This document shows, piece after piece, positions 1 through 64,000 of a DNA stretch of 64,000 bases. The position numbers were made by a program, and so were the translations under genes. Source of the stretch: a virus. The DNA is taken from positions 1-64,000 of IMG/VR virus record IMGVR_UViG_3300028534_000004. One strand, given 5' to 3'. A model generated the notes under the pieces. It had not been told where the DNA came from. It saw nothing but the letters and a program-made list of their open reading frames with translations, and made no database searches. Numbering within the stretch: the stretch's first letter is position 1; every line of letters starts with the position of its first letter.

Positions 1-58
1 CAATGTCGTCTATTCTTACATATTTCCTTAGAGCTTCGGAATCAAAAAATTCTTTCAT
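1..58 (-). CDS. hypothetical protein, N-terminal fragment (gene runs off the left edge)
   Basis: Minus-strand ATG at 58-56, 11 nt downstream of the stop of 70..969. The frame stays open to position 1 (MKEFFDSEALRKYVRIDDI...). Confidence 0.35.
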   Translation of the reverse strand, partial: MKEFFDSEALRKYVRIDDI

Positions 59-69
59 AGTTTTTAGTT

Positions 70-969
70 TTAGTGATTATTTTCGTAATTAACGTTCTTT
101 AAAAATTCATACAGTTTAAAATTCCATCTGGCATCTTCTAATGCCAAATGAACATTTTCTTGTTTAGGATAATTGTAGAATCCTTCTAAAATTTCCTTTC
201 TATCGGTAGATATTTTCATAGTTACTAACTTACTACCTAATACATCTGTTACATCGTTTAAATTTTTAATACAACGTTCCTTTTCTTTGTTATTTTGAAA
301 ACAATAGCCATCTTCTGTTAAATCATCGAAAAACCAAACTTTATCCAAGTCCAAATTTTCTGCTGTTTCATCAAACATTTGTTTTAAATCCCTACAATAC
401 ATTGGAAAATACTTAGGTAAGTTAATCATTTTGCCATATAATTGAGAAAGAACTACCCAATCATAATCTGCATAGTATCCATAAAACTCCGGAAAATAAT
501 AATCCATATTTTTTAATAGAGTTTCCATTCTTGATATGTATTCCATATCAGAATTATCTAATACATAAGGAGTACCAAAAATGCCCAATACATCCTCAAA
601 AGCAATGAATCTTTTTATTTCCTTTGCAATTTCCTCTTTTGTTTTACCATATTTCTTAATTAATCTCTTGAAATTTCTTAAACTATTGTGAAAAGATTTA
701 TTGTCTTGTTTAGATAACTCTATATGTATAGGATGTAGGACATTATCTCTTAACCAATAATCCTTGTTTCCTTCTTCGTCTAATTGATAACTGTACCAAG
801 CATCTTCTACATCGAATTCTTTTGAAATAGCATAATAATTAGCTCCTGTTTCTCGTACAATAGCAATAGATATTAAATCTATTGTGGGGATAGGCTTACC
901 TATCTTAATACCTAAAATATTAGGTCGTTTGTGATACTCATGAAATTCCGTATCAATAAAATACTTCAT
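70..969 (-). CDS. DEDDh (DnaQ-like) 3'-5' exonuclease / exoribonuclease
   Basis: 299-aa ORF with three ordered motifs: FIDTEF (ExoI D-x-E), YYADYDWV (ExoII) and HLALEDARW (ExoIII H-x4-D). Confidence 0.75.
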   Translation of the reverse strand: MKYFIDTEFHEYHKRPNILGIKIGKPIPTIDLISIAIVRETGANYYAISKEFDVEDAWYSYQLDEEGNKDYWLRDNVLHPIHIELSKQDNKSFHNSLRNFKRLIKKYGKTKEEIAKEIKRFIAFEDVLGIFGTPYVLDNSDMEYISRMETLLKNMDYYFPEFYGYYADYDWVVLSQLYGKMINLPKYFPMYCRDLKQMFDETAENLDLDKVWFFDDLTEDGYCFQNNKEKERCIKNLNDVTDVLGSKLVTMKISTDRKEILEGFYNYPKQENVHLALEDARWNFKLYEFLKNVNYENNH

Positions 970-973
970 AGGT

Positions 974-1522
974 TTATATTTCTAACGGGTTAATGTTTTT
1001 CTGACCTTTAGTCTTTACTTCTACTAATTCATTGTACATATCCTTTCTTAGTTTCTGTAAGTTAGAAAGTATCTCTCTTGTTTGTTTTAATGAATTAGCA
1101 ATATCAGCAGGCTTGTATACAGGATAACCTGATTTGGTTCTTTCAGATAAATCTACCTGATTTAAAAACTTAATTAGCTCCATAGATGCTTTTAAACTTG
1201 AGTTCAATAATCTATATCCTATACTTAAATCATTTAACCAAGTTTCGTAAGTTTCTATAGCTGACTTTACCAATTTATCAGGCTTATAGTCCTCCCCTAC
1301 TATACTCTCTAAAATAAATTGGTGTCTTTCCTCTTTATCCAAATCTTTAAAAGGATTAGACTCATAAGGAGAAACCATAAATTCTATATAAGAGAAATCT
1401 CTCATGGCTTTCCCTTTCTTACTGTGTTTGTCCCTCTTCCAAATGCTTTTGAAGGGTTCTATTAGTAAAATATCTTCTGTTGGCTTCACAGAACCATCCT
1501 CTATCCGGAATATCTTTACCAT
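974..1522 (-). CDS. hypothetical protein
   Basis: 182-aa ORF in the leftward operon. Its first 104 nt overlap the upstream ORF; an internal ATG at 1405 would remove the overlap. No recognisable motif. Confidence 0.55.
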   Translation of the reverse strand: MVKIFRIEDGSVKPTEDILLIEPFKSIWKRDKHSKKGKAMRDFSYIEFMVSPYESNPFKDLDKEERHQFILESIVGEDYKPDKLVKSAIETYETWLNDLSIGYRLLNSSLKASMELIKFLNQVDLSERTKSGYPVYKPADIANSLKQTREILSNLQKLRKDMYNELVEVKTKGQKNINPLEI

Positions 1523-1901
1523 CTCTTTTATACTTTTTATATTGTTGACAAAATTTAATTACCCTAGGGTATAAGTTAACATAAGTATGCCTGTAATAAT
1601 AACTCTCTCTTATTAATGTAGGCAGTAAATAGCTCATATTATCCTCAAAAAAAGCATCATTTATATTTCCCTTTTCCCACCTTATAATATTAGCCTTCGC
1701 GTAATCTAAAACCTTGAAGTTCCTTCTTATAAAACTACCTAAATACTGTAGCCTTATATCAGGTAAATTTTCGTGTTTCATGAACTTTCTTACTCCATAA
1801 TAAATAGTATTCACTATATCTTCTATTTCTTTTAATGAATAACCTTTATCACGTCCTATCTCTAAATAGTATTTTCTAACTAATTCTTTTGTAGTCATCA
1901 T
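1419..1901 (-). CDS. hypothetical protein
   Basis: 160-aa ORF with no recognisable motif. Its 3' end overlaps 974..1522 in another frame. Confidence 0.55.
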   Translation of the reverse strand: MMTTKELVRKYYLEIGRDKGYSLKEIEDIVNTIYYGVRKFMKHENLPDIRLQYLGSFIRRNFKVLDYAKANIIRWEKGNINDAFFEDNMSYLLPTLIRESYYYRHTYVNLYPRVIKFCQQYKKYKRDGKDIPDRGWFCEANRRYFTNRTLQKHLEEGQTQ

Positions 1902-2226
1902 TGATTATTTTAAATGCGTAAGACTGTTCTTGGCTATCAGGAAATAAATAAGGTCTTATTATTTCATCGTTCTCTATACGAACAATATATCCCTTATCTC
2001 TTAAAGAACGTAAATGATTGCCCAATACACCATGACTGATGTTCAAATTATTTCTTACAATCTTTCTTCCTTGTGTTTTTAATCTTATTATCTCGGGAAG
2101 ACGTAAAAATTCTGCTAAAATAACAATCTCTGTTTCCGATAACTTGACGGGAAGGAAATTGTTGATAATACTTAGGTGTAATTGGTAAAATTCTCTCTCG
2201 GTTAAGTTTACTTGCTTAGTAATCAT
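1876..2226 (-). CDS. winged-helix (MarR/ArsR-like) DNA-binding protein
   Basis: 116-aa ORF. The segment ISHGVLGNHLRSLRDKGYIVRIENDEI fits a recognition helix plus wing. First gene of the leftward operon. Confidence 0.55.
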   Translation of the reverse strand: MITKQVNLTEREFYQLHLSIINNFLPVKLSETEIVILAEFLRLPEIIRLKTQGRKIVRNNLNISHGVLGNHLRSLRDKGYIVRIENDEIIRPYLFPDSQEQSYAFKIINDDYKRIS

Positions 2227-2237
2227 TTTTTTTATTG

Positions 2238-2245
2238 CAAATATA
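2238..2245 (-). promoter_or_regulatory. Bacteroidota-type -7 promoter box (TAnnTTTG)
   Basis: Minus strand reads TATATTTG, 11 nt upstream of the ATG at 2226. Confidence 0.4.
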
Positions 2246-2368
2246 AGAATAAAATTTAAAGTTTACAATGTGGATGTTAAATGTTGGTGTTTGTGTGAGT
2301 GTATATGAAAAAGCCCCCGCCTCTTTTTTAAAATCCGAAAGTATCCCCCCCCCATGACAAAAACACAA

Positions 2369-2382
2369 CCATAAGAACTAGT
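2369..2382 (+). promoter_or_regulatory. phage promoter-like box, copy 1 (CCATAAGAACTAgT)
   Basis: One of five copies of the same 13-14 nt box (2369, 2856, 4045, 4688, 5762). This copy lies 11 nt upstream of the ATG at 2394. Confidence 0.5.
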
Positions 2383-2393
2383 AACTTAACCTA

Positions 2394-2678
2394 ATGTCGA
2401 CACAGGAACATAGTTTCCTGTCCATAGCAGATTTTAAGTCTGCTATAGGAACGAATAAGCTTGTTATCAAGCATATTCGTCCCAAGGACGGGAAAGATTA
2501 TGTTGCTGTGATAGACGACAAAGACGAAATAGTAGGATTTGCGAATCCTGCTATTGACTGGACTAACATTAGTCCAGACAAACTCGTCGTTGTTGTCTAT
2601 CATGACGTTGACGAAGATGGTAATTCAACAGAGAATTACTATCTGACTCTTCGTCGTGATGTCCTTGCAGTATTGTAA
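2394..2678 (+). CDS. hypothetical early protein
   Basis: 94-aa ORF starting 11 nt after box copy 1. The coding sequence contains perfect hairpins, e.g. ATAGCAGA/TCTGCTAT at 2424-2446 and CTGGACTAA/TTAGTCCAG at 2558-2577. Confidence 0.6.
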   Translation: MSTQEHSFLSIADFKSAIGTNKLVIKHIRPKDGKDYVAVIDDKDEIVGFANPAIDWTNISPDKLVVVVYHDVDEDGNSTENYYLTLRRDVLAVL

Positions 2679-2855
2679 GGTAATCACAGCGACATGACCC
2701 TTGGTGTTGGGGGATATACGACACAAAATCCCATGCTGCTATAGCGTGGTCTGTGTGAGCAGGGTTGAAGTCACTAAAAGGCTTTCCGCAGCATCTCACA
2801 ATACAGACCACGCAGGGAATTCTCTGTTATGGCTTTGTATCTTTTTTGAAGACCA

Positions 2856-2869
2856 CCATAAGAACTAAT
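2856..2869 (+). promoter_or_regulatory. phage promoter-like box, copy 2 (CCATAAGAACTAAT)
   Basis: Exact box 11 nt upstream of the ATG at 2881 and directly after a T-run (2842-2847). Confidence 0.5.
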
Positions 2870-2880
2870 TACAAAGTCTA

Positions 2881-2961
2881 ATGCTGTTTACAATTGTATT
2901 CGGCTTTGTTGCTATGGCAGGTTTTGCTGCCATAACAGCAATATTGCAAGGTGAAGAATAG
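2881..2961 (+). CDS. 26-aa hydrophobic peptide (MLFTIVFGFVAMAGFAAITAILQGEE), putative
   Basis: ATG placed relative to the box as in copy 1. Encodes a single transmembrane-like helix. Below the ORF-track size cutoff. Confidence 0.35.
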   Translation: MLFTIVFGFVAMAGFAAITAILQGEE

Positions 2962-3519
2962 TAACCTTGCAACATATCCGACTAGGGGTAGCTAGTTTCG
3001 GATATGGCCAACGGCATTGGCGCAAATCTACCCATTAGCCTAAAGGCAGCGCCCTTCTTATCCTGCAAGAAGTAAAATAAAGCAGGTTTCCCGTGAGTCT
3101 AGCACTCTTGACGGGAGTAAATAAAAAGTATTAGAGTGCCTTCCGCCAGGAAGTAAAAAGGGTTGTAGAGTTGGCTGCTCTACGTAAAATTATGCTCCTG
3201 TCACAGTAACCTATACTCTACTGTGATTAACAGGTAATCATAGGTTGTCCTAAAGCATGGCCTTGGACGTAAAACATAGGCTTTTTTTAATAACCGTAAC
3301 CACTAACGGTATATAAATAAGTGGTTCAGCTACGTGCTTTGTCCTCTTTCTGGTAGCTGGTAAAATATAGGTTAAAGGGGTCGTAGTAGGTTGTCCTTTT
3401 CCTGCTACATAAAAGAAGGAAAAAGGTCGTGTTCAGGTGATTCCCAGCCTGACACGTAAAAGATAGAAATGGGATACAAGGCAGAGAAGTGAAATAGCGA
3501 CTCTGCCTTGTTTTTCTTT
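2962..3519 (+). ncRNA. ORF-free tandem stem-loop array (structured RNA or long 3' UTR)
   Basis: About 560 nt with no credible ORF and at least 12 consecutive stem-loops, e.g. GTAGAG/CTCTAC at 3165-3183, TCACAGTA/TACTGTGA and CAGCTAC/GTAGCTG. Nine of them are followed directly by GTAAAA or a near variant (3072, 3117, 3153, 3184, 3234, 3269, 3360, 3409, 3456). Confidence 0.6.
3477..3519 (+). terminator. intrinsic terminator
   Basis: 10-bp stem CAAGGCAGAG (3477-3486) / CTCTGCCTTG (3501-3510) followed by TTTTTCTTT. Confidence 0.75.
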
Positions 3520-3543
3520 ATAAAAAAATTAAAAAACAATATT

Positions 3544-3762
3544 ATGACAGGAAAAGAAATCCTTGAAACCCTTATTTCTAAGGGTTTCAAAATTTCAGGA
3601 GATGTAGCAATATCTCCTGAAGACAAATTTCGCATTCACCTCGAAAGAGGTGAGTGTGGAATAAGACCATACATGTTTAAGATTAAAAGAGGCGTAAAAA
3701 TAAGAATTTACGCCTCTACAGATACCGTAAACTGGTTAGACGTTCTTATGGAATACGTCTAA
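3544..3762 (+). CDS. hypothetical early protein (72 aa from ATG 3544; the track ORF starts at TTG 3508 inside the terminator stem)
   Basis: ORF in which five perfect hairpins of 7-11 bp (3563-3590, 3595-3620, 3636-3653, 3688-3717, 3734-3764) cover more than half of the coding sequence. Confidence 0.5.
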   Translation: MTGKEILETLISKGFKISGDVAISPEDKFRIHLERGECGIRPYMFKIKRGVKIRIYASTDTVNWLDVLMEYV

Positions 3763-3836
3763 CCATATGTTATTCCCCACACAGTACGGCGCTATATAAA
3801 TACGCTGTATGGGGACTATAAGCGCCAGTATAACAT

Positions 3837-3932
3837 CCCACAGATACACAGCGAGGATTGTAATCACAATCTGATGACCTGTGTTGATGGACAGCCAATG
3901 GAAAGTAGGTTCAACTCCTACCTGCGGGACCA
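3837..3932 (+). tRNA. tRNA-like element with encoded CCA (not a canonical tRNA)
   Basis: Acceptor stem CCCACAG (3837-3843) / CTGCGGG (3922-3928) with one A-C mismatch. Canonical T arm GTAGG-TTCAACT-CCTAC (3905-3921), discriminator A and CCA (3930-3932). The 61 nt in between have no D arm and no 7-nt anticodon loop; they form an ACACAG/CTGTGT stem enclosing GATTGT-AATC-ACAATC. Confidence 0.55.
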
Positions 3933-3955
3933 TAAAGCCCCTTAATCGGGGAAGT

Positions 3956-4017
3956 CCTACACAGAAAAACTATCAGCCCAAGAGGTAGATAGTCACTGCT
4001 GTGTAGGTCGTTTTTTT
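3956..4017 (+). terminator. intrinsic terminator (long hairpin)
   Basis: CCTACACAG (3956-3964) / CTGTGTAGG (3999-4007), with an inner ACTATC/GATAGT stem, followed by TCG and T7 (4011-4017). Confidence 0.7.
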
Positions 4018-4044
4018 ATACGGTTTTCTTTCTTTTTTATTTCA

Positions 4045-4058
4045 CCATAAGAACTAAT
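4045..4058 (+). promoter_or_regulatory. phage promoter-like box, copy 3 (CCATAAGAACTAAT)
   Basis: Exact box directly after the terminator at 3956-4017 and 21 nt upstream of the ATG at 4080. Confidence 0.5.
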
Positions 4059-4079
4059 AACTAAATTAAAGTTATACCC

Positions 4080-4238
4080 ATGTTCCCGGGTATCAAAATT
4101 CATTGTTTCGCAGACAATGAAGCCTATTTTAGGCATAGGGAAAACACGGTAGAAGTGGAGATGTGCTTACATCAAGAGCTTCTACTAAGCCGTGGGGAGG
4201 ACAAAAGCTTTAGCGAGCTACAAATCTCCCAGTGTTGA
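4080..4238 (+). CDS. 52-aa hypothetical peptide, putative
   Basis: First ATG after box copy 3 (MFPGIKIHCFADNEAYFRHRENTVEVEM...). Short, with no motif, so it could instead be part of the structured RNA. Confidence 0.3.
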   Translation: MFPGIKIHCFADNEAYFRHRENTVEVEMCLHQELLLSRGEDKSFSELQISQC

Positions 4239-4678
4239 TAGTAAAGAGTTACTGCGCTAACAGTAACGTGGTTGCTATCAAAATAAGAGTTTTATCACTT
4301 TCTCTTATAATGCGAATTATCTCACCCCAGAAAAATGGTCTGGGTTAAAAAAGTGAACTTCCGAATAGGGAAGGGTTTAGCTACAACGGGTAATACTGTT
4401 GTAGTCCCGAAAGGGTGCTATTGGATTCTGTCCCAGCAGATGAAAATAGTAATGTGAATTCTAGGGTCTTGCGCAAGCTACTAGAAGGAGCATAGAACCT
4501 ATCGGAAGTAATGAGGTTGGCAACCTACCAAATTGCCTTAACCTAAGTGGTGAAGGGACTTACCATCCCGTTGGCAGCCTTCTTCAGTGAATCTGATTGA
4601 AGTATCACCACATGCGAGTTGAGACCTTGTCATAAAACTCGCTTAAGGAATCGCCTCTATGGCGGTTCCTTATTTTTT
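4239..4678 (+). ncRNA. ORF-free structured region (second stem-loop block)
   Basis: About 440 nt with no ORF of 60 aa or more on the + strand. Contains nested hairpins, e.g. TTGATAG..GTTACTG-CGCTAA-CAGTAAC..CTATCAA (4234-4280), ATAAGAG/CTCTTAT, CTACAAC/GTTGTAG, CCC-GAAA-GGG and GCGAGTT/AACTCGC. Confidence 0.5.
4645..4678 (+). terminator. intrinsic terminator
   Basis: 11-bp stem AAGGAATCGCC / GGCGGTTCCTT (one G-U pair) with loop TCTAT, followed by ATTTTTT. Confidence 0.75.
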
Positions 4679-4687
4679 ATAATACCA

Positions 4688-4701
4688 ACATAAGAACTAA
4701 T
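4688..4701 (+). promoter_or_regulatory. phage promoter-like box, copy 4 (aCATAAGAACTAAT)
   Basis: Differs from the other copies at one base. Sits directly after the terminator at 4645-4678 and 39 nt upstream of the ATG at 4741. Confidence 0.45.
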
Positions 4702-4740
4702 TGCTAAGTTTAAGTTTTAAACTTTAAAATTTATCTAACT

Positions 4741-5700
4741 ATGGGTCAAGATATCAAAGTGAGCGCAAGAATGCGCTCACAAAAAAGAGAAATTGCTCTG
4801 GAGGTGGACTCCAGAGCACATTCCGCTATTGAAAGTAGCGGAATTAAATTCAAGGAAGGCATCGAAAATGCCTTCTGCGAATTCTCTAGGAATTTCCCTG
4901 GAGAGGAATTTGCAGTAGAAACTGCAAGTTCAAAAGATTTCGAGCCTGACTATGAATTTAAGGCTCGATTAAAAAACGGAGAATATTTTAATATTCTCCA
5001 AAATTACACCCCAAGCGATGCATGGGATGATGAAAAAGAAGGTGACGAAATCACCTTTGAATATTTGAACGCGTATGAGTTTCACAAGAACTCATATATA
5101 ACAATGTTCAAATATAAAAATTCAGACCTAATTTATTACTCAGGTCTGAGTAAAAATGAAGTTAAACTCCTTATGGAGTTACTTCAACAGGAATTTTCGC
5201 TTGATTATGTAACGTCAAACGAAATAAACCAAGTATTAGTCAAAGATACTTGGGAAAAATTTTCTTCGCTACCAACAGAAGTTCAACAAATGTTAGGAGT
5301 GAAATACGAATTTGTTCTGGAAGAAATTCCAGAACAAATAAGAAGAGTATTAAATACTCTTCCTTACTATCTGGGAGGAGAACCAGATAATAAGAAATAT
5401 TTCGGTATTGATAAAAAAATCGTAGCCGAAATAGAAAATAAAAAAATAGACGCAAATAAATTTTGCATCTATTCAAAAAACGGAGAGAAGTACATCTTCT
5501 GCTCCGACGAGTATTATCCCAAGCTTGCTTATGCAGTCGCTTGGGGAGTTATTGACTTATCAGAGTATAAGTACTCTGACAAAAATGAATTCTTCCAGCA
5601 AAAATATGAAAAGTGGCTGGAAGAAAACAATTACTCGCGTATGAGAGAATACGCAGGAATAGGATGTAGAAAAATCGAATACTTCAATCTCTACATCTAA
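4741..5700 (+). CDS. hypothetical early protein (319 aa)
   Basis: A 960-nt ORF is too long to arise by chance in stop-rich DNA. No recognisable motif. The coding sequence carries at least 15 perfect stems of 7 bp or more. Confidence 0.75.
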   Translation: MGQDIKVSARMRSQKREIALEVDSRAHSAIESSGIKFKEGIENAFCEFSRNFPGEEFAVETASSKDFEPDYEFKARLKNGEYFNILQNYTPSDAWDDEKEGDEITFEYLNAYEFHKNSYITMFKYKNSDLIYYSGLSKNEVKLLMELLQQEFSLDYVTSNEINQVLVKDTWEKFSSLPTEVQQMLGVKYEFVLEEIPEQIRRVLNTLPYYLGGEPDNKKYFGIDKKIVAEIENKKIDANKFCIYSKNGEKYIFCSDEYYPKLAYAVAWGVIDLSEYKYSDKNEFFQQKYEKWLEENNYSRMREYAGIGCRKIEYFNLYI

Positions 5701-5706
5701 TTCGAT

Positions 5707-5756
5707 AAAACCGTATTATACATATTATATATATAATACGGTTTTATTTTCTTTTG
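5707..5756 (+). terminator. intrinsic terminator
   Basis: 14-bp perfect stem AAAACCGTATTATA (5707-5720) / TATAATACGGTTTT (5732-5745) followed by ATTTTCTTTT. Confidence 0.8.
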
Positions 5757-5761
5757 AACTA

Positions 5762-5775
5762 CCATAAGAACTAAT
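5762..5775 (+). promoter_or_regulatory. phage promoter-like box, copy 5 (CCATAAGAACTAAT)
   Basis: Exact box directly after the terminator at 5707-5756 and 37 nt upstream of the ATG at 5813. Confidence 0.5.
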
Positions 5776-5812
5776 AACGAAAGCAAAGTTAAAAATTTTA
5801 AAACTAGCTAAA

Positions 5813-6526
5813 ATGAAAAAAGTTATCGTATCTCCGGGAAATATCCCGGGGATTAAACACATCTATGAAACTGAGACTTCTTATGAAGTCTCAAAGAGTT
5901 TTGACCGCTGGCAATTGAAAGTCAGCACAAAGGTCAAAGCTAAATGGGTTCGTAAAAACGAATCCAAAGTTTCAGACTTGTTCTCAGGTAATTCTGAGGG
6001 CAAACTCGGAAACAAAGACGAATACGTCTACAACTCCTGGAGACCGTTGTCTCCAGAGATAGGCAAGAAACTTGACTCGAAGGAGATTACTCCTGAGAAA
6101 ATAGTCGAGCTTGCTGAAAAAGACGAGTTGATGACACTTATGGTGATTTCTCACAAAGGAATTATCATGACAGTTAAAGACAAAGCTCGTCTTAACTATG
6201 CCAAACGTGAATCTCCCGAAGCTTATCAGGAAGCTATCGAGGAGATTAACAAGAACCAATACTTCGAAGTAGTTGACGAAACTACTGGCGAGGTCAGAAG
6301 TTCTTGGTCTACTAAAGTAGTTGCTTCTGCTAAGAAGTACTCTACTGGCCTTGCAGAAGCCTTTGGCGTTGAGGTTTTCGAAAAGAAATGGGTAACTTCT
6401 ACTTCAGGTATCAAAGTATACCTGAGTGACGAATTTCCTCATGTGCTCTCTCTTGAGAAAACTGAGGAAAGTCATAAGAAAGAACTCGATTTGCAACCTG
6501 ACTCAGGTGACGAACTCGGGTTCTAA
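5813..6526 (+). CDS. hypothetical early protein with an SSB-like acidic C-terminal tip (…PDSGDELGF)
   Basis: 237-aa ORF. The C-terminus resembles the SSB-Ct motif (D-D-D-I-P-F) and the tail of the SSB candidate at 22418..23125 (…DSDELPF). Contains several perfect hairpins, e.g. TGAGACTTC/GAAGTCTCA and CTGGAGAC/GTCTCCAG. Confidence 0.7.
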   Translation: MKKVIVSPGNIPGIKHIYETETSYEVSKSFDRWQLKVSTKVKAKWVRKNESKVSDLFSGNSEGKLGNKDEYVYNSWRPLSPEIGKKLDSKEITPEKIVELAEKDELMTLMVISHKGIIMTVKDKARLNYAKRESPEAYQEAIEEINKNQYFEVVDETTGEVRSSWSTKVVASAKKYSTGLAEAFGVEVFEKKWVTSTSGIKVYLSDEFPHVLSLEKTEESHKKELDLQPDSGDELGF

Positions 6527-6535
6527 AGGAAATTA

Positions 6536-6674
6536 GGGGTATTTTGACGTAGAATAGAGTCGTGTACTCTTGTCAGAATACCCCTTCTCCTCCTACTCCC
6601 AACTCAAAAAATCACAACAAAAGACTTTCATGTCTTTTAATATAGCGTTATTGCTTCGTGATTTTTTTTGAGTT
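6536..6674 (+). other. two long nested inverted repeats in an intergenic region
   Basis: GGGGTATTTTGAC (6536-6548) / GTCAGAATACCCC (6572-6584). Then AACTCAAAAAATCAC (6601-6615) / GTGATTTTTTTTGAGTT (6658-6674), which encloses AAAAGAC-TTTCAT-GTCTTTT. Confidence 0.6.
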
Positions 6675-6702
6675 ACAACTTCTTCTTCGAAGAAGGTAAT
6701 TC

Positions 6703-7005
6703 TTGAATGAGAAATTTTATCAAAATAAAATATTTGAAATGCAATTTATAATCATAGAAACAATAGAACACCCTGACAAACACAAGACCGTTTATTACGG
6801 TCCTTATAAAAGTCGGGATAGAGCAAAATATATCAGGAATCAATTAAAGGAAAAAATTGAGTTTCCTGATTATCATCTACTAGTAAATTTGTACACTGGT
6901 TTAGATGATTTGGTAATGCTCTGGGAGAACAAATACAATCCCAGTGTCAAGGCTACTGTAAAATACAGCATTGAAGAACTAAAAAAGGCAAATTATGACA
7001 CCTAA
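6703..7005 (+). CDS. hypothetical protein
   Basis: 100-aa ORF from TTG 6703; the first in-frame ATG is at 6739. No motif. Confidence 0.5.
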   Translation: MNEKFYQNKIFEMQFIIIETIEHPDKHKTVYYGPYKSRDRAKYIRNQLKEKIEFPDYHLLVNLYTGLDDLVMLWENKYNPSVKATVKYSIEELKKANYDT

Positions 7006-7228
7006 AGCGGTGTAAAAACAGTTTTTCAATATAAAGCGTCTTCGACGCTGAAAAACTTCTTGAAGTTTTTACAAGAACGAATTTTTTAGGAGAAATGTTG
7101 CATAAAATCTCCTAAAGAATGTTAAAAGATATTAAACCCTGAAACATGGGTTAGGAGTACCGTTTTATCTCATAAACCTGTGTCCACTCGGTACTCCTTA
7201 TAAACTGAAACTCAAAAATTAAACTAAT

Positions 7229-9340
7229 ATGACCTTTAAAACATTTAGTGAAAAGATTGCAGAACATTTCAAAAGAAATATGTTAGGCAAACATCTTTTC
7301 AAATCTACGATTACAGGTTCCGAAGTATGGGATATGTACTTAGAGAACCTAAAAGAAGACCCGGTATTCAGGGACCCACAATCTTCGACACATAATTGTA
7401 ATCATTGTCATAACTTCATCAGAAGGTTTGGCAACATTGTCGCAATAGATGATGATTACAATGTAATTACTCTCTTCGACATAGAAGCAGAAGGTAATTA
7501 TGAAAAGGTAGCTAAACAAATCTCTCTTACTCTCAGAAATGCTGAAATAGGAGATGTATTTGCTGAGAACAGCTCTCTTATTGATATTGAAGAAAGAGAT
7601 ATTTGCACTTTAGGTATACCTAAAAACGTAAAAAGGTACACTAAAGAAGAAGCTGAATTGTACGGAGTAATAAAACCTAATGAGACTCGTACATTCTACC
7701 ATTTCCATATTCATTTGCCTAAAGCTCATTATAGTTATCGTTCTGATAATGATAAAGACAGCTTTGTAGGTGAACACAGAACTTCTTATGAAGTTTTACA
7801 TAGAGCAGTAACAGAGATTTCTCCTGACACTGTAAATTTGGTAGAAGACCTCATCACTTCAGATGCTGTCCTGAACACAAGAAGTAAACTCCAAGATTTG
7901 AGAGAATTTGCTTCAGTTCAGAATAAATACTTTGAGCTTTACACACAAGACCCAAGTAAAGCAAGAGCTATGTTAAAAGTTGTCGCTTTTGATAATTATA
8001 ATATAGCCAGATTCAGAAACACTTTGCTTGGAACTTTATTGGTAGAGTTGTCAGAAGGGAAAGAGCTTAACGAAGCTGTTAAACAGTATAACATGAGAAT
8101 AGACCCTGCAAATTACATGAGGGCAAAACCTGTTATTACTAAAAAACAAATAGAAGAAGCTAAGAGATTTATTGAAGAAAACAACTATGAAGATAGTCTT
8201 AATCGTCGTCATGCTAATATTGACGATATAAAGACAAATCTTATTCTTCATATCAATGATGAATCCCAGGACTTAAGAAGAGTCTCTTTATTAGACACAT
8301 TGGAACCTAATAAAGCTACACGTCACAAAAGAGCTAAGTTTGATGAAGTTATGGAAGTTTCAATAGAAACTTTCATGAAAGATATACTTCCTAAGACTTC
8401 ACGTCTTGAAGTTTATCTTGAGAATAAATACGAAAAGAATTTCGTTAATCTCATAGCTCCTATAAAGGAAGACAGCAAACCAATTTTTAAATGGGATAAT
8501 AATTTCTCGTGGACTTACAACGGTAATCTCACCGGAGTAAGTAAAATAAAAGAAGCTGTAAAATCAAGAGGCGGTAATGTTGATGCTGATGTAAGATTCA
8601 GTATCCATTGGGCAGATAATGTCAATGACAACAGTGATTTGGATGCTCATTGCACTACTCCTGAGAATGTAGAAATTTACTATAGCAATACCAAAGACTC
8701 CAAAACCAGGGGTTTCCTCGATATTGATATTATTAATCCTAGCGATTATAATCATCAAAATATCGTAGAAAATATTGCTTTTCCCAGACTGCAAGACATG
8801 ATTGATGGTACCTATGTTTTTAGGGTACACAATTACACCAATCGCGGTTCATTGGGATTTACAGCAGAAATCGAAATCCTTGGTGACATCTACAAATATA
8901 AATATTCGCAACCCCTTAAACAAGGAGAATATGTTGTAGTAGCTTCCATTCAAGTGAAGAATGGAAATGTAACTATACAACATTTGTTGCCTGAATTCAA
9001 CACCTCTAAAAAGATTTACAATTTAGACTCTGGTAAGTTTCATAAAGTAAATCTTGTTTGTCTTTCTCCAAATTATTGGAATAAAGAGGTAGGAATAAAA
9101 CATTATTTCTTCTTCCTTGAAGGAGCAAAGACAGACCAAAAGATAAGAGGATTTCACAACGAATTTTTACTTCCGGAACTCAGAAAACACAAAAGAGTAA
9201 TGGAAGTTCTTGCAAATACTCTTTTAGTAGAACCTACCGATAAACAATTAGCAGGTGTAGGCTTTACTGAAGGTTCTAAGGAGACTTTAACTGTAAAGGT
9301 TAAAGGTACTCACGAGAGAATAATCAAAATAAAATTCTAA
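7229..9340 (+). CDS. hypothetical protein (703 aa)
   Basis: Long ORF with an N-terminal Cys/His cluster (HNCNHCHNF). The C-terminal stretch DLDAHCTTPENVEIYY…GFLDIDII…GTYVFRVHNY weakly resembles the YfaP/DUF2135-type pattern by eye. Confidence 0.75.
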   Translation: MTFKTFSEKIAEHFKRNMLGKHLFKSTITGSEVWDMYLENLKEDPVFRDPQSSTHNCNHCHNFIRRFGNIVAIDDDYNVITLFDIEAEGNYEKVAKQISLTLRNAEIGDVFAENSSLIDIEERDICTLGIPKNVKRYTKEEAELYGVIKPNETRTFYHFHIHLPKAHYSYRSDNDKDSFVGEHRTSYEVLHRAVTEISPDTVNLVEDLITSDAVLNTRSKLQDLREFASVQNKYFELYTQDPSKARAMLKVVAFDNYNIARFRNTLLGTLLVELSEGKELNEAVKQYNMRIDPANYMRAKPVITKKQIEEAKRFIEENNYEDSLNRRHANIDDIKTNLILHINDESQDLRRVSLLDTLEPNKATRHKRAKFDEVMEVSIETFMKDILPKTSRLEVYLENKYEKNFVNLIAPIKEDSKPIFKWDNNFSWTYNGNLTGVSKIKEAVKSRGGNVDADVRFSIHWADNVNDNSDLDAHCTTPENVEIYYSNTKDSKTRGFLDIDIINPSDYNHQNIVENIAFPRLQDMIDGTYVFRVHNYTNRGSLGFTAEIEILGDIYKYKYSQPLKQGEYVVVASIQVKNGNVTIQHLLPEFNTSKKIYNLDSGKFHKVNLVCLSPNYWNKEVGIKHYFFFLEGAKTDQKIRGFHNEFLLPELRKHKRVMEVLANTLLVEPTDKQLAGVGFTEGSKETLTVKVKGTHERIIKIKF

Positions 9341-9344
9341 TAAA

Positions 9345-9719
9345 ATGGCAGATTACAAAAAAGCAACACGCTTGAAACTGCGTTTCTCAACAGTCTACGG
9401 AGAAATTTCCGTAGAAAAACTGTGGGATTTGGATGTTGAAGAACTCGACACCCTTGCAGTAGAACTCGATGAAGAACTTGATAAAGAACCTCGTCGTTCT
9501 TATATCAAGACCCAGAGTGAGAAAAATTCTATTCTTACTTTGAAAAGAGACATCGTAGTAGATGTTCTCAAGACCTTGCTTCATGAGCAAGAAGAAGCTC
9601 GCAATAAAGCTTTGCGCGAAGCAAAGAAACAACGTATTGCAGAGCTTATTGAAAAGAAAAAAGAACAAGAACTTGAGTCTCTTTCGCTGGAAGAACTCAA
9701 AAGAATGTTGGAGGAATAA
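9345..9719 (+). CDS. hypothetical protein, Glu/Lys-rich coiled-coil-like
   Basis: 124-aa ORF starting 4 nt after the previous stop. Confidence 0.6.
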   Translation: MADYKKATRLKLRFSTVYGEISVEKLWDLDVEELDTLAVELDEELDKEPRRSYIKTQSEKNSILTLKRDIVVDVLKTLLHEQEEARNKALREAKKQRIAELIEKKKEQELESLSLEELKRMLEE

Positions 9720-9721
9720 AT

Positions 9722-10045
9722 ATGGTACTCGCATTATTAGGAACGCTAGTGCTCTTTGGAGCAATAGCATTCGGGACATATCCCGATGAGTCCTTCATAG
9801 TAATAGTAGGACAAGCCTTCGGGGGACTTTTTCTTCTTACAGCTATGTTCGTTGTTATAGTAATTATAGATGTAAGTAAAGAAAAACTACGTAAACTTGG
9901 TAACCAAATTCTAATATTAGCCATACCAATCTCTTTATGGTTAATGTTTTTGAATTATTTACCGGTTGAATTATTTTGGATTTCACTTGCTATTTTAGCA
10001 ATAACTTTGTTAATAGCAATGTTGATGCCTGTAAGAAAATCTTAA
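9722..10045 (+). CDS. small membrane protein (about 3 hydrophobic helices)
   Basis: 107-aa ORF containing VLALLGTLVLFGAIAFG, AFGGLFLLTAMFVVIVII and LFWISLAILAITLLIAML. Confidence 0.6.
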   Translation: MVLALLGTLVLFGAIAFGTYPDESFIVIVGQAFGGLFLLTAMFVVIVIIDVSKEKLRKLGNQILILAIPISLWLMFLNYLPVELFWISLAILAITLLIAMLMPVRKS

Positions 10046-10052
10046 TATATTT

Positions 10053-10085
10053 AAGGGGTTATATTTAATATATAGCCCCTTTTCT
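10053..10085 (+). terminator. intrinsic terminator
   Basis: 12-bp stem AAGGGGTTATAT / ATATAGCCCCTT (one G-U pair) followed by TTCTC. Confidence 0.55.
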
Positions 10086-10145
10086 CACTTATGGTATAAA
10101 GATAAGTTCGATTCTTATCAGTGAGCTAAATTTAAACTCAAAATC

Positions 10146-10418
10146 ATGAATAAATTAGAATTTTACGATGATGTTTTTGAAGAATATTCAGATAGTTACG
10201 TTGCTTGTAGCGAAAATGATTATTCTGAAGATACAAAAACACTATCGAAAAAAGCTTTTAAAAAAGCTATCGCTAAAGTCTTTCCTAATGTCGAAATAGG
10301 AAATCTCGATGAGTTATTTTTCGAAAATGCTGATGAAATCAACCTTTGTAACGGAGAAAGATTGATGACTAAAAGATATTTTTTCAAGGTTCTTGGAGAA
10401 ATAGAAAAATTTGTCTAA
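10146..10418 (+). CDS. hypothetical protein
   Basis: 90-aa ORF with an ATG start. No motif. Confidence 0.55.
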   Translation: MNKLEFYDDVFEEYSDSYVACSENDYSEDTKTLSKKAFKKAIAKVFPNVEIGNLDELFFENADEINLCNGERLMTKRYFFKVLGEIEKFV

Positions 10419-10449
10419 TTTTCGCCATTATAAATTAAAAACTAAAACA

Positions 10450-10671
10450 ATGGAATTTCGTATTTATCAAGACACTGAGTACTTAAACGGAAAGAAAGAT
10501 TCTATTTTATTTGACAAGATAGAAGCTAAAAATATTGATGATGCAATTCGTCAATTAAAAAACCGTTATAAGATAAAAGTAAAGAAAATTCACCCGCGTC
10601 AAGGGAAAGCCGAATTTGATATTCTTCAGATTCAGTACTTAGGTGATAATTTCAGAATCCAAAGAATATGA
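10450..10671 (+). CDS. hypothetical protein
   Basis: The track ORF starts at TTG 10411; the first ATG is at 10450 (MEFRIYQD…). The stop overlaps the next start (ATGA). Confidence 0.5.
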   Translation: MEFRIYQDTEYLNGKKDSILFDKIEAKNIDDAIRQLKNRYKIKVKKIHPRQGKAEFDILQIQYLGDNFRIQRI

Positions 10672-10898
10672 AAATAAGCAAATTAAGACGAAAACTAAAG
10701 AAAAAAGAATACGTTGAATTCTTACTAGACCAATATATTGCTGAAAGCGAACACTGGTATAGATTTTACGAATTTGAATGTAGTTCTTTTTTTAAAGGGT
10801 ATTCGGCAGCCCTTGCTAATACAAGAATTTACAATCTAAAAGCTCCAAGAGTAGATAGACATGTAGAATTCTTGTCCAAGTTACTAGAAGAACTTTAA
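10668..10898 (+). CDS. hypothetical protein
   Basis: 76-aa ORF coupled to the upstream gene. Confidence 0.5.
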   Translation: MKISKLRRKLKKKEYVEFLLDQYIAESEHWYRFYEFECSSFFKGYSAALANTRIYNLKAPRVDRHVEFLSKLLEEL

Positions 10899-10904
10899 AT
10901 TGTC

Positions 10905-10978
10905 GGACCTGTAGCTCAACAGGTTAGAGCACTACACTGATAATGTAGAGGTTCTAAGTTCAAATCTTAGCAGGTCCA
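10905..10978 (+). tRNA. tRNA-Ile(GAT): tRNA-Ile (anticodon GAT)
   Basis: Full cloverleaf: GGACCTG TA GCTC-AACAGGTTA-GAGC A CTACA-CTGATAA-TGTAG AGGTT CTAAG-TTCAAAT-CTTAG CAGGTCC A. CCA is not encoded. Confidence 0.93.
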
Positions 10979-11040
10979 CGAACATTCTCCAAAACCCTCT
11001 CGTGGATTTATTATACTAGATAATATCTTTATGTCTTTAA

Positions 11041-11070
11041 GCGAGTTTTGAGAGGGTCTCGCTTTTTTTT
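11041..11070 (+). terminator. intrinsic terminator (loop complementary to an upstream box)
   Basis: GCGAG (11041-45) / CTCGC (11058-62) plus T8. The loop sequence GAGAGGGT (11050-57) is complementary to ACCCTCTC (10994-11001). Confidence 0.65.
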
Positions 11071-11072
11071 AT

Positions 11073-11210
11073 GGTAGGGTGACGAAATGGTAGACGTAAC
11101 CTTGGGATAGCATCCCAACCCTTACAGCGGGAAAGAGGTGCTGTTGCAAGCATTATGCGATGCATGCTAAACTTAATGCTGAAGTACAGGTTCGAATCCT
11201 GTCCCTACCA
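11073..11210 (+). tRNA. oversized tRNA-like gene (138 nt), anticodon unresolved
   Basis: Acceptor GGTAGGG / CCCTACC, class-II-like D arm (TG ACG AAATGGTAGA CGT) and T arm ACAGG-TTCGAAT-CCTGT. There are 87 nt between the D and T arms, and I can fold no 5-bp/7-nt anticodon arm. Confidence 0.5.
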
Positions 11211-11312
11211 CCTTCTGTTATAGCAAGTGATAGAAGCTACCTCTTGATTTTGGTAGAAGTCCAAAATTCCCAAAAACCTCCCACAATCGTTTTGGTGTAA
11301 AAGAACAAATAA

Positions 11313-11345
11313 GACGAGTTTCGGGAGGTTCTCGTCTTTCTTTTT
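11313..11345 (+). terminator. intrinsic terminator (loop complementary to an upstream box)
   Basis: GACGAG (11313-18) / CTCGTC (11331-36) followed by TTTCTTTTT. The loop sequence GGGAGGTT (11323-30) is complementary to AACCTCCC (11275-82). Confidence 0.65.
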
Positions 11346-11363
11346 AACTAAAAAAATAAAAAT

Positions 11364-11615
11364 ATGATAAAGGTAATTCAAAATCAGCCGGAGACACTTA
11401 TAGAGTGTTCTTTCGATGAAAATACTTCTATAATCGATAGATTAGCAGAAGTAGAAGAAATGTTTAAGAAAACAGATTTCTTGGCATTTCATGCAAAAAG
11501 AGTAGAAGTCTATTGCTCTTGTCCTTATGTTTCTCAAGTAATAATGAGAACAATAAGGTACATTGCTAAAGAGTACTACTATTCTGATACTAAAAACAAA
11601 TTAATAAAACTATAA
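11364..11615 (+). CDS. hypothetical protein
   Basis: 83-aa ORF with an ATG start. No motif. Confidence 0.55.
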   Translation: MIKVIQNQPETLIECSFDENTSIIDRLAEVEEMFKKTDFLAFHAKRVEVYCSCPYVSQVIMRTIRYIAKEYYYSDTKNKLIKL

Positions 11616-11660
11616 AAAGATACCGAAATAAGGTACTATAATAAAGATATATGGGATATT

Positions 11661-11733
11661 TGCGGAGTGATAGCAATGGTAGCTTGCGAGTCTCATAAGC
11701 TCGAGGTTCCAGGTTCGAGTCCTGGCTCCGCAA
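11661..11733 (+). tRNA. tRNA-Met(CAT): tRNA with CAT anticodon (elongator Met or Ile2)
   Basis: Acceptor TGCGGAG / CTCCGCA, anticodon arm CGAGT-CTCATAA-GCTCG, variable region AGGTT, T arm CCAGG-TTCGAGT-CCTGG, discriminator A. The D stem is weak (3 bp). Confidence 0.8.
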
Positions 11734-11751
11734 CTTTATTCCGTAGGCATG

Positions 11752-11860
11752 AAAGAAGTAGTGACCTACGAAGAGTGTGTTTAACGGTTGCCCACGGTTC
11801 ACACTTAAATAAAAAACTAATACTGAACACGGGATGGGCTCCGTGTTCCTTATTGGCCAG
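11752..11860 (+). ncRNA. conserved two-hairpin RNA element, copy A
   Basis: Aligns with 14030-14145. Stem 1 is AGTGTG (11774-79) / CACACT (11800-05), with a conserved roughly 20-nt loop. Stem 2 is GAACACGG (11825-32) / CCGTGTTC (11841-48) with loop GATGGGCT. All stem differences from copy B are compensatory. Confidence 0.6.
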
Positions 11861-11870
11861 AATAAAACTA

Positions 11871-11976
11871 AGGAGAGTGGCGGAATTGGTAGACGCTCTG
11901 CCCAATGACACATTTTGTGTGCAATCTGTAAATATATGGGTATAGATATTTGCTGGTTCGAATCCAGTCTCTCCTC
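11871..11976 (+). tRNA. atypical class-II-like tRNA-like gene (106 nt), anticodon unresolved
   Basis: Acceptor AGGAGAG / CTCTCCT, Leu-like D arm (TG GCG GAATTGGTAGA CGC), long variable hairpin AAATAT-ATGGGTATAG-ATATTT and T arm GCTGG-TTCGAAT-CCAGT. About 13 surplus nt lie at the anticodon-arm position. Only a bulged stem with loop ATTTTGT can be drawn. Confidence 0.5.
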
Positions 11977-11996
11977 TAATTTTAAAACTAAATTTT

Positions 11997-12230
11997 ATGG
12001 AAATCACAAACGAATTACAGAATTTAATATCTAAACTAATTTCAGAGTTTGATAAAAAGAACTATGATTTATACATAGAAATAGTAGATGAAAGAGAAGG
12101 AATATATACTATCAATTATAAGATAGTTGATAGATTACTTTCCTTCGAATACGTAGGTACCTTTCACTGTACTGAAGATGAATTACGTACAAAGTTAAAT
12201 GGCACCTTAAGTCAAATAGAGTCGCTATGA
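11997..12230 (+). CDS. hypothetical protein
   Basis: 77-aa ORF whose stop overlaps the next start. Confidence 0.55.
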   Translation: MEITNELQNLISKLISEFDKKNYDLYIEIVDEREGIYTINYKIVDRLLSFEYVGTFHCTEDELRTKLNGTLSQIESL

Positions 12231-12418
12231 AGTACTTAGTAGTTAAAATAGAAGACGATACCTTATTCTTCCTTGCAGATATTGTTTACAAGGAAATTTG
12301 GACAAGGTATTACAGTTACAGCATAAAATTCGTAAACAAAGAACAAGCAGAAGATTATGCTAAGAAACTTGATGGTTTCGTGATTAAAACTACCACCCAC
12401 AAGCCACGTTCTTGGTAA
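12227..12418 (+). CDS. hypothetical protein
   Basis: 63-aa ORF coupled to the upstream gene. Confidence 0.5.
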   Translation: MKYLVVKIEDDTLFFLADIVYKEIWTRYYSYSIKFVNKEQAEDYAKKLDGFVIKTTTHKPRSW

Positions 12419-12446
12419 CAGAGAATAGTGGTTTTATTCATAGATT

Positions 12447-12468
12447 AAACCGGAAGAAATTCCGGTTT
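12447..12468 (+). terminator. intrinsic terminator-like hairpin
   Basis: AAACCGGAA-GAAA-TTCCGGTTT: a 9-bp stem with a GAAA loop, the U-tract forming part of the stem. Confidence 0.55.
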
Positions 12469-12500
12469 ATATATACATTAACTTTAAAAGAAAATTATTT

Positions 12501-12872
12501 ATGGAAACATTAGAACAAAAATTTACAGAAGTAGTAAAAGACAAAGAAATTAAATATCAAGAATACACCGAAGATGAGATTAGACTCAGCGACATCTTCA
12601 ATGATGAAAGTATAGACGATAAGTTTGAAATTGTCTATATCGACACTGACGTCGAGGTAGTATATGAGGGAAGACATTATTCGACTGCAATTTACTTTTT
12701 TAAATTGATAGATAAAGAAACAAAAGAAGAAACAACTATCGGAATAGAACTAGTACATAGAATCTATTCTGAAATGATGGGAATTAAAGATTGTTACCAT
12801 AAACCAAAATTGTTCTTCATAGAGAAGAAAGAGGTAATTAGTTATACATACGACTATAAACCAATAAAATAA
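12501..12872 (+). CDS. hypothetical protein
   Basis: 123-aa ORF with an ATG start. No motif. Confidence 0.6.
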   Translation: METLEQKFTEVVKDKEIKYQEYTEDEIRLSDIFNDESIDDKFEIVYIDTDVEVVYEGRHYSTAIYFFKLIDKETKEETTIGIELVHRIYSEMMGIKDCYHKPKLFFIEKKEVISYTYDYKPIK

Positions 12873-12878
12873 CAGCGA

Positions 12879-12964
12879 GCTCAGGTGGTGAAATTGGCAG
12901 ACACGCAGGACTTAAAATCCTGTAGGTAGTAATACCTGTGAGGGTTCAAGTCCCTCTCTGAGCA
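12879..12964 (+). tRNA. tRNA-Leu(TAA): tRNA-Leu (anticodon TAA)
   Basis: Class II cloverleaf: GCTCAGG TG GTG-AAATTGGCAGA-CAC G CAGGA-CTTAAAA-TCCTG, variable arm TAGGTAGTAATACCTGT, T arm GAGGG-TTCAAGT-CCCTC, TCTGAGC A. Confidence 0.9.
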
Positions 12965-12987
12965 CTAATTTTTAAATAGAAATTATT

Positions 12988-13149
12988 ATGGCCTCAGAAA
13001 AGAAAAAGAAAAAGTTAAAAAATGCTCATCTTGCAAAAGGAGCATTAAAGGTAAAGAAAGTTCGTTGTAAACGACTTCTCTTTTATACATCCTCTCAAAG
13101 ATTAGAGGAAAAGAGAAATCTAAGAAAACTTATAAACCGGATAAAATGA
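12988..13149 (+). CDS. small basic protein (53 aa), putative
   Basis: ATG at 12988 (MASEKKKKKLKNAHLAKG…). The stop overlaps the next ATG (ATGA). Below the track size cutoff. Confidence 0.4.
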   Translation: MASEKKKKKLKNAHLAKGALKVKKVRCKRLLFYTSSQRLEEKRNLRKLINRIK

Positions 13150-13349
13150 TAATTATTGTAATACTAATATTCGTATGTTACTATATCATAGTGGCATACA
13201 TAGCGATGAGAAAAGAACAAAAAGATTTCTGTTGGAGGTACTGTATTCTTAAGCGTTATTTCGATAGCGGAGAATGGAGTATGTCAAAAAAAGAAGAAAA
13301 ACGCGCTAAAAAGTGTAAATGCCCTAAAAATAAAGAAAATGAAATTTAA
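13146..13349 (+). CDS. small membrane-anchored protein
   Basis: 67-aa ORF with an N-terminal hydrophobic helix (IIIVILIFVCYYIIVAYIAM) and a basic Cys-containing tail. Confidence 0.5.
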   Translation: MIIIVILIFVCYYIIVAYIAMRKEQKDFCWRYCILKRYFDSGEWSMSKKEEKRAKKCKCPKNKENEI

Positions 13350-14031
13350 AATAGAATTCTTAGACAACAATGGTTCTGAAAATAGATGGAAAATAATAAT
13401 ATATCCAAATGATGAAAAACTCAAAAGAAGATTATCAAAAAAAATGGAAGAATCTTTACCTAATTCTACTATTATAACAGAAGAAGGTATAATTTTTATC
13501 GCACCTGTAGATGTTAAAATGAATAACATCTCAAATTTCATAAAGAGACAACAACCTATCTTAGAAGAATGGTTAGCTGACAATGTTGATAAATACTTTT
13601 TGACTATCAATTCTTTGTTAGAATTAGAAATTATCTGTGAAACAGGACCTTTGAAAGCTTATATTAGACTTAATAATTTTGAAAAATTAGAAGTAACTAT
13701 AGGTTATACATTCGAGGAACTTATATCAACACCGATTGTTCACGATGATGAAAATATCAAAGTTAGTAGTAATTGGTTTGTAAATAAAGTTATTAATCAA
13801 GGAAATTTAACATACGAAAATGCAATTGGTGATTATATAATAATTTACAAAGATGATGAAATAAAATACAAAGAAATACATTCTACCTTAGAATTGTTAC
13901 TATTAAAATCAGTAGAATCAGGTATTAACATAGATTCTATTAACTACATCTTTGAAAACGGAAAAGAAATAAACATCACTACCATAAACGGTTATGAGAA
14001 ATTAAGAGCTTCTGGAAATCCGCAAGAGTGA
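13339..14031 (+). CDS. hypothetical protein
   Basis: 230-aa ORF. No motif. Confidence 0.65.
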   Translation: MKFKIEFLDNNGSENRWKIIIYPNDEKLKRRLSKKMEESLPNSTIITEEGIIFIAPVDVKMNNISNFIKRQQPILEEWLADNVDKYFLTINSLLELEIICETGPLKAYIRLNNFEKLEVTIGYTFEELISTPIVHDDENIKVSSNWFVNKVINQGNLTYENAIGDYIIIYKDDEIKYKEIHSTLELLLLKSVESGINIDSINYIFENGKEINITTINGYEKLRASGNPQE

Positions 14032-14145
14032 AGGAAGTAGCTACTTGCGAAGGAGGAGTTTTACAGTAGCCCAGCTGGTTCTCCTCATCGTGAAAACAAA
14101 AACTTATATTGAGAGCATGGGACGGGCTCCATGCTCATTAGCAAA
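14030..14145 (+). ncRNA. conserved two-hairpin RNA element, copy B
   Basis: Aligns with 11752-11860. Stem 1 is GAGGAG (14053-58) / CTCCTC (14081-86). Stem 2 is GAGCATGG (14113-20) / CCATGCTC (14129-36) with loop GACGGGCT. Confidence 0.6.
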
Positions 14146-14158
14146 TAATAAATTTTAT

Positions 14159-14166
14159 TATATTTG
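14159..14166 (+). promoter_or_regulatory. Bacteroidota-type -7 promoter box (TAnnTTTG)
   Basis: TATATTTG, 23 nt upstream of the ATG at 14190. Confidence 0.4.
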
Positions 14167-14189
14167 TACCAAATCCAAAAACAATATAT

Positions 14190-14741
14190 ATGGTACTATT
14201 AATCATTCTTTTGGGATTTTTCTTCCCGGAAGAAGAAATAACAATCCTTCCTGTTGAAAATATCAATTTTGAATATACAATAAGAGAATCGAATTTTGTA
14301 CATACAAATGACTCTCTTATAATTAAAACAGCAAAAAACATTGGTATAGAACCGGATTATCTATATAAAGTAATTATGATAGAGAGTTCGGGTAGAACTA
14401 CAGCTTATAATAAATACACAGGAGCTGTAGGACTAATACAATTTATCCCTAGTACATACAAAGCTTGGGGATTAACAGGTGAGGAGATTCTTTCTATGAG
14501 TAAAAGAGAACAACTCAAACTTGTAGAGAGATATTTTAAAGGTTTCAAAAATCTGAAATCCTTTACAGATGTTTATCTAGCAGTATTTTATCCTGCTGCA
14601 ATAGGTAAACCCAATGATTATATTCTAGGTTCTGAAAAGTCAGAGAATTTAAGTCTTAAGATTGCTCGTAAAAATAGAGCACTGGATTTAAACAAAGATG
14701 GCTATATAACTAAAGACGAAATCAAAAAAACAATACTATGA
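14190..14741 (+). CDS. lytic transglycosylase (SLT-domain) endolysin candidate with N-terminal hydrophobic anchor and C-terminal EF-hand loop
   Basis: The segment IMIESSGRTTAYNKYTGAVGLIQFIPSTY matches the SLT pattern (E-S … GLMQ). The N-terminus is MVLLIILLGFFFP. DLNKDGYITKDE (14685-14720) fits the 12-residue EF-hand loop consensus. Confidence 0.75.
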   Translation: MVLLIILLGFFFPEEEITILPVENINFEYTIRESNFVHTNDSLIIKTAKNIGIEPDYLYKVIMIESSGRTTAYNKYTGAVGLIQFIPSTYKAWGLTGEEILSMSKREQLKLVERYFKGFKNLKSFTDVYLAVFYPAAIGKPNDYILGSEKSENLSLKIARKNRALDLNKDGYITKDEIKKTIL

Positions 14742-15004
14742 AGAATTTAGGGGTATTATATCCTAAACAATTTATAGAGACGTATGGAGAAGATATACGT
14801 CCTATAAAGAGCTGGAAATTCTTCTCTCGTCAATTTGACAGAGATGAAGACAAAGTGTTAGTCTATCTGTACAGCACAGATAGCTTGCATATTATTGAAA
14901 AACGTGCTGATTGGGAACATATATGCAGAATGTATGATTCTGATATGTTCATAGTAAGAAAAATAGAAAACTCAGTATTAATATCGGCAGCTTATGAAAA
15001 TTAA
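14738..15004 (+). CDS. hypothetical protein
   Basis: 88-aa ORF overlapping both neighbouring genes. Confidence 0.55.
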   Translation: MKNLGVLYPKQFIETYGEDIRPIKSWKFFSRQFDRDEDKVLVYLYSTDSLHIIEKRADWEHICRMYDSDMFIVRKIENSVLISAAYEN

Positions 15005-15329
15005 AAAAGAAACTGTTGGAATTATCCTATTAGTAATACTAGCTATACAAACTTTGTTTTGGTGTATTTTAATAGGATATCACTATGCACCTATGGATGA
15101 AGGACTTATAAAATATATCCTATTTGCAATAGGATATAGTCTGGTGTACTTAATATTGTTGTTGTCCAATCTAACAATAATACACGAAGGACTTTCCATA
15201 GAATCCGTACTCTTAGAACTTATAATGCCAACTTTAACAGCTATTGAATTCTATTTAGTAAATGAAAAGTTGATGTTATTTCTAATCTCAGTAGCACTAG
15301 CTATGCTACTGGATAAAATTGTAAAATAA
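14994..15329 (+). CDS. multi-pass membrane protein (holin-like candidate)
   Basis: 111-aa ORF with about four hydrophobic helices, located in the same cassette as the transglycosylase. Confidence 0.5.
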   Translation: MKIKKETVGIILLVILAIQTLFWCILIGYHYAPMDEGLIKYILFAIGYSLVYLILLLSNLTIIHEGLSIESVLLELIMPTLTAIEFYLVNEKLMLFLISVALAMLLDKIVK

Positions 15330-15416
15330 GGGAGAGTAGCACAAAGACATAACCGAAAGGGGTCGTGGTAGTGCGCCATAATTACGGTAATACAGGTTCA
15401 AGTCCTGTCTCTCCCT
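15330..15416 (+). tRNA. atypical tRNA-like gene (87 nt), anticodon unresolved
   Basis: Acceptor GGGAGAG / CTCTCCC and T arm ACAGG-TTCAAGT-CCTGT are canonical. A manual 5-7-5 scan of the internal 55 nt finds no anticodon arm. Starts 1 nt after the stop of 14994..15329. Confidence 0.45.
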
Positions 15417-15437
15417 CTAAATCTTAAAATTAACACC

Positions 15438-15644
15438 ATGATTGTAAAAAGAAAAGATTACAATAAGCTCTCAGTAGAGTTTATTTGTAACTTCTTTGGT
15501 CTTAAAGCCAGAGAAGGAAAAAATCACATCTTCTTTTCAAAAGGAGATAAAATCGTAGCCTCTATATCTAAAAAATATAGAGATGACAAATTCTACTTAA
15601 ATGAGAAAATGGAGGAAATATGGGAACGAGGCAAGAGCAGATAA
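15438..15644 (+). CDS. hypothetical protein
   Basis: 68-aa ORF. Confidence 0.5.
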   Translation: MIVKRKDYNKLSVEFICNFFGLKAREGKNHIFFSKGDKIVASISKKYRDDKFYLNEKMEEIWERGKSR

Positions 15645-15850
15645 TTTATCTGTTCAATAGATACAAAGAAAAATACCCTAAACGTAAAGGTTTATGGATG
15701 CAAATCGAGGATGAAGGTGTCTTCGTTCTTGTATATCTAAAAGAAAAAACTTTGAACTACTATTGGTCTTACGAAAGACTAAATTGGTGGTTCCATAAAA
15801 TAACAGAAAATGAAAATCAACATCAAAGTGATGGTATATCGCGACAATAA
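15620..15850 (+). CDS. hypothetical protein
   Basis: 76-aa ORF overlapping its neighbours. Confidence 0.5.
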   Translation: MGTRQEQIIYLFNRYKEKYPKRKGLWMQIEDEGVFVLVYLKEKTLNYYWSYERLNWWFHKITENENQHQSDGISRQ

Positions 15851-16079
15851 ACTTGTCGGATATGCTGAAGGTAATGAAGAGTCTATCGTTATAAGCAGGC
15901 TCTTCAAAAACGTCCCTCAAATCATGCATCCTTTAAAGGATTATTTCGGAGGACGTAGAATTGACCTTTTAGACTTAGTAAATTTCAAAGATTACGGTAT
16001 CTCTTTCGATGTCGAATATGCAGATACTAGGTCTAGAAAGGAAAAGATTCAAGCCAAAGTTGACAGACTTTTTGGCTAA
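15810..16079 (+). CDS. hypothetical protein
   Basis: 89-aa ORF. Confidence 0.5.
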   Translation: MKINIKVMVYRDNKLVGYAEGNEESIVISRLFKNVPQIMHPLKDYFGGRRIDLLDLVNFKDYGISFDVEYADTRSRKEKIQAKVDRLFG

Positions 16080-16151
16080 GAGACAAGGGGTGAGAGTTGT
16101 ATTCTTTACGGCTCTCGCTCTTATTTCAGTTAAACCATAAAAAGAAAGAAC

Positions 16152-16445
16152 ATGATAGAGTTGTACAAAGTGATGGACGAACATGATTGTCCCCCTATTT
16201 TAGTTTTAAGCATGATTTATATATACAAAAAAGAGAAGAAAAACTTAAAAGATTTGTTATTATATTGGAAATCAAATGGTTTAAGTTTTAATCATACTTA
16301 TAAACCTATAGACAATAATACTTTGAAAAAATTTTTCTCAATGAGAGAAATTAAAATTATCAATTACATTACAGAAGCAATTATCAAGTATAATACCGAT
16401 TATCTAGCTCTTGCGATAGTAAACGTGGAACAATTAAACTATTAA
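16152..16445 (+). CDS. hypothetical protein
   Basis: 97-aa ORF ending 1 nt before the polymerase start. Confidence 0.55.
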   Translation: MIELYKVMDEHDCPPILVLSMIYIYKKEKKNLKDLLLYWKSNGLSFNHTYKPIDNNTLKKFFSMREIKIINYITEAIIKYNTDYLALAIVNVEQLNY

Positions 16446-16446
16446 C

Positions 16447-18363
16447 ATGATTAATGCGATATTTTTCGATATAGAAGTATTTGTAAATATGTTCTATATC
16501 CACTTCAAAGTAAATGACAAAGATTACGGATTTGAAATTTCTTTCCGCAAAGATGATAGGGAAGAATTAAAAGTTTTCTTACGTGAATACAAAGACTGGT
16601 ATTTTGTAGGATTTAATGTCCTCAGATACGATGGAAAGATTCTGACTTTTCTGATTCAAAATCTTAAATTAGATAAAGAAGAGCTATTACCATTACTTAA
16701 GCGGGTATCAGACCAAATTATTAACGAAGATGAACGTTATTACGAAAGTAAATATTTTCAATATCTTGATTTAGCCGAGATAGGTGGTTATAATACTAGA
16801 GCCAGACACGCTTCTTTGAAGCAGATAGAGTTTAATATGAGATTACCCAATATTGAACTTACACCGGTAGATTTTAATGCTCCTGTCAAAAACGATAAAG
16901 AAGCCGATGAAGTAATCAAATACTGTAAATATGATGTATTTGCTACTGCTAAGCTATATGAGGAGATGACAGATGTTATTAGAATACGATTAGACGATAC
17001 CTATCCCGGAATATTAAATTTACCTGATACCAAATTAGGTGAAACAATTATGCAATACGAACTAGGTCTTTCTTCTTTATATGTAGACAGGAATGAATTC
17101 GACTGGGTAGAAATAAAAGATATTATCTATCCTTATATTAAATTCGATATTCCTGCCTTTAACGAATTAAAAAGGTACCTAAGCTCCAAGAAAATTAAAA
17201 CACCTAAAGGATTTTTCAGCCTTATTCCTAAACATGAATTAGGTGACCTAATTTATTATATGGATACAACAATGAAAAAAGGGTCCATAAAAAAATTAAA
17301 TGTGATTTTTAACGGACTAACTTATTACATTGGAGCAGGAGGTATTCATGCCTCTAGAAAAGGCATTTTTATAGCTAATAAAAAAAGAAAAATTGTTGAC
17401 ATAGATGTTTCATCTTATTATCCGTTTAACATTATAAATAATCACTTAATTCCAAAATTAGTAGGCGAAGAATTGACAAAACAAGGTAAAGAACCGGAGT
17501 ATTTCTTAGAGAAATATGTTTCATTCTATAAAAGAAGAAAATTATACAAAAAGCCTCATCCTCTAAACACTTTATTTAAGCTTGCTCTAAATATTATATT
17601 TGGTAAAAGCTTACAACCGGTCTCTATCTTTGGTGATTTAGAGTTAGGCATGAGTGTAACTATTAACGGACAACTTCTTCTTTTAATGCTCATAGAATGG
17701 TTACATGAGAACGTACCTGATTTAACTATTATCCAAGCTAATACTGACGGTATCACTCTGGAAACAGATGTTGATTATGAAGAAAAGATAAAGGATATAG
17801 TTAAGGAATGGGAGAATATTACCGGTTTTAATATGGAATTTGCTTACTATGAAAAAATGGTAATAGCTAACGTAAACAATTATATCGCATTATACACAGA
17901 TGGTAAAATTAAGTCTAAGGGTTCAATGTTCGCTTATAAAGACCTCGAACATTATAAAGACCACAGTGAATTAATAATTCCAAAAGCATTAGAGGCTTAT
18001 TTCGTGAAAGGTCTTGATTATCGCAGTTTTATAAGAGAACATGATGACCTTTATGATTTTTTTAAGAAAGTTAGAACAAATAAAGGGTCACGTCTTGTAT
18101 ATCGTACGGAAAATTTAATTAATTTTGAACAAGAATTACCCCCTTTGGTAAGGTACTTAGTTACTAAAAAAGGAGGTAAATTAGTAAAAATTCTTCCTCC
18201 TCTGGAAGGTAAGACAGAAGAGAGAGAAGAAGAAGTTGAAGCAGGAAAAAAGGTTACTTTGTTTAACATTGTACCTGATAATCCAACTAAATACTTAAAG
18301 TATATTGATTATAAATACTATATTGACAAGTGTAGTAAAATTATCGCAGAGCTAGAACAATAA
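16447..18363 (+). CDS. family B DNA polymerase with 3'-5' exonuclease domain
   Basis: Exonuclease motifs: ExoI FFDIEVF, ExoII VGFNVLRYDG, ExoIII YCKYDVFATAKLY. Polymerase motifs: A DIDVSSYYPF (DxxSLYPS), B KLALNIIFGKS (KxxxNSxYG), C IQANTDGI (DTD-type). Confidence 0.85.
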   Translation: MINAIFFDIEVFVNMFYIHFKVNDKDYGFEISFRKDDREELKVFLREYKDWYFVGFNVLRYDGKILTFLIQNLKLDKEELLPLLKRVSDQIINEDERYYESKYFQYLDLAEIGGYNTRARHASLKQIEFNMRLPNIELTPVDFNAPVKNDKEADEVIKYCKYDVFATAKLYEEMTDVIRIRLDDTYPGILNLPDTKLGETIMQYELGLSSLYVDRNEFDWVEIKDIIYPYIKFDIPAFNELKRYLSSKKIKTPKGFFSLIPKHELGDLIYYMDTTMKKGSIKKLNVIFNGLTYYIGAGGIHASRKGIFIANKKRKIVDIDVSSYYPFNIINNHLIPKLVGEELTKQGKEPEYFLEKYVSFYKRRKLYKKPHPLNTLFKLALNIIFGKSLQPVSIFGDLELGMSVTINGQLLLLMLIEWLHENVPDLTIIQANTDGITLETDVDYEEKIKDIVKEWENITGFNMEFAYYEKMVIANVNNYIALYTDGKIKSKGSMFAYKDLEHYKDHSELIIPKALEAYFVKGLDYRSFIREHDDLYDFFKKVRTNKGSRLVYRTENLINFEQELPPLVRYLVTKKGGKLVKILPPLEGKTEEREEEVEAGKKVTLFNIVPDNPTKYLKYIDYKYYIDKCSKIIAELEQ

Positions 18364-18364
18364 A

Positions 18365-18378
18365 CATAAACCTTTAAA
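18365..18378 (+). promoter_or_regulatory. conserved leader motif CATAAACCTTTAAA, copy 1
   Basis: Identical 14-mer also at 24642-24655. Here it lies 10 nt upstream of the ATG at 18389. Confidence 0.35.
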
Positions 18379-18388
18379 TTTTTACATT

Positions 18389-18904
18389 ATGAACAACACA
18401 CAGAGAGTGACAAAATTACTCGCAATTTTGAAAACTAAAAGAGCAGAAGTTAAAAAGCTCAAAGAGATGAAGTATCATACTCCCGGTAACTTTATGCTCA
18501 ATTGGAAAGGTAATGTCTACAGTGTTGATTTCCGCAATGCAGACATGGTTACAATGAAGACTTCTATTGTACCTTTGTTACTGGAAATCAAGAACACTAA
18601 CAATTTTCTAGAAGATTCTTCTTTGAAAACAATGAAAATCGGCGATTTTACAGTAGATGAAGTTCTTGAAGATTGCAAAGTTTTCATCTTGAAGACTGAA
18701 CTTCCTAAGAAAGAAGCAGAACTCAAAGAACTCGAAGCAAAGATTCTTGCATTGTCACCTGATGAATTGAAAGTTGACTACATGCTTGACGAACTCGAAG
18801 ACGAGTTAAGTGACGAATTAATAAGAGCTGACTTCACGGAAATAGTAAAGGAAGTAGCCAACATGATGAGTCCTTCAAACGACGAAACTGAAGAAGAAGA
18901 ATAA
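18389..18904 (+). CDS. acidic hypothetical protein
   Basis: 171-aa ORF with a strongly acidic C-terminal third (…DELEDELSDEL…NDETEEEE). Bracketed by the leader motif and a strong terminator. Confidence 0.65.
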   Translation: MNNTQRVTKLLAILKTKRAEVKKLKEMKYHTPGNFMLNWKGNVYSVDFRNADMVTMKTSIVPLLLEIKNTNNFLEDSSLKTMKIGDFTVDEVLEDCKVFILKTELPKKEAELKELEAKILALSPDELKVDYMLDELEDELSDELIRADFTEIVKEVANMMSPSNDETEEEE

Positions 18905-18914
18905 AATGAAATTT

Positions 18915-18939
18915 AAGAGGAACTTCGGTTCCTCTTTTT
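18915..18939 (+). terminator. intrinsic terminator
   Basis: AAGAGGAAC-TTCG-GTTCCTCTT: a 9-bp stem with a UUCG loop, plus a T-run. Confidence 0.8.
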
Positions 18940-18951
18940 AAACTTTCAATA

Positions 18952-20070
18952 ATGAACAGAGAGAATGAGCAAAAAAAAGCATTACAATCTTTAATATCAC
19001 ATTATGAGAATGGTCATAAAGCAGCTTTAGTAAAAGCCGTCATGAGATTTGGTAAATCTAAAGTTGTACTGGATTTTGTTAACGAAACTGATTTTGAAAG
19101 AGTACTAATATTAGTACCATCGCGAGCATTGTTAGAAAATTGGGAAAATGAAATAAAAAAGTGGTTAAAGAGAGATGTTTTTATTGCAACAGAAACTCTC
19201 CAATCAGCACACAAACTTCAAGGAAATTGGGATTTGATTATCTTAGATGAAATTCATAATCTTACTTCCTTGAAGTTTAGTATCTTAGAGGATTTCTTTC
19301 GAGAAGCCAGATTTCTAATAGGAATTACAGCAACATTACCCAGAGACTATGACAAGCTGGCTATATTACAGCATTTAGGATTTAAGCTTGTATATGATTT
19401 GACTATCGAGGATGCTATTGATAAACAAATTGTAAATCAGTTTAATGTTAAAGTGATAGCATCACCGTTAGACAAGACTAAGAATATCGAAAGACGAACT
19501 AGAAAAGGACATACTTTTTATACTTCAGAAGAACTTTCTTACGCATATTACACTAAGTTATATGCGAATAATCCCATAAAAGAAAACGCCTTAAAAAGAG
19601 CTTATTTTCTTTATGGACTAAAAAGTAAAGTAGAAGCTACAAAAAGTCTCTGTGCTTTTCTAGATAAGAACAATCCTGGTAATAGAAAATTGATATTCAC
19701 AAAGAGAGTTCATATTGCCGATTCAATATGTCGTTATTCTATCTCTTCTAAACAGAAGAGTGAGATTAACCAATTAATACTAAATCGGTTTATTGACGGT
19801 TCTATAGATTGTATCAGCACTGTAGAAATGTTAAACGAAGGAGTTACTATTCCTGATATAGATTATATCATAATAGAGTCATTTGATTCTAATATGAATA
19901 ATCTGTTACAAAGAATAGGACGTTCTTTAGCTTACACAGGAAAGACAATCAATGTGTATATCATTGTAGCAGAAGATACTGTTGAAGAAAAATGGTTAGA
20001 GAAAATTCTACCTGATGTTCCGGTATCTTATTATTTATACAGAAAAGTTAGATTCATAACACGACCATGA
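18952..20070 (+). CDS. superfamily 2 (DEAD/DEAH-type) helicase
   Basis: Motif I MRFGKSKV, motif II LIILDEIHNL, motif III ITATL, motif V NEGVTIPDIDYIII, motif VI LLQRIGRS. Confidence 0.8.
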   Translation: MNRENEQKKALQSLISHYENGHKAALVKAVMRFGKSKVVLDFVNETDFERVLILVPSRALLENWENEIKKWLKRDVFIATETLQSAHKLQGNWDLIILDEIHNLTSLKFSILEDFFREARFLIGITATLPRDYDKLAILQHLGFKLVYDLTIEDAIDKQIVNQFNVKVIASPLDKTKNIERRTRKGHTFYTSEELSYAYYTKLYANNPIKENALKRAYFLYGLKSKVEATKSLCAFLDKNNPGNRKLIFTKRVHIADSICRYSISSKQKSEINQLILNRFIDGSIDCISTVEMLNEGVTIPDIDYIIIESFDSNMNNLLQRIGRSLAYTGKTINVYIIVAEDTVEEKWLEKILPDVPVSYYLYRKVRFITRP

Positions 20071-20555
20071 TTATAAATCCAAAAATATACGAAGTTGTAG
20101 ATAACAACGACGAGGCAATTTTATATTTATTAGCTGTTTATCATAACTTAAAAACCGACTTATTTCGAGGTAATTTACCTACTTATGTAAATTCCTTAGG
20201 AATATTTGAAGTTGATGTTACAGCTGATGAATATAACTGGAATATTCCTTTGTATGCCAGTATTGAACTAGGTAAGGATTTTATTGAAGAATATCGCGAT
20301 ATGTTTAAGGCTTTGGACCCTACTAAAGCAGGTGACAGACCTACTATCGTAAAAAAATTTAGAAAATTCTTCAAAGAATATCCTCAGTATACAGAGGAAG
20401 ATGTGCTTAAAGCAACCAGAATGTATCTTGAAGATTTTATGTATCAAGGTACAGACCCTATGTATCTACAAAATGCTAATTACTTCATCAAAAAAGAGAG
20501 AAATCCGGCAGGTTCTAAATTGCTGGTATGGCTAGAGATTTTAAAGGAACAATAA
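20067..20555 (+). CDS. hypothetical protein (replication module)
   Basis: 162-aa ORF coupled to both neighbouring genes. No motif. Confidence 0.6.
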   Translation: MIINPKIYEVVDNNDEAILYLLAVYHNLKTDLFRGNLPTYVNSLGIFEVDVTADEYNWNIPLYASIELGKDFIEEYRDMFKALDPTKAGDRPTIVKKFRKFFKEYPQYTEEDVLKATRMYLEDFMYQGTDPMYLQNANYFIKKERNPAGSKLLVWLEILKEQ

Positions 20556-21635
20556 ATGGAACGTGAAGTAGTAGAAATATTAGAGAAGACAGAGAAAGGG
20601 TTAGATTTTGGGATTAAATCTCTTAATCTCGGATTAAATGGTATTTCACGAGAAACAATATATACAATAGGAGCCAGTCCTAAAGCAGGAAAGACATCTT
20701 TTGTCGACTTTAGCTTCTTATTAGTTCCCTACCTTAAGAATTATTTAGGAGAGAATAAGAAAATTAAATGGATATATTTTTCTTATGAGATTAGTCGAGT
20801 AAGAAAAATGATGAAACTGGCTCCTTTTTTCTTTAAATATGATTTTCATAAAGATACATTTTTCCACAAAGGAGTTGAATATCCCATTAATAGTAATTAT
20901 CTTTCTAATAAGATGATTGACCCAGATGAGGAACTAATCACTATCAAAGAAGAAGATAGAAAGATTTTCGAAGAGATATACGAAACAAGATTAGTTCCCT
21001 TATTTGGGGAAAAAGTAAATGGAAAATACGTAAGAAAGGGATGCGTGACTGTCTTTGAGAAAGCAACTAATCCTACAGGTATTCGTAATACCTTAATGGA
21101 TTATGCTGAATATACAGGTACTTTTGAAACAAGTACTTATAAATCTCAAGGTGAAACTAAATCCTACATTACAGGATATAGACCAAATGACCCTGAATTA
21201 CATACAATTGTCATAATTGACCACATTCGTAAAGTAAAATCAGAAAGAGGATTCGATAATAAACAGATAATAGATAAATTATACGAATATGAAGTAGAAC
21301 TAAGGAACTTTGCAAAATTTACGTTTGTAAATATTGCACATCTTAATAGGAACCTTAGTTCCATTGACAGAATGAGATTCAACAAAGAAAGACTACATCC
21401 TACCGGAGATGATTTTAAAGGTTCCGGTAACCCTATAGAGGAAAGCGATGTGGTTATGACAATGATGAATCCTCTGGATGAGAGATACATGTTGAAAAAA
21501 CACTACGGTCATGACTTAAGTGAGTACCCTAATTATAGGAGCTTACACATTATCGACTCAAGAGATACTGAACCCTTTGACGTCTTCTTAAATGCAAATT
21601 TTAATAATAACATCTTCACAGAAATAAAGGATTAA
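20556..21635 (+). CDS. DnaB-like / RecA-fold replicative helicase
   Basis: Walker A GASPKAGKTS, Walker B TIVIIDHIRK and a DnaB-like NIAHLNRN segment. Confidence 0.65.
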   Translation: MEREVVEILEKTEKGLDFGIKSLNLGLNGISRETIYTIGASPKAGKTSFVDFSFLLVPYLKNYLGENKKIKWIYFSYEISRVRKMMKLAPFFFKYDFHKDTFFHKGVEYPINSNYLSNKMIDPDEELITIKEEDRKIFEEIYETRLVPLFGEKVNGKYVRKGCVTVFEKATNPTGIRNTLMDYAEYTGTFETSTYKSQGETKSYITGYRPNDPELHTIVIIDHIRKVKSERGFDNKQIIDKLYEYEVELRNFAKFTFVNIAHLNRNLSSIDRMRFNKERLHPTGDDFKGSGNPIEESDVVMTMMNPLDERYMLKKHYGHDLSEYPNYRSLHIIDSRDTEPFDVFLNANFNNNIFTEIKD

Positions 21636-21636
21636 T

Positions 21637-22416
21637 ATGAGAACAAGACAAATTAAAAAAGCAACTCAAATAGAACCGAAGTTGCTGTTAATCTATTCTT
21701 TCCAAAAAACAGGAAAGACGGCTTTAGCATCTAAGCTTACTGAACAAACAGATGCTGTAATACTGGATTTTGATGGAGGAGCTAGTTACTTCGATAACAA
21801 TAGAATTGTTATTGAAGGTAAAACGAATGTAGAGAAGTACAATGACTTCCTCAGAAAAATGAAAGAATTACAACAAGATGTTGAGGAGAATGGTAAATAT
21901 AAGTTCATTATCATAGACACTTTAACCAGTGTTTATGATACAGTTGCCAATCCGATGGCTATTGCTAAGTACAATAAATCAAGTAAAACAGACCCTGTAG
22001 AATTATCCGAAGTTCCGGAAGATGTTCTACCTTACGGTGCCGGTTATTCTTATAAAAAAACAGTAGTTGTTAATTTCATTAATGCCTGTTTGAATTTTGC
22101 CGATAATATAATTATCTTTGCTCATATAGGAGATAAATCAGTAAATAAAGAAACAGGCGAACTGGAATTAGCCGACTTAGATTTACCGGGAAAAGCTAAA
22201 ACTATTATCGCGAAAGATGTAGATAGTATTGGTTTGATGTACAGGAAAAATCCCACAACTAATGTTATCTCCTTTAAACATGCTAATAGTGTATTTGCAG
22301 GAAGTAGAAGTACTTATTTAAGAGGTAAAGAAATCATTATCTCTAAATTAAAAGAAGACGGTGAACTAGAAACATTTTGGGAAGAAATATATCCAATAAC
22401 TTTAAACAAGGAATAA
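21637..22416 (+). CDS. Sak4-like (AAA_24-type) ATPase
   Basis: Walker A SFQKTGKTALA and Walker B KFIIIDTLTS. Its size and position between the helicase and SSB are typical of this family. Confidence 0.6.
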   Translation: MRTRQIKKATQIEPKLLLIYSFQKTGKTALASKLTEQTDAVILDFDGGASYFDNNRIVIEGKTNVEKYNDFLRKMKELQQDVEENGKYKFIIIDTLTSVYDTVANPMAIAKYNKSSKTDPVELSEVPEDVLPYGAGYSYKKTVVVNFINACLNFADNIIIFAHIGDKSVNKETGELELADLDLPGKAKTIIAKDVDSIGLMYRKNPTTNVISFKHANSVFAGSRSTYLRGKEIIISKLKEDGELETFWEEIYPITLNKE

Positions 22417-22417
22417 T

Positions 22418-23125
22418 ATGTATTCATACACAGAAGATTCATCACAAACACAACAAACAGGATTTGGTTTCGGACTAAATCAAAAATGTTATTTGAAAGA
22501 GTTTAAATTGGTTAAAGACCAGAATAACTATGTTCAAATAACAATCGAAAAAGACGGTAATACTCGTAATCAACGTTATTACGAAATTACTAGAGCTTAT
22601 GGTTCCAACGGAGAAATTATCACAGATAAGAACTCTAAAGAATTTCAACAGGCTCAGTCCCAATTAGCTGCAACTTTGATTCATATTGTCAAAGCTTACA
22701 TTGACGAGGAAATAATCAAAGAAGCTACTAAAGAAGGTAAAACATTTAAGGATTTTACCGAAACATTGACAAGTTTATTACCTGAGAACTATTCCGAGAT
22801 ACCAGTAGATGTGTTCTTAGAATTTCAAAGTAAAATTAAAAAGGGTCAAAAGAGAACGTATCTTGAGATACCTAGATTTGTCAGTTACGGTAAATTCTTT
22901 GTTAAGAACAACGGTAAAGAATATAAAAAGGACATCGTTGAAGATGCTGGCGAATGGGACACTTATTTGCGTTATATCAATGTAGAAGGCGATGAAATGT
23001 TAATTCATCCTTTTAAAAGGAGCAAACATTATATGTCTTCTTCAAGAGCTAAGCAGCAAATAATTGATGATACACCTAAAACTGAGAGTTCTCCGGCTCA
23101 AGATTCCGACGAATTACCTTTTTAA
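22418..23125 (+). CDS. single-stranded DNA-binding protein candidate
   Basis: Located in the replication module, with a low-complexity linker and an acidic C-terminal tip …PAQDSDELPF resembling the SSB-Ct motif DDDIPF. Confidence 0.55.
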   Translation: MYSYTEDSSQTQQTGFGFGLNQKCYLKEFKLVKDQNNYVQITIEKDGNTRNQRYYEITRAYGSNGEIITDKNSKEFQQAQSQLAATLIHIVKAYIDEEIIKEATKEGKTFKDFTETLTSLLPENYSEIPVDVFLEFQSKIKKGQKRTYLEIPRFVSYGKFFVKNNGKEYKKDIVEDAGEWDTYLRYINVEGDEMLIHPFKRSKHYMSSSRAKQQIIDDTPKTESSPAQDSDELPF

Positions 23126-23135
23126 ACGAAAAACT

Positions 23136-24071
23136 ATGTATAGATATACCGAATCCCCAAAGCAGTTAATACTTGAAAATCAAGTATTATTATACTCTTT
23201 ATTGTTTGAGGTTCCTGAACCGAATAAGTACTATAAATCCCCTTTTAGAATAGATAAAAAACCGGGATGTTATTTTTCTTTATATCGCGGTAAAATATAT
23301 TTTGTAGATTGGGGAGATACTCCTACTCATCGAGACATCTTTAAATTTACCTCCGATTTTCTACAACTAAATTTTAAAAACACGTTGGTTTACCTTGTAG
23401 AGTTGTTAGAGACCGGAGAAAAACCTAATGTATCTCTTCAAAAACAATTTGTAGAAAAAAAATCTAAAAGAAAAACTACTTTAAAAATTAAGGAACGTTA
23501 TTATAACAATAAAGATGTGCTGTTTTGGGGTCAATTCGGTTTATCTTTACATGATTTAAAAGGAGATAATTTCAAAGTGGTTCCTATTAAGAGCTATGAG
23601 ACAGAAAAGCGTATTGTATACACTCCAATGTCTTATGCTTTTATATTCAATAGTGGAACTAAAATTTATTCTCCTTACTCCGAAACAAAATGGCTGTCTA
23701 CTGTAAAGAAGAATGATATTGGAAAAATAAACAGAAAAAGAGACAAACTTATACTGACAAAATCAGTAAAAGACGCTTCGTTATTAGCTAAATTGAATTA
23801 TTCAACAATTCTATTTCAATCTGAATCAAGCACCCCCGATTTAGAAAAAATAGCTGAGAATATAAGAGATTTCGACAAAGTAGGCATCCTATTTGACAAT
23901 GATAAGACGGGTAGAGAATATTCTACTCGTCTTTTTTATCTTCTCAAACGTAATTTTCCTTCAAAAGAAGTTACTAGGTTCTTTACACCTAAAGAGAAAG
24001 ATATAACAGATTTTACTAAACAATTTGGGATAAATTCTTCCTATCAAATACTAAAAGATGTATTTATTTGA
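23136..24071 (+). CDS. Toprim-domain primase candidate
   Basis: ATG at 23136; the track ORF begins upstream inside the SSB gene. Has a Toprim-like DxD segment (GILFDNDKTGREYS). No zinc ribbon was seen. Confidence 0.5.
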   Translation: MYRYTESPKQLILENQVLLYSLLFEVPEPNKYYKSPFRIDKKPGCYFSLYRGKIYFVDWGDTPTHRDIFKFTSDFLQLNFKNTLVYLVELLETGEKPNVSLQKQFVEKKSKRKTTLKIKERYYNNKDVLFWGQFGLSLHDLKGDNFKVVPIKSYETEKRIVYTPMSYAFIFNSGTKIYSPYSETKWLSTVKKNDIGKINRKRDKLILTKSVKDASLLAKLNYSTILFQSESSTPDLEKIAENIRDFDKVGILFDNDKTGREYSTRLFYLLKRNFPSKEVTRFFTPKEKDITDFTKQFGINSSYQILKDVFI

Positions 24072-24654
24072 CCAGATACATGAATCTTGGTATCCTGCTT
24101 TTAACTTGTCTAGAAAGTTACATGACGAATTAGAAAAATTATATGAAGAAGAATATGTGGAACCTGCAAAGGAGTACTTATTTGCTCCTTTTAGTGTACC
24201 AATAGATAGTGTCAAATGTGTTACTTTATTCCAAGACCCTTATCCAAATGGAGAAGGAATAGGGTATGCTGTAGCATATAACGAAGAATTTAAAAAACCA
24301 AAATCTTTTCGTATAATTGAAAAAGAATTCGGTAGTGAATTGTCTCCGAGTTTACAAGAATGGAAAGATGTTGGTGTATTAAGTGCTAATGCAGCAATGA
24401 CAGTAAAACACGGATTACCAAATTCACATAGAGAAAAATGGATAAGATTCACCAGTAAGTGGATTGATTATCTAGATAAGAGACAAGAAGTAACTTTTTT
24501 ATTATTCGGAAGAGTTGCTCAAAGTTTTAACAACAATATAGTAGCCAATAGAAGTAGGCTATTTTATGCTCCACATCCTGCTACAAGGCACCACAACTTT
24601 ATAGGATGCGGAATATTTAAAAATTACGAACCTTTTCAAAGCATAAACCTTTAA
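24058..24654 (+). CDS. ung: uracil-DNA glycosylase, family 1-like
   Basis: VTLFQDPYPNGEG matches GQDPYH. GVLSANAAMTV…SH…W..FT…VTFLLFGRVAQ and APHPATRHHNFIGCGIF are collinear with the E. coli Ung motifs (LLLN, FLLWG, HPSP). Confidence 0.85.
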   Translation: MYLFDQIHESWYPAFNLSRKLHDELEKLYEEEYVEPAKEYLFAPFSVPIDSVKCVTLFQDPYPNGEGIGYAVAYNEEFKKPKSFRIIEKEFGSELSPSLQEWKDVGVLSANAAMTVKHGLPNSHREKWIRFTSKWIDYLDKRQEVTFLLFGRVAQSFNNNIVANRSRLFYAPHPATRHHNFIGCGIFKNYEPFQSINL

Positions 24655-24655
24655 A
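24642..24655 (+). promoter_or_regulatory. conserved leader motif CATAAACCTTTAAA, copy 2
   Basis: Identical to 18365-18378. Overlaps the UDG stop codon and lies 11 nt upstream of the ATG at 24667. Confidence 0.35.
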
Positions 24656-24666
24656 ATTTTAAAATT

Positions 24667-24882
24667 ATGAGAACTATAACAGTAAATCTTCACTCTCCTT
24701 TAAAGATAGAAACAGATGTAAAAACTTGGGGAGAACTCAAATCTTTGTTAGTTAACGAATATGATTATTCGGCTGACATAGTAGGTCTTAAAGAAGACCT
24801 GACAGTATATGCACAGAGCGATTTCCTTCCTGAAGGAGACTGTGTAGTACCTTTGACTCGTACTAAAACAAAGTTGGGTTAA
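24667..24882 (+). CDS. ubiquitin-like (ThiS/MoaD-type beta-grasp) protein ending in Gly
   Basis: 71 aa. The pattern ITVNL…TWGELKSLL…LPEGDCVVPL is beta-grasp-like. The last codon before the stop is Gly (…TRTKTKLG*). Confidence 0.65.
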   Translation: MRTITVNLHSPLKIETDVKTWGELKSLLVNEYDYSADIVGLKEDLTVYAQSDFLPEGDCVVPLTRTKTKLG

Positions 24883-24900
24883 TAAAAGTTATAAATCGGA

Positions 24901-24931
24901 AAAGAGGGAGCTATATGCTCCCTCTTTTTTT
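24901..24931 (+). terminator. intrinsic terminator
   Basis: AAAGAGGGAGC-TATAT-GCTCCCTCTTT: an 11-bp stem plus a T-run. Confidence 0.8.
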
Positions 24932-24944
24932 AAATAAATAAAAC

Positions 24945-26048
24945 ATGAGCGATATATCACAAACAATAATTAAAACGGAGCTAATTCTGGATAATCTGTA
25001 TCAGAATATCAAAGAACAAATAAAAGATATGCCTTATAACATTTTTCTCGATACAAAGATAGTTGGTTCCAGAGTATACGCTACACTAACGATACATGTT
25101 CCGGAGGTAGAAATAGATAACGGGACTAAAACTCATAAAGCTTTCGATTATCTATTTCATTATAACTTCAAAATAACTCTATACAACGAAAATAATACTA
25201 TTAGTGCTTATCTTACAACAAGTTTAACTAGAATGACTTTTACAATAGAAGAGCTTAATAGTCAATTTATACATCCTCATGCAAGTATCAATGCTGCTGA
25301 AGGTATAGGTACCACAGATATCCCAGGACACAATTGTCATAGGCACTTATGTTTAGGAACCGATACTCCTATTAGTGGTTTTGTAGCATCTATTCGATTT
25401 TTATCCACGCTTGATGAATTGGATAAATGGGCAACTGATAATAGTAATATGTTTCTTATTCATGCATTGTACTTCTTAAAAACAGAAAATTCCGAAGATT
25501 GTTATTCCTCTATTAATTCTCTTAGCGAAAGTAGAATGTATATAAACGTTGAGGACGGTTATAGTACTTACATATCCGCAGGCTCACTTACCGAATCTAT
25601 TCTTGGAAATAAGAAACTGTTAACTCACATAATTACATTTGGAAATTTCGTTAGTGGAGAAAGCTTTAAAATCAGAAGAGATTTACACATTACGAAAACC
25701 GAATTAGAAGAAATTGCTAAGGATTATCCTATAGAGTTTCTAGAAGGTGCACTAGTAAGAATAGATAGCGACGGACGTTATTATAAAAGTAGCAATGAGA
25801 ATACTACTATAAATAACCATCTGTATGCCCAATCCTTTAAAGTAGGAGAAAAAGAATTTCAATTAAAGATATTAGAAAGTGAACAAGAAGAAGAAGTTGT
25901 ATTTTACTTTCTTCCTGCGTTAATTTCTAATTTAGAAAATCGAATCAATCACATATTAAAAATTAATAAAATAAGGGAAAGTTATGAAAGTATATATTCC
26001 GAGTCAAATAATGGCGAAGATACAATTACTAACATCTTACCATTCTAA
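24945..26048 (+). CDS. conserved-Cys protein A (candidate E2-like partner), paralog of 28249..29232
   Basis: 367 aa. Shares with its paralog F(I/L)HPH (H110-P-H112), LCLG (C136, 25350-25352) and FL(K/E)TEN..D.Y.S.NSL. Confidence 0.6.
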   Translation: MSDISQTIIKTELILDNLYQNIKEQIKDMPYNIFLDTKIVGSRVYATLTIHVPEVEIDNGTKTHKAFDYLFHYNFKITLYNENNTISAYLTTSLTRMTFTIEELNSQFIHPHASINAAEGIGTTDIPGHNCHRHLCLGTDTPISGFVASIRFLSTLDELDKWATDNSNMFLIHALYFLKTENSEDCYSSINSLSESRMYINVEDGYSTYISAGSLTESILGNKKLLTHIITFGNFVSGESFKIRRDLHITKTELEEIAKDYPIEFLEGALVRIDSDGRYYKSSNENTTINNHLYAQSFKVGEKEFQLKILESEQEEEVVFYFLPALISNLENRINHILKINKIRESYESIYSESNNGEDTITNILPF

Positions 26049-26964
26049 CCTAGAATGGGTAGGAACTCTACTATATCAATTGAATAAAACCGAAAAAGGA
26101 ACTCTATATATCAATTTAATTGATTTATATCCTTTGAACTACGGCTCTCAAGGTGTAGTAGAAAGTTTGGAAAAATATGCGGTAAATTCCAAAAAATATT
26201 ATTTGGAGAAATATGGTTTTAATTACCACGAGACTTATTTGGAAGGAATTATTCATAGCCACAACACTATGCAAACTTTCTTCAGTGGTACAGACCAGAT
26301 AGACTTTGAGAAATTTGCAAAGACTAATGTTACTATTAGTATAGTAACAAATAACAAATTGGAATTTTACGGCAAAATAGGAATGCCTATTGAAACAATA
26401 TTAGGCAAGAAAGTTTGGGAAGAGGAACTGTCTTTTGTTGTAGATTACGGAGAACCTCCAAAAGAATTTAGCGAGTTAGTACAAGAATTAGCAGATGCCA
26501 GAACTAAAGCTATTAAAAAAAGAAAAACTACTATCGTTACTCGTTGGCCTGATTATTCTAATTATAATAATTACAACGGTTACGGTACTCAAAAAGAAAT
26601 TGATTTTGATGATGATTTCGATGACGACTTTGAAAGTTATCTCGGTGGCTTTATAGAAGAATTAAAAGACACTTATTTAATCTACACTATTCGTGCTAAC
26701 AACGGAGTTATTGCTTACTATGATATTCAGCAATTATGTTCAAAGAATAATATCTCTATCACCTACAGCGATTACGTTGCTCATTTACCCCTTCTTAAAA
26801 AGTACGCCAAATATAACGTAATACTTGAGGAACTTGAAAAGAAAGCAATGAAAAAGAACAAAATCGACAAGAAATTGTTCCTTGAACTTGCCGAACAAAA
26901 ACTCGGTAAGGAAAATCTCGATTATGCACACGATTATTTAAAATTTATTACTTATGAGTTATAG
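25984..26964 (+). CDS. JAB/MPN (JAMM) metalloisopeptidase with long C-terminal extension
   Basis: E24 (LEWVG) and a complete JAMM motif H91-S-H93-x7-S101-x2-D104 (IHSHNTMQTFFSGTD, 26254-26295), followed by an acidic DFDDDFDDDFE tract. Confidence 0.8.
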   Translation: MKVYIPSQIMAKIQLLTSYHSNLEWVGTLLYQLNKTEKGTLYINLIDLYPLNYGSQGVVESLEKYAVNSKKYYLEKYGFNYHETYLEGIIHSHNTMQTFFSGTDQIDFEKFAKTNVTISIVTNNKLEFYGKIGMPIETILGKKVWEEELSFVVDYGEPPKEFSELVQELADARTKAIKKRKTTIVTRWPDYSNYNNYNGYGTQKEIDFDDDFDDDFESYLGGFIEELKDTYLIYTIRANNGVIAYYDIQQLCSKNNISITYSDYVAHLPLLKKYAKYNVILEELEKKAMKKNKIDKKLFLELAEQKLGKENLDYAHDYLKFITYEL

Positions 26965-27694
26965 TAGATTCAAGGGGGCTTCATGGTTCCCCAAGGTAAA
27001 TGCTCTTCCTGTATCTATAATAGGATTAGGAGGAATAGGTAGCTGGGCTTCTTTAGCCATAGCAAGAGCTGGTTTCTTTGTTCGTTTATTTGATTATGAT
27101 ATTGTAGAATTATCAAATACTTCAGGACAATTTTATCCGGATTCCTTTGTAGGAAGAACCAAAGTTAACGCTACAACAGAATTGTTACACTCTTTTACTG
27201 ATACCTATATTTTAGGAGGTAGAACTTATAGAGTAAACGAGGACAGTACATTAGATAATATCACCGTTTGTGCAGTAGATAATTTCGAAGCTAGAAGAAG
27301 TGCTGTAAATGCGTGGTACAATAGTGTTAGCGCTCGTGTTATGACTAACGATACTATAAGTGATAAGCCGCAATTGTTTATAGATGCAAGATTAGAAGCC
27401 GAATTCTTTGAAATTTATGTTATAGAACATAATTCTACGTCTTTTGCAGAGTTTAACAAAACTCTAGTTGACGAGAATTTTCAGGCAGCTACTTGTAGTT
27501 ATAAACAAACAACTCACGTTGCTATGACTCTAGCAGGAATGATAACCGGCAATCTGATAAATTATATTGATAATTTTTATGCCGGTAAAGAAGATAGCAA
27601 TAGACGTGTTATTAAATACGGTTTATATAATGCTATGTATCAGAAGATGATATTCCGAGAAGAATTAAAACAAGAACATTATGTTAACAATTAA
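26954..27694 (+). CDS. ThiF/MoeB/E1-like adenylyltransferase A
   Basis: Contains GLGGIGS, DYDIVELSNTSGQ, DNFEARR, IDARLEAEFF and a conserved Cys181 in TCSYKQTTHVAMTLAGMITGN (27494-27496). Confidence 0.8.
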   Translation: MSYSRFKGASWFPKVNALPVSIIGLGGIGSWASLAIARAGFFVRLFDYDIVELSNTSGQFYPDSFVGRTKVNATTELLHSFTDTYILGGRTYRVNEDSTLDNITVCAVDNFEARRSAVNAWYNSVSARVMTNDTISDKPQLFIDARLEAEFFEIYVIEHNSTSFAEFNKTLVDENFQAATCSYKQTTHVAMTLAGMITGNLINYIDNFYAGKEDSNRRVIKYGLYNAMYQKMIFREELKQEHYVNN

Positions 27695-28259
27695 AACAGT
27701 ATTCGGAGAAGAAATAGATTACTCTACTAGATATAGATTGGATAAGATGTACCTTCTTCCGTCTATCAATCCCTATATACCTTTAAGTGTTTGGGAAAAT
27801 GTTTATCTCATAATAGGTGATAAAGAACCTTATACGGTATTTACTACTTATAAAACTGATGAGTTTCCTTATGTTAAAAAAGTAGCAGGTAGTACATCCA
27901 GTTTATTATTAAGAACATTAGACAGAAGTACAAGATACAGTGGGACTTTTCTATTTGAACTAAATCTGAGTAAAAAACAGGTGTTCTACATAGAAAAAGG
28001 TATGATGTATAGCGAAAAAGGAAATTTACTTTGTTATATAGGAGAACCAGCTTCTAGTAAAGAAACCGATAATCGCGTTTTAGTAATAAATGTTGAAAGG
28101 AGAAATGAAGTTCCTAGATATTTTTTAAATAAATCAGGATTTCCTACTGCTATTTTACCAATGCCTAGGTTATTAAATCAGAATGTTGATTTTCACGAAC
28201 CTAGCTTAACCGATAAAAAAAAACTAATTAAATTAATATCAGATTATTATGAACGATGA
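27681..28259 (+). CDS. hypothetical protein (follows E1-like A)
   Basis: 192-aa ORF overlapping both neighbours. No motif. Confidence 0.6.
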   Translation: MLTIKTVFGEEIDYSTRYRLDKMYLLPSINPYIPLSVWENVYLIIGDKEPYTVFTTYKTDEFPYVKKVAGSTSSLLLRTLDRSTRYSGTFLFELNLSKKQVFYIEKGMMYSEKGNLLCYIGEPASSKETDNRVLVINVERRNEVPRYFLNKSGFPTAILPMPRLLNQNVDFHEPSLTDKKKLIKLISDYYER

Positions 28260-29232
28260 TGATAGCCTTCTGACACCTTCTCTTGAGAAGGTGTTAGTTG
28301 ACACTTTAACTAAACAAAAAGTTGAGTTTGAAATAGCTCGCGATAATGGACACGATACCTTAACATTATATTTTCCGGAAATAACGATAAAAAGAACAGA
28401 TAATTCGGGAGAGTACAAAATTTATGATGTATTTTTTGTTTATACTTTCGGTTATAAAATTAGATACACTGTAATTCGAACCACATTCACTAAACAAGAA
28501 ATAATGTTAGGGTTCTTACATCCTCATGTGAATAATGACTATTTGGTTTTAGTAGATGAAGGTGCGGATTTTGACGAAATGGAAGAGTATGAGGTTGACG
28601 AATATGCTAATAGGTCAACTGATTTATGTTTAGGAAATAGCCCCTTAAAATTATTAGAGACTAATTACAGTTCTCTTACTAAGATAGAAGATAGGCGAAA
28701 ATTAATCGAAGATAATATTTATATGTTAGCGGTACATGCTAAAACTTTTCTGGAAACAGAAAATGTAGGTGATACTTATGTTAGTACAAATTCTCTTGAA
28801 GAAAGAAGCAGAGGCTCCAGATATGTACCTGCCAGATATAGTTACTTCGATAAAGTAGAAATGAAGTCTTTCTTCTCTCGTTATCCGGACCTATGGGAGA
28901 AATTTAAGAAAGAGATAAAAGTTAAAAATAAAAAGGTAAGAATACCTATGATGTTTGAAGTTGATTTACCAGTGAATACAAATAGGGATTTCTTTTCTTT
29001 TTACGATAATGGTAATTGGTACCGTTATCAACAAGTTGAAATCAACGAAAATCAAATAGATTTTTTCTATGATAATTTTCTTGGTATGAAGTTTAAAGAT
29101 AAAATTTATTCTCTTTCAATCATAAAACCAAAATCAAAAACTGACAAAAGCAAAATTTATTTTAGTCCTAAGCTAATTGCTAGTTTGGAAATTTACTTAA
29201 ATAATATGTTATTAATACAATCAATATTATGA
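28249..29232 (+). CDS. conserved-Cys protein B (candidate E2-like partner), paralog of 24945..26048
   Basis: 327 aa with FLHPH (H91-P-H93), an acidic insert, LCLG (C127, 28627-28629) and FLETENVGDTYVSTNSLEE. Confidence 0.6.
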   Translation: MNDDDSLLTPSLEKVLVDTLTKQKVEFEIARDNGHDTLTLYFPEITIKRTDNSGEYKIYDVFFVYTFGYKIRYTVIRTTFTKQEIMLGFLHPHVNNDYLVLVDEGADFDEMEEYEVDEYANRSTDLCLGNSPLKLLETNYSSLTKIEDRRKLIEDNIYMLAVHAKTFLETENVGDTYVSTNSLEERSRGSRYVPARYSYFDKVEMKSFFSRYPDLWEKFKKEIKVKNKKVRIPMMFEVDLPVNTNRDFFSFYDNGNWYRYQQVEINENQIDFFYDNFLGMKFKDKIYSLSIIKPKSKTDKSKIYFSPKLIASLEIYLNNMLLIQSIL

Positions 29233-29975
29233 GTTGGACAGATATTACAAAAAACAGGTTCGCCTCAGCATCATGGGCAGAAAACACTAAAAAGATAGGA
29301 ATTGCCATTATAGGTGTTGGAGGTATCGGTAGTTGGACTGCTTTATTTTTAAAACGCGCTGATTTTGAAGTTAGTGTTATGGATGAAGATAAAGTAGAAC
29401 TAACAAATCTTGGTGGTCAATTATTCACTATAAGAGATATAGGAAGATACAAAACTGTAGCTGTAGACGACTTAGTTTACAATTTAACAGGAAGCAGCTT
29501 AACAACTTATACTGAGAGATTTAACACCAGTAGTCATTTTCTGTATAGCTCGATAGTTATCTCAGCAGTGGACAATGTTGAAACTAGGTATAATATTTTA
29601 GATACTCTACGTCGAGAAGCCCTTAATGATAATTTTAATTCGCCTAAAATTTTAATTGATGCAGGACTAGAAGCCGAATTTTTCACATTGAGGACAATTA
29701 ATATTCTTGATGAAAAAGAAGTAGAAGAATATTTAGGAGAATTAGATGAGTTAGAAAATGTTAAAGCTACGATGTGTAGTTATAAGCAAACTACTCATGT
29801 TGCAGCTATTTTAGCAGGTATGATTACTACCCAAGCAGTAAACATTGCTCATAACTTAACTAACGAAATCAAAAGACCAATACATAAACATTTGGTCTAT
29901 AATGCTACCTATAATAAGGTTATCCAAGAGAAATATAGGGAGGATGAAATATGGGCTTCTATTCAGATAAAATAA
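29229..29975 (+). CDS. ThiF/MoeB/E1-like adenylyltransferase B
   Basis: Contains GVGGIGS, DEDKVELTNLGGQ, DNVETR, IDAGLEAEFF and Cys183 in MCSYKQTTHVAAILAGMIT (29775-29777). Confidence 0.8.
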   Translation: MSWTDITKNRFASASWAENTKKIGIAIIGVGGIGSWTALFLKRADFEVSVMDEDKVELTNLGGQLFTIRDIGRYKTVAVDDLVYNLTGSSLTTYTERFNTSSHFLYSSIVISAVDNVETRYNILDTLRREALNDNFNSPKILIDAGLEAEFFTLRTINILDEKEVEEYLGELDELENVKATMCSYKQTTHVAAILAGMITTQAVNIAHNLTNEIKRPIHKHLVYNATYNKVIQEKYREDEIWASIQIK

Positions 29976-30604
29976 GACCTTTGAAAACAAGGGCAAGTGA
30001 GCAAATTGATACTATAGTAAAATATACTAAAATAAATAGAATGCATCCTTTACATCAATTTGTTTCATTAGGTGATTTTGGTTGCTCAGTTGATAAAGAA
30101 AAAGAGTATTACTCTTTGCAATCACTTAGAGTATTTTTAAATACTCCGATATCAACAAGCGATGAAATAATTATCGAAGATTTACTTAGTATCTCCACTT
30201 ACCTTATTTTTGGACAAGAAACTACTCAAGATGATAAACGTTATTACGAAGCACCAAAGTACTTGTACTCAAGCGGTATCTTTTATGAGTTTAACACTCT
30301 TAAACCGGTAGCTATATTATTAGTAAACAGAATATATGCAAATTACTATAAGACTTTCGATTGTTTATTAGTGACTACAGATTCGGAATTAATAAAATAT
30401 CTTGACACTGCAAAAGTAACGCAATTATCAGAAATTCCTGTTGCTGCTGAAATTAATCATAAAAGATACCATGTTTCATTTGAAGGTAATCGTATAACAG
30501 AATACATAGTAGTAGAAGACACTAACTTTCTTCAAATTATAGAGCCTGAAATATTTTCAGATGATATAGATGAAGGAATATTAAATTATTTTTTCTTATC
30601 ATGA
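29951..30604 (+). CDS. hypothetical protein (follows E1-like B)
   Basis: 217-aa ORF overlapping both neighbours. No motif and no obvious similarity to 27681..28259. Confidence 0.6.
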   Translation: MGFYSDKIRPLKTRASEQIDTIVKYTKINRMHPLHQFVSLGDFGCSVDKEKEYYSLQSLRVFLNTPISTSDEIIIEDLLSISTYLIFGQETTQDDKRYYEAPKYLYSSGIFYEFNTLKPVAILLVNRIYANYYKTFDCLLVTTDSELIKYLDTAKVTQLSEIPVAAEINHKRYHVSFEGNRITEYIVVEDTNFLQIIEPEIFSDDIDEGILNYFFLS

Positions 30605-31107
30605 GCAATAGTCGTAGAATAGGTCATGATGCCGAAAGACGAGTAGTTAATGACCTAAAAAGTATCGGATATAAAAAAGCTGCAACTACAAGATTTGTAA
30701 ATAGATACATGGATGCCTTAAAAATAGACATTGCCAATGTACCTTTCTATATCCAAGTAAAAGCGGGGAAACAACACGTTACCCCGATTCCCCTTCTAAA
30801 ACAAATAGAAGCAAATGTACTAAACGAAGAATGGGAAATGCACCCTATTCTAATAGTTAGAATATATAAAATAAATCCCGGTAAGAGACGTAAATTCAAC
30901 GACGATTTAGTTTTTATTCTAACTAAAAACTTTAAAAAATTCTTTGGAGAACCCGGTAAATATTTCGAAAAAGTTATGTACTCCAAAGGAAAATATAACA
31001 CTAATTATAGAAAGCTTCTTACTTCTATCGATGATTGTATTATCAGAGAGACAGAAGATGAGTTATTAGTGTTCTCTTATCGTAAATTTTTAAATATGAT
31101 AAGATGA
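30601..31107 (+). CDS. PD-(D/E)xK nuclease, Hjc-like Holliday junction resolvase candidate
   Basis: GHDAERRVVNDLKSIGY … DALKIDIA … YIQVKAGK matches the G-x3-E-R … D … (E/Q)-x-K layout of archaeal-type resolvases. Confidence 0.55.
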   Translation: MSNSRRIGHDAERRVVNDLKSIGYKKAATTRFVNRYMDALKIDIANVPFYIQVKAGKQHVTPIPLLKQIEANVLNEEWEMHPILIVRIYKINPGKRRKFNDDLVFILTKNFKKFFGEPGKYFEKVMYSKGKYNTNYRKLLTSIDDCIIRETEDELLVFSYRKFLNMIR

Positions 31108-31706
31108 AAATCACAGTAAAAGATATTAGCAGTTTTACTATTAAAAGAAACAAGACCATGTATTATATGCTTCCGGCAATACTCAAAATCGGTAACAACG
31201 ATGAAATGAGAGATTATCTGGATAATATTAACAGAATTGCATTTGGTCTTGGAGACGATGCTGTAGATTTAGAAGGAGATTATATTTTTATGCTAGTAGA
31301 TAGTAATTATAATCCTGCTAAAATCGAACAGCTTATTGATTATCTTCATAATCAGAGGTTATTAGTTAAGACTTATCCTTATGGAGATGTAAATAAAGTT
31401 AACTTGTTAATGATTGTCTTTAAATTAACTCCTGAAGGTACTGAACAACTTAAATTGTTCAAACAAGGTAAATATTCTCAAATGTATCTGAATGACCCGG
31501 AGCTGAGAGCCAGTTATTACTTTCCTGGTTCCCAAGGCCATGATGTTATATTTAAAACACCGGAAGGAAGAATAAAACTATTGGAAGAAGTACGTAAACT
31601 TTTTGGGAGAAAACCAAAAAATGAATTATTTTCGCAGAAGGATATTGAACACTTTGAAGAAAATTCAATAAGACCTTTTAAAGAAACAGATTGGTTTACC
31701 CATTAA
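31104..31706 (+). CDS. hypothetical protein
   Basis: 200-aa ORF. No motif. Confidence 0.6.
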   Translation: MKITVKDISSFTIKRNKTMYYMLPAILKIGNNDEMRDYLDNINRIAFGLGDDAVDLEGDYIFMLVDSNYNPAKIEQLIDYLHNQRLLVKTYPYGDVNKVNLLMIVFKLTPEGTEQLKLFKQGKYSQMYLNDPELRASYYFPGSQGHDVIFKTPEGRIKLLEEVRKLFGRKPKNELFSQKDIEHFEENSIRPFKETDWFTH

Positions 31707-31717
31707 AATTTAGAAAC

Positions 31718-32257
31718 ATGAACTATTCAGTTATTGTACAACGTACTTATCCAAAACCCGGAGATTATTGTAACGATATAGTAGAGTATAAAAATATACT
31801 AAGTCGTACAGTATTCTCTAATCGCGAAAATGCTTTAAAAGCAACAATTCAAACTGTAGCTTACAACATTGCAAATGTTCATAATGATATTTATATTGCT
31901 ATGGTGTCATTTGACAGTTGTGGATGTAGTAAGAAAATTATCGACGTCTTCAATCTGTACAAAATAGATTTCGAAGATGAACCTTCTAATAGTTACGATA
32001 CTACAACTGTAGAACTTACTATCAATCAAGAATTAACAAATCTTGTATTTGATGAAGATAATTACACTGTTGTAGTTCCGATGACTATAGAACCGGAATA
32101 CGGTACACTTATAAACAACAATTCCTTTTACAATTATTCTTATTTACCTTATGAAACAGCGGAAACAAACACAGATGTTATTAATTTCGTAAGAGTAAAT
32201 ATCTTAAGCGGGGAAATTGTGGAGGGTTATGAGTACCGAATAACAATTAATGTTTAA
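31718..32257 (+). CDS. hypothetical protein
   Basis: First ATG at 31718 (MNYSVIVQ…); the track ORF begins at TTG 31691. Confidence 0.55.
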   Translation: MNYSVIVQRTYPKPGDYCNDIVEYKNILSRTVFSNRENALKATIQTVAYNIANVHNDIYIAMVSFDSCGCSKKIIDVFNLYKIDFEDEPSNSYDTTTVELTINQELTNLVFDEDNYTVVVPMTIEPEYGTLINNNSFYNYSYLPYETAETNTDVINFVRVNILSGEIVEGYEYRITINV

Positions 32258-32260
32258 CAG

Positions 32261-32283
32261 AAGGGACTTCGGTCCCTTTTTTT
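32261..32283 (+). terminator. intrinsic terminator
   Basis: AAGGGAC-TTCG-GTCCCTT: a 7-bp stem with a UUCG loop, plus a T-run. Confidence 0.75.
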
Positions 32284-32296
32284 AAAATCTAAAGCT

Positions 32297-33196
32297 ATGA
32301 AGAAATACGGAAAAATGGAACATATTTCCAAATTAAAAGATATAGATGAGACAATTCCGTATTGTTTGACGGAAAAAGTACACGGAACCAATTTTAGAAT
32401 TAGTTTTGACGGAGAAACTTTTAAATATGGTAAAAGAAATACCGAATTGTCTCCGAATAGTAGTTTCTATGATTGGAAAACTGTTGTAAGAAATATGGAT
32501 ATTGAAAACAAAATTCAAAAAGTATACTCTGAAGAACGATTAGAAGGAGAGTATACATTTTTCTTTGAACTTTTTGGTCATGGTGTTCAGAAAGGTATTT
32601 ATTATGGTACCGGAAAATATTTATATGGTATAGATATAGCTGATGAAAACGGATTTCTTAGTTATCATGTTACTATGATTATATTTGCTAAGATGGATGT
32701 TTATTATGCATTACCTATATTCATAGGTCCTTATAACAACTGTATTGATTTTATTCAAAATTATTTAGAAAAAACTCCGTCTTTTCTATCCTTCCTTATA
32801 GAAGGTAAATATGAACAGGATAACATTATTGAAGGAGTAGTTATGAGACCTTTAGTAGAAGAAGGACATCACTTGTTAGCTAAAGCTAAAACTGAGAAAT
32901 TCAAAGAAGTTCAAAAGAAAAAATTGCCTAAAGAAAAAGTTGAACTTACAGAAGAAGAACTTGAAGTACTATCTCAAGCTATGAGTTACATAAACGATAA
33001 TCGTTTTAATAACGTTATCGGGAATTTAGGTGTTGAACCTGATATAAGAAATTTCAGCGTTATAGGACCGGTTTTCTACAAAGATATAATGGAAGACCTC
33101 GAAGCCGATAACATTATTATCGCGAAAAAATTAAGAAGGATATTAGGAAAAGAAATCAACAATTACTTAAGAAAGAAATTAAATGAAATATCTTGA
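32297..33196 (+). CDS. RNA ligase, T4 Rnl2 family
   Basis: Collinear with T4 Rnl2: motif I TEKVHGTNF (EKIHGTN), motif III FFELFG, motif IV EGVVMRP, motif V LAKAKTEKF. The C-terminal helical domain segment NDNRFNNVI matches LNRVNNVI. Confidence 0.88.
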   Translation: MKKYGKMEHISKLKDIDETIPYCLTEKVHGTNFRISFDGETFKYGKRNTELSPNSSFYDWKTVVRNMDIENKIQKVYSEERLEGEYTFFFELFGHGVQKGIYYGTGKYLYGIDIADENGFLSYHVTMIIFAKMDVYYALPIFIGPYNNCIDFIQNYLEKTPSFLSFLIEGKYEQDNIIEGVVMRPLVEEGHHLLAKAKTEKFKEVQKKKLPKEKVELTEEELEVLSQAMSYINDNRFNNVIGNLGVEPDIRNFSVIGPVFYKDIMEDLEADNIIIAKKLRRILGKEINNYLRKKLNEIS

Positions 33197-34100
33197 GTCT
33201 GGTTTATTAAGAAAACAATATAGTATTAATCATGGCATTTTCGAATGGATAGAATTACCATCATTTTACGAGATGTCATACACAATAAAATTAAACAAAA
33301 AACTTATGAGCACAAACAGTGAACTTCATATACAAAACGCTGAAAGAATTAAAAAGTACCTTGGAGATTCTACAAGGTTTCATCAGCTTAACGATAAATT
33401 TCTAAATTATAAATTTGGCCCCAGTCAGTTGCACAAACTATTAACTACTCCTAGAGCAGGACTAAAAATTAGTAAAACAGCAATGACTTATTTAAAAGAG
33501 GTATTTGTGAAAGAAACATACGGACTAAAAATGATACATAAAATAAAATCCAAATATCTCGAACATGGTATATTAGCCGAAGAAGAATCAATTAGATTAA
33601 TATCTAGATTTTTCATGGTAGGACTTGAAAAAAACGAAAAAATCTACGAAAACGAATATTTTAGGTCTATTCCTGATATAGTAGATAATAACTACGTTGT
33701 AGAAGTAAAAAGTTCATTTTCTCCACTTACTTTTCCAATATTTGAACATAAAGCTAAACCCGAGCATTTAATTCAAATTAATACCTATTTAGGTATATTA
33801 GGAAAAGAAAAAGGTTATGTAGCTTATGTACTAACTTCTCCTGATGAATCAATTATTGCAGGAGAAATACGGAAAGCTAGCTATGGAATAACAGATGAAG
33901 CAACACTTAAAGATATAGAAGAAAAAATCAGACACGATTATGATTATTCTTTCTTGGATGAAGCAGAAAGAATTACTATCTTTGAAGTGGATTATGATAA
34001 AGAACACTATGAAAAAGCTGTTAATGCTGTTATAGATGCTAGAAATTACTTATTAGTCTTACTATCAAATAGAATACAACAAATAAGCGATGGAATATAA
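33183..34100 (+). CDS. PD-(D/E)xK exonuclease (YqaJ / lambda Exo-like) candidate
   Basis: 305 aa. The segment SIPDIVDNNYVVEVKSS gives the D … E-x-K core. Confidence 0.5.
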   Translation: MKYLESGLLRKQYSINHGIFEWIELPSFYEMSYTIKLNKKLMSTNSELHIQNAERIKKYLGDSTRFHQLNDKFLNYKFGPSQLHKLLTTPRAGLKISKTAMTYLKEVFVKETYGLKMIHKIKSKYLEHGILAEEESIRLISRFFMVGLEKNEKIYENEYFRSIPDIVDNNYVVEVKSSFSPLTFPIFEHKAKPEHLIQINTYLGILGKEKGYVAYVLTSPDESIIAGEIRKASYGITDEATLKDIEEKIRHDYDYSFLDEAERITIFEVDYDKEHYEKAVNAVIDARNYLLVLLSNRIQQISDGI

Positions 34101-34284
34101 AAGAGAAATTGACATAGCAGTGGAAATACTGATTAAAGATATAAACAAAGGGGTAATAGACAATAATATTATGGCACAGATGTGCGATTTGACGAACTAT
34201 GATTACGATTATTTAATCGCTTATATACAAAAGTTTTACAATCTAAAAAAAGAAAACGGAGACTATAAAATAATCTCCGAATAA
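34090..34284 (+). CDS. hypothetical protein
   Basis: 64-aa ORF. Confidence 0.5.
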   Translation: MEYKREIDIAVEILIKDINKGVIDNNIMAQMCDLTNYDYDYLIAYIQKFYNLKKENGDYKIISE

Positions 34285-34315
34285 TATTTCATGGCTAGTT
34301 TGATTTTGAGTTGTA

Positions 34316-34344
34316 GGGAAGGGGTTCGCCTCTTCCCTTTTTTT
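34316..34344 (+). terminator. intrinsic terminator
   Basis: GGGAAGGGG-TTCG-CCTCTTCCC: 9 bp including one G-U pair, plus T7. Confidence 0.75.
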
Positions 34345-34356
34345 AATTTTATTCTT

Positions 34357-34653
34357 ATGAAACTTACATTTATGGAAAAAAAAGATGTTGAAAATCTAAA
34401 AGAACAATTGAAAATCTTCTTTAAATCTGAGGGAATAAAACCTTATATATTGGTTAAAAAGAATGAAATCAATGTTTATTTCTACAGTAAAGAGATTAAG
34501 GTTGAAAGTTATAAATTACTTATTACTTTTGCTTGTTACGGTATCTTTGTAGCTAATAATTTAAAGCCAAAGACAATACAAATAGTACCTACAAAGTTAA
34601 AAGCTGATAAGAAAAGAACTGACCATTATGTGCTAAAAGCTGTAATACAATAA
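34357..34653 (+). CDS. hypothetical protein
   Basis: ATG at 34357, after the terminator; the track ORF start at 34291 would run through the terminator hairpin. Confidence 0.5.
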   Translation: MKLTFMEKKDVENLKEQLKIFFKSEGIKPYILVKKNEINVYFYSKEIKVESYKLLITFACYGIFVANNLKPKTIQIVPTKLKADKKRTDHYVLKAVIQ

Positions 34654-34681
34654 AAGAGGGGAAGCGGCTTCCCCTTTTTTT
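34652..34681. terminator. bidirectional terminator at the convergence of rightward and leftward gene blocks
   Basis: AAAAGA-GGGGAAGC-G-GCTTCCCC-TTTTTTT. It sits between the stop at 34653 (+) and the stop at 34680 (-). Confidence 0.75.
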
Positions 34682-37600
34682 ATTTATTACCATTATGTAA
34701 TCTGCGATATTCACTTAGTAATCTTGCTCTGGCTTTTTTCTTTAGTTTTTCTTCTTCGGATAATCCTTCATCGGACTTTTTAGGTTTAGGTTTTTGGTTT
34801 TCTTTTTCAGCAAATACGTCGGGCCTCATTTCATCCATTAATTTTTCTATTTCTTTATCTTCTCTACGCTCATCGGCTTCCTTAAAAATTTTATCAAACC
34901 AGTCACCTTTAGACCAGTCTTCTTTCATGTAAGAACCAAATCCAAATCCGTGAACAAATCCCGGTACAAAAGTTTTATCTAAATGTTCAGCTAACTTATG
35001 GGATTGGTCAGCAGTGCCTATTCCTAAAGCTAACTTATTTAAATCTACTAATACTCTACCGACACTATCTAACCACTTTAAAACACTTGATTGAGTATAT
35101 GAATCCCAAAATTCTTTAGGATTTAAATACAACGATGCGTTACTTATTAATCCCATTACTTTATTTTCTGCCAGTAAATAAGCTTTCCATTTTAAACCCT
35201 TTTTATCATCATCGTCGTCACCTCTTAGAGAACTAATCATTATCTTGAACAATATTAGCATTAATAAAAAAGAAATCTCTTTTATATTAGCTTCCATATT
35301 ACGTCTATCAATATCACTTAATTTCAATTCTTCTAAATTGACTTTGCCTAGTTTAGTACCTATACCAAATAAATTTAAAGGCATCATTAATGTAGAACGT
35401 AATATATTTTGTGACATTACTATTAGCTCTTTTATTCCACTAATTTCAGATTTCACTCCGTTAGTAGAACTTATCATAGCTCCGGCTAAACCTCCTAATA
35501 CAGCTCCTACAGGTCCTGTAGCTAATCCTACGGCAGCACCCATCATAGCTCCTCCCATAGATGTAAAACTACGCCAACGACCTTTAACTCTACCTACTTT
35601 TAACATACCTTGGTCTTTAGCAAATCTAAGCCATACTTGAGAAGGTAACCATGTTTTGAAGAAGCTTAATACTTTACCTAACAAATATTGTTTAGCTAAG
35701 TTACCACCTAGTTCATCATAATCGCCGTGAGCAAATACAATTGCTTGTACGGTATTAGTTTTAAAATTTATATACTCCTTAGTTTTAATATTTTCCCAAG
35801 TATCAATATTATTAGCAGTACGATATTCCTGTTTTAATCTTAATTTACCATCTTTCATTTCAAAAGCGGTAAATTCTTTTCCGTCAAAAGCAGGTACCTT
35901 AGTAATACTACCATCCTCATTAATTTTCTCCACTTTCATATCCATCATTATCGCGAGTACTATATAACCCTGGTTAAGAAATTCTACATCAGTTATAGAC
36001 CAACGATAAGGACTTAATTTATTTAACTTCTTCAATGAGGATTCTACAGCACCTTTCTGTAATTCATCAGAAGCATCTTGTATTATTCGATAATTCTTCA
36101 TTATAGTTTCCAGGATAGTAAGTTGTTTACCATATTCGGAATTAGGAGACAATCTTTTAGCAAAACTCTTAGACAGAAACTTCTCTGCTAATACTCCGTT
36201 TCCCGGTGTCCAAAACATTCCTGTGGAATCCATAATCATATTAGAAATTTTACCTTCTATACGGTTAGTAATACCTGCATTTATATTATAAGCTAAAGAT
36301 TTAAAAATTAATCCGCTCATGATAAATTCTATGGTTGAAACTATCGAAAAATGTCCTCCTAAGTTTTCACGTTTTATGTACAAATTATTTAAAGTAACAG
36401 CGATTTTTTTAGCTCTTTCATCTTCTCCGATAAATTCATCCAGTTCTTTTTTACTTAAAGCTTTATCAAAGCTTCTTCCTCCTGTCATACTAAACAGATA
36501 TTCTTTGTATTTCTCAATTAATTCTTCCAATTCATCTCTTTGTTGTTTCTCGTCAGTAGTATAAATTTTACCTGTTCTGAGGAATTCCATAAAACTTTTG
36601 AAGTATTTGGTATTTTCGGGTATCCAAGAAAATCCTCTGAAAATACCTCCTCTTTGAATATTAGAATAACCTCTAACTGCTCTATCATAATTAGCATTCA
36701 TTCTTTTAATTGCTCTATCTCTGTATTTACCCTTTTTAGATATTTTACTTAGTGCTTTAGAAGTACCTGTTTCTTTTCCTTCTCTTTCGATTTCATTGTA
36801 TTTTTCTTTTAAAATACGAAGATAAGGTTCCGAAGTCTTTCTAGCCATATACTTAGCAGCATAAATTAATGATACACTCATTATTCGCGGTAAATCTTCC
36901 GAACTTTGTTCCAAGATAGCATGACCTGCGTAGTCGTTAATTACTTTATTCATATTAAGAACAATAGTACTAAAGAAATTTTCAAGAGAAGTTACATTTG
37001 GTTTTATACCAAATAAATCTGCTACAAATTTCATCTCTTCATCTGTCATACTATTAATTAGAACTTCGTTTTCTTCTCCGTGTATAAGTAACCATGTAGC
37101 TTTTTTATTTGCTACAATATCTTGGTACTCTTTAAATCGTTTATCGCGAAGTTGTTTATTAATACCTTTTATATCTTCAGAATATGTATTTTTAGTTTTA
37201 CCTGTACGAATAGCTTTCTTAAAACTATCTCTTCCTTTTTTAAGTAGTTTGACACTTTTACTATCTTTAGTCTCTGAACCTAAAACCAAAGCTTCGATAA
37301 ATGTTTTATCTATCATAGGTATAGAGTTCATAGGAAGATAAGTCTGACTATCAGTAAACGTTTCGTTAATAATTTCTAGAGCTTTATATAAAGCTCTCCA
37401 ATATTTGTACAATACTTCATCATCTCTTATCTCCTTAAAATTAGAATCATAATAGTTAGAAGGTACTTCACCAATCGGAGTTTTAATTTTTGTTCTTGGA
37501 ATAAGATAATTATAATTAGGAATAGAATAAAGAGTGTAAGTTTTATCTTTTGTTTTAACACTAATCATACCATTACCTTCATTAAAAGTCTCCGCAGCAA

Positions 37601-40600
37601 TAAAAGGATTTCTTGATATTATACTAGCGGATAAAGAATACTGTTCTTCAGGGCTTAAGTCCTTGACTTCTTCTACTTCATTTATTTTGAGTTTATTTTC
37701 AATTAATACTTCTCTGTAGTTATAAAAACTTTCTATTTGCTTTATACTTTCTTCAACAATATCGTTATACATGTCTTCCGTTAAAAGATTTTGTAAATCT
37801 TTCTTGTATTTCTGCATTTCTGCATCTTCAAATTTAAAGTATTTCTTGTCTCTCTCCGGAAGTTTATCTTCAAAGTATTCTTTAATTTCCGGTAATTTTC
37901 TAATATCAATCACATGAGTTTTATTCTTAACAGCAGTGTTATATGCAGCAATTTCTTTTTTATTAGTTAAATTACTAGATTTTAATTTAGATACATCTTT
38001 AAACCATTTATCCGAGAATATATGAACTAATCTATTTGTTTTTAATCCATGTTCGTTTCTTTGGAAGAATATATCAAAAGAAGTTATTTTCTTTTCTTTT
38101 TCAACTTTGGTTTTTAAACGCTTCTTTACATCATCTGTTAAAGAATTAAGTTCTTCTAAATAAGGATATATCAAAGCATTAGCTTCTTCTTCTGCTTTAC
38201 GTAATTCGTTAGTAATAATCTGAGGAATATAACTATCTGTTGAGAAGGTATTCATTGCTGCCCTATTCATGTAAGAATCCCATATACTAACATCTTCATA
38301 AGGTCTTACTAAATCTTCTATACTTATATTTTCGCCTAATATAGCAACTAAATCTTCATTATCACGAAGAAGAGTATTAATCTTTGTTTCAACAATTGTT
38401 TCATTAGCGTTCAATAGAGTTTCAAATCCTGTTTTTATACTCTTTAGTTCTTGTACTAATTTAGCTATAGCCTCGTTTGTCTTAACCGATTCTATAATAT
38501 CTTCAGGGTGCTTAAACAAAGGATTATCTTCATTTTTAATAAAGGTACCTGCTCTGGTGTAGAAACTAATGATATTAGCTATTTCTTCCCTATTACCAAT
38601 AGGGTCCTTCATAAGATAAGTAACTTGGTAATAATCACGTTTAGCTATCTCATGAAACAAAGCTAAATAAGTAGTATAACCTTCTGCTTTTAGAAATTTT
38701 TCATTTAAAGCGGTTAACTCTTCTTTTATTGTAACTAATCTTTCGATGTCTTTATATATTTCAGCTGCTTTATTTTTATCTTTTTCAAACCTTGCTCTAA
38801 TTTTCAAATCGCGAATTGTGTACTGTAAATCTTTGAGGTTATATTTTAGATATTCTTCAGCCTTTTTAGCAAATTCTTCTTTAAATTCTAATCCTGAAAT
38901 AGGTTCTCTGTATAATCTCTCGTTTTCTTCTAAATTAGCTAGTTCTTCTAGCTCTAAAAAGTCTTTTTGTGTAATTGGTCTATTTTCTTTTACATACTCT
39001 AAAACGTCCTTAAAATTCGTTTTTAGATATAATCCTTTTTGAGATTCATTATTTACCTTAGCAGCAAATTTTAGTTTAGAAGCCAAAGCATTTAATTGTT
39101 CATCGTTACCGAAAAATTCCAAATAAGTATAATTAGTATTTATTTTATACTCATCTTCAGAGATTCCTAACTCTTCTACAGCGTTTTTTATTTCTTTTTG
39201 TTTATACTCTATTGATAATAACTCTATTTTATCATCTACCGATTTTTGTAAATTAGGATTATAATCTTTATCTGAGTTTAAATAAGAGTACAACTCCTTA
39301 TATCCATAAGACTTTTTATCATCTTCGGTTTTTAAAGGTATAGAGTCCCCAATTGTAGAAGATTTAGGCTCATAATATATATTGTTTGAGTCGTTAAAGG
39401 TTCCTATTTCTTCTTCTTCTAAGTTAAACTTTTCCATTTGTTCTTCTGTAGGAGGAACAGCTGATTTAATATTTTTACTATCAAATACAGCTAAAATATC
39501 AGATGACTCTGTGTTATCTAAAGCCTTATCTTTTACATTCTTAAATAATACTGCGTCATATTTATCTTTAGACCTTACCAAATAACTTAAAAACTTTTTA
39601 GGGTCATATTCTTCTATATCTTCGACTATACGTAGTCTTTTAGCATTGATATAAACAGGTAAAGCATTTTCTCCATAATCTTCAGCTAAACTTTTATTGT
39701 CTGTAAAGAAGAAAGCTAATCTACTATCTTTACTAGCTGTATTAGTACCTTGTAAATCTTCTCTAAACTGAGCAAAATCTTTATTAGTTCCATGATAGAA
39801 CACTTTAGGTTTTCCTTCTTTATCTATTAACTGAGAAACATCATTTCGGAGATTATTTTTAAAAGTAACATTTACATAATCGTCTAATTTTTCTACTTTA
39901 TCTAAATTGCTTTCAATTTCTTTATTACTTTCAAAAGGTTTAACTCCTTCAGCAGTAGCTAAAGTTATATGAGGATGCTTATTGTTACTATATTTATTCT
40001 CTACTAATAATACATCTACTTTATCGGTTTTTAATCTTCCTATTATATGTAATTTCTCTTTTTTATTTTCGTTTTTATTAAATGGTTGTTTTCCAAATTT
40101 AATAGTAGAGTGATGATAAAATTTGTTAGGTAAATCCGAAGGATATTTTTCTTTTAGTTGTTCAGGATTATCTACATTCAAAGCTGTATAAATTGTAGGA
40201 TTCTCCCAATCTCCAAACCACTCCTTAAACTCTTTTGATTTAGTTACATCTTCGTTTTCTTCATAAGATTTAGGTTCGAAATAAATATTTTTACTGTTTT
40301 TGTCAAAAGTTCCTACTTTATCTTCTTCTAAATTAAGTTGTTTAATTTGTTCTTGTGTAGCAGGTAATGCGGATTTTATTTGATTAGAACTAAATACTAC
40401 ATGAGTTCCAAGCTCATGTTCTGGCCACATTACTTCTCCGTCTACATTTATGTATTTTGACAATTTTTCAACTATTTCGCCTGCTTTCTTTGGATTATTT
40501 TCTTGAAATACGTAATGGTTAAAAACCATATCTAATAATTGAAGAAAATCAGAACCAAAATATTCGTTATAATTAATAAAATCTTTATATATTTTTTCAG

Positions 40601-42548
40601 ATATTATTCCGTCTTCGTAAGCTTTTTTAGCAACTTTTAAAGCTTCTTTTTCTTTTTCTAATTTATCACGATTTTTATCATAAAGATTTCTTATATTTAG
40701 AAATACACTATAAACACCGGAGTTTCCTCCTTTTTTATATTCGCCATCAGTATATCTTGTTTTTGCTTTTGTTCTACTCTTTGTAAAATTAAAACCATAT
40801 ATTCTTTTTCTATCAGTAGCACCTGCGTTTATTCTTTCAAAAGTATTAAAACCATAAAAGCTTGTTCCATGATAAACTATCAAAGGTTCTCCGTTCTTAT
40901 CAACTACTTTACTAGCTTCTTTTGGATTATTTATCCAATCTCCAAACCAATTTCTAAATTCTTTACTATATACTCTAGCTTTAGCTTTAATAGCCTCTTC
41001 TTTTGAACCAGTTAATTCTAATAAATCCTTGAATAATTTACTTTCTTTACCATTAGGAGCTTTATCTAAAGAATGTCCGTTGTTTAATTTAATACTTTCC
41101 TTAATCTGGTCCTCAGACAAAGGCTCAAAAGTTGCTAGAATTTCTCCGTCTTTGGTGTTTATTGGAGTTTCTTTAGTATTATTCTTATATGAATCTTCGA
41201 ATATTTTTCTTATCTCCATTAAAATCTCTGGAAATAATTTACCCCATTTACCTTTATCTTGTTTATGTGTTAATATAGCATCTTTTGTGTTTAATAGTTT
41301 TTGTAATGCACCCGGATTTTGTTCAAAAGAGTCGTAAATTAATCTCTTCATTATACCTGGAGCATTTTTGTCCCATTTTTCTACATCTAAGCCTTTTACA
41401 GTTCTTCCGAGTTGTTTAGCTTCTTTACCATTTGTTTTTATAAAGGATTCTATTAATTTTTTTCCTTCTTCGTTTATTATTCCATTATCATCGTAGTAGT
41501 AATTCGAGTACATTATTTTAGCTGCTTGAAATGCTGATTCTACATTTAAGAATTTATACCCGGGAAATAACTCTGTTTCGAAGGACCTCGTTGCAAAATT
41601 TGACAATTCAGGATTTTCATTAGTACCATAATATATATTAATACTCTTTGAACTATTTTCCTTAGCTTTTTTAATAGTATCTTTTACAGCTTTTTCAGTT
41701 TTATTCACTTTTTGTTTATCTAAGTCATCTATAAATTCCCATTTATCCTTTTCAGAGAGGCCTATTATGCTTAGTTGTTTTGCTATAAATAATTTATCTA
41801 ACTTTTCTTTACCGGAAGTAATTTCACTGATAATAGCATTATAAGCTCTTTGAACTTTTAAAGCATTATATCGCGCTTGAGGATTTTTAATTTGAAAAGG
41901 TTTATTAGTGATATAAACTAGCTCGTTTCCGTATTCGTCAATTGCTGTTTCTTCTCCTACAGTTAATATTTTCTTGAATTTTTCAGCTAAATCTTTACGG
42001 ATAAAGAAACCAAACTCCACTTTATCGTCTAATTTCTTTATAGCTTTAAGTAATTCTCTTTCGTTTTTAGCTGCATATTCACTAATTTCAAATATGTTAT
42101 TGACTTTATCGTAAATCCCAAAGAAATAAGTATCGTCAACTTTGACAGAGTTGTACCCATTCAGATATTTAATCAATTCTTCCTTTTCTAAATTACGAGT
42201 ATCTTGATTTTTATTATAGAACTTAGTTCTTAGATAATTAACATATAACTCATTCTGTTCTTCATTATTCAAACTACTTACATCTACATTAGGCTTTACA
42301 TTTATAGATTTATCTTCATTAAGATATTCTTTAAATGCTTTGGAAAAAGTTACAGCTGTATATTTAATTGCCTTTTTTTCATCTTTTTCTATGCTTAAAA
42401 CCTTGTAGTACAAAGGATTAGGACTTCCTTCTTTAGTTAACCAGATAGGATTATTATTATTTTCAGCATAAATTTTCTTAGTAAGAATTGTACCAAGAAC
42501 TTTTTCCATTCTTTTATATTCGTCTGTTGTAGGATTTGGACATTTCAT
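34680..42548 (-). CDS. giant polyvalent virion/ejection protein candidate (NADAR + ART-like x2 + 2H-like + membrane segments)
   Basis: Uninterrupted ORF. The track start at 42557 is TTG; the first ATG at 42548 lies 2 nt after the upstream stop. Domain evidence is given in the sub-features. The long Lys/Glu-rich helical middle and Gly-zipper hydrophobic C-terminal part are typical of ejected internal proteins. Confidence 0.85.
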   Translation of the reverse strand: MKCPNPTTDEYKRMEKVLGTILTKKIYAENNNNPIWLTKEGSPNPLYYKVLSIEKDEKKAIKYTAVTFSKAFKEYLNEDKSINVKPNVDVSSLNNEEQNELYVNYLRTKFYNKNQDTRNLEKEELIKYLNGYNSVKVDDTYFFGIYDKVNNIFEISEYAAKNERELLKAIKKLDDKVEFGFFIRKDLAEKFKKILTVGEETAIDEYGNELVYITNKPFQIKNPQARYNALKVQRAYNAIISEITSGKEKLDKLFIAKQLSIIGLSEKDKWEFIDDLDKQKVNKTEKAVKDTIKKAKENSSKSINIYYGTNENPELSNFATRSFETELFPGYKFLNVESAFQAAKIMYSNYYYDDNGIINEEGKKLIESFIKTNGKEAKQLGRTVKGLDVEKWDKNAPGIMKRLIYDSFEQNPGALQKLLNTKDAILTHKQDKGKWGKLFPEILMEIRKIFEDSYKNNTKETPINTKDGEILATFEPLSEDQIKESIKLNNGHSLDKAPNGKESKLFKDLLELTGSKEEAIKAKARVYSKEFRNWFGDWINNPKEASKVVDKNGEPLIVYHGTSFYGFNTFERINAGATDRKRIYGFNFTKSRTKAKTRYTDGEYKKGGNSGVYSVFLNIRNLYDKNRDKLEKEKEALKVAKKAYEDGIISEKIYKDFINYNEYFGSDFLQLLDMVFNHYVFQENNPKKAGEIVEKLSKYINVDGEVMWPEHELGTHVVFSSNQIKSALPATQEQIKQLNLEEDKVGTFDKNSKNIYFEPKSYEENEDVTKSKEFKEWFGDWENPTIYTALNVDNPEQLKEKYPSDLPNKFYHHSTIKFGKQPFNKNENKKEKLHIIGRLKTDKVDVLLVENKYSNNKHPHITLATAEGVKPFESNKEIESNLDKVEKLDDYVNVTFKNNLRNDVSQLIDKEGKPKVFYHGTNKDFAQFREDLQGTNTASKDSRLAFFFTDNKSLAEDYGENALPVYINAKRLRIVEDIEEYDPKKFLSYLVRSKDKYDAVLFKNVKDKALDNTESSDILAVFDSKNIKSAVPPTEEQMEKFNLEEEEIGTFNDSNNIYYEPKSSTIGDSIPLKTEDDKKSYGYKELYSYLNSDKDYNPNLQKSVDDKIELLSIEYKQKEIKNAVEELGISEDEYKINTNYTYLEFFGNDEQLNALASKLKFAAKVNNESQKGLYLKTNFKDVLEYVKENRPITQKDFLELEELANLEENERLYREPISGLEFKEEFAKKAEEYLKYNLKDLQYTIRDLKIRARFEKDKNKAAEIYKDIERLVTIKEELTALNEKFLKAEGYTTYLALFHEIAKRDYYQVTYLMKDPIGNREEIANIISFYTRAGTFIKNEDNPLFKHPEDIIESVKTNEAIAKLVQELKSIKTGFETLLNANETIVETKINTLLRDNEDLVAILGENISIEDLVRPYEDVSIWDSYMNRAAMNTFSTDSYIPQIITNELRKAEEEANALIYPYLEELNSLTDDVKKRLKTKVEKEKKITSFDIFFQRNEHGLKTNRLVHIFSDKWFKDVSKLKSSNLTNKKEIAAYNTAVKNKTHVIDIRKLPEIKEYFEDKLPERDKKYFKFEDAEMQKYKKDLQNLLTEDMYNDIVEESIKQIESFYNYREVLIENKLKINEVEEVKDLSPEEQYSLSASIISRNPFIAAETFNEGNGMISVKTKDKTYTLYSIPNYNYLIPRTKIKTPIGEVPSNYYDSNFKEIRDDEVLYKYWRALYKALEIINETFTDSQTYLPMNSIPMIDKTFIEALVLGSETKDSKSVKLLKKGRDSFKKAIRTGKTKNTYSEDIKGINKQLRDKRFKEYQDIVANKKATWLLIHGEENEVLINSMTDEEMKFVADLFGIKPNVTSLENFFSTIVLNMNKVINDYAGHAILEQSSEDLPRIMSVSLIYAAKYMARKTSEPYLRILKEKYNEIEREGKETGTSKALSKISKKGKYRDRAIKRMNANYDRAVRGYSNIQRGGIFRGFSWIPENTKYFKSFMEFLRTGKIYTTDEKQQRDELEELIEKYKEYLFSMTGGRSFDKALSKKELDEFIGEDERAKKIAVTLNNLYIKRENLGGHFSIVSTIEFIMSGLIFKSLAYNINAGITNRIEGKISNMIMDSTGMFWTPGNGVLAEKFLSKSFAKRLSPNSEYGKQLTILETIMKNYRIIQDASDELQKGAVESSLKKLNKLSPYRWSITDVEFLNQGYIVLAIMMDMKVEKINEDGSITKVPAFDGKEFTAFEMKDGKLRLKQEYRTANNIDTWENIKTKEYINFKTNTVQAIVFAHGDYDELGGNLAKQYLLGKVLSFFKTWLPSQVWLRFAKDQGMLKVGRVKGRWRSFTSMGGAMMGAAVGLATGPVGAVLGGLAGAMISSTNGVKSEISGIKELIVMSQNILRSTLMMPLNLFGIGTKLGKVNLEELKLSDIDRRNMEANIKEISFLLMLILFKIMISSLRGDDDDDKKGLKWKAYLLAENKVMGLISNASLYLNPKEFWDSYTQSSVLKWLDSVGRVLVDLNKLALGIGTADQSHKLAEHLDKTFVPGFVHGFGFGSYMKEDWSKGDWFDKIFKEADERREDKEIEKLMDEMRPDVFAEKENQKPKPKKSDEGLSEEEKLKKKARARLLSEYRRLHNGNK
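35236..35580 (-). other. hydrophobic / glycine-zipper segments near the C-terminus of the 2,6xx-aa protein
   Basis: SMGGAMMGAAVGLATGPVGAVLGGLAGAMISS and ISFLLMLILFKIMISSL, followed by a DDDDD tract. Confidence 0.6.
39459..39842 (-). other. ART-like module 2, aa 906-1033
   Basis: IDKEGKPKVFYHGTNKDFAQF … LAFFFTDNKSLAEDYG … LPVYINAKRL … ILAVFDSKNIKSA. Same pattern as module 1 in a more compact form. Confidence 0.5.
39843..40202 (-). other. 2H-phosphoesterase-like module, aa about 786-905
   Basis: Two H-x-[TS] motifs: YHHSTIKF (aa 815-818) and KHPHITLAT (H863-I-T865, 39963-39971). It is preceded by a second SKEFKEWFGDW leader. The spacing between the motifs (about 47 aa) is shorter than in LigT or Acb1. 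Confidence 0.35.
40368..40967 (-). other. ART-like module 1 (polyvalent-protein ADP-ribosyltransferase type), aa 531-730
   Basis: SKEFRNWFGDW…KVVDKNGEPLIVYHGTSFYGFNTFE … YGFNFTKSR … VYSVFLNIRNL … HVVFSSNQIKSA. This follows the leader-VYHGT-…-IKSA pattern of ART domains in phage polyvalent proteins. Confidence 0.55.
41199..41642 (-). other. NADAR (YbiA/DUF1768-type) domain, aa 306-453 of the track ORF
   Basis: ELSNFA … NVESAFQAAK … GKEAKQLGR … VEKWD … IMKRLIYDSFEQNPGALQKLLNTKDAILTH … DKGKWG. These follow the order and spacing of the NADAR signature (FSNF, E..fQa.K, ak.lGr, W, KF.qn..l...LL.T, D..WG). Confidence 0.7.
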
Positions 42549-42550
42549 AA

Positions 42551-45500
42551 TTAACAATTTAAATCGTTTAGTTCATCTATATTAAAATACTCGTCAAAGT
42601 TAAAATTATTTTCGATTATATCCGAAAGAGGTTCGCGATGTTTATCAGTTAATTTCTTATATAAACTGTTTGCTTTTGTAGCATAAGCCATATCGCCCAT
42701 AATTTTTTTATTTGTTTCGATATAACTAGGATTAATAGTTTCATAGGCATGGATTACATCTATAATTTGCTCAATAGCAGTAAATTTATTTGTTAGGTCT
42801 ATATTTTCTTTAATAGCAACTTCAACATTATTGTATTCTTTACCATTATAAACGAACCCTTTTTCCGGTGATACTTTATCTTTCTTTATAGGCTCTACTT
42901 CAGCTTCGGGTTTATTAATAACTTTTAACTTCATCATATCTTTAATGAAGTCTGTTTTAGGGAATAAACCCTTAATCATTGCATCTTTTGCAGCTTCAGC
43001 AGAATCGTATAAATTAGATTTAATTAGACGTCCTGATTCATAATGAATAGCTCTATAATGACCTGTTTTATCTTTAAAGATTAAGAAATGAGCGTCTAGT
43101 GTAGGATGCTTAATTATTTCACCTTCTATAGTCTCTATTGTATTTAAGTTTCTAATAAGTTTCGCGGTTACTTTTTTGTTTGAAACATTATTAGATATAG
43201 CTGTTTTAGGAGTAGGATTCTCTATAGGACTATTCTCCTCGAAGATATAATCCTGTCTATAAGAAGGTAATGTATTATCTATAAATACTAAAGCTCTTTT
43301 GGCACTTTCTCTTAATAAGGTACCTTCTTTAAATATTCCTAAACTTTCTAACAAATCCATTATTATATCTTTAAACTTAGACAATAGATTTTGTTTTTCA
43401 TTATAAGGTATACTGGCTAATTTCTCTTGAAACAGAGGACGCGTGAATATACCGGTAATAAACTCTTCAATAGTTGCTAAATGGTAGTATGCCTTTTCTT
43501 TTTGATTGAAAGTTATTCCTTCTTCTTTATTAGATAGTCTCTTGTACTTTTCTTTCATAGATTTATAAGCAGGGTCATCTTTAAAAGCTTCAACAGCTTT
43601 GTTATATACTTCGTATAAATCTTTAGCATACTTAGGAGCTCCTTGTTTTATTTGAGTTTTACCTATTTCTTCATCATAATAGAAATAATCGCTTAAGTAC
43701 TCTACACTTACAGCATGAAGGTACTCATGTAAAAATACTCTAGCTTGGTCTTTATCATCCAGACTAAGAAAAGTATCTGTAAGAGCTATTTTTCCTTCTG
43801 AGTAAACTGCAACAAAATCATTGGATTTTACTTTATAAACAGGAATATCGAGTTTAATTCTATCGGTTAAAGCTTCTAGAATATCGCTTATTCTATATTC
43901 TTGAATGTTTTTACGAATATAATGAAGAGCTACTTCATCTGCTGTTTTACCATTTTTCTTTGAAGTAGGCTCAGATTTAGGAGGTTCTACTTTTTCTTTA
44001 TTTTCTTCTTGTAAATAATCCTTTATTTTCTTCATTACTTCTCTATCAGCGTCATATTGTTTGATAGCCCAATGAGATAATACAGGTATTTCTTTTCCTT
44101 TGTAGAATAATCTGAATTTGGAATCTGTTTTAGAATCGTACATTGAAGCATAAGGAATATTGGAACCTTCCCATAATTGTTTAGCTTCAGAAGCGTCTTT
44201 AACTCTTGTAGCTTTTTCCGGATTATTCTGAAAGAATTGAGTTACAAATGGTATTCCTTCTGTTTCTCTTTCACTATTGAACAATACGTCGTTTAATTGA
44301 TTACTAAAATTAAGATTTGACAGATTAACACTAGTCATTTTAAACCAACTAAGAGGTATATATTTGACAATTTCTACGGCTCCTTGTACAGCATTATTCA
44401 ATAAAGAATAAGTTATTAAATCATTTGCCAAATCTCTAGTAGTATAAAAAGGTTCTATTTTATATTCGTAAACTGTTTCAAATCCGGTATCCTTTAAAGT
44501 AGGATACTTTTTAGTTAGAGTATTTTTATTATGTTTTGCTACAAAACGTGCTTTGTATTTTTTTCTTCCATAACTAAATTTTACAATTTTTTCGTTACCA
44601 AAAGCATCTATAGGATTTTTAGATAGTATAGTAGTTTTACCTTCTATTAACTCTTTTTCAAATTCTTCTGAAGAAATCTCTTTATAAGAAGAATTATTGT
44701 AGTTATAAGAAGGTAATTCTAAATTAGCTTCGATTAACTCATCTAAAGCTGTATATAGAACATCTTCATATAGTAAGCTATTGTTAGCGTTAATAAATTT
44801 AATTAAACTAGGTGTTCCGTCTCTGTTAATATCAAAAGTTAATCTTGACAAAAGTGGGTTATCAAAAATTTGATGTTTTTGAATTTTTAATTCGTAAAGG
44901 TACCTGGCTAAAGACATATTAGTATCTGTATCAATATCTAATTTAGCTCTTTGAACAGCTACATCTCCTTTGGTTAATCCTATTTTGGAAGAAGAATATA
45001 TGAACCGTTTCAGTTCTTTTAGAATATCTTTTTTTAATTGTTTCCCTTGAGCACTAGTACTAGTATCCGTATAACTACTTATTTCTTCATATAACATGTT
45101 AAATTCTTGTTGATACTGTATAAAGAACTCGCTAAACAACGACTCATTCAATCCTAAAGATTTTCCTATCATATAAGCTACAGGATTAGCAACACGCGAA
45201 TAATGTTCTAATCCAAAAGCTTCCAGATTAACATCTTCGAATTTTGTAAAGTTAGTGAATAAGTTATCAAATCCTTTGCCTGATACATTATCTAGAGTGT
45301 TACTTAAATCGATTATATCTTCCATAGAACCTTTAAACTTATTATTTATACCAAATAACTTAGTCAAAGGCCTAACTTCTTCATCAGCTATCCCTTTTAA
45401 GAAATTAAAAGCTCTCAATATTCTAGCTTGAAATAATCTGTCTTTAGATGTTCCTATATTGTCATATAAATCTTTTACTGAAAAAGTAAAAGCATTAGAA

Positions 45501-48500
45501 TTATCATTTAAAGCTTGATATTCTTCAGGTGAAAGATTTAAGTTCTTCATAGCATTAGAATAAGCTATTGCATGTTTATCGCCGTATTCAGTATTAGTAT
45601 TAGAATCAAGGTTCATCATCTCTTCTACATACTTCTTAATTATAGGCTGTGACAAAAAGAAATAAGGAATAGAAATGATTTCATTTCCTACTAAGGCTTG
45701 GTCATAACCCAATAGCGCCATTAAAGAATCTACAGAGATAGTGTATTTATTTACATTAACACGACCTAATATTTGAACCTTCATATCATCGGTACCGGTA
45801 TTAACTCTTTCATCTAATACCTCAGCAATAGTCCTATTACCATCTAAAGTTCTTTGATTACCTATTTTACCATTAGATACTATTCTTACTCTACCTCCTT
45901 CAAAGTCTTCACCTAGAAATACAATAGGTTTTTCTTTTAACTCCTTAATAGTTATCTTGTTAGCCTGCTGTGTTAAAGACAAGAAAGTTACTGCTTGAGC
46001 GTATACTCCAATAGCCATTTTACCAGAGCTACCTCTCTGCATAGTGTCCCTTTGATAATCTATATCCGCGAAGCCTAAATAAGTTTTAGAGCTGTCTTTA
46101 TTTAACTTCTCTAATAAACTTGCTTGTTCTTTAGCAAATTCAATTGATAGTACTTTATTTATTTTATCCTGTACCTCGTTATCGGGAGAAGATAATACCG
46201 AATGATGTACTTTGATTATTTCATTATCTATAGTTTTACTATATAAATCTTTTGCTTCTTCTAGTTTCTCCTCTATTTCTTTTACTTTATCTTTTTCTTT
46301 TTTCTTTTTGTATTTAACTCTTTGTTTTTCTAAACTTTTAATTTTATCTTCTAATTTCTCTAAATTCTCTCCTTTACCTACTTTTTTAATTCTCCCTTCT
46401 TCATCTAACTCGTGCCAATAGAAATAAGCAAATTCTTTATCTACGTCAAAGTCTAATCCTTTCTGAGGCAATATTGTATTAGGAACAACTATTATATCTC
46501 CCTGTATCTCAGGTATAAAACCTGCTATCTCTACATCAGACATAGATACGTGTGATGAAGTAGGAATACGGAAAGTTATCATACTAAGAAGTTCATCGTC
46601 TATCATTCCTTCTATTAGAACTTTTCTACCGTTTTCATACTCCCAATATTTACCTTTATTTTTTTCACCAAAAATATCTACTAAATTACCTTCTTTATCT
46701 TTAAACCTTGAAGGTACAAATACTTGAACCTTCTTAAGTTTATTTCCTTCTTTATGAGTTACCTGTAATCCTTTTTCTTTGTCATAATATTTAGTGTAGA
46801 TAATATCATCGCGATAATTTTCTTCATTAGTTAAACTCCAACCTTCGGCTGTACTAGCTACATAAGAATAACCCGGCATCTTTAATTTTATAATGGCATT
46901 ACGTATTAAAGAAATAGCAACACTTTCTAATTTTTCTGCCTGAGGTAATAACCATAAAGGAACGTCGAATATAGGTTTACCATTTACAATTTTAATTTTT
47001 AATTGTTCAAGGTCTTTGGTATACATTCCTCTACTTTCTGCTTCTTCGATAAGCAAAGATTTTAACTTATAAGCTAATTGTTTATGGTCAGATAAATTCT
47101 TTAGTCCTAATTTGTCTAATAACAACTTCTCATTTAAATCAATGCGTTTAGCAAATAAAGTGTTGTAATATATAGCAAGAGCTTCGCCGGTAACTTTATT
47201 ACCGTTATATTCAAATTCTTTGTTAATCATATCGTTACCAAACAATTCTTTCATCATTTGGGTACCGAGAGTAACCATATTAGGTTTATGTTTACCTGCT
47301 TTATAAGGTATTTCTTGTTGTATCTTGAAGTATTCTCTATTAAGCTCTATACTATGATTAGCTAAATGAGTACTAGTTAGATTTTTAATTCTTCCGTCAG
47401 GAGTAAATATCTTGAGAGCTTTCTTTAAAGCTCCTACTTTATTAGCTGTCTGGAAAGAAGCTCTAACAGTTCTGTGACTACCTTTTTCTATTTCGCTTTC
47501 TTCAAGTTCTTCCATTGCTCTACGTAACTTATCTATCTCTTTACCCGCTGTTACTTGAGGTATCAGTGGTATAGAAGAAGATTTGATATAAATCACATGA
47601 TTAGTATCGTTGTCTTCGTCTAACATAGAACCACCGTATACCGGTTTAAGAGGTTGTAATACTACGTCTAAATCATCTTTAGTTAACAAATATTCATCCG
47701 GTATAGGCTTATTTTGTTTTTCAAATTGTCTTTGTTTCTTTATTTTTCCTTTTATATCCGTGTACTGTTTCTCTGTCAACTTACCATATCTATACAATAC
47801 ATTAATATGTTCTGATAAAGTAGTGAACTCTTGAGCATCAGTACTTTCTATTTCTAAGAAATCACTAATAACATTATACCTTTTTAAATTCTTTAGTATT
47901 TTATCCTTTTGAGATTTAAGCTCTGTAATTTCTTCTTCTGATAATACTTCAGTATTTAACTCTACATTAGATAAATGAGTATCTATAATTTTTAGATTTT
48001 CTATTTCTTTAGCAGCTTTTCTTGCCTCCTTAACTCCATAGTGTAATTCTATTAAGTACTCCAAGTTAGCAGCATTGGTTTCTGCATCTTGTAGCATTAT
48101 CTGTAAGTATTTTTCTTTGTTGGACTCATACGCTTTTAAACCGGGAGCAATTAACATTGCCATACGCTTAGAAGCATTTACATTAATATTATTAAACAAA
48201 TCATCGTATATATCAGGGTTTTTAACTCTATATGGTATAGGTTCATTATTCTTATCTACTTCAAAGTTTTTTGAATCAACATCTTTATCTTTACCATAAT
48301 AAGCCAAATCTCCGGCAAATATTTGATTAATGTTTGTTAAACCCACAAATGTATTAATTACGTAATCGGCAGTAGCTACATAAGCCAATTCTCTTTCGTC
48401 ATTTATATCTAACTCCTTAAGAAAATTCTGGTCCATATAATTAATCTTAAATTCTCCGTCTTCATTTATATTGAAGAAACCATTTTGAACAAATTCAGAG

Positions 48501-51500
48501 AATTTATCATTTATCTTATTTACAAATAGTCTTTCTATTTCTGCTAGAATATCACTAATATGGTTCCTTTCGAAATCTTCTATATTATCATATTGTAACA
48601 TTAACTCTTGGAAACTTTGTCCTCCTTTACGAAACTTATTTAGTCCCGGTAAAATAGTAAATAGTTTAGAAAAGGTATCATAGCCTTTAATTCCTGTTTC
48701 TACTTCAGATTTTATATTCTTATGGATACGTTTAATTTCAGGTCTTACTGTTTGATAATAGAGTGCTGTTAACAGAGATTTGTTTATTTTATCGATGTTA
48801 CCTTCTCTGAATTCAAAATGATTATATGTAATTTTAAAACCTACATTATCTAATATTAACTGCTGAGTTTTATCAGAGAAAGTAGGAAACATGGTTCTTA
48901 TATGTCTTAGTTCTACTCCATGATATATTCCTGTCATAGTTCTGGCACTTTTTAAATCTTGTAAAAGTACCATTGCTATTAAGTCATAATCAGTAGGAGA
49001 TTGGTCCGTAATTTTATTACTACCTCTGGTTTTCTTCCCTAGTTCTTTCAAAGCATCTAATGCGATATGAGATAATGCAAATCCTTCTTTAAATTTATCA
49101 TCTTCTTGAAGTTTTCTTAAAATTAGATTTTCAGATGTTAAACTAAGGTTTAACAGCTTTTGTCTATAATCTTCATCGTTCTTAATCTTATAAGCCATAT
49201 CGCTAGTATAATTAGGTAAATTGATAAGGTAAATATTCTTTTTACCGTCATTAATACTAGTAGAGCTAACCTGATTAGAATACTTAGATTCTATAGCTGC
49301 TAGCTTTAATCCATAAGTACTCATAATTGCACTTAATAGAGGTAAACTCTCAGCAGATTTACCCTTTTTATAACTCTCTATATTATCTTCTAAATTGTAC
49401 AACAAAGAAATAATTTTTCCTAAAGGTGAAATATTTCCATTGGGATTTAATAAACCTTTTAGTTTAATGAACTTCACTTTATTATTATAGAAAATTTTTA
49501 AGCCTTTGTCATTAAGTTCTTCTAATGTATCCGTAGATAAATGTACTCCTATATTTTCGAAAGCAGCTTTAACTTTCTGAATACTAATTTCTCCCTTTAC
49601 ATTGGTTTGCCCTGTATAAGTAATATTACCTTTATCGTCCTTAGTTATAACTATTCTAAATTTCTTAGTAGAATTACGTAAAGTAACAGAAGCTTTAGAA
49701 CCGGGTTTTAGTTTATCAATTATATCTTTAAATGGTTTTAATTTATCTCCGTATAATTTACCTCCTTTTCCGCGAGCCATAATCAACATCTCTTTGTACA
49801 GAGAAACATCTACTTCTACATTACCGTAGTCCTCAGGAGGTAACATATCCTCGAATTGTTTAATAGCTTCTTTAAGTTTATCTTCGTTAATGTAGAATTT
49901 ACCTTCTGTGTATCTAAATAAATCAGATAATAAAAAGCTCTGGTCCCAGTCATTTAAAATACGACGCTTGACACTATTACTATTAGTATCAAATAACATT
50001 AAGTTGTAGGTATTTCTTTTAAAATCTTTACCAAACATAGGACTCTTCATATTAATAAAATGTTTGGCAAAGTTTACTACGAATTGAATCTTAGTCTGTT
50101 CATCAGTGTTGTCTAATCTTTTTACCAATTCTTCCACCCAAGGATGGGCTGCTTTTGCAGAAAGTAATCTGGCTTTCATTTCTTCATAAGTAGGAGCTAC
50201 ATCGCCATAAGCTAAAATAATCTCAGCTACTTTATCATATATATAATCGAAGTCATGGAATAAAGGAAGTTCAAAAGCTCCTTTTACCTGCTGACCTGTT
50301 TTATCCAATTGTTTTAGACCTGAAAAGAAACGGCGTAACTTATAAGGTAAACGTTCTTTACCGTTTTCTTCTAATACACTCTTGCCTAGTTCTTTAGTTC
50401 TACCTTCAATATCTTCTTGGTCTAAAGAATCCTCATCATTTCTACGTTCATCATCTGTTAAATCTTCAGATATTTCAAGAATTGTAGCATTTTCATCAAT
50501 TTTCTTCTCTACGATACCTGTACGTAATTTAACTTCTTTATAAGCTAACTTAGCTATCTTATTTTTGTTTTTAATAATAGTCTCAAGTTTAGCTAGTTCT
50601 TGTTGTTTAACTTTAACAAGGGTTAATATTTTCTCTTTTTGAGTTGTAGTTAAATTATCCTTATGTCTTTTAAGTACGGAAATAGAATTATTAATCGTAT
50701 TATTTATCGACTCTATAGACGGTTCTAATAGTTTTTCAAAATCATCAGTTAATTTAGACATTATATCTTTCTTAGATATATATTGTCCTTTGTCAAATTC
50801 TCTTAAGAATGAGTTATACATATAAGTAACTACAGTATGTAACTCTATAGTTGTTAAGCCTTCTATCTCGTTGTAACTTTGTCTAATCTTCTCAAATTCA
50901 TCTTCATCAATAAATCTAGGTTCTCTGAAGGAAATTTCATTTTTGTTATCTTCTATTTCATTCAAAATATTTTCTAAGTCTTCGTCTATATCATCGGATA
51001 ATTTTACTTCTGTTACACTAGTTTCTATAGAATTAGCTTGTTCTAAAATATTTAGTAGCTCTTCGTCATCTTCTACAGGAGTAGTATCATTAGTGGTATC
51101 GGTATTAGCACTAATATCTTTTAGTTCATCCTTAGCTTTTTTATTTTCGTACTCCGTATTAATTTCTTCTTCTGACTTTACTTCTTCCTTTTTCTTTAAT
51201 TTAGAAGTTAAATTAGAAGTTTTATCTTTTATCTTTTTACCTAAAGGTATTTTATCAAAACGTTTATCGAGATTATCTTGGTCAGTGCTATTAAATTCAA
51301 TTCGCGGTTGAGTTCTGGTTATATACTTAGGACTATTCTTAGTACCAATATTAAACGATTTAATATTAGTAAAGAAGTTGTTCTTTAGTATATCTTGTAA
51401 CGTGTATTTATCATTTACACTATAACCTCCGGTAGCATCAATAAATGAAAACTTCTTATTACTATATTCTTGTAATGCTCTTGCATTAGTAGTAACACGT

Positions 51501-54500
51501 AAAGAAGTTCCGTACTTATTAAAGAACCTGTCTACGGAGCTCATTATATGATTATCTTTAGTTCTTTTATTTAGAACAATTATTTCTTCTGACTGAGAAG
51601 AAGCTAAAACTACATTACCTCCTAATATTACTATGATAGGTAAATCTTTATTATATCCCTCACCTCTTCTCATAGATTGTTTAATATTACCTACTACCTC
51701 TTTTACCCTAGCATTAAAATCTACTCCTTCACCTATAGTCTCTATATAAGCATGAGTAAGAGAACGGATATAATTTATAAGCCCGGTAGTTACACTAATA
51801 TCTCCTACATAGGGCATAAGTTGTTTTATAATCTCACTATGGATATTATTCTTATTAGTAAGATATATCTTGATAGCGTTTTGTACAGAATCTATAATTC
51901 CGGTATCCATAAGTACATTAGGCCTGATTACTTTAAACAGGCGATATAATTTGTACTCTTTTCCATTTTTGTATTCGTACCCTATAAAGCGTAATTCAAC
52001 GTTAGAGCCATTAGGAATACTCTTGCCTGATGTATTTTGAATTACAATTCTATCATCTTCGAACGTAGTTATATTATCTGTCAAGGTATATTTTTTACCA
52101 TTCAGTAAAATATCACCGTTTATATAATAACTAACTTGTGTATGAGGAGCATACTCAGATAAGGCACCTAACATGTCTTCATCTACAGAGTATACAGAAC
52201 TACCTCCTACGTTTGTTATCTTAATAATATGGTCTTGATTCTTATTTAATTTATCAAGAGTATACTTTCTAAATAAATAAGTCTTTTTACGCATATTATT
52301 AATTAGCGTTCTTGTTTCTTCGGGATTACCTTCATGTCCTATGTTCTTAGGGTTATACCATGAAGTAGAATGGATAAAGAATATTTGTTCTCCTGTATCA
52401 GGGTCTACTGCTACAAGAGGTATATTATTGATATAATCTTCATCTGAAGGTCTTAATCTATTTTTACCAACATATTCTCCGAATGTCATTATTTGTTTGG
52501 TGCCATCATCGTTATAGACACTTATCATTACATTCTCATAGTCCTCGGCAATCTTCACTTTAAATTCTCTACCGGGTTTCATGTAATCATAATCTACACA
52601 CTTTTCAGAATCTATATCAGTATTATCTATAATCTGTCCATTTCTATCTATAAATTGAAATGCTGCTTTCATAGATTCTGTTACTGTTTTAATACCTTCT
52701 ACTTTTCGCTCATCAGGTTCTGTTACAGGAGAAGTGTCTATATCTTCTTGATTTTCTTCAATAACTTTAGCTTCTTCTTCGCCACTATAAAGAGCACTTA
52801 ATTCTGAAATTTTACTTTGTGTTTCTTTAAACGGGTCAAAAACAGAATTATATATTTTATAATAATCTTCTTTAGGCATACCGTTACCTTCCCATCCTAT
52901 TACATACAAAGGAAAGTTTTTATCAATTTGTTCTACATCATTAATTTCTTTTACCTTATTAAGGTAATCTTCAAATGTAGGTTTTCTTCCTAGTTCTTTT
53001 TCTAAAAACTGAATTTCTTTACCTATTAGATTAATTAATAAGGCTTTGTCCTCTTCTGTCAATTCCCTTTCTAAACTTTTGGGTTCAAATACCAAACCAT
53101 CTCCTAAAGCATCTTCATCTATTACTTCATCTACAACATCGTCTTTTTTATCTAAATCTTTGACTTCCGTATCTGATGCTGCTTCTTCTGTAGTTTCAGG
53201 TTGAACTCTCTTTCCTAACTCTTTTATTGCTTCCTGAGTTTTAGTTAGTTCTTCCTTAGTTTCATCTTTTGATTCCTCTTTAACAGGTTCCTTTTTATTT
53301 ATTTTATTCCTGGCAGCTTCGGCTTTTTCTTTAGCCTCTTTTAATTTTTCTAAATGTTCATCTTTTATCTTAAGAGCTTCTAGGATGCTATCTGTTTTCT
53401 TTAATCTATTTTGTAAAGCAATGTTGTCTTCTTTTAATTCATTAAGAATTCTTATTTGTTCTTTGTAATAGGCGATTTTCTTACGATATTTTTTCTTATT
53501 TACTTTTGATAGATGTTCTTTTTTATTCTGTAAAAGACGTATGTTCTTTTGTAGTTTTGTTTTAGACTCTTTTAATTTTTCTTCTAATTGTTTCTTAGTA
53601 TAGTTTTCCGATTCAACTAAAAACTCTTTAGTATTAAGAATAGCATCTACAGCTTGAAATAAATGTAAACTTTCTCGTTCTATCTCATGATAAGATTTAG
53701 CAGGATTAACAAAAAAGGAATTGGTCTTTATAACGGTTTTCGATGTTCCTTCTTTAACAACTTGTTCTTTTGTAGGTTCTTTATCTTGACCTTTCTGTTC
53801 TACTAAATCAGGTTCGTCTTTATTGAGGTCCTTATTGTTTTTCATTCCCTCAACAATATCATCTATTACTTTTTCTTGATGTCTAGGGTCTACCCATTTG
53901 TTATACAGACGATTACTTTCGTCTTTATTAAATTCAAGATTATATTTATCAAAATGATTTTTAATTAAGGAAAGTTTTGCATCATTATCATAGTCTACCT
54001 TCTTTTTTAAGTTGTTGTAAACTTCATTTAAATTCTCATTTTTACTTACTTCATCAAAAGTAGTTTCTAACTCTTTCCTTTTTTCCTTGAAGTACTTTAA
54101 CTTTTTAACTTTACCTTTAAGCTCATCTATGTTTAACTCTTTGGTAGTAGTTTTTGAAAGTTGTTCAAAATCTTCTTCGTCTAATAATTTATTTATCTGT
54201 TTATTAGTTTCTTTTTCGTTTACTTTTGAATTTTTATTTATAGAAGTTTTTAACTCTGATTTAAGTTTATCTATCATTACATCCAGAGCTGCTGCTTTAG
54301 AATGTAAACGTAATAGTTCTAATTCCTCGGGATTAGTAGTAAATTGAGTATATTGTTCTTCTATAACGTTACCAAGTTCTTCATCTTGTTTACCATATTC
54401 CTTTCTTAAGAAATCATAGTAAACAACATTAGTAAGACTATTTTTATCTACTTTATCTCTATGTGTTTCGTAACTTTCACTTAACTTATCCAAGTCCTTT

Positions 54501-56026
54501 AAATAAGTATTAAACTCATCTAAGGCTGCTTTAGCTTCGGTATCACTTCTAATATTAAGGTCTTCGTAAATATCTTTATCTTTGTTTTGAAGGCCGTTAA
54601 TTATAGTAGTCACCATTTCTTTATAGCTCTCGAAGCTCTGAACTTGATTATCAGACATCTCTTGTAAGTGTAATCCGTTAACAGCAGTAAGGATATTTAA
54701 TTGACGTCTATAAGTTTTAGCAGATTGAGTATCTCCTCTTTCTTGAGCTTGTCTTATTTCGTCTATGAGAACAGTTCTTGTAGCGTTTATTTTATTTTTA
54801 AAAGTACTGTATTTATCATCAAAATATTTTTTATTTCTAATCTCAGTAGGCTTTCTTAATAATGAAGAGCTAGCGTCCATTAATAAACCTCCCATTGCAC
54901 CAGCTGCAAAAGCATTCCAGTTATCTGCATTAGTTAACTCTCCGGATAAGAAATTACCGCGAGAATCTTTAAGAACTAATCCGCTACTGGTTTCAGCGTC
55001 TAACATTGAGAAATTCTGAAATACATTTTGGGCAAATTCTTCAGTACCTTCGGATAATATTTGTATTCCTCCTTTAGCAGCCATTCTACCGACTTTACTT
55101 CCCATGCTGGAGATAAATTTCTCTACAATTCCTTCTGTGCTCCCTGCTACAGGATTAACAAACATAGCTCTTGTAGCTGCTATATCCAACGGTAATAATG
55201 CCATATTTAAACCAAAAGTTTGACTAGCTGCTCTAGAAGCTATAGCAGAGGCTTCTTCTTTGCTATATCCATTATCTAAAAATGCTTGATAAACTTGGTC
55301 ATAACTTTGTTTACTTTCTTGAATACTCTCTTTATATCTTTGATAAGAACCTACAACAGTCGCATAATTTTTAATTTTTTTACTTTTACTTGCAGTCTTA
55401 GCAAATTCAAATAAGTTTTTTGATTTCTTACCAATGTTAGCTATTTCTTCAATACCTCCTGTGCCACCTGTTAAAGCTGCAAGTAAAGCTGTTTCAGCAA
55501 CAGTTTCTAACATCATTCCCAAACTGGTACCTGAACTAGCAAACCAATTAAACCAAGCTGCTGGGTCTGAAGGGTCAAATTTACCAGGATTCCTTTCATA
55601 TATCTCAGCTTGATGAGACAATATTTCATCTGATAATCTTGTAAAGCCGTTATCCATAGAGCCTTTTACTATACCCGCGGCTTTTAGTCCACTAGATAAA
55701 TCTAATGTTGCACCTGCACTAGACACAAAAGCTCCTGCTGTTTGTAAAGCAAAATTCCAAAGAGAAGCACCTGCTCTTTCCCAGTTACTCTGGTTATAAG
55801 CATATTGGGCTACTATATCTTTGTCGGGGATAAACTGATTTACTCTACCGAGATAATACATATCTTTAGAAAAAGAATGTACAGGTCTGTAAATCCCTAT
55901 ATTAATTTTTTCTTTTCTAGCTTGACCGGTTAATGGATTAACTAAGTCAGCATTTATGTATGTAACTTTTTTAGTGTTACTAGGCTTTTTATCACCTGGT
56001 CCAGGTAAATTAATTTTATATGGCAT
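42551..56026 (-). CDS. giant virion protein (4,491 aa) with RNAP-like DFDVD motif and C-terminal HExxH motif
   Basis: 13.5-kb ORF uninterrupted in the standard code. Gly/Ala-rich hydrophobic N-terminal 400 aa, then Lys/Glu coiled-coil tracts. PQKGLDFDVDKEF lies at aa 3192-3196 and VFLHEYLHAV at aa 4100-4104. Confidence 0.85.
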   Translation of the reverse strand: MPYKINLPGPGDKKPSNTKKVTYINADLVNPLTGQARKEKINIGIYRPVHSFSKDMYYLGRVNQFIPDKDIVAQYAYNQSNWERAGASLWNFALQTAGAFVSSAGATLDLSSGLKAAGIVKGSMDNGFTRLSDEILSHQAEIYERNPGKFDPSDPAAWFNWFASSGTSLGMMLETVAETALLAALTGGTGGIEEIANIGKKSKNLFEFAKTASKSKKIKNYATVVGSYQRYKESIQESKQSYDQVYQAFLDNGYSKEEASAIASRAASQTFGLNMALLPLDIAATRAMFVNPVAGSTEGIVEKFISSMGSKVGRMAAKGGIQILSEGTEEFAQNVFQNFSMLDAETSSGLVLKDSRGNFLSGELTNADNWNAFAAGAMGGLLMDASSSLLRKPTEIRNKKYFDDKYSTFKNKINATRTVLIDEIRQAQERGDTQSAKTYRRQLNILTAVNGLHLQEMSDNQVQSFESYKEMVTTIINGLQNKDKDIYEDLNIRSDTEAKAALDEFNTYLKDLDKLSESYETHRDKVDKNSLTNVVYYDFLRKEYGKQDEELGNVIEEQYTQFTTNPEELELLRLHSKAAALDVMIDKLKSELKTSINKNSKVNEKETNKQINKLLDEEDFEQLSKTTTKELNIDELKGKVKKLKYFKEKRKELETTFDEVSKNENLNEVYNNLKKKVDYDNDAKLSLIKNHFDKYNLEFNKDESNRLYNKWVDPRHQEKVIDDIVEGMKNNKDLNKDEPDLVEQKGQDKEPTKEQVVKEGTSKTVIKTNSFFVNPAKSYHEIERESLHLFQAVDAILNTKEFLVESENYTKKQLEEKLKESKTKLQKNIRLLQNKKEHLSKVNKKKYRKKIAYYKEQIRILNELKEDNIALQNRLKKTDSILEALKIKDEHLEKLKEAKEKAEAARNKINKKEPVKEESKDETKEELTKTQEAIKELGKRVQPETTEEAASDTEVKDLDKKDDVVDEVIDEDALGDGLVFEPKSLERELTEEDKALLINLIGKEIQFLEKELGRKPTFEDYLNKVKEINDVEQIDKNFPLYVIGWEGNGMPKEDYYKIYNSVFDPFKETQSKISELSALYSGEEEAKVIEENQEDIDTSPVTEPDERKVEGIKTVTESMKAAFQFIDRNGQIIDNTDIDSEKCVDYDYMKPGREFKVKIAEDYENVMISVYNDDGTKQIMTFGEYVGKNRLRPSDEDYINNIPLVAVDPDTGEQIFFIHSTSWYNPKNIGHEGNPEETRTLINNMRKKTYLFRKYTLDKLNKNQDHIIKITNVGGSSVYSVDEDMLGALSEYAPHTQVSYYINGDILLNGKKYTLTDNITTFEDDRIVIQNTSGKSIPNGSNVELRFIGYEYKNGKEYKLYRLFKVIRPNVLMDTGIIDSVQNAIKIYLTNKNNIHSEIIKQLMPYVGDISVTTGLINYIRSLTHAYIETIGEGVDFNARVKEVVGNIKQSMRRGEGYNKDLPIIVILGGNVVLASSQSEEIIVLNKRTKDNHIMSSVDRFFNKYGTSLRVTTNARALQEYSNKKFSFIDATGGYSVNDKYTLQDILKNNFFTNIKSFNIGTKNSPKYITRTQPRIEFNSTDQDNLDKRFDKIPLGKKIKDKTSNLTSKLKKKEEVKSEEEINTEYENKKAKDELKDISANTDTTNDTTPVEDDEELLNILEQANSIETSVTEVKLSDDIDEDLENILNEIEDNKNEISFREPRFIDEDEFEKIRQSYNEIEGLTTIELHTVVTYMYNSFLREFDKGQYISKKDIMSKLTDDFEKLLEPSIESINNTINNSISVLKRHKDNLTTTQKEKILTLVKVKQQELAKLETIIKNKNKIAKLAYKEVKLRTGIVEKKIDENATILEISEDLTDDERRNDEDSLDQEDIEGRTKELGKSVLEENGKERLPYKLRRFFSGLKQLDKTGQQVKGAFELPLFHDFDYIYDKVAEIILAYGDVAPTYEEMKARLLSAKAAHPWVEELVKRLDNTDEQTKIQFVVNFAKHFINMKSPMFGKDFKRNTYNLMLFDTNSNSVKRRILNDWDQSFLLSDLFRYTEGKFYINEDKLKEAIKQFEDMLPPEDYGNVEVDVSLYKEMLIMARGKGGKLYGDKLKPFKDIIDKLKPGSKASVTLRNSTKKFRIVITKDDKGNITYTGQTNVKGEISIQKVKAAFENIGVHLSTDTLEELNDKGLKIFYNNKVKFIKLKGLLNPNGNISPLGKIISLLYNLEDNIESYKKGKSAESLPLLSAIMSTYGLKLAAIESKYSNQVSSTSINDGKKNIYLINLPNYTSDMAYKIKNDEDYRQKLLNLSLTSENLILRKLQEDDKFKEGFALSHIALDALKELGKKTRGSNKITDQSPTDYDLIAMVLLQDLKSARTMTGIYHGVELRHIRTMFPTFSDKTQQLILDNVGFKITYNHFEFREGNIDKINKSLLTALYYQTVRPEIKRIHKNIKSEVETGIKGYDTFSKLFTILPGLNKFRKGGQSFQELMLQYDNIEDFERNHISDILAEIERLFVNKINDKFSEFVQNGFFNINEDGEFKINYMDQNFLKELDINDERELAYVATADYVINTFVGLTNINQIFAGDLAYYGKDKDVDSKNFEVDKNNEPIPYRVKNPDIYDDLFNNINVNASKRMAMLIAPGLKAYESNKEKYLQIMLQDAETNAANLEYLIELHYGVKEARKAAKEIENLKIIDTHLSNVELNTEVLSEEEITELKSQKDKILKNLKRYNVISDFLEIESTDAQEFTTLSEHINVLYRYGKLTEKQYTDIKGKIKKQRQFEKQNKPIPDEYLLTKDDLDVVLQPLKPVYGGSMLDEDNDTNHVIYIKSSSIPLIPQVTAGKEIDKLRRAMEELEESEIEKGSHRTVRASFQTANKVGALKKALKIFTPDGRIKNLTSTHLANHSIELNREYFKIQQEIPYKAGKHKPNMVTLGTQMMKELFGNDMINKEFEYNGNKVTGEALAIYYNTLFAKRIDLNEKLLLDKLGLKNLSDHKQLAYKLKSLLIEEAESRGMYTKDLEQLKIKIVNGKPIFDVPLWLLPQAEKLESVAISLIRNAIIKLKMPGYSYVASTAEGWSLTNEENYRDDIIYTKYYDKEKGLQVTHKEGNKLKKVQVFVPSRFKDKEGNLVDIFGEKNKGKYWEYENGRKVLIEGMIDDELLSMITFRIPTSSHVSMSDVEIAGFIPEIQGDIIVVPNTILPQKGLDFDVDKEFAYFYWHELDEEGRIKKVGKGENLEKLEDKIKSLEKQRVKYKKKKEKDKVKEIEEKLEEAKDLYSKTIDNEIIKVHHSVLSSPDNEVQDKINKVLSIEFAKEQASLLEKLNKDSSKTYLGFADIDYQRDTMQRGSSGKMAIGVYAQAVTFLSLTQQANKITIKELKEKPIVFLGEDFEGGRVRIVSNGKIGNQRTLDGNRTIAEVLDERVNTGTDDMKVQILGRVNVNKYTISVDSLMALLGYDQALVGNEIISIPYFFLSQPIIKKYVEEMMNLDSNTNTEYGDKHAIAYSNAMKNLNLSPEEYQALNDNSNAFTFSVKDLYDNIGTSKDRLFQARILRAFNFLKGIADEEVRPLTKLFGINNKFKGSMEDIIDLSNTLDNVSGKGFDNLFTNFTKFEDVNLEAFGLEHYSRVANPVAYMIGKSLGLNESLFSEFFIQYQQEFNMLYEEISSYTDTSTSAQGKQLKKDILKELKRFIYSSSKIGLTKGDVAVQRAKLDIDTDTNMSLARYLYELKIQKHQIFDNPLLSRLTFDINRDGTPSLIKFINANNSLLYEDVLYTALDELIEANLELPSYNYNNSSYKEISSEEFEKELIEGKTTILSKNPIDAFGNEKIVKFSYGRKKYKARFVAKHNKNTLTKKYPTLKDTGFETVYEYKIEPFYTTRDLANDLITYSLLNNAVQGAVEIVKYIPLSWFKMTSVNLSNLNFSNQLNDVLFNSERETEGIPFVTQFFQNNPEKATRVKDASEAKQLWEGSNIPYASMYDSKTDSKFRLFYKGKEIPVLSHWAIKQYDADREVMKKIKDYLQEENKEKVEPPKSEPTSKKNGKTADEVALHYIRKNIQEYRISDILEALTDRIKLDIPVYKVKSNDFVAVYSEGKIALTDTFLSLDDKDQARVFLHEYLHAVSVEYLSDYFYYDEEIGKTQIKQGAPKYAKDLYEVYNKAVEAFKDDPAYKSMKEKYKRLSNKEEGITFNQKEKAYYHLATIEEFITGIFTRPLFQEKLASIPYNEKQNLLSKFKDIIMDLLESLGIFKEGTLLRESAKRALVFIDNTLPSYRQDYIFEENSPIENPTPKTAISNNVSNKKVTAKLIRNLNTIETIEGEIIKHPTLDAHFLIFKDKTGHYRAIHYESGRLIKSNLYDSAEAAKDAMIKGLFPKTDFIKDMMKLKVINKPEAEVEPIKKDKVSPEKGFVYNGKEYNNVEVAIKENIDLTNKFTAIEQIIDVIHAYETINPSYIETNKKIMGDMAYATKANSLYKKLTDKHREPLSDIIENNFNFDEYFNIDELNDLNC
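43715..43729 (-). other. HExxH zinc-metallopeptidase-like motif (HEYLH)
   Basis: RVFLHEYLHAVSVEY at aa 4100-4104, in a hydrophobic-helix context typical of zincins. No third ligand was identified. Confidence 0.4.
46439..46453 (-). other. DFDVD motif (candidate catalytic Asp triad of a two-barrel, crAss-like/YonO/QDE-1-type RNA polymerase)
   Basis: The minus strand encodes G-L-D-F-D-V-D-K-E, similar to the NADFDGD / DFDID type. A bare DxDxD pattern is expected by chance about once in a protein of this size, so the call is weak without profile evidence. Confidence 0.4.
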
Positions 56027-56041
56027 TAGAGTAAGTTTTAA

Positions 56042-58582
56042 TTATCTAGTTGAAGTTCTTTGTCCTACACTATAAGAAGAAGATTGACGTTGTTTAACTT
56101 TATTACCGCTTCTCATATACCAAGGAATTACAGATTGTTTTACAGGAGGTATAGTTTCGCTTAAATCAATATCCTCTCCGTATTGTAACTTAGCTAAATC
56201 CATAGCTAATAGTCCTACAGTAGGATATAATCCGTATGTAGAAGTTTGATTATTTTCATCAGTCATTGTTACAGGAACATAACCATCTTCTGTTTTAGCA
56301 TAGATAGCTGCACTATATTTGGTTCCGGTAACTGTAGGAACAGGTACAATATCTACTTTTATATCATACCCTTGAGCATTCATTCTATAAGTTGTTGTAC
56401 TAAGAGGAGATTCTGAGTTAGCAGTAACATCATTATTCATAAGGTCTATAATTGATGTTTCTATATGATAAGCAGCTTTGGGTAATCCTCCAACAAAAGC
56501 ATTAGCGGTAAAAGCATCTGATTGAGTATAAGTACGAGCATTTTCACTTAGATAAGCACCTAAGCGTTTTCCGTTTTCAGATTCATCAGGAGCTACAAAT
56601 GATATTACTCCGGGTTCACCTTCTTGAGTTTTTAATTTAACTCCGGCTTCTCTTAGTGCTTTAGTATCAAATTGAACCCAATATCTTGTACCTGATTTAC
56701 CGGGAGTTGCTTTAATATCAGTTATAAAACTTTCAATAGGTTTTCCTGTCATTTGTTCTATTTCTTTGAATCGAACAGATTTTTTAGTTACAAACCTATT
56801 TAAACCTTTAGTATTTTTACCACCTGTAGTATAGTCGCCTTCCGATTCTGCAAACAAATTATCATTAGTGTAAATATTAGAATCATCAAACAAAGTAGTT
56901 CTCAATAAATTCACTCCTGTCGGGTCAGTAGTCAAAGGTTGAGTGACATCTAGAGCATTATAAGAGAATGCGTTCTTGTCCGAATTAGTAGAGTACCAAT
57001 CATTCTTAAAGGTTTTCTTATCATCGTCTAATTTGGAATATTGTTTTAAACTACCATTACTCTTCATTTGATACAAAGTCTGTATCATACTTTCGGAATA
57101 ACCTTTCTTTTCCATTCTTTTTTTGAATTTATCATAAGATACAAACGGGTCTGAACCACCTACAGTAAGAGTATAAGCTTGATAACTACTATTTGCATCT
57201 TCTATAGCTTTGTCTAATGTTACTCCTTGCTCTCTTAATTTTTCATTTAATAGATTATAGAATTCAACATTTTGTTTTGACCAACCTTTCTTTAATAATT
57301 GTTGGTCTGAGTAATTATCAGAACTTTGTTCGAAGTTAGTTAAACGTTGAAGTTTATCATTGTAACCTACTAATTGAGCTTCTAATTCTTTTATCTGTAC
57401 CTGTTTAGCAACAGCTTCTTGAGAATTAGGGTCCAACTTATCAAGTTCACTTTGCAAAGTAGCAATCTCTTTAGTTGTAGTTTTTACATTAGTATTTATC
57501 TCTGAAATCTGTTTAGCAACAGTCTCATGATTGAATTCTTTTGGGTCAAGTACTTGTACTGTTTGAGTAGTGCCGAATATGACTTTACTTATACCCATTT
57601 CCATTTCTTTAAGTTGACGCTGATGTTCATATCTAGAATCTTCCAAAGCAAACTTGTCAGCAGTAACTCCTGTTATTCCGCTTTCTTTTTTAACAAAGCC
57701 GTATTTCTTAGCAGCAAAAGTAGCAGCACTATTTATTGTAGAAACAAAGTACTTAGTAAACGGGTCAGCATTTTCTAATCCGGGAATGTTACTAGCCATC
57801 TGGTCAATCTGTGATTCATTAAGATAACCAAGCTTAGTATCTACTATAAATCTCTGTTGATAATAATCTCTAACTTTAGAGTTATTAGCTAAAGAATTCA
57901 TCATCGCGTCATACACTTCTTTTTCATCAACAGCTTCCCAACCAGACTGAGATTTAACCCAGTAGTTACCTTGTTTATCTACTCTATAAGTTTTACCGGC
58001 ATCTGATTGCCACCCTTTACCCAGTTCATTAACATATTGAGTTAAGTCAGTATACTCAGCAGGAGCCATACCTGAGAAACCTTTATATTTACCGCTTTCC
58101 TTATCGTAATTAGTTCCTTCCCAAGTTACATAAGCATATTGTTTTAATTTCTGAATATCTTGAGGTCTAAATTTATCAGGATTCTTTTTGCTCAATTCAT
58201 CAATATCTTTTGACCATTGTTGATAAGCATTAAAATTTCCTTGAATAGCAGCCCATTCTCCCTCTGTAGATTCATAGTAGATGTCTTTACCTAGCTTTTG
58301 AATCTTAGGCATCATTTGACGCCATTCCAGGACATTTTCATTTAAATTATTAGTAACATCATCTATGTTACCTTTAAATCCGCTAAATATTTCTTTTAAT
58401 CTGGATTCATCTTCTGAACCCAAACCTTGTCCTCTTAGACTTTTTAAATAGTTATCTAAGCTCTGCTGTTCAGCAGTAATCATTCTATCTTGAAACTGAA
58501 CAGTCTTAATCATTAATTCTTCGGGTAACTTAAAAGAATAATCGATTAGCTTAGGACTAGAAGTTTTATAAAATCTTCCCAT
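56042..58582 (-). CDS. virion-associated hypothetical protein (846 aa)
   Basis: Long ORF in the leftward late block, 15 nt upstream of the giant ORF. No motif recognised. Confidence 0.75.
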   Translation of the reverse strand: MGRFYKTSSPKLIDYSFKLPEELMIKTVQFQDRMITAEQQSLDNYLKSLRGQGLGSEDESRLKEIFSGFKGNIDDVTNNLNENVLEWRQMMPKIQKLGKDIYYESTEGEWAAIQGNFNAYQQWSKDIDELSKKNPDKFRPQDIQKLKQYAYVTWEGTNYDKESGKYKGFSGMAPAEYTDLTQYVNELGKGWQSDAGKTYRVDKQGNYWVKSQSGWEAVDEKEVYDAMMNSLANNSKVRDYYQQRFIVDTKLGYLNESQIDQMASNIPGLENADPFTKYFVSTINSAATFAAKKYGFVKKESGITGVTADKFALEDSRYEHQRQLKEMEMGISKVIFGTTQTVQVLDPKEFNHETVAKQISEINTNVKTTTKEIATLQSELDKLDPNSQEAVAKQVQIKELEAQLVGYNDKLQRLTNFEQSSDNYSDQQLLKKGWSKQNVEFYNLLNEKLREQGVTLDKAIEDANSSYQAYTLTVGGSDPFVSYDKFKKRMEKKGYSESMIQTLYQMKSNGSLKQYSKLDDDKKTFKNDWYSTNSDKNAFSYNALDVTQPLTTDPTGVNLLRTTLFDDSNIYTNDNLFAESEGDYTTGGKNTKGLNRFVTKKSVRFKEIEQMTGKPIESFITDIKATPGKSGTRYWVQFDTKALREAGVKLKTQEGEPGVISFVAPDESENGKRLGAYLSENARTYTQSDAFTANAFVGGLPKAAYHIETSIIDLMNNDVTANSESPLSTTTYRMNAQGYDIKVDIVPVPTVTGTKYSAAIYAKTEDGYVPVTMTDENNQTSTYGLYPTVGLLAMDLAKLQYGEDIDLSETIPPVKQSVIPWYMRSGNKVKQRQSSSYSVGQRTSTR

Positions 58583-58584
58583 GA

Positions 58585-60321
58585 TTATCTTCCTGATGTA
58601 GATTTAGTATGACCTTTACTATCGTAGAAATATACGTCAGATGCGTCAGAATTCATTCCTATACCGATATTATTAACAGTCATAGAAGGTAACAGATTCA
58701 TAAATAATCTGTTATATATATCTTGATTTATATCTTTACCAGCCTTTTGTCCAACTAAACTAGCTGACATAAAATCTTGACCTAAGTTAGTGTAGAAAGC
58801 GTCTCTGTCTTGTCTGTTTTCCAAATCAGCTCTTTCCTCAGCAGTCATTCTAACTTGGTCTTGATTCAACTGAATATTAGAACGTTGATTTTCTAATCCC
58901 ATTAATGTTTCTATTAGAGATTTACTTATATTCTCCCTAGCCTTTAAGTCCTGCATATGAGTAACAGTATCTAAAGCACGCTGAACATTTATTGTTCTGG
59001 CACTCATTCTATTTCTGTCATAAGCACCTGATGAACTTAAGTCAATATCTTTTGTATACTCTTTGGCAATTTGTTTAGCAATTGCTTGAGCTTGTCTATT
59101 TGTTTCCAATGAGTTATTCCCATATTGTTTAAAGAAGCTCGTATTTTCTCTGTCTCCCATTCTATTAGCTAAAGTAGTACTAGCAGGAGCTAATCCTCCA
59201 AATATAGTAGAACTCATACCTATTACGTTACCTATAGTACTAGTATACGCAGAATCTCTGTTGGAATCAATACCTGTTCCTGTTCCAGTTCCTGTACCAC
59301 TACTACTATTATCTGCATTATTACCGTTTAATAATGCATCTATGGAGGAACCATTATTATAGTTTCCTACTCTTCCTTGAATGTTATCAAGATTTTCTCC
59401 GGGTACATTTTGAGAATCTTCGTATACTCTACGTTCATCTTCGCTGTTAAGGTATTCTGCATAAGTTTTATGTACTTTACCAACATATTGGTCAGCTAAT
59501 TTCTCATGTAAATAAGTATTAGCTTCATCTGTAGAACTAAATGTATCTCCGTACTTTGAAGTATAAAACTTAACAAAATCGTTCCACTTATCGGGATTAT
59601 TTCTATAAACATTATCAGCATCTAATTCTAAAGCTGCTAAGTTATCAAGGTTCCAGTTTTTACCGTTATAATAATTAGCAGGCAATTTGATATTGTCTTC
59701 AAACTGCCAAGTTACATTAGAGAAGTCTCCGTTAGGAGGAATATCTGCACCATAAGCTAATTTAGGTTTAGTAGCGGTTTTTTTATTAACTGCTTGAGCA
59801 ACCATCTTCTGAAATGACATATCATAATATTCTTGTAAGGAAAAAACATCTTTGGTTCTGTCTAATGTGTTTTTAGCAATAGGGTCTGAAATATCCGAGT
59901 TAGCTTTCTTTTCTAATTTATTGAGTACTTTTTCGCGTTGCTCTTTTCTTTCAGCCATTGTTTTACCGTCAATTTCTATTCTATCGGAATATACTTTAGT
60001 ACCTCCTGGCAAATTAGCATCTACACCACCTTGTTCGTGTTTTTTACCTTTAACTTTAGTTATTCCGGTACCGTCATCTATAACTTCACCTCCTTCGACT
60101 TCTACAGGTATATCTCCTATGATACCTCCTCCTGCGAACAGTTTATCAATTAATTGTTCCCCTATAGATTTTTGTTCTTTATAAGGAGAAGCAAAAGGGT
60201 CAACATTAGGTAAACGTTTATTAGTATCACCTAATTGAGCTACGGAGTTAGAAAGCATTGTTTCTAATAAACCTAGTCCAAAAGAACCTCCGTATCCTAC
60301 AATATCGTTGTTTAAGTCCAT
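58585..60321 (-). CDS. virion-associated hypothetical protein (578 aa)
   Basis: Long ORF separated from its neighbours by 2-3 nt. Contains a short Gly-Thr repeat (SSGTGTGTGTGIDS). No catalytic motif recognised. Confidence 0.75.
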   Translation of the reverse strand: MDLNNDIVGYGGSFGLGLLETMLSNSVAQLGDTNKRLPNVDPFASPYKEQKSIGEQLIDKLFAGGGIIGDIPVEVEGGEVIDDGTGITKVKGKKHEQGGVDANLPGGTKVYSDRIEIDGKTMAERKEQREKVLNKLEKKANSDISDPIAKNTLDRTKDVFSLQEYYDMSFQKMVAQAVNKKTATKPKLAYGADIPPNGDFSNVTWQFEDNIKLPANYYNGKNWNLDNLAALELDADNVYRNNPDKWNDFVKFYTSKYGDTFSSTDEANTYLHEKLADQYVGKVHKTYAEYLNSEDERRVYEDSQNVPGENLDNIQGRVGNYNNGSSIDALLNGNNADNSSSGTGTGTGTGIDSNRDSAYTSTIGNVIGMSSTIFGGLAPASTTLANRMGDRENTSFFKQYGNNSLETNRQAQAIAKQIAKEYTKDIDLSSSGAYDRNRMSARTINVQRALDTVTHMQDLKARENISKSLIETLMGLENQRSNIQLNQDQVRMTAEERADLENRQDRDAFYTNLGQDFMSASLVGQKAGKDINQDIYNRLFMNLLPSMTVNNIGIGMNSDASDVYFYDSKGHTKSTSGR

Positions 60322-60324
60322 AAT

Positions 60325-63300
60325 TTAAGAATTTACAAAATTAGTAACTGTACTGATTCCTAATACTTTAAACCTAATATTAGAATCGTTGTTATTATAT
60401 ATTAGACGTATGCCTAAATAATTATCTTTAAAAGGTTCAAGATTATTCCAAGGTTTGTTTAAGTCTAAGCTTAAAGGATTAATAACCTTGTCGTTATACC
60501 AGTACCCTTGCAAATATAAGTATAATTTATCTTTTATAAAAATTGGCTCTGTATAATCGGTTCTGTAATCTCTTATATCGTTAACAGAAAACACACCATT
60601 GTTTTTATCTACTAATACTCTTGTATAATTGTTGCTTATTTGATTCAATAAATATGTTTCATTTTCTTCTTTAACTTCTAAAGATTTTAAGCCGGATATT
60701 TGTCTATCATTATAAAATAGTACGCTTGTAAAGAATACATTTCTTAGAGGATTAAAATCTTTGTTAGTAGAATTATATTCAGAAGCTTCTACTTTTACTC
60801 TTATGAACTCATTAAAAAATTGATTTAACAAATTTGTAGGAATTGCAAGGTCAATAACAAAATCTTCTGTATTATCATAATAACTACCATAAGAGGTAGT
60901 ATTCTCATGAGAATAAATTCTACTGGTATTAATATTATCTAAGGAACCATCTACTGATATTACTCCGTTATCTGTTCTACAATATCTACTTGGAAAATAA
61001 GAATGATTAGATACCCAAGCCATAACATTTAAAGAGAAAGATAATGTTTCGGCTAAGTTTACAGTTTGATTATCGTGTTCAAATCTATCTTGTTTAGTTA
61101 TTATAAAACGGTTATTTAGTTCATCGAATACACTAATAAAACCATTATACTCACTTAAATGTAATTGCTCCAAGTATTCATTTGTAGTAAGTGTAGTAAA
61201 ATCTTTAATTTTACCATATACTCCTTGACATAAGTCTTTTAATCCACTACTGCTTATTAAATATATCTTATGATTAATATCGTCGACAAATAAGATTGAA
61301 TTATTAGACTTAGTAACACTTCTGGAGAATCTGGTTCCTACTCCTCCTATAGAATCATCTATCAATCTTTGAGGACCTTGACCTAAGAATTCTCCTGTTC
61401 CTATAAAAGTAACAAAATCATCGTTAATCCTTTCTTGATAATTAGGAGGATATACGAATAACATTCTATCTGTAAAGACATATAGTTTCTCTCCTAATAT
61501 TTCTATAGCTGTTATATTACCATATTCCGATGTTAAGTCGCGATAGTTATTAGGTAAGAATGTTCTATAAGTATCAGCCTTATCTTCTGAAAAACTTCTT
61601 TCTGACCATAATATACGATTACTCCATTTCTCTAGACATTTAGAATTACAATCGTAAGTTTTGGGAATAGAGAAATATACCTTTTCTCTTGGTAAACGAG
61701 AATAATCTAAATTTGCTTTGAACACATCGGGAGTAGGAATAAATCTTAAAGATACTCCTATATCATCTTCTCTAGCATCGTCAGTAAATAAATATTTACT
61801 TTTATAAAACTCTTTTAAACTACTAATACCGTTACTATAATTGGCTCCCATAGCACCGTTAGTAGTTCTTAATCTTAAATCAGCATTGATTTCCGAATCA
61901 AGAATAATACCGGTAGCATACTCTCCCATACTATAAATAGTATCGTCTATTACATCTCCTGTTTCTCCTTTGAATTCCTCCGTGTCTAAAGCTTCTAATA
62001 GTTCTCCTTCAGTTAAATCCTTTATCACTTCACTCATTACTTGAGTACTTACGATACCAACGAAAGTTAACATTTCTGCTACTACAGCTATTGCAACAGG
62101 TAACGCTGCTCCTCCTGTTAATATAGTGGCTGCAATACCTAAACCTACAACTACCCACGCAGCAAGAATGTTACTTATAGTTTCTCCTAATCTTCTAGGT
62201 TTATCTGTTTTATAATAAGTACTTCCTTGTACATCAAAAACCGAATAAAAGACATCGCCCTCTTTTATTTCTACAGAAGTCGAGCTAAAATCTTTTACAT
62301 CAGTATGAGTATGGTAGTATTTAATGAAATCCAATTCATTATGAATATTGTTATTTTCATTAATCAAAGTAACAACATTTACTTCTGCCTTATTAGAAAT
62401 AGGAGTATTTACATAAGGCAATTCTATATCAGCATATACTACAACTGCCGGAGAATCTAATGTAGCATTGACCAAATCAACATCGGTTATAAATCCATAC
62501 ATTTTATTACATGCACTCAAATAAGTCTTTTTTAATACATTAGCAGAATAACCTTTAGTAGTCATATCTGTTGTACTTAAAAGATTATACGGAATAAAAT
62601 ATCTTAATTGAGCAGCTCGATATATTAATTTCCAATCCATTCCATCAGTATCTCCCGGTACTAATCCAAATAAATAACCTTTGGAAGAACTTCCCGGATA
62701 AGCATTTTCTTGTAGTAAAGTTTGAGTAAACACATCTCCTTTAAATACTCCTTCGTATTGAACCTTAGAAAATGAAATATCGTTATTATCATTCATTATT
62801 TTAGGACTCTTTAACCAAAAAGTATTACGTGTAGGTGTAGAATTTAAGTATTTGTGTTGCCATAAGTGATAAACTAATGCTTTACCGGAAGAACTATGGT
62901 AAGATAACTGATTTGCAATACCTCTGTCAACTACCCTCCTATTAACCGAATCTCTTTCAGCAACTACTATATAGAATCCAATTACATCATCTGAAGGTTT
63001 ATCTATATTACTAAATTTAGGATATACGATTGTTGCAATAGAGTTTTTAGATAATCCAAGATATTTTATTTCTGCGGATATATTTGTAGCATCTCCTTCT
63101 GTTCCGTCAGTCTTAACTAATTTTAATGCGTGAATTGTTACTGTATCAGCTTGAGGAATATCTAAACCTGTATAAGTATACCAAGTTAAACTTGTAGCAG
63201 TAATAGGTATTGCTTTATCTACATAAATGTCTTTGTTACCTATATGGTAATTAATAGTAACTTTTAAAGTATAAGTTGATGGCCAAGATTCTGGCGATGT

Positions 63301-64000
63301 CCAATTAATTTTAACTAATGTAACGGTTTCTTTATATTTATTATTTGTATAAGTAGGAATAAGGTACTTCTCAGGAAATTTATGATGACGAATATGTTTA
63401 CCTTCTAATGTATTTCCGTCAAAATCTACTCCCCAATAATTATTATCGGCACAGTCTCTAGGTTCATAAGTACCTTCTTCTACAACATAATAATCCATAT
63501 TAGAAGTAGTACAATCTGAACATCTACCGGGTATATGATACACAGGACTTTTAGTACCGTCTGCATATACATATACTATTCCAAAAGCATAAACTTCACC
63601 TGCTGCAAATCCCATTTTAGGAACAAAAACCGATTTAGAAGAATTTTCACTTTTAGTATTTTCTATATCTACTGCTTCCGTAACATAATCAACTTTTATT
63701 TTAGAAGCGTATTTTTGTAATGAGCACCAATCTTCTTGTTTACCTTCTCCGTTAGCTAATATTAATCTTGAATCTAGTTGTTTAATGAATTTTACTCTTT
63801 CTACATCCGGTTTATCTAAGAAAATTTCTTCTTTAGTTACTTTAGAATATCCATTCCATGTTCCGTCTATAATAACAACATCTTGATTTATACTGTGTGG
63901 AGGAGAAACTAGTACATCAGTTATCATTCCTGTAGCATTTATCGCTCTAATTACTGCTATTCTATAATAACTGAAATATTCGTTATCTTTATTATCAATG
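60325..64000 (-). CDS. large virion/tail-type protein, 5'-truncated by the window edge
   Basis: The track lists 60325..63927 from the first ATG, but the frame stays open from 63928 to 64000 (…IDNKDNEYFSYYRIAVIRAINATG-M…), so the true start is probably outside the window. Has an internal pair of hydrophobic helices (ILAAWVVVGLGIAATILTGGAALPVAIAVVAEMLTFVGIV). Confidence 0.75.
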   Translation of the reverse strand, partial: IDNKDNEYFSYYRIAVIRAINATGMITDVLVSPPHSINQDVVIIDGTWNGYSKVTKEEIFLDKPDVERVKFIKQLDSRLILANGEGKQEDWCSLQKYASKIKVDYVTEAVDIENTKSENSSKSVFVPKMGFAAGEVYAFGIVYVYADGTKSPVYHIPGRCSDCTTSNMDYYVVEEGTYEPRDCADNNYWGVDFDGNTLEGKHIRHHKFPEKYLIPTYTNNKYKETVTLVKINWTSPESWPSTYTLKVTINYHIGNKDIYVDKAIPITATSLTWYTYTGLDIPQADTVTIHALKLVKTDGTEGDATNISAEIKYLGLSKNSIATIVYPKFSNIDKPSDDVIGFYIVVAERDSVNRRVVDRGIANQLSYHSSSGKALVYHLWQHKYLNSTPTRNTFWLKSPKIMNDNNDISFSKVQYEGVFKGDVFTQTLLQENAYPGSSSKGYLFGLVPGDTDGMDWKLIYRAAQLRYFIPYNLLSTTDMTTKGYSANVLKKTYLSACNKMYGFITDVDLVNATLDSPAVVVYADIELPYVNTPISNKAEVNVVTLINENNNIHNELDFIKYYHTHTDVKDFSSTSVEIKEGDVFYSVFDVQGSTYYKTDKPRRLGETISNILAAWVVVGLGIAATILTGGAALPVAIAVVAEMLTFVGIVSTQVMSEVIKDLTEGELLEALDTEEFKGETGDVIDDTIYSMGEYATGIILDSEINADLRLRTTNGAMGANYSNGISSLKEFYKSKYLFTDDAREDDIGVSLRFIPTPDVFKANLDYSRLPREKVYFSIPKTYDCNSKCLEKWSNRILWSERSFSEDKADTYRTFLPNNYRDLTSEYGNITAIEILGEKLYVFTDRMLFVYPPNYQERINDDFVTFIGTGEFLGQGPQRLIDDSIGGVGTRFSRSVTKSNNSILFVDDINHKIYLISSSGLKDLCQGVYGKIKDFTTLTTNEYLEQLHLSEYNGFISVFDELNNRFIITKQDRFEHDNQTVNLAETLSFSLNVMAWVSNHSYFPSRYCRTDNGVISVDGSLDNINTSRIYSHENTTSYGSYYDNTEDFVIDLAIPTNLLNQFFNEFIRVKVEASEYNSTNKDFNPLRNVFFTSVLFYNDRQISGLKSLEVKEENETYLLNQISNNYTRVLVDKNNGVFSVNDIRDYRTDYTEPIFIKDKLYLYLQGYWYNDKVINPLSLDLNKPWNNLEPFKDNYLGIRLIYNNNDSNIRFKVLGISTVTNFVNS

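Follow-up and report, generated by a model that had tools for sequence, protein, structure and literature searches.

This locus raises the question of why a block of early genes in a double-stranded DNA phage should be saturated with short perfect hairpins that run straight through its coding sequence. The stretch of DNA analysed, hereafter the window, comprises 64,000 nucleotides (positions 1 to 64,000 of IMG/VR record IMGVR_UViG_3300028534_000004), and the original prediction placed the hairpins at 2394-7228. Counting perfect Watson-Crick stems with loops of 3-13 nt, we found 44 stems of at least 7 bp in this interval, compared to 3.81±1.87 (maximum 11) in 300 dinucleotide shuffles, and 28 of at least 8 bp, compared to 1.00±0.96 (maximum 4) in dinucleotide shuffles. 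Neither dinucleotide nor synonymous shuffles came near the observed number. Unrelated viral loci totalling 1.5 Mb contained 0.45 stems of at least 8 bp per kb, and their richest 2-kb window held 8, against 17 in this block, which was the extreme outlier in the ~2.7 Mb of comparison loci scanned. As had been predicted, the block is also less AT-rich than the rest of the window (GC 0.38-0.41, elsewhere ~0.30).

Folding z-scores, calculated with RNAfold in 200-nt windows, were ~0 up to position 2400, fell to between -6 and -12.5 within the block's ORFs, and stood at ~-2.3 after 6600 and ~-2 past 7200. The folding-energy gain over shuffled sequence (MFED) was 60% in the block and 19-24% elsewhere in the window. 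The hairpin density had been expected to collapse at 7229; the fall actually lies after a terminator at ~6672-6690. Thus, the saturation of early genes with hairpins is real, extreme, and far above what composition and codon usage give. No description of hairpin-saturated genes in a DNA phage was found in the literature.

With this corrected boundary, the block (2394 to ~6690, 4.3 kb) matches five candidate rightward transcription units and makes up the early regulon of a crAss-like phage of 86 kb. It adjoins a divergent junction with a leftward (- strand) gene cluster running into large virion-type ORFs. The leftward operon has a Bacteroidetes -7 box at 2238-2245, and no such box (TAnnTTTG) occurs on the + strand of 2246-6883. 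Each of the five units starts with an exact CATAAGAACTA, found on the + strand only and only in the block, within a consensus of ~20 nt (nCACCATAAGAACTAATAAC), and each closes with a hairpin and T-run on the + strand. The features are as follows.

2366..2389, + strand: unit-start motif P1 (core CATAAGAACTA at 2370-2380), one of five exact copies
2394..2678, + strand: ORF94, hairpin-saturated early gene, 4 stems of at least 7 bp vs 0.18 shuffled
2853..2876, + strand: unit-start motif P2, exact copy with the same 24-nt spacing to ATG as P1
2881..2961, + strand: ORF26, hydrophobic micropeptide MLFTIVFGFVAMAGFAAITAILQGEE, coding score positive
2962..3520, + strand: noncoding RNA stretch of unit 2, no coding signal, MFED 18%
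3544..3762, + strand: ORF72, hairpin-saturated early gene lacking its own motif, coding score positive, z = -8.5
3763..4040, + strand: noncoding stretch after ORF72, with a tRNA-like element and a terminator
4042..4065, + strand: unit-start motif P3, exact copy
4066..4680, + strand: unit 3, ~600 nt, strong terminator at 4644-4672 followed by TTTTTT
4685..4708, + strand: unit-start motif P4, exact copy
4741..5700, + strand: ORF319, the most hairpin-dense gene, MFED 95%
5705..5757, + strand: terminator of unit 4, a 16-bp stem followed by TTTTCTTTT
5759..5782, + strand: unit-start motif P5, exact copy
5813..6526, + strand: ORF237, hairpin-rich early ORFan, coding score positive, MFED 62%, mean z = -7.8
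6535..6675, + strand: 3' hairpins and terminator of unit 5 (predicted fold), the right-hand end of the block
42551..56026, - strand: 4491-aa virion protein with a crAss-type RNA polymerase module, DFDVD at residue 3192

P1, whose core starts 24 nt from the ATG, is a candidate for an early promoter or a transcription start element. A virion-delivered RNA polymerase figured in one of the roles originally suggested, and the phage does encode such an enzyme, of the crAss type: the polymerase segment of the 4491-aa ORF matches genes annotated as RNA polymerase in crAss-like phages, phi14:2 g066 among them. In phi14:2, the crAss-type virion polymerase gp66 transcribes the early genes, in a region rich in long noncoding RNAs; single-stranded or denatured DNA is an efficient template for it, and native double-stranded DNA a weak one or none. 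The corresponding enzyme presumably transcribes the five units here.

We then asked whether the hairpins lie in genuine genes, as the original prediction held. Coding scores were positive in ORF94 (in frame 0 only), ORF26, ORF72, and ORF237. In these four genes and in ORF319, the choice of amino acids and synonymous codons yields a continuous row of local hairpins. The lowest z-score, -12.5, was obtained in the ORF94 region 2401-2600, and ORF26 carries two hairpins of 8-9 bp (2913-2934 and 2944-2972), the second extending past its stop codon. ORF72 has five stems of 7-12 bp, compared to 0.17 in shuffles; they cover more than half of the gene (~61%) as predicted, with lengths of 12, 10, 7, 11, and 11 bp rather than 7-11 bp. 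ORF319 exceeds the predicted minimum of 15 stems of at least 7 bp and 11 of at least 8 bp. Its 17 stems of at least 7 bp compare to 0.85 in dinucleotide and 1.70 (maximum 6) in synonymous-codon shuffles, and its 12 of at least 8 bp to 0.22 and 0.74 (maximum 3), respectively. The example stems quoted for it all lie at the coordinates given, including 5590-5625 (10 bp, 16-nt loop), and only the length of 5310-5339 required correction, from 11 to 13 bp.

The noncoding parts of the units behave differently, and the claim that hairpins ignore coding status did not hold. Within the block, perfect stems occur at 13.7 per kb in coding and 4.9 per kb in noncoding sequence; MFED is ~60-95% in the ORFs, whereas the noncoding stretches, at 18-21%, match the genome level elsewhere. 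The noncoding stretch of unit 2 contains six hairpin-adjacent GTAAAA on the + strand (3072-3461, 390 nt) and a terminator (stem 3478-3512, then a T-run). The stretch after ORF72 ends in a stem at 3956-4007 with a T-run, and there is a weak indication of a tRNA-like acceptor/T-arm/ACCA element at ~3836-3932 (z = -1.8), for which neither Rfam nor default ARAGORN gave a call. Unit 3 is probably a dedicated noncoding RNA, with an MFED of 21% over 4239-4688. ORF52 (4080-4238) was tried as a gene and failed the coding test.

The hairpins themselves are 7-16 bp long and spaced ~35 nt apart, and their most frequent loop length is 4 nt (11 of 42 hairpins). The predicted enrichment for stable tetraloops was absent, with two GAAA, two AGAA, and no clear UUCG among the 42, which leaves the tetraloop argument for selection at the RNA level unsupported. 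All hairpins differ from one another and form neither a repeat family nor an Rfam family, and hence the selected property is the folding itself. A T-run follows only 2 of the 42 perfect hairpins, so the internal ones are unlike terminators; those inside ORFs are flanked by A-rich sequence. Stems occupy all three codon registers, and 11 of 13 internal mismatches in extended stems are of the transition type. The only open parts of the coding units are the leader and the start-codon window, where the paired probability is 0.35, compared to 0.61-0.77 just downstream; the first hairpins begin 8-18 nt past the ATG. No strand asymmetry was seen in the G·U fraction (0.085 on the + strand, 0.079 on the - strand), and z-scores of sense and antisense differ no more in the block genes than in control genes.

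Relatives were searched for the same property. L160, a distant relative that shares the genome architecture, carries another block of this kind in the same place in its genome; it has 36 stems compared to 9.1±3.2 expected, and its z-scores of -3 to -12 end exactly at the divergent junction. The two blocks are non-homologous in sequence. Within the L160 block, noncoding sequence is folded as strongly as the ORFs, which weakens the argument that the property is specific to ORFs. ORF319 has a single homologue, P0002 of another locus (L143), aligned over its full length at 30% identity (E = 4e-32), and is a real protein with this one remote homologue; the search with ORF237 returned only itself. 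Whether homologues keep the stems received a divided answer: the homologous gene in L143 has an MFED of 39%, against 6% in its neighbour genes, and its stems lie at other positions than in ORF319. Loci anchored on the neighbour gene phrog_16390 carried, upstream of it, 2-3 times as many stems as expected. The early regions of phi14:2 (z ~-1) and FpV4 showed no excess structure, and crAss-like early expression therefore has no general need for the feature.

Our preferred explanation, held tentatively, is that the hairpins form a generic folding armour on early mRNAs, similar to genome-scale ordered structure (GORS) in RNA viruses, where the level of folding is kept between relatives and stem positions are poorly conserved (PMC7642675). 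The amount of folding kept in the ORF319 homologue, with stem positions not kept, is the same pattern. RNA as the level of action and a protective role are both inferred; the predicted shielding of early mRNAs stands as the best reading, having lost its support from tetraloops and found none in strand asymmetry. What would matter is the amount of folding and not any particular stem. Early mRNAs would be left with only short A-rich single-stranded linkers and would be poor substrates for attack on single-stranded RNA, whether by host endoribonucleases, by RNA-guided nucleases, or by RNases of toxin or abortive-infection systems; this protection may be most important while the polymerase making them is uncoupled from ribosomes. 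Local hairpins, unlike long-range folds, would re-form behind each ribosome, and we propose that this could be why the armour is concentrated in ORFs. Counting against the armour, the A-rich linkers could still be cut. As regards the Cas13b and decoy-dsRNA ideas of the original prediction, RNase III and double-stranded RNA sensors need roughly 20 bp, and the stems of the block are shorter.

The coincidence of the block with motif-driven units also suits a role in the mechanics of transcription, in which a virion polymerase needs nascent-RNA hairpins. These would strip the RNA from a template that is single-stranded or re-anneals poorly, preventing RNA:DNA hybrids, and, as the polymerase draws the genome into the cell, they might also work as a ratchet that keeps it from backtracking. 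Local hairpins that fold fast and have 4-nt loops would serve this well, the preference of phi14:2 gp66 for single-stranded or denatured DNA fits, and the N4 virion polymerase forms RNA:DNA hybrids on single-stranded templates, needs host SSB to displace the transcript, and transports the genome into the cell (PMC4496689). Such a need, however, should cover every transcribed base, and the noncoding parts of the units (MFED 18-21%) do not exceed the genome level (19-24%); phi14:2 and FpV4, moreover, have a homologous polymerase module and early regions without excess structure. We consider this role unlikely.

Control of translation follows it in rank and is likewise improbable. ORF-wide hairpins would throttle elongation or restrict ribosomes to one open start site, which fits a host phylum without Shine-Dalgarno pairing; host-takeover proteins, which are potentially toxic, would thereby be made accurately and in small amounts. 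The ORF-centred excess in the window and the open start windows with hairpins shortly after the ATG agree with this, as does the fact that ORF-wide structure tracks translation efficiency in bacteria. Yet a weak initiation region is a far cheaper way to low expression than recoding a whole gene, the noncoding parts in L160 are equally structured, and nothing in this role explains a restriction to early genes.

Since the stems are perfect Watson-Crick and show no additional sense-strand bias, action at the DNA level has to be weighed as well, and we regard it as doubtful, behind the two roles above. Where the DNA is supercoiled or transiently unwound, the inverted repeats would form small extruded hairpins or cruciforms, keeping the early region partly single-stranded for a crAss-type polymerase that prefers such DNA. 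Strand symmetry, the missing G·U signature of RNA-level selection, the raised GC across the block, and the N4 promoter hairpins, which extrude under supercoiling with help from Mg2+ and SSB, speak for it. However, a pure DNA role predicts neither the concentration in ORFs nor open start-codon windows nor unstructured motif regions, template-strand hairpins would also obstruct the polymerase, and the feature is missing from phi14:2 and FpV4. Extrusion is also hardly to be expected of stems as short as 7-9 bp whose loops reach 13 nt.

That the hairpins have no function, arising by chance, composition, assembly artefact, or as a by-product of mutation (for instance, palindromes formed by template switching), is very improbable: transition-type mismatches (11/13) are expected of slowly decaying perfect palindromes and the lineage is one genome from a metagenome assembly, but 44 stems compared to 3.8±1.9, the outlier position among the comparison loci, sharp boundaries coinciding with transcription units, recurrence in the non-homologous L160 block and in the ORF319 homologue, and an assembler with k = 141, which cannot create inverted repeats of 7-16 bp, bring this reading close to refuted.

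Among known systems, intrinsic terminators and stabilising 3' stem-loops of bacteria and phages share with the block only the hairpin and T-run that end the units, as nearly all other hairpins (all but 2 of 42) lack the T-rich tail and lie within ORFs. Phage N4 has three promoter hairpins of conserved sequence, with stems of 5-7 bp and loops of 3 nt; they precede the transcription units, and a T7-like single-subunit polymerase recognises them as DNA. N4 and the block have in common a virion-delivered polymerase preferring single-stranded DNA and hairpins linked to early transcription, and transcript displacement is a known problem for the N4 enzyme. The block, by comparison, has ~40 unrelated hairpins inside ORFs and a polymerase of the two-barrel DFDxD type. 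The suggested analogies with the N4 early region and plasmid leading regions are not supported, as the hairpins all differ, sit within ORFs, and lack promoter-like boxes, and as the conserved unit-start motif is not an inverted repeat. phi14:2 is closer in layout, with small early ORFs between long noncoding stretches and a crAss-type virion polymerase, and its noncoding RNAs seem to have their counterparts in units 2 and 3; its early region nevertheless has no excess structure, and no common upstream motif was found for its early transcripts, whereas a single motif occurs in five exact copies in the window. GORS differs in affecting an RNA genome over its whole length, as opposed to the early mRNAs of a double-stranded DNA phage over 4.3 kb with short, perfect stems, and the block has no known link to persistence or innate sensing. 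The excess of 60-95% in the block (background 19-24%) is much larger than the 7-23% reported for RNA viruses, for which another shuffling method was used. Both nevertheless present long runs of consecutive favoured stem-loops through coding sequence, detected as folding-energy excess over shuffled controls and read as RNA shielding rather than discrete functional elements (PMC7642675), and it is this pervasive RNA folding of some RNA viruses that the block resembles.

Across 2394-7228, 44 maximal perfect Watson-Crick stems of at least 7 bp with loops of 3-13 nt were counted, against 3.81±1.87 in dinucleotide shuffles, which places the hairpin saturation described in the original prediction far above chance. 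The shuffle comparison that it had called for, run with dinucleotide and synonymous-codon shuffles, gave values far below those observed throughout (see table). Since synonymous shuffles lose the stems, the stems hang on the exact choice of codons.

Perfect stems observed in the block and in shuffled controls
2394-7228, stems of at least 7 bp: 44 observed; dinucleotide shuffles 3.81±1.87 (maximum 11)
2394-7228, stems of at least 8 bp: 28 observed; dinucleotide shuffles 1.00±0.96 (maximum 4)
ORF 4741-5700, stems of at least 7 bp: 17 observed; dinucleotide 0.85; synonymous-codon 1.70 (maximum 6)
ORF 4741-5700, stems of at least 8 bp: 12 observed; dinucleotide 0.22; synonymous-codon 0.74 (maximum 3)
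ORF 3544-3762, stems of at least 7 bp: 5 observed; dinucleotide 0.17; synonymous-codon 0.72 (maximum 3)

Folding z-scores in sliding windows (RNAfold, 200 nt), also proposed in advance, were strongly negative across the ORFs of the block: they were about 0 left of 2400, -12.5 at 2401-2600, -6 to -10 across the block ORFs and about -2 past 7200. The mean z of the block was -7.3, and the folding-energy gain over shuffled sequence (MFED) reached 60% in the block and 95% in ORF319, compared with 19-24% elsewhere in the window. Unrelated viral loci (1.5 Mb) carried 0.45 stems of at least 8 bp per kb, and their richest 2-kb window held 8 such stems, compared with 17 in the block. By 3-kb windows, the block, with 32 stems against about 2.6 expected, was the extreme outlier of 105 loci. 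Hairpin clusters in three comparison loci (L048, L193 and L164) turned out to be AT-only low-complexity sequence, and that in a fourth (L130) was merely local, covering 200 nt.

The window phage is crAss-like. A 1200-aa ORF (60325-63927, - strand) belongs to the Crassvirus muzzle family (Pfam crAss_MUZ, 1.7e-25), and giant ORFs of 2625 and 4491 aa match PHROG families of crAss-like virion proteins. At residue 3192 of the 4491-aa ORF (42551-56026, - strand) lies a DFDVD motif, the DFDxD polymerase signature, in a segment that resembles annotated crAss-like RNA polymerase genes, phi14:2 g066 among them; the phage thus combines a muzzle protein with a giant virion protein bearing the polymerase motif. 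The giant virion proteins, the 4491-aa ORF among them, had no sequence match in the PDB. The virion RNA polymerase module sits within this one 4491-aa ORF, and phi14:2 gp66 is about half that size (2180 aa). The 2625-aa virion protein (34680-42557, - strand) contains NADAR and polyvalent-protein ADP-ribosyltransferase (ART-PolyVal) domains and might be ejected as an effector of anti-defence or host takeover. The closest cultured relatives are FpV4-type phages of Flavobacterium psychrophilum, at just 27-38% amino-acid identity. An identical ORF319 product is encoded on an 86,466-bp metagenome contig (ENA ERZ27262685 k141_758500), with which the first 30 bases of the window, the 30 that were compared, also agree.

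The block lies directly right of a divergent junction (2227-2393). Left of the junction, the leftward operon has a canonical Bacteroidetes -7 box, TATATTTG (2238-2245, - strand), while the rightward genes extend from the junction to about 34 kb. No host-type -7 box (TAnnTTTG) was found on the + strand between 2246 and 6883. CATAAGAACTA occurs in five exact copies, all on the + strand, at 2370, 2857, 4046, 4689 and 5763, and nowhere else in the 64 kb; the extended consensus of this motif is nCACCATAAGAACTAATAAC. As indirect support only, the phage-specific motif and the lack of a host-type box would fit rifampicin-resistant early transcription of the block by the virion polymerase. Copies 2-5 each lie about 10 nt past a hairpin and T-run, and a start codon follows every copy 24-52 nt downstream. 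With motif copies placed after terminators and before start codons, the block resolves into five transcription units (U1-U5, begun by motif copies P1-P5), all on the + strand:

U1, from P1: ORF94 (2394-2678), then a structured 3′ region; weak hairpin and T-run at about 2828-2850
U2, from P2: 26-aa hydrophobic ORF (2881-2961), 560-nt noncoding RNA, internal terminator at 3478-3512, ORF72 (3544-3762, without a motif of its own) and a noncoding stretch; terminator at about 3956-4020
U3, from P3: about 600 nt of noncoding RNA; terminator at 4644-4672
U4, from P4: ORF319 (4741-5700); 16-bp terminator at 5705-5747
U5, from P5: ORF237 (5813-6526); terminator at about 6603-6672

The hairpin-dense zone, 2394 to about 6690, has the extent of these five units, and the right-hand boundary originally drawn at 7229 overshoots it by about 550 nt. 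To the immediate right of the block, 7229-9340 (+ strand) encodes a 703-aa DUF8224 protein with at least 1677 homologues at E 1e-50 or better, including proteins of Bacillus, Salmonella, Klebsiella and Cellulophaga phages, none of the homologues being more than 50% identical to the window copy. Further along, an Rfam tRNA match (11073-11210, + strand, 36.7 bits) extends over 138 nt with no ARAGORN call; it adjoins three ordinary phage tRNAs (Ile, Met, Leu) and may represent a tRNA with an interruption or intron. Shortly before P1, between the divergent genes, nine consecutive C residues (2340-2348, + strand), unusual at 30% GC, follow GCCCCCGCC.

According to the phi14:2 study, the early transcripts of that phage have no common upstream motif, which makes the five-copy motif a new candidate for the promoter used by a crAss-type virion RNA polymerase. 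A repeated start motif was sought in FpV4, phi14:2 and a distant relative, L160, and was found in none of them. Scanning IMG/VR for the 14-mer CCATAAGAACTAAT returned single chance matches or tandem repeats within coding sequence and no relatives; two loci, L027 and, judged by spacing, L006, were set aside as such tandem repeats.

Coding potential was assessed with a codon model trained on the long genes of the phage itself. ORF94, ORF26 (the 26-aa ORF), ORF72, ORF319, ORF237 and ORF88 proved to be coding in frame 0 only, while the noncoding stretches and antisense ORFs scored as noncoding and ORF52 failed. ORF319 is certainly a real protein as judged by homology, because P0002 is homologous to it over the full length, with 30% identity (E = 4e-32); its AlphaFold model was unusable (pLDDT 37.5). 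The 26-aa hydrophobic micropeptide, MLFTIVFGFVAMAGFAAITAILQGEE, has a positive coding score, and its ORF begins exactly 24 nt after the P2 core start, matching ORF94 and P1 in spacing and in CTAATG context. In the noncoding RNA of unit 2, GTAAAA occurs six times within 390 nt (3072-3461, + strand; about 0.4 expected), mostly directly 3′ of a hairpin and at spacings of 81, 31, 85, 91 and 96 nt, with near-variants GTAAAT at about 3117 and CATAAAA at about 3409; this set could serve as an array of protein-binding or processing sites, or as an RNA sponge. Downstream of ORF72, a tRNA-like element (3836-3932, + strand) combines an acceptor-like stem of 7 bp (CCCACAG/CUGCGGG), mismatched at one position, with a canonical T-arm (GUAGG-UUCAACU-CCUAC), after which ACCA is encoded. 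It was called by ARAGORN at a relaxed threshold only, has no Rfam match and folds with z -1.8, and it could be a processing signal for RNase P or the CCA enzyme. Paralogy between the noncoding stretches 2670-2860 and 3850-4048 was considered and found unconvincing.

Within the units, the hairpins are not, as had been thought, indifferent to coding status; the excess in the window is centred on translated ORFs. Perfect stems number 13.7 per kb over all coding sequence, compared with 4.9 in noncoding stretches of the same units, and MFED is 95% in ORF319 and 62% in ORF237, compared with 18-21% in those noncoding stretches and 19-24% in the rest of the genome. In total, 31 perfect stems lie within ORFs, with a spacing of about 35 nt in ORF319, and the consecutive stem-loops thus extend beyond UTRs and known regulatory sites. 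The windows around start codons are open (paired probability 0.35 from -18 to +9, compared with 0.61-0.77 just downstream), the first hairpin starts 8-18 nt past the ATG, and the motif regions are unpaired. The stems showed no preference for a codon register (10/12/8 over the three registers), and some overlap residues conserved in the homologue, such as FEPD (4940-4968) and GEPD (5368-5389).

The hairpins themselves have stems of 7-16 bp, with a modal loop of 4 nt (11 of 42) and 3-nt loops in 2 of 42. The supposed enrichment of stable tetraloops disappeared on counting, with two GAAA, two AGAA, two CGAAA and no clear UUCG. A T-run follows 2 of the 42 perfect hairpins and a T-rich tail is absent in 40, the combination of GC-rich stem and T-run that defines an intrinsic terminator being confined to unit-end hairpins. 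Antisense terminators were also considered and rejected, as the hairpins have A-rich flanks at either end and the unpaired sequence of control genes is just as rich in A. Besides the unit-start motif, no family of direct repeats and no tandem arrays were found in the block, and the 42 hairpins all differ. Repeated palindromic elements (REP/BIME, MITE ends, CRISPR repeats) were ruled out, there being no palindromic sequence family in the block; Rfam at a permissive threshold returned only sub-threshold noise, the best match being a CRISPR-DR at 21.8 bits against a threshold of 35.

No close relative of the phage was found in any collection searched, and megablast against phages gave no match. 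ORF319 has the one homologue and ORF237 none, and viral contigs scanned with both gave no match. The early regions of phi14:2 and FpV4 show no excess structure (z about -1), so the feature is no general requirement of crAss-type early transcription. L160 (IMG/VR 3300019776_000550, 91.5 kb) has only an RNase H-like gene in common with the window, and its architecture is the same, with small ORFs and DNA polymerase on one side of the junction and the RNase H-like gene, terminase and portal on the other. Its early block (2400-8600, sense on the - strand) is also hairpin-rich, with 36 stems of at least 7 bp against 9.1±3.2 and 21 of at least 8 bp against 2.8±1.6, flanks at chance, and z of -3 to -12 stopping exactly at the divergent junction; here noncoding parts are structured as much as ORFs. 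At loci anchored on phrog_16390, stems were 2-3 times the expected number 4-10 kb upstream of the phrog_16390 gene, where the early region lies. The ORF319 homologue is the first called gene of a 4.2-kb contig (L143, 32-979), 31 nt from one end, and has an MFED of 39% (z -6.5, -4.3, -0.9 and -6.7), compared with 6% and z about 0 in the rest of the contig, with only three perfect stems of at least 7 bp. In the codon alignment of this one homologue pair, the stems do not coincide: shared pairs numbered 6 against 2.1±3.3 by chance, and 9 of 27 hairpin centres coincided against 5.8 expected, 13.8% of random shifts doing equally well. Taken together, these comparisons suggest that the quantity of folding recurs and individual stems do not; such structure may belong to the ORF319 early-gene family as a whole or go with the position of this gene. 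Separately, two related environmental crAss-like contigs, whose early regions are otherwise mosaic with patchy 70-90% identity, carry an identical hairpin, AGAGAGTGTTTCCACTCTCT, near the divergent junction (L198 4801-4820 and L226 5843-5862).

The reading we favour, plausible though somewhat short of probable on this sequence evidence, is that the block carries a generic RNA folding armour on the first mRNAs of the phage. Such armour would lower the amount of accessible single-stranded RNA during synthesis of these mRNAs, which are presumably made by the virion polymerase uncoupled from ribosomes, and local hairpins would re-form behind each passing ribosome. It is possible, if rather doubtful, that an environmental crAss-like lineage evolved a whole hairpin-armoured early transcriptome, the genes that its virion polymerase transcribes having had their coding sequences turned into rows of short perfect hairpins, as a dedicated defence against RNA-directed immunity (by Cas13 or type III CRISPR, or by RNases of abortive infection or toxins) or against an R-loop problem of a polymerase preferring single-stranded DNA.

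That the polymerase itself requires hairpins in the nascent RNA seems unlikely. On single-stranded templates, the N4 virion polymerase produces RNA:DNA hybrids, and displacement of its transcript depends on SSB (PMC4496689); phi14:2 gp66 is efficient on single-stranded or denatured DNA and acts weakly or not at all on native double-stranded DNA; however, the noncoding RNAs of the same units have an ordinary level of structure, and the feature is absent from phi14:2 and FpV4. Translational throttling, in which stems within the ORFs would slow their translation, is quite unlikely, being a costly way of lowering expression. Extrusion of DNA hairpins that expose the template is improbable as well, although it fits the strand symmetry of the pairing. 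Mismatches flanking stems comprised 7 G·T and 4 A·C; the G·U fraction of local minimum-energy structures was 0.085 on the + strand and 0.079 on the - strand; G·U-containing stems numbered 37 and 32, a sense bias below that of ordinary genes; and sense and antisense z differed by the same gap in the block (-5.2 and -4.4) as in control genes (-2.5 and -1.6). From these near-equal values, the excess structure is strand-symmetric Watson-Crick pairing. Neither the centring on ORFs, nor the open start windows, nor the respected unit boundaries would be predicted by DNA extrusion, and indirect arguments point to action at the RNA level: the hairpins respect transcription units, leaders and start codons, avoid T-tails and, in the window, concentrate where ribosomes travel. 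None of these arguments proves RNA action, because hairpins selected in DNA must avoid translation-initiation regions too. The controls, and the recurrence of the feature in sequence without homology, all but rule out chance, composition, artefact or a by-product of mutation.

Our literature searches turned up no account of early genes saturated with hairpins, either in crAss-like phages or in other DNA phages. [quoted passage not shown] If the early transcriptome as a whole is armoured, nCACCATAAGAACTAATAAC would give crAss-type virion RNA polymerases their first promoter consensus. This candidate is directly testable in vitro; the phi14:2 study detected no early-promoter motif for that enzyme. 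ORF319 (95% MFED), its homologue (39%) and unstructured neighbours form a natural matched set for effects of mRNA structure on decay, translation and R-loop formation.

Among known systems, the promoters of the N4 virion polymerase are a few hairpins of conserved sequence, with a 5-7 bp stem and a 3-nt loop, just upstream of early starts. The block differs in having 42 unlike hairpins, mostly within ORFs, and a start motif that is no inverted repeat; moreover, the N4 enzyme is a T7-like single-subunit polymerase, whereas the module of the window phage is crAss-type with DFDVD. The Frpo/ssi elements of plasmid leading regions are long imperfect noncoding hairpins that rebuild -35/-10 boxes in single-stranded DNA. 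Hairpins of the block, in contrast, are 17-43 nt and mostly within ORFs, and sigma-70-like sites in the block are not clearly enriched (26 against 17.5±5.4). In phi14:2, which was studied by RNA-seq with and without rifampicin, early transcripts are products of the virion polymerase, and abundant long noncoding RNAs likewise come from the early region; this supports the folding-armour reading by analogy only. RNA viruses with GORS carry hundreds of consecutive stem-loops through coding sequence, read as RNA shielding, and the positions of these stem-loops are poorly conserved between relatives (PMC7642675). The block resembles them in its folding energy above shuffled controls over long coding stretches and in its many consecutive stem-loops, but its carrier is a double-stranded DNA crAss-like phage, in which the block would be mRNA, and not an RNA-virus genome. 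By its predicted folding, we classify the block as GORS-like pervasive structure, borne by the putative early mRNAs of a DNA phage and much more extreme.

Follow-up and report, generated by a model that had tools for sequence, protein, structure and literature searches.

Positions 2962-3519 of the window, by which we mean the whole 64,000-nt stretch of viral DNA that was analysed, lie between two small ORFs and carry one short motif behind hairpin after hairpin. What kind of element is this, at which level does it act, and what could a phage gain from it?

An early transcription unit of a crAss-like phage

The locus sits in the early region of an uncultured phage of Bacteroidota that is crAss-like (Crassvirales), where it would make up the body of one early transcript. 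Read along the + strand, this transcript would run from a promoter motif at 2857 through a 26-codon hydrophobic ORF and ~560 nt of non-coding RNA to an intrinsic terminator at 3477-3519. The motif that heads the unit, CATAAGAACTAAT (2857-2869, + strand), has exact 13-mer copies at 2857, 4046, 4689 and 5763; a fifth copy, at 2370, carries one mismatch. Each of the five lies on the + strand, 3' of a T-rich terminator and 24-52 nt ahead of an ATG, and we infer that the motif acts as a promoter. The 26-codon ORF (2881-2961, + strand, MLFTIVFGFVAMAGFAAITAILQGEE) would encode a hydrophobic peptide, and its ATG stands 24 nt from the motif, the same spacing as that of the 94-aa ORF at 2394. Its putative translation is uncertain because predicted hairpins at 2909-2941 and 2944-2972 overlap it. 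The terminator (+ strand) consists of an 11-bp stem followed by the U-run UUUUUCUUU, and the fold that contains it (3470-3525) has an energy of -23.9 kcal/mol; a consensus terminator scan missed it because its loop exceeds 8 nt.

Beyond the terminator lies a 72-aa orphan ORF (3544-3762, + strand), which has no promoter motif of its own and would be reachable from the 2857 promoter only by terminator read-through. Going by its position, it may encode a partner of the array. The protein has no match in Pfam, PADLOC or PDB and, save one weak partial match, no homologue among 1.84 billion representative proteins, and its AlphaFold model is unusable (pLDDT 46.8). A HicA-like assignment for its N-terminus was considered and dropped, having no profile support and no usable structure model behind it. 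The ORFs neighbouring the array showed no domain typical of an RNase, a toxin or an RNA-binding protein.

With regard to the wider surroundings, the array sits ~600 nt from a gene-orientation switch and the cumulative GC skew minimum, and other early units of the phage also have structured tails (folding z-scores -4.2 and -8.8). The same phage encodes a DEDD-type 3'-5' exoribonuclease-like protein near the array.

A non-coding array without repeats

A preliminary description of this DNA located the junction motifs, the 26-codon ORF and the terminator correctly, and its view of the region as free of ORFs holds: all six frames of 2962-3519 are closed by a mixture of TAA, TAG and TGA. Because mixed stop codons occur in every frame, stop-codon recoding rescues no gene, and a hidden gene was ruled out. 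The GC content of the array region is ~0.40 as against ~0.30 for the phage, and the folding z-score on the + strand is -5.0. It was also right that the stems differ and that this is not a direct-repeat array, since Tandem Repeats Finder (TRF; minimum score 30, 2800-3600) finds no direct or tandem repeats and a repeat search yields merely short two- or three-copy matches that make up no repeat family.

What does recur is the sequence that follows the stems. GTAAAA occurs on the + strand at 3072, 3153, 3184, 3269, 3360 and 3456, with the variants GTAAAT at 3117, GTAATC at 3234 and ATAAAA at 3409. The pattern [GA]TAAA[AT] is found 10 times in 2962-3519, compared with 2.28±1.34 (maximum 7) in 2000 dinucleotide shuffles. 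In the same interval it stands directly 3' of a hairpin of at least 5 bp eight times, compared with 0.16±0.40 (maximum 2) in shuffles, which places the shared unit described earlier, a variable stem with an A-rich tail, far beyond chance. Elsewhere in the 64-kb window, such hairpin-preceded sites reach at most 2 per 558 nt on either strand, and 8 of the 28 on the + strand of the window cluster within 385 nt.

Tails that would complete pseudoknots

The preliminary description took the shared unit to be a stem plus a single-stranded A-rich tail. The shared unit stands; the plain single-stranded linker probably does not, as the tails would complete pseudoknots with the hairpin loops. In 8 of the 10 units, the loop is complementary to a segment just past the A-rich tail, and it is this complementarity that leads us to read the units as H-type pseudoknots. 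Summed duplex energies for cognate loop and tail pairs come to -65.6 kcal/mol, whereas permuted pairs give -36.8±6.0 (p=2e-5), shuffled tails -33.3±6.0 and upstream flanks -28.0 kcal/mol. The longest Watson-Crick runs between loop and cognate tail tell the same story, with a sum of 49 compared with 35.2±3.1 for permuted pairs (p=2e-4). The AGG noted earlier behind several tails is indeed present, but it is not incidental, as it forms part of the segment complementary to the preceding hairpin loop.

A pseudoknot detector run independently of the hand-drawn hairpins called 6 units on the + strand of 3054-3456 and none on the - strand. Its background is 0.58 per kb in the window and 0.195±0.44 in 1000 shuffles of the region; in 1.5 Mb of other phage loci, counting both strands, it is 0.46 per kb and never exceeds 3 in 500 nt. 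The array thus appears to consist of about ten H-type pseudoknots, predicted from sequence, which are arranged head-to-tail and diverse in sequence. Nested alternative folds compete for some of the same bases, and two units, U3 and U4, lack a convincing stem 2.

All nine units of the GUAAAA type have in common the junction 5'-GGU|YNU…ANG|UAAAA, while their stems differ. In the alignment, UAA is present in 9 of 9, UAAAA in 7 of 9, the closing Y-G pair in 8 of 9 and the third pair U-A in 7 of 9; the paired cells amount to 97.8%. The only 'covariation' is between paralogous units of one sequence, aligned by hand, and is not phylogenetic. If the tails complete H-type pseudoknots, then GUAAAA is the junction between stem 1 and loop 3 in a compact fold; it could be conserved for the sake of structure and not as a cleavage site. 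The conserved junction could even be a purely structural triplex module that has no ligand.

The pairing has a clear polarity. Local folding gives -197 kcal/mol on the + strand and -182 on the - strand, with 20 and 12 G·U pairs respectively; four of the nine closing pairs are U·G, impossible on the opposite strand; and loop lengths are sterically sensible on the + strand only. An RNA from the minus strand was rejected on the G·U pairs, the U·G closing pairs and the absence of detector calls. Together, these observations support the conclusion that the shared unit acts at the RNA level, from the + strand, within a discrete promoter-to-terminator unit.

Anatomy of the units

All of the elements below lie on the + strand. 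The transcript would enter the array through a 5' domain (2973-3033) made of hairpins H1 (2973-3006) and H2 (3007-3021) and the segment CUACCC (3028-3033), which, read directly from the sequence, complements the entire 6-nt H1 loop GGGUAG (2986-2991). U1 (3054-3086) has the predicted stem 1 CUUCUU/AAGAAG (3054-3072), loop 3 UAAAAUAAA and stem 2 CCUGC (3062-3066)/GCAGG (3082-3086). In U2 (3088-3139), stem 1 spans 3088-3117, the tail is UAAAUAAAAAGUAUU and stem 2 would pair GCACUCU (3102-3108) with AGAGUGC (3133-3139). U3 (3140-3153) and U4 (3164-3184), two hairpins that each carry a UAAAA tail, offer no stem 2 that reaches 5 bp; their loops, GCCA (3145-3148) and UGGC (3172-3175), could possibly form a 4-bp loop-loop contact.

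U5 (3197-3245) has stem 1 at 3197-3234, the tail UAAUC and the candidate stem 2 ACCUAU (3209-3214)/AUAGGU (3240-3245). A complete 12-bp stem would leave it too short a loop 3, so that the upper stem alone may coexist with stem 2. In U6 (3246-3284; stem 1 3246-3269), the tail UAAAACAU(AG) allows either AAAGC/GCUUU or GGCCU/AGGCU as stem 2. U7a (3293-3326) would combine stem 1 ACCGU/ACGGU (3293-3310) and the tail AUAUAAAUA with stem 2 AACCACU (3298-3304)/AGUGGUU (3320-3326). U7 (3326-3380) follows, with stem 1 at 3326-3360, the tail UAAAAUAUAGGUU and a predicted stem 2, CCUCUUU (3343-3349)/AAAGGGG (3374-3380), that contains one G·U. The last two units are U8 (3382-3426; stem 1 3382-3409, tail UAAAAGAAGGA, predicted stem 2 CCUUUU at 3395-3400 with AAAAGG at 3421-3426) and U9 (3428-3474; stem 1 3428-3456, tail UAAAAGAUAGAAA, predicted stem 2 UCCCA at 3442-3446 with UGGGA at 3470-3474). 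Unit length ranges from ~24 to 56 nt.

A locus without close relatives

No DNA homologous to the array was found in 50,697 phage records, and an exact look-up returned two contigs only, identical across the array. The flanking 94-aa, 72-aa and 319-aa proteins have no detected relatives, and the 703-aa flanking protein is promiscuous rather than syntenic. The 182-aa flanking protein leads to 33 IMG/VR loci at 34-41% identity and to five proteins at 36-55% identity that lie on contigs too short to cover the array. This phage has no close relative in the databases. We compared it with 61 loci (784 kb), which include phi14:2, FpV4 and 59 others. Neither a hairpin+GTAAAA scan, nor the pseudoknot detector, nor a covariance model (R1, a low-information model that recovers 5 of 9 of its own units at E<10) found a cluster in this set, only scattered matches at chance level. 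The lack of the array in phi14:2, FpV4 and the 59 other loci implies that it is not a core crAss-like function. The preliminary description had asked whether the pattern of stem and motif occurs in homologous regions of related phages. It is absent there, which weighs little because the nearest phages are distant, with only 48-55% of amino acids identical in a conserved protein, and their contigs break off ~2.4 kb from the homologous gene.

Finally, Rfam holds nothing relevant at gathering score for the whole window or at E≤10 for 2600-4800 and 3040-3480, and no antisense targets of the array were found within the window above chance.

A hypothesis for function, and its rivals

We hypothesize, as the likeliest function though with somewhat less than even confidence, that this early-transcript array of about ten predicted pseudoknots is a nuclease-resistant, multivalent decoy or scaffold RNA. 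In each unit, stem 1 would close with a Y-G pair, the A-rich strand that begins with UAAAA would run along the stem 1 minor groove as loop 3, and the 5-7-nt segment past loop 3 would pair with the unit's own hairpin loop as stem 2. Only 0-2 nt separate the end of stem 2 from the next stem 1, so that the helices could stack into one long rod. Such an RNA would be abundant and long-lived, like the early long non-coding RNAs of phi14:2. It would display the helix-plus-A-tract junction some ten times to a single RNA-binding protein or ribonuclease, encoded by the host or the phage, and would titrate or block this factor early in infection. Because the stems differ, recombination would not destabilise the array.

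A much bolder version, to which we give little credence, makes this non-repetitive cassette of about ten triplex-type pseudoknots, all showing the same helix-UAAAA junction, a new class of anti-defence RNA in phages. Already in the first minutes of infection, it would trap a host ribonuclease that is specific for A-tracts. The array would be a polyvalent pseudo-substrate or pseudo-antitoxin aimed at a type III-toxin-like or other Bacteroidota RNA-targeting defence, and the diversity of its stems would prevent recombinational collapse and perhaps broaden the range of nuclease variants neutralised. The crAss-like phages rank among the most abundant viruses known. If the array does act as a decoy for a ribonuclease or RNA-binding protein, it would represent an RNA-based takeover or anti-defence device in Crassvirales, as well as a multi-copy RNA part that is naturally free of repeats.

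The decoy or scaffold hypothesis has to be weighed against one that needs no trans partner. The array may be a long structured UTR that keeps exonucleases away from the message of the 26-codon ORF and so makes it last longer or, alternatively, an element that sets the transcription or translation reaching the 72-aa ORF. Its location between a plausible small ORF and a terminator fits such a role. In L055, the closest relative, the first early unit is a similar 19-codon hydrophobic ORF with the terminator directly after it, which makes the array here resemble something inserted into a 3' UTR. The structured tails of the other early units and the exoribonuclease-like protein of the phage nearby point the same way. 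Compact pseudoknots with an A-rich loop 3 are mechanically very stable. However, 3'-end protection normally takes no more than one terminator hairpin, ten units that keep a conserved sequence junction exceed this need, and related phages manage without an array. We consider this cis-acting explanation unlikely, though far from negligible; were it true, the array would be merely a stabiliser, and as an unusually long natural string of pseudoknots it would still be useful for studies of nuclease resistance.

It is also conceivable, though we think it rather improbable, that the array is a processing cassette. An A-tract endoribonuclease would cut at each GUAAAA, and the approximately ten small pseudoknot RNAs so released would remain attached to the enzyme as its inhibitors, in the manner of ToxI and ToxN. 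The enzyme could come from the host, as a type III-like toxin or an Abi nuclease, and the array would then be an anti-defence decoy of the phage; or it could be the product of the 72-aa ORF, and the two would then form a self-contained RNA-protein pair. The order of elements is the expected one: predicted pseudoknot units with UAAAA between them, a terminator and then a promoter-less ORF. Against this, the units are not repeats and vary widely in length, in contrast to the near-identical units of known antitoxins; the 72-aa ORF does not reach half the length of ToxN, CptN or TenpN and matches no toxin or defence profile; and UAAAA would not be freely single-stranded if loop 3 occupies the groove of stem 1.

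Could the hairpins instead matter in DNA, whether single-stranded or supercoiled, as an origin, a priming or packaging site or promoters for an N4-type virion RNA polymerase? The proximity to the orientation switch and skew minimum would suit this idea, and the virion polymerase of phi14:2 transcribes denatured DNA (bioRxiv 10.1101/2020.03.07.982082). On the other hand, the loop-to-tail complementarity comes with sensible loop lengths on the + strand only, the U·G closing pairs and G·U pairs in the stems become A·C mismatches in the complementary DNA strand, the promoter motif and terminator neatly flank the array, and that motif is linear, a 13-mer with no hairpin. We therefore regard a DNA-level element as very unlikely.

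The chances of an array of small-molecule aptamers, acting as a sponge or sensor, are slimmer still. PreQ1-I and SAM-II riboswitches are minimal H-type pseudoknots in which the A-rich 3' tail after stem 1 pairs with the loop, and the units here share the architecture of these smallest aptamers (a stem 1 of 5-8 bp, an A-rich 3' tail and a short loop stem 2). The sole Rfam near-match on the + strand is to SAM-II (RF00521), at 13.8 bits (E=1.4) against a gathering score of 36; preQ1-I (RF00522) gave none at E≤10, and no other riboswitch family matched at threshold. Unlike these riboswitches, the array has ten copies of varying geometry, no conserved ligand pocket and a different genomic context, with no metabolic gene downstream. 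Loop 1 (0-9 nt) and loop 2 (0-4 nt) vary among units, which argues against a common binding pocket.

Least credible of all is a non-functional spacer whose pattern arose by chance or is a decayed old repeat: the array is a single occurrence, but every test rejects chance, whether against shuffles, against permutations or against 1.5 Mb from other phage loci, and the stems have diverged yet pairing and junction are retained, unlike decay.

Comparison with known RNAs

Among known RNAs, CRISPR arrays and repeat-mimicking RNA anti-CRISPRs fit poorly, because there is no repeat family and the Rfam CRISPR-DR matches are weak, outside the array and on the - strand. Some Bacteroidota CRISPR repeats end in a stem and a GUAAUCACAAC-like sequence. 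Mimicry of Cas13b or other CRISPR repeats, judged on general features of such repeats, was dropped, the units having no flanking GUUG…CAAC.

A short ORF followed by tandem H-type pseudoknots recalls PK2-PK4 of tmRNA. The array has no match to tmRNA in Rfam at E≤10 and no ARAGORN call, and neither end contributes to a tRNA-like domain; the Rfam model does detect the tmRNAs of phi14:2 and FpV4, whose genes lie in the same early region. A giant or permuted tmRNA using a downstream tRNA-like element was rejected, as no 5' acceptor strand was found.

The sponge RNAs CsrB and RsmZ titrate CsrA through GGA in hairpin loops. They resemble the array in displaying one short motif on many hairpins; they differ in that the repeated element here is the helix-plus-UAAAA junction and the protein partner is hypothetical. 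A structural analogy, not homology, is provided by the upstream pseudoknot domain of the tobamovirus 3' UTR, in which three abutting H-type pseudoknots, with a tRNA-like end directly after them, bind protein and stabilise the RNA. Both are, in the case of the array by prediction, consecutive small H-type pseudoknots that could stack as a rod. In contrast to that domain of a eukaryotic RNA virus, the array has about ten units and a UAAAA junction, and belongs to the transcript of a DNA phage that ends at a terminator.

Type III antitoxins consist of tandem pseudoknot units with A-rich cut sites, followed by a terminator and the toxin gene, and the toxins cut at AA/AU (ToxN_Pa), A/AAAA (ToxN_Bt) or A/AAA (AbiQ) (PMC5086642). 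Like ToxI, AntiQ, CptI and TenpI, the array combines tandem short predicted pseudoknots, A-rich sequence between them, a terminator and an ORF reached by read-through. It is also phage-borne, like the pseudo-ToxI array through which phage TE evades ToxIN, a known anti-defence device (PMC5086642). Known type III arrays, however, have 2-6 near-identical direct repeats of 34-45 nt and a ToxN/CptN/TenpN nuclease of 150-190 aa, whereas here about ten units differ in sequence and length. The gene next after the terminator is not of the ToxN/CptN/TenpN family but the 72-aa orphan ORF, without a Pfam, PADLOC or PDB match. The link to ToxN-type nucleases drawn in the preliminary description thus survives as an architectural parallel and fails on the near-identical repeats and the toxin gene, both absent; the resemblance is architectural only.

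The early long non-coding RNAs of phi14:2, the one crAss-like model examined by transcriptomics, provide the nearest counterpart in context. In that phage, two early intergenic regions are transcribed above most genes and the RNAs persist late in infection (bioRxiv 10.1101/2020.03.07.982082). The array shares with them the virus order, the early region and a predicted transcription of its own. It has no sequence or motif similarity to them: one of the phi14:2 regions contains a tmRNA gene, and the other forms neither a GUAAAA array nor one of pseudoknots. Judged from sequence, the position of the array, its promoter motif and its terminator all fit a crAss-like early long non-coding RNA, and the array gives such an RNA a testable anatomy: about ten abutting predicted pseudoknots, one junction, defined boundaries and a possible protein partner downstream.

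Predicted structure of the array

The non-coding row of hairpins with GUAAAA-type tails at 2962-3519 (+ strand) is real, and every coordinate in the preliminary description was correct on re-checking. Within this array the motif [GA]TAAA[AT] occurs ten times, against 2.28±1.34 expected from 2000 dinucleotide shuffles, and eight copies come directly 3' of a hairpin whose stem has 5 bp or more (shuffles: 0.16±0.40); elsewhere in the window, on either strand, no stretch of 558 nt exceeds two hairpin-preceded copies. The array is GC-enriched and folds more stably than its shuffles (z=-5.0). It is also free of ORFs as claimed, since all six frames are closed, each by mixed stops involving all three stop codons. 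Some crAss-like phages reassign a stop codon, but because of this mixture reassignment is ruled out as an explanation here. That the array is not built of direct repeats likewise held, as no direct or tandem repeats were found in it, and a CRISPR- or ToxI-type repeat array is therefore rejected.

Nine GUAAAA-type units, aligned at the base of their hairpin (stem 1), give the consensus 5'-(A-rich)GGU / Y N U … A N G / UAAAA. The junction reads UAA in 9/9 and UAAAA in 7/9 units; the closing pair is C-G in four, U·G in four and C·A in one, and the third pair of stem 1 is U-A in 7/9. At the remaining stem positions both sides have changed in 17 cells and 97.8% of cells are still paired, although the alignment was built from the hairpins themselves and these counts describe the pattern without testing it.

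The repeated unit had been described as a stem with a single-stranded A-rich tail. The unit stands, but it appears more structured than that: the hairpin loops are complementary to a purine-rich segment 3' of their own A-rich tail, and we consider it quite probable from these complementarities that each unit is a pseudoknot, in which loop and segment form stem 2 and the tail forms loop 3. Along 3054-3474 the loop/tail pairings are CCUGC/GCAGG (U1), GCACUCU/AGAGUGC (U2), ACCUAU/AUAGGU (U5), AAAGC/GCUUU or GGCCU/AGGCU (U6), AACCACU/AGUGGUU (U7a), CCUCUUU/AAAGGGG (U7), CCUUUU/AAAAGG (U8) and UCCCA/UGGGA (U9). For the ten units together, the longest Watson-Crick runs that loops make with their own tails add up to 49, and permuting loops and tails gives 35.2±3.1 (p=2e-4). 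Their duplex energies add up to -65.6 kcal/mol; permuted pairs reach -36.8±6.0 (p=2e-5), shuffled tails -33.3±6.0 and the opposite-side flank -28.0. The sterics of a pseudoknot demand a loop 3 at least as long as stem 1, and this is found in all units but U5. An automatic detector, which takes no input from the hand-drawn hairpins, calls a unit when stem 1 has 5 bp or more, stem 2 has 5 or more Watson-Crick pairs and loop 3 measures 4-18 nt with A making up at least half of it. On the + strand it called six units between 3054 and 3456, and on the - strand none, against 0.195±0.44 in 1000 shuffles of the array region. Its background rate was 0.58 per kb across the window; in other phage loci, 1.5 Mb counting both strands, it was 0.46 per kb and no 500-nt stretch exceeded 3. 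The 5' domain is built likewise, with 3028-3033 fully complementary to the six-base loop of hairpin 2973-3006.

In 7/8 cases only 0-2 nt separate the 3' strand of stem 2 from the stem 1 that follows, which would account for the conserved GGU ahead of each stem, and such close abutment would permit end-to-end stacking. The + strand is the folded one, because its local folding is more favourable (-197 vs -182 kcal/mol) and includes 20 G·U pairs vs 12, its U·G closing pairs are impossible on the complement and the loop lengths are feasible in this orientation alone.

The phage and its early region

A 182-aa protein encoded 1.4 kb from the array belongs to a family also present in Flavobacterium phage FpV4-type, Bacteroides and IAS crAss-like phages, and a Crass_capsid gene adjoins the genes for its relatives; on this basis we take the source to be a crAss-like phage infecting Bacteroidota. 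The window is AT-rich (~30% GC) and has three tRNA genes. A further Rfam tRNA match at 11073-11210 (+; 36.7 bits, no ARAGORN call) spans 138 nt and may represent a tRNA gene split by an insertion or intron. Two giant adjacent ORFs of 2625 and 4491 aa (minus strand, 34680-56026) presumably encode virion RNA polymerase and ejection proteins, which are typical crAss-like phage products. The phage is present on two metagenome contigs of ~86.4 kb each, both identical to the window over 2394-5700.

The 13-mer CATAAGAACTAAT occurs five times within 3.4 kb on the + strand (exactly at 2857, 4046, 4689 and 5763, with one mismatch at 2370), each copy just downstream of a T-rich terminator and 24-52 nt upstream of an ATG, and is probably, judging from this placement, the early promoter of the phage. 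Equivalent lineage-specific motifs occupy matching positions in related phages: AAAACCCTCACTAAT in L021, L046 and FpV4, and AAAAAAAGTAATRYAYTAA in L055. The phi14:2 study, in contrast, reported no common early-promoter motif (bioRxiv 10.1101/2020.03.07.982082). From the 2857 copy the order is a 26-codon hydrophobic ORF (2881-2961) at the standard 24-nt spacing, the array, and a terminator with an 11-bp stem and U-run (fold of 3470-3525, + strand, -23.9 kcal/mol). A 72-aa ORF (3544-3762) follows without a promoter motif of its own and would be accessible only through terminator read-through.

No close relative of this phage was found in the collections, and the 72-aa ORF and the 94-aa ORF at 2394 are both orphans. 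The conserved 182-aa protein has its best relatives at 48-55% identity, on contigs that end ~2.4 kb from the homologous gene. In more distant loci, in phi14:2 and in FpV4 the early regions follow the same plan (a promoter, then a small ORF or a non-coding RNA, then a terminator), but none has a cluster of hairpins with GUAAAA or of pseudoknots. Because the closest relative, L055, has a 19-codon hydrophobic ORF and then directly the terminator, the array looks like a lineage-specific insertion into a small-ORF/terminator unit.

Other structured RNAs occur in such early regions. Those of phi14:2 (locus L061, 4031-4500) and FpV4 (locus L063, 5648-6062, minus strand) carry tmRNA genes. In Rfam the FpV4 gene scores 58.2 bits and the phi14:2 gene 46 bits, just below the gathering score of 47; ARAGORN calls only the phi14:2 gene. 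The latter lies in the g005-g006 gap and therefore probably accounts for one of the pair of "long non-coding RNAs of unknown function" reported for that phage. Despite these genes in relatives, the array as a tmRNA is rejected. Within 3763-4030 (268 nt, fold z=-4.2), 3' of the 72-aa ORF, a tRNA-like element at 3826-3931 has the T arm GTAGG-TTCAACT-CCTAC, the 3' acceptor CTGCGGG, discriminator A and an encoded CCA, opposite a 5' strand CCCACAG with one A·C mismatch; it is without a normal anticodon arm and has no ARAGORN or Rfam call. A 31-nt segment starting GTAATCACA, located at 2680-2710 in the structured tail 3' of the 94-aa ORF, returns with 71% identity at 3860-3890 in the one 3' of the 72-aa ORF, and AGGTAATCA is also present at the U5 junction (3232). 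A second promoter-to-terminator unit at 4046-4672, nearly all of it non-coding (~610 nt) with one doubtful 52-codon ORF (4080-4238), is another candidate large phage RNA because of its very strong structure (z=-8.8) and the lack of an Rfam match. The intergenic stretch from which the two gene arms diverge contains a conserved non-coding element, AAATCCGAAAnTAnCCCCCC(C) (~2320-2355), which the nearest relatives, L055 and L057, share at the equivalent place though protein identity is only ~50%; it is a candidate for a terminus, an origin or a regulatory site. A nuclease gene also lies near this cluster of highly structured early RNAs: its 299-aa product (70-969, minus strand) matches the Rv2179c-like 3'-5' exoribonuclease domain (31.5 bits) and PHROG "RNase H".

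Possible function and comparison with known RNAs

In phi14:2, two early intergenic regions out-transcribe most genes, and their RNAs, of unknown function, last through infection (bioRxiv 10.1101/2020.03.07.982082). By analogy, the array unit would yield abundant RNA. Compact pseudoknots with an A-rich loop 3 should strongly resist exonucleases and helicases, and a string of them would make the array RNA very resistant to both. One sequence-specific junction placed about ten times on unrelated stems would, moreover, have the look of a multi-site binding platform. Because of this expected abundance, resistance and repetition we tentatively favour, as a possibility somewhat short of probable, a stable decoy or scaffold that would offer many sites to a single RNA-binding protein or ribonuclease.

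The most interesting rival is an antitoxin-like array. Type III antitoxins combine tandem pseudoknots with A-rich cut sites in the order array, terminator, ORF (PMC5086642), and the present array has that order and predicted tandem pseudoknots; however, its units do not repeat one another, and no gene resembling a toxin was found here. The most ordinary rival is that the array, lying between a small ORF and its terminator, is a cis-acting stabilising or regulatory UTR and nothing more. A chance origin of a pattern so far from its shuffles, a DNA-level role for an array predicted to fold as the + strand RNA, and a set of ligand-binding aptamers are all unlikely.

No antisense targets of the array were found within the window, and no Rfam family matches it at gathering score or at E≤10. 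It is outside every described RNA family and currently a singleton; its best + strand near-match, although far below the gathering score (13.8 vs 36 bits), is SAM-II, itself an H-type pseudoknot riboswitch.

Follow-up and report, generated by a model that had tools for sequence, protein, structure and literature searches.

A partly duplicated phage gene module encoding E1-like proteins, a JAMM peptidase and a candidate ubiquitin-like modifier

Gene content and organisation of the cassette

The window, a 64,000-nt stretch of DNA, originates from a crAss-like gut phage and carries a partly duplicated module amid DNA-replication genes. As the original prediction had described, eight open reading frames are present on the plus strand, packed tightly or overlapping:

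Ubl, 24667..24882, plus strand: 71 aa, ubiquitin-like modifier candidate, ending on Gly71 (…KTKLG*)
X1, 24945..26048, plus strand: 367 aa, X family (family HMM E=3e-42)
JAB, 25984..26964, plus strand: 326 aa, N-terminal JAMM/MPN+ metallopeptidase domain of ~150 aa and a C-terminal domain of unassigned function; start possibly near 26011
E1a, 26954..27694, plus strand: 246 aa, single-domain E1/ThiF-type adenylation enzyme, Cys181
Y1, 27681..28259, plus strand: 192 aa, Y family (conserved 3' of E1 in related phages)
X2, 28249..29232, plus strand: 327 aa, second X paralog with H91, H93 and C127 (family HMM E=2e-46)
E1b, 29229..29975, plus strand: 248 aa, second E1-like paralog, Cys183
Y2, 29951..30604, plus strand: 217 aa, in the Y position after E1b, assigned to the module from its position only

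An independent gene caller applied to the source contig returned the same eight genes, seven of them with identical length. Its version of JAB had 317 aa, nine codons shorter, which implies the start near 26011. The neighbouring genes belong to nucleotide and DNA metabolism (primase, UDG, nucleases, RNR). The proposed paralogy was evident for X1 and X2 (29 % identity over 161 aa, E=1e-14) as well as for E1a and E1b (37 % identity, E=9e-35), and neighbour-joining trees placed the members of each pair as sisters. This co-duplication as sister pairs suggests a specific partnership of X and E1.

The order Ubl–X–JAB–E1–Y was fixed in 120 of approximately 170 related loci, and the remaining loci were mostly contig fragments with an in-order subset of the module. 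No extra conserved gene was found in the five-gene order of the related loci. Carriers were ΦcrAss001-type crassviruses and FpV4-type Flavobacterium phages, which have the module in the replication gene block. The cassette had been regarded as a one-off without match to anything; this view has to be given up, as crAss-like phages commonly carry the module in single copy. The paralog pairs had been put forward as a feature to be sought in related phages: the module proved widespread, while the second X–E1 set was confined to the source phage among the related loci. The cassette is thus an elaborated form, specific to one lineage, of a five-gene module with wide distribution. A published description of this module was not found in the literature. 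The E1 of the crAss-like module carries the wrong annotation 'thiamine biosynthesis protein', and its subfamily is essentially confined to phages.

The ORFs following the two E1 genes had been considered unrelated. No relation between the two was indeed detectable, since Y2 had no similarity to Y1 and reached an hhalign probability of 0.2 % against the Y profile, but Y1 has relatives elsewhere: as a member of the family conserved 3' of E1 it matched the family HMM with E=6e-19, although it was outside the seed. Conservation in the Y family is limited to P34, a YY pair, G107 and L117, with neither a conserved Lys nor a catalytic-looking residue. Searches of Pfam, PHROG, PADLOC and NCBIfam yielded no match for Y1 or Y2.

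E1-like proteins and JAMM peptidase

Both E1-like proteins contain an E1/ThiF-family adenylation domain, in agreement with the original prediction. PF00899 (Pfam ThiF) matched E1a with 61.5 bits and E1b with 63.9 bits (E-values of 9e-17 and 2e-17), above the gathering score of 28.1 bits. The closest solved relative of both proteins was UBA5 (for E1a, E=1e-9 alone and E=2e-14 with the family profile against the PDB), followed by MccB, PaaA, ThiF and Uba1; MoeB and TcdA were also among the relatives. The motifs GxGGIGS, DxDxVEL(S/T)N, DNxExR and CSYKQTTHVA are present and vary little or not at all across 144 distinct homologs, and the same applies to R5, the Gly-rich loop, D47/D49, N55, K70, D109-N110 and R114. 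C181 is conserved in 144/144 homologs and lines up with the crossover-loop Cys of UBA5 ('VCAASLPTT'), the position that had been predicted for it. E1b keeps all family-invariant residues, including Cys183. Where the N-x-x-R-Q ATP-phosphate motif canonically has Arg, all 144 homologs have G58, and the phage E1 family lacks the Zn-binding Cys tetrad; hence adenylation by these enzymes is plausible, not assured.

Within NCBIfam, the ThiF and MoeB models gave the best matches to the E1s, but all ThiF/MoeB equivalog cut-offs were missed by a wide margin, e.g., 53-62 versus 159 bits. The second-best match of E1b was PRTRC_ThiF (E=1e-14, 54.5 bits versus a cut-off of 144.75), and a weak match to the SAMP-activating UbaA model was also obtained for E1b. 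Among the PADLOC models for Bil, only BilD was matched, weakly and in the Rossmann part (E=0.006).

Family assignment and catalytic residues identify the 326-aa product as a JAMM peptidase. The predicted motif was borne out by conservation: E24, H91-S-H93 and S101 were found in 129/129 homologs and D104 in 128/129. In PDB searches the JAB family profile matched exclusively the JAMM isopeptidases JAMM1, RPN11 and CSN5 (E from 0.003), with PfJAMM1 as top match. Further matches were Prok-JAB with E=0.003, under the Pfam cut-off, and PRTRC_A of NCBIfam with E=0.016.

The ThiF and MoeB relationship, visible in the NCBIfam and the PDB matches, brings a sulfur-carrier pathway into consideration. E1 would adenylate Ubl for the formation of a C-terminal thiocarboxylate with host persulfide donors, and the sulfur would be passed to some product, such as a cofactor or a thio-modified nucleotide with a part in phage DNA metabolism. 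X may then be the enzyme that accepts or uses the sulfur, by way of its invariant Cys, His and Glu, and the JAMM peptidase may expose the Gly or free an adduct in the manner of CysO/Mec+ or QbsE/QbsD. ThiF-type enzymes partnered by a JAMM protein are found in sulfur-carrier routes too. A JAMM protein together with a Ubl fusion is known from sulfur pathways (PMC1779556), and the location amid nucleotide and DNA metabolism genes fits such a product. Nevertheless, we consider this pathway unlikely. The equivalog scores are far under the cut-offs, and among solved structures UBA5, a conjugation enzyme, comes nearest; moreover, sulfurtransferase, rhodanese, PP-loop protein, cysteine desulfurase and PLP enzyme were not detected among the module proteins, and the five-gene order has no further conserved member.

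The Ubl candidate and its terminal glycine

The 71-aa product matched its family HMM with E=3e-13. The significance attributed to its terminal Gly was confirmed: the register of Gly71 is an invariant Gly in 116/116 homologs, located inside a K-x-(K/R)-S-G motif, and T20, L54 and P55 are conserved as well. All other homologs run past this Gly into a long extension, resulting in total lengths of 146-290 aa, whereas the Ubl of the source phage stops exactly on it and thus appears as a naturally pre-processed form. One homolog of 92 aa has an apparent frameshift. In fold comparisons, weak matches to DIX and DWNN were obtained, and hhalign probabilities for a beta-grasp were <1 %; on these weak hints the protein is a beta-grasp/ubiquitin-like candidate. 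The tail is Ser-Gly or Leu-Gly, as in the conjugated modifiers UFM1, ATG8 and ATG12, which argues against sulfur transfer. To our knowledge, sulfur carriers almost always have a Gly-Gly terminus.

The extensions of the homologs allow a reading without any tagging. All other phages have the 'Ubl' merely as the N-terminal portion of a longer product, and the JAMM peptidase might only mature this Ubl-extension polyprotein, releasing a replication-associated protein. The E1 would then perform another adenylation-dependent reaction, either a peptide C-terminal modification like MccB or PaaA or a dehydration like TcdA; these three enzymes are among the closest solved relatives, and the missing canonical Arg (G58) hints at a changed nucleotide chemistry. 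We judge this reading highly improbable. The source phage has a free-standing Ubl ending on the invariant Gly and has kept the JAMM peptidase, which points to the Gly-terminated domain as the functional unit, and the invariant Cys at the catalytic position of UBA5 favours thioester chemistry over an MccB-type reaction.

X proteins

The X family-invariant residues are, in X1 numbering, R96, H110, H112, C136, G138 and E181, all of them kept in X2; H112, C136 and G138 were found in 128/128 homologs. As predicted, the Cys (C136 in X1, C127 in X2) follows the second His at a distance of 24 and 34 positions, respectively. Its similarity to the E2 arrangement had led to a hedged E2/UBC assignment, which is not supported here. 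Searches with X against Pfam, PADLOC, NCBIfam and PDB sequences yielded nothing above curated cut-offs, the best domain match of X1 being the ETEC_3214 domain with 16 bits versus a cut-off of 35. Comparison with canonical E2s by hhalign gave probabilities of <1 %, and the confident AlphaFold model of the X-family homolog P0005 (pLDDT 77) had no fold match in the PDB (best E=3.7). Judged from this model, X, with its two invariant His and its invariant Cys and Glu, seems to have a fold that matches nothing known. As X lacks a known fold, the case for it as thioester carrier is built on one invariant Cys and the synteny.

The failure of X in every E2 test is compatible with the sulfur-carrier pathway, and also with an E2-free conjugation comparable to archaeal SAMP/UbaA or Thermus TtuB/TtuC. 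In the latter case E1 alone would activate Ubl and drive the attachment, X and Y would be main substrates or regulated replication factors rather than transfer catalysts, and the invariant His, His, Cys and Glu would form a structural metal site. A set of H-x-H, Cys and Glu is typical of a Zn site, X has neither a UBC nor another thioester-carrier fold, and E1b is weakly similar to UbaA. Prokaryotic conjugation systems consisting of E1 and JAMM only do exist. The strict co-duplication and co-phylogeny of X and E1, however, are more readily understood if the two are partner enzymes than if X is a substrate, and the C-x-G motif is absolutely invariant in X sequences diverged down to ~15 % identity, which suggests catalysis. 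E2-free conjugation is therefore regarded as decidedly unlikely.

Proposed activation and transfer of Ubl

The best explanation for the cassette, held with a confidence somewhat better than even, is a phage-encoded system for activation and transfer of Ubl. What the sequences show, namely the E1 and JAMM families, the invariant positions, the register of the Gly, a conserved gene order and the duplication, leads us to infer cleavage at the Gly, thioester chemistry, a function of X and conjugation to target proteins. In most phages, the Ubl precursor with its C-terminal extension would be cut by the JAMM peptidase right after the invariant Gly; in the source phage, Ubl would be encoded already in the mature form. 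The minimal UBA5-like single-domain E1 would adenylate the Gly carboxylate, and Ubl would then be bound as thioester to the crossover-loop Cys (C181 in E1a, C183 in E1b). Next, Ubl may be accepted by the cognate X at its invariant Cys; X would be an E2 analog without recognisable UBC fold, from which Ubl would reach its targets, with Y as putative adaptor or substrate. The JAMM peptidase may also undo conjugates. X and E1, together with the gene in the Y position, were co-duplicated, while Ubl and JAB remained single, which would result in one modifier with two activation and transfer branches.

Comparison with known systems

In the bacterial antiphage ubiquitination system Bil, bilA-bilB-bilC-bilD are ordered as Ubl–E2–JAB–E1 (PMC10557695). 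The phage module shares four roles in the same order, Ubl, Cys-bearing partner, JAB and E1 (PMC10557695, PMC11601596), as well as a Gly-terminated Ubl and the absence of an encoded E3. In contrast to Bil, the phage E1 consists of one 246-aa domain whose Cys lies in the crossover loop, no UBC fold is detectable in X while BilB is a UBC-fold E2, and the module has the extra conserved gene Y and is borne by phages instead of a host defence island.

Type I Bub (6E/DUF6527; BubAB, BubCD, BubE) resembles the module in the Ubl fusion precursor, which the Bub JAB cuts directly after the conserved Gly, and in a minimal homodimeric E1, described for Bub as most like UBA5 and ThiF (PMC11601596). Bub uses Ser/Tyr oxyesters without a catalytic Cys, whereas the phage E1 and X both have an invariant Cys. 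JAB is fused to E1 and Ubl to E2 in Bub; in the phages JAB and E1 are separate, and the fusion partner of Ubl is another, non-E2 extension. A DUF6527-type protein was not found for the phage module.

The TAPI (Ubl) and TAPK (JAB) proteins of phages lambda and T1 likewise present a phage Ubl whose conserved C-terminal Gly is joined by a linker to another domain, and JAB cleavage at the Ubl Gly has been predicted for lambda (PMC1779556). They are encoded in a tail-assembly cluster without an E1-like enzyme, while the module has X, Y and an E1 with a Cys in the catalytic position and is situated in a replication block. The PRTRC cassette of plasmids and ICEs (ParB-related, ThiF-related) combines a ThiF-family protein and the JAB-like PRTRC protein A beside DNA-handling genes. 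The scores of the phage proteins were far under its cut-offs (54.5 bits for E1b, see above), and homologs of PRTRC B-F or ParB were not found. The PRTRC cassette itself is uncharacterised.

Archaeal SAMP/UbaA/JAMM1 and Thermus TtuB/TtuC share with the module a prokaryotic Ubl, a single-domain E1 and a JAMM peptidase, a likeness also seen in PfJAMM1 as top match of the JAB profile and in the weak UbaA match of E1b. Ubls of the SAMP and TtuB type have Gly-Gly ends, double as sulfur carriers and are cellular, not viral. We know of no X or Y partners in these systems.

UBA5–UFM1 differs from the module in several features: the phage E1 has Gly58 for the Arg of N-M-N-R and no Zn-binding cysteines, a UFC1-like E2 was not detectable in the module, and the maturing protease is a JAMM peptidase instead of a Cys protease. 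The likeness lies in the E1, with UBA5 as best solved relative of E1a and E1b and the Cys at the matching crossover-loop position. UFM1 has a single terminal Gly once its C-terminal extension is removed, and the combination of a single terminal Gly and a UBA5-like E1 in the phage module parallels UFM1/UBA5.

The cassette and its phage

The window genome holds the most elaborate form of a phage-borne Ubl–E1–JAMM module, with a free ubiquitin-like protein (Ubl) and a duplicated branch that pairs an E1-like enzyme with a member of X, a family with a conserved Cys. All eight open reading frames of the original prediction were recovered, most of them with overlaps of 4-65 nt:

24667..24882, + strand, Ubl, 71 aa
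24945..26048, + strand, X1, 367 aa
25984..26964, + strand, JAB (JAMM peptidase), 326 aa
26954..27694, + strand, E1a, 246 aa
27681..28259, + strand, Y1 (gene after the first E1), 192 aa
28249..29232, + strand, X2, 327 aa
29229..29975, + strand, E1b, 248 aa
29951..30604, + strand, Y2 (gene after the second E1), 217 aa

An independent gene caller found the same eight genes on the 86-kb source contig, seven of them with identical lengths; its version of JAB was 9 codons shorter, implying a start near 26011. X1 and X2 proved to be paralogs (29% identity over 161 aa, E=1e-14), as did E1a and E1b (37% identity, E=9e-35), and Y1 and Y2, described earlier as unrelated, had no detectable mutual similarity. 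The window was assigned to a crAss-like phage because of a muzzle domain in the following protein:

60325-63927, - strand, Crassvirus muzzle domain protein, 1,200 aa (PF25731, E=2e-25)

Around the cassette, the + strand encodes helicases, a DnaB-like protein, an AAA_24 ATPase, a primase, a UDG-like protein and an RNA ligase. The phage record collection contained no match to the window at the nucleotide level, and a metagenome scan revealed no close relative of the phage. The UDG-like gene (24058-24654, +) is situated directly upstream of Ubl, likewise in the Flavobacterium psychrophilum phage FpV4, and UDG lies directly downstream of Y in ΦcrAss001-type genomes; thus module and UDG remain neighbours despite rearrangement.

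A five-gene module of crAss-like phages

Seventy-four phage records were matched by E1a in a tblastn search, belonging to ΦcrAss001-type Steigviridae (Kehishuvirus, Kolpuevirus, Mahlunavirus) and to FpV4-type phages of F. psychrophilum. Genes of the E1 subfamily lie on 345 contigs of IMG/VR and on at least 381 stretches of metagenome. A survey of 185,579 species genomes found the subfamily on just 5 MAG contigs, all resembling phage DNA. With locally built HMMs, the gene order Ubl(-extension)–X–JAB–E1–Y was found fixed in 70 of 85 fetched loci and in 50 of a second 85; those without the full order were mostly contig fragments holding an in-order subset. The module is kept among replication genes in hundreds of genomes of a group that ranks with the most abundant phages of the human gut.

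Among the loci surveyed, a second X–E1 set occurred only in the window phage (locus L004 is this phage itself). In neighbour-joining trees E1a and E1b are sisters, as are X1 and X2; X and E1 were therefore co-duplicated inside this lineage, while Ubl and JAB remained single. The co-duplication argues for a specific X–E1 enzyme pair. The original prediction had not been able to match the duplicated cassette to any described system. A search of the literature on crAss-like phages together with ThiF, ubiquitin/Ubl or JAB yielded nothing relevant; the single-copy module is widespread. Y1 joined the Y family at E=6e-19, though absent from its seed; an attempt to place Y2 failed, as no relationship to the Y family was detectable.

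E1-like proteins and JAMM peptidase

The assignment of E1a and E1b to the E1/ThiF adenylation domains was borne out by PF00899 scores of 61.5 and 63.9 bits, respectively, versus a gathering cut-off of 28.1. The nearest solved relative is UBA5, with E=1e-9 for E1a alone and 2e-14 for the family profile, followed by MccB, PaaA, ThiF, Uba1, TcdA and MoeB. Invariant or nearly so in 144 distinct homologs are an N-terminal R5, G24/G26/G27 of the Gly-rich loop, D47/D49, N55, K70, D109-N110, R114, D144 and C181-x-x-K184-Q185 (E1a numbering), and the nucleotide-binding residues agree in register with the UBA5 alignment. The crossover-loop Cys claimed to be invariant, C181 (Cys183 in E1b), is present in 144/144 sequences and colinear in the profile alignment with the Cys of UBA5 'VCAASLPTT', a segment that scores weakly alone and is in register with the next helix and the terminal YNA motif. 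This UBA5 residue is presumably C250. The catalytic Cys of UBA5 is C250, located towards the C-terminal end of the crossover loop (PMC11601596). By this alignment the phage E1s carry the UBA5-type Cys position, predicted to form the thioester.

Two departures from canonical E1s were observed. The Zn-binding Cys tetrad is absent, and the Arg of the phosphate-binding motif N-x-x-R-Q is replaced by Gly58 in all 144 homologs, UBA5 'NMNRLF' aligning to phage 'N(T/L)(S/G)GQ(F/L)'. Together with the invariant K-Q three residues past the Cys, Gly58 may reflect a compensating or an altered nucleotide binding. We regard an adenylation chemistry unrelated to tagging as very unlikely.

ThiF and MoeB come after UBA5 among the nearest solved relatives. 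Their NCBIfam equivalogs reached at best 53-62 bits versus cut-offs of 152-650, and the scores fell far short for every ThiF, MoeB, UbaA and PRTRC_ThiF model of this collection. For the homologs, the name 'thiamine biosynthesis protein' used in GenBank is therefore an over-annotation and not justified, which puts right the widespread mis-annotation as 'thiamine biosynthesis protein ThiF'. A sulfur-carrier role of the module is considered unlikely; it would point to a novel phage metabolite or nucleic-acid modification.

The E1s of ΦcrAss001-type and cr128-type phages have an additional N-terminal 95-140 aa (L003 5587-6696; L001 5731-6696), which matched no family and is lacking in the window and FpV4 forms.

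The JAMM motif of JAB was found as described, with E24, H91, S92, H93 and S101 in 129/129 homologs and D104 in 128/129 (numbering of the window protein). The Prok-JAB profile scored 17.8-20.4 bits, under its cut-off of 25. Searched against the PDB, the JAB family profile retrieved only JAMM isopeptidases (PfJAMM1, RPN11, CSN5; E=0.003-0.04), and all 27 matches at E≤1 were of this kind.

Ubl and its extension

As claimed, the window Ubl is Gly-terminated: it ends at Gly71, and the aligned Gly, within a K-x-(K/R)-S-G motif, is present in 116/116 homologs. Ubl homologs head every module and are all longer than 71 aa, with a total of 146-290 aa and one of 92 aa that looks frameshifted. Every homolog continues past the invariant Gly into an extension, the window Ubl stops exactly there, and no extension domain was found in the rest of the window. 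This natural truncation at the Gly, with the JAMM peptidase kept, is the strongest evidence for the Gly-terminated domain as the functional unit. The arrangement suggests that the JAMM peptidase may mature Ubl precursors in the other phages. Cleavage of a Ubl fusion by JAB right after a conserved Gly is documented for the type I 6E/DUF6527 pathway Bub (PMC11601596), and the same reaction has been predicted for TAPI/TAPK of phage lambda (PMC1779556), a phage precedent without E1, in contrast to the present module.

No match to the ThiS, MoaD or ubiquitin families was found in Pfam or among PDB sequences, and hhalign gave less than 1% probability against ubiquitin, NEDD8, ThiS and MoaD (reference sequences entered by hand). 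Weak matches to DIX (E=0.04-0.6) and DWNN are hints only; together with a ubiquitin-like residue pattern seen by eye they make the beta-grasp fold a candidate. An identity of the Ubl helix or extension as HeH/SAP was dropped, each resting on single weak matches.

The extension opens with a conserved 'AMSRxEAYxxIK' in loci L001-L003 and about 110 others, and finishes in crAss-like phages in a conserved 'EI(D/N)xMFxF' tip; the window has no counterpart of it. On the crAss-like contig L070, Ubl (2725-3003) ends two residues past the invariant Gly (…KSG-KF*) and the extension is apparently a separate ORF (3536-3928), either by a frameshift or assembly error or because the gene is naturally split at the Gly here too.

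The X family

X clades are only about 15% identical. H112, C136 and G138 (X1 numbering; C127 in X2) are present in 128/128 sequences, with R96, H110 and E181 close to invariant. The spacing from the invariant H-(S/P)-H to the invariant C-x-G is 12-33 residues (mode 15), X1 and X2 of the window having 23 and 33. A word-indexed homolog search with X1 as query returned X1 itself only, and an exhaustive HMMER search with an X1+X2 profile gave two weak outside matches; the family evolves too fast for single-sequence search methods. Pfam, PADLOC, NCBIfam and PDB sequences contained nothing over any curated cut-off for X, and the members of the X, Y and Ubl families produced scattered weak matches under the cut-offs of Pfam, PADLOC and NCBIfam. 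The sole result of the PDB profile search, a cellulose-binding module, was taken as chance.

The hypothesis that X is an E2/UBC-like protein was not supported, as no UBC fold was recognised. Against canonical E2s, hhalign gave 0.2-0.3% probability (reference sequences entered by hand). The AlphaFold model of X1 (23 sequences) had a pLDDT of 42, too poor for a meaningful Foldseek search. A ΦcrAss001-type homolog (130 sequences) was modelled with a pLDDT of 77, about 80-97 across the conserved core, and had no match in the PDB (best E=3.7); the only significant Foldseek matches were uncharacterised proteins of crAss-like phages in BFVD. The secondary-structure order of helix, beta-strands, H-x-H, Cys and helices is reminiscent of UBC and was not counted as evidence. 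In an E2-free conjugation, a reading that we hold to be distinctly improbable, X and Y would be substrates.

Other identities of X were dropped: a divergent JAMM, suggested by the common H-S-H motif, and a permuted papain-like peptidase or rhodanese, none of these folds being among the Foldseek matches.

Comparison with known systems and proposed mechanism

The characterised prokaryotic Ubl–E1–JAB systems, i.e., the BilABCD system (Bil), type II CBASS and Bub, are bacterial, with shown or proposed roles in antiphage immunity (PMC10557695, PMC11601596); here, phages encode the same logic. The BilD-type E1 has a tandem IAD-AAD and a mobile CYS domain, whereas the phage E1 is a single 246-aa domain. 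Of the PADLOC Bil models, BilD matched with E=0.006 over the Rossmann part only, and BilA, BilB and BilC had no match. Type II CBASS has an E2-E1 fusion beside a CD-NTase and an effector. The cassette has no such fusion, its neighbourhood neither CD-NTase nor effector, and the PADLOC E1-E2 models covered the Rossmann N-part only (E from 1.6e-7). The ThiF-related PRTRC cassette of plasmids and integrative elements was not recovered either: TIGR03736 scored 54.5 versus 144.75 bits, TIGR03735 14.8 versus 101.8 bits, and no other PRTRC proteins were found, the cassette being defined also by PRTRC B-F and ParB.

In the mechanism that we somewhat favour, the JAMM peptidase would expose the Gly of Ubl, a step unneeded in the window phage. 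The UBA5-like E1 would adenylate this Gly and then form a thioester on the crossover-loop Cys. The matching X would next receive Ubl on its invariant Cys and hand it to targets, Y serving as adaptor or substrate, and the JAMM peptidase would undo the conjugates. In favour of this four-step scheme, held to be probable on balance, are the order Ubl–X–JAB–E1, which equals bilA-bilB-bilC-bilD, the co-duplication of X with E1, and the likeness of a lone terminal Gly and a UBA5-like E1 to UFM1, which has a single terminal Gly and is paired with UBA5.

A further-reaching reading is offered tentatively and is possible rather than probable: crAss-like phages, including ΦcrAss001, would run their own Ubl conjugation from the replication module, with X as an E2 analog of a new fold. 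Ubl would be put on the phage replisome, host defence or host proteins, thereby controlling infection, and the duplicated E1–X pair of the window phage would provide two target specificities. If true, this would be the first Ubl conjugation system of a virus of bacteria, and might serve to counter Ubl-based defences of the host such as Bil or type II CBASS. The module couples a minimal E1 of UBA5 type and a JAMM peptidase to two conserved proteins without detectable relatives, one with an invariant Cys and co-duplicating with the E1. Should it conjugate proteins, the module would represent viral post-translational tagging by a transfer enzyme of a novel kind. Protein conjugation and sulfur transfer are both directly testable, because ΦcrAss001 and FpV4 can be cultured.

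Further features of the window

A 235-aa protein 5' of the primase (22418-23125, +) ends in an SSB-like acidic tip, …DSDELPF. The C-terminus of X1 is …TNILPF, and FpV4-type Y proteins end in …EDLPF or …RDLPY (L002 6672-7760; L005 2351-3667). Such tails could dock their bearers on a common replisome partner. They occur only sporadically (4/76 X, 4/69 Y), and the idea that they characterise the module in general was dropped.

Two very large ORFs and three tRNA genes were also annotated:

34680-42557, - strand, 2,625-aa ORF with NADAR (residues 310-439) and ART-PolyVal ADP-ribosyltransferase (553-731) domains
42551-56026, - strand, 4,491-aa ORF, an exceptionally large phage protein with no Pfam match at E≤0.001
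10905-10979, + strand, tRNA-Ile(gat)
11661-11734, + strand, tRNA-Met(cat)
12879-12965, + strand, tRNA-Leu(taa)

The 4,491-aa ORF may be a crAss-type virion RNA polymerase or a cargo protein. The domains of the 2,625-aa ORF suggest a polyvalent protein, a class believed to be injected alongside the phage DNA.
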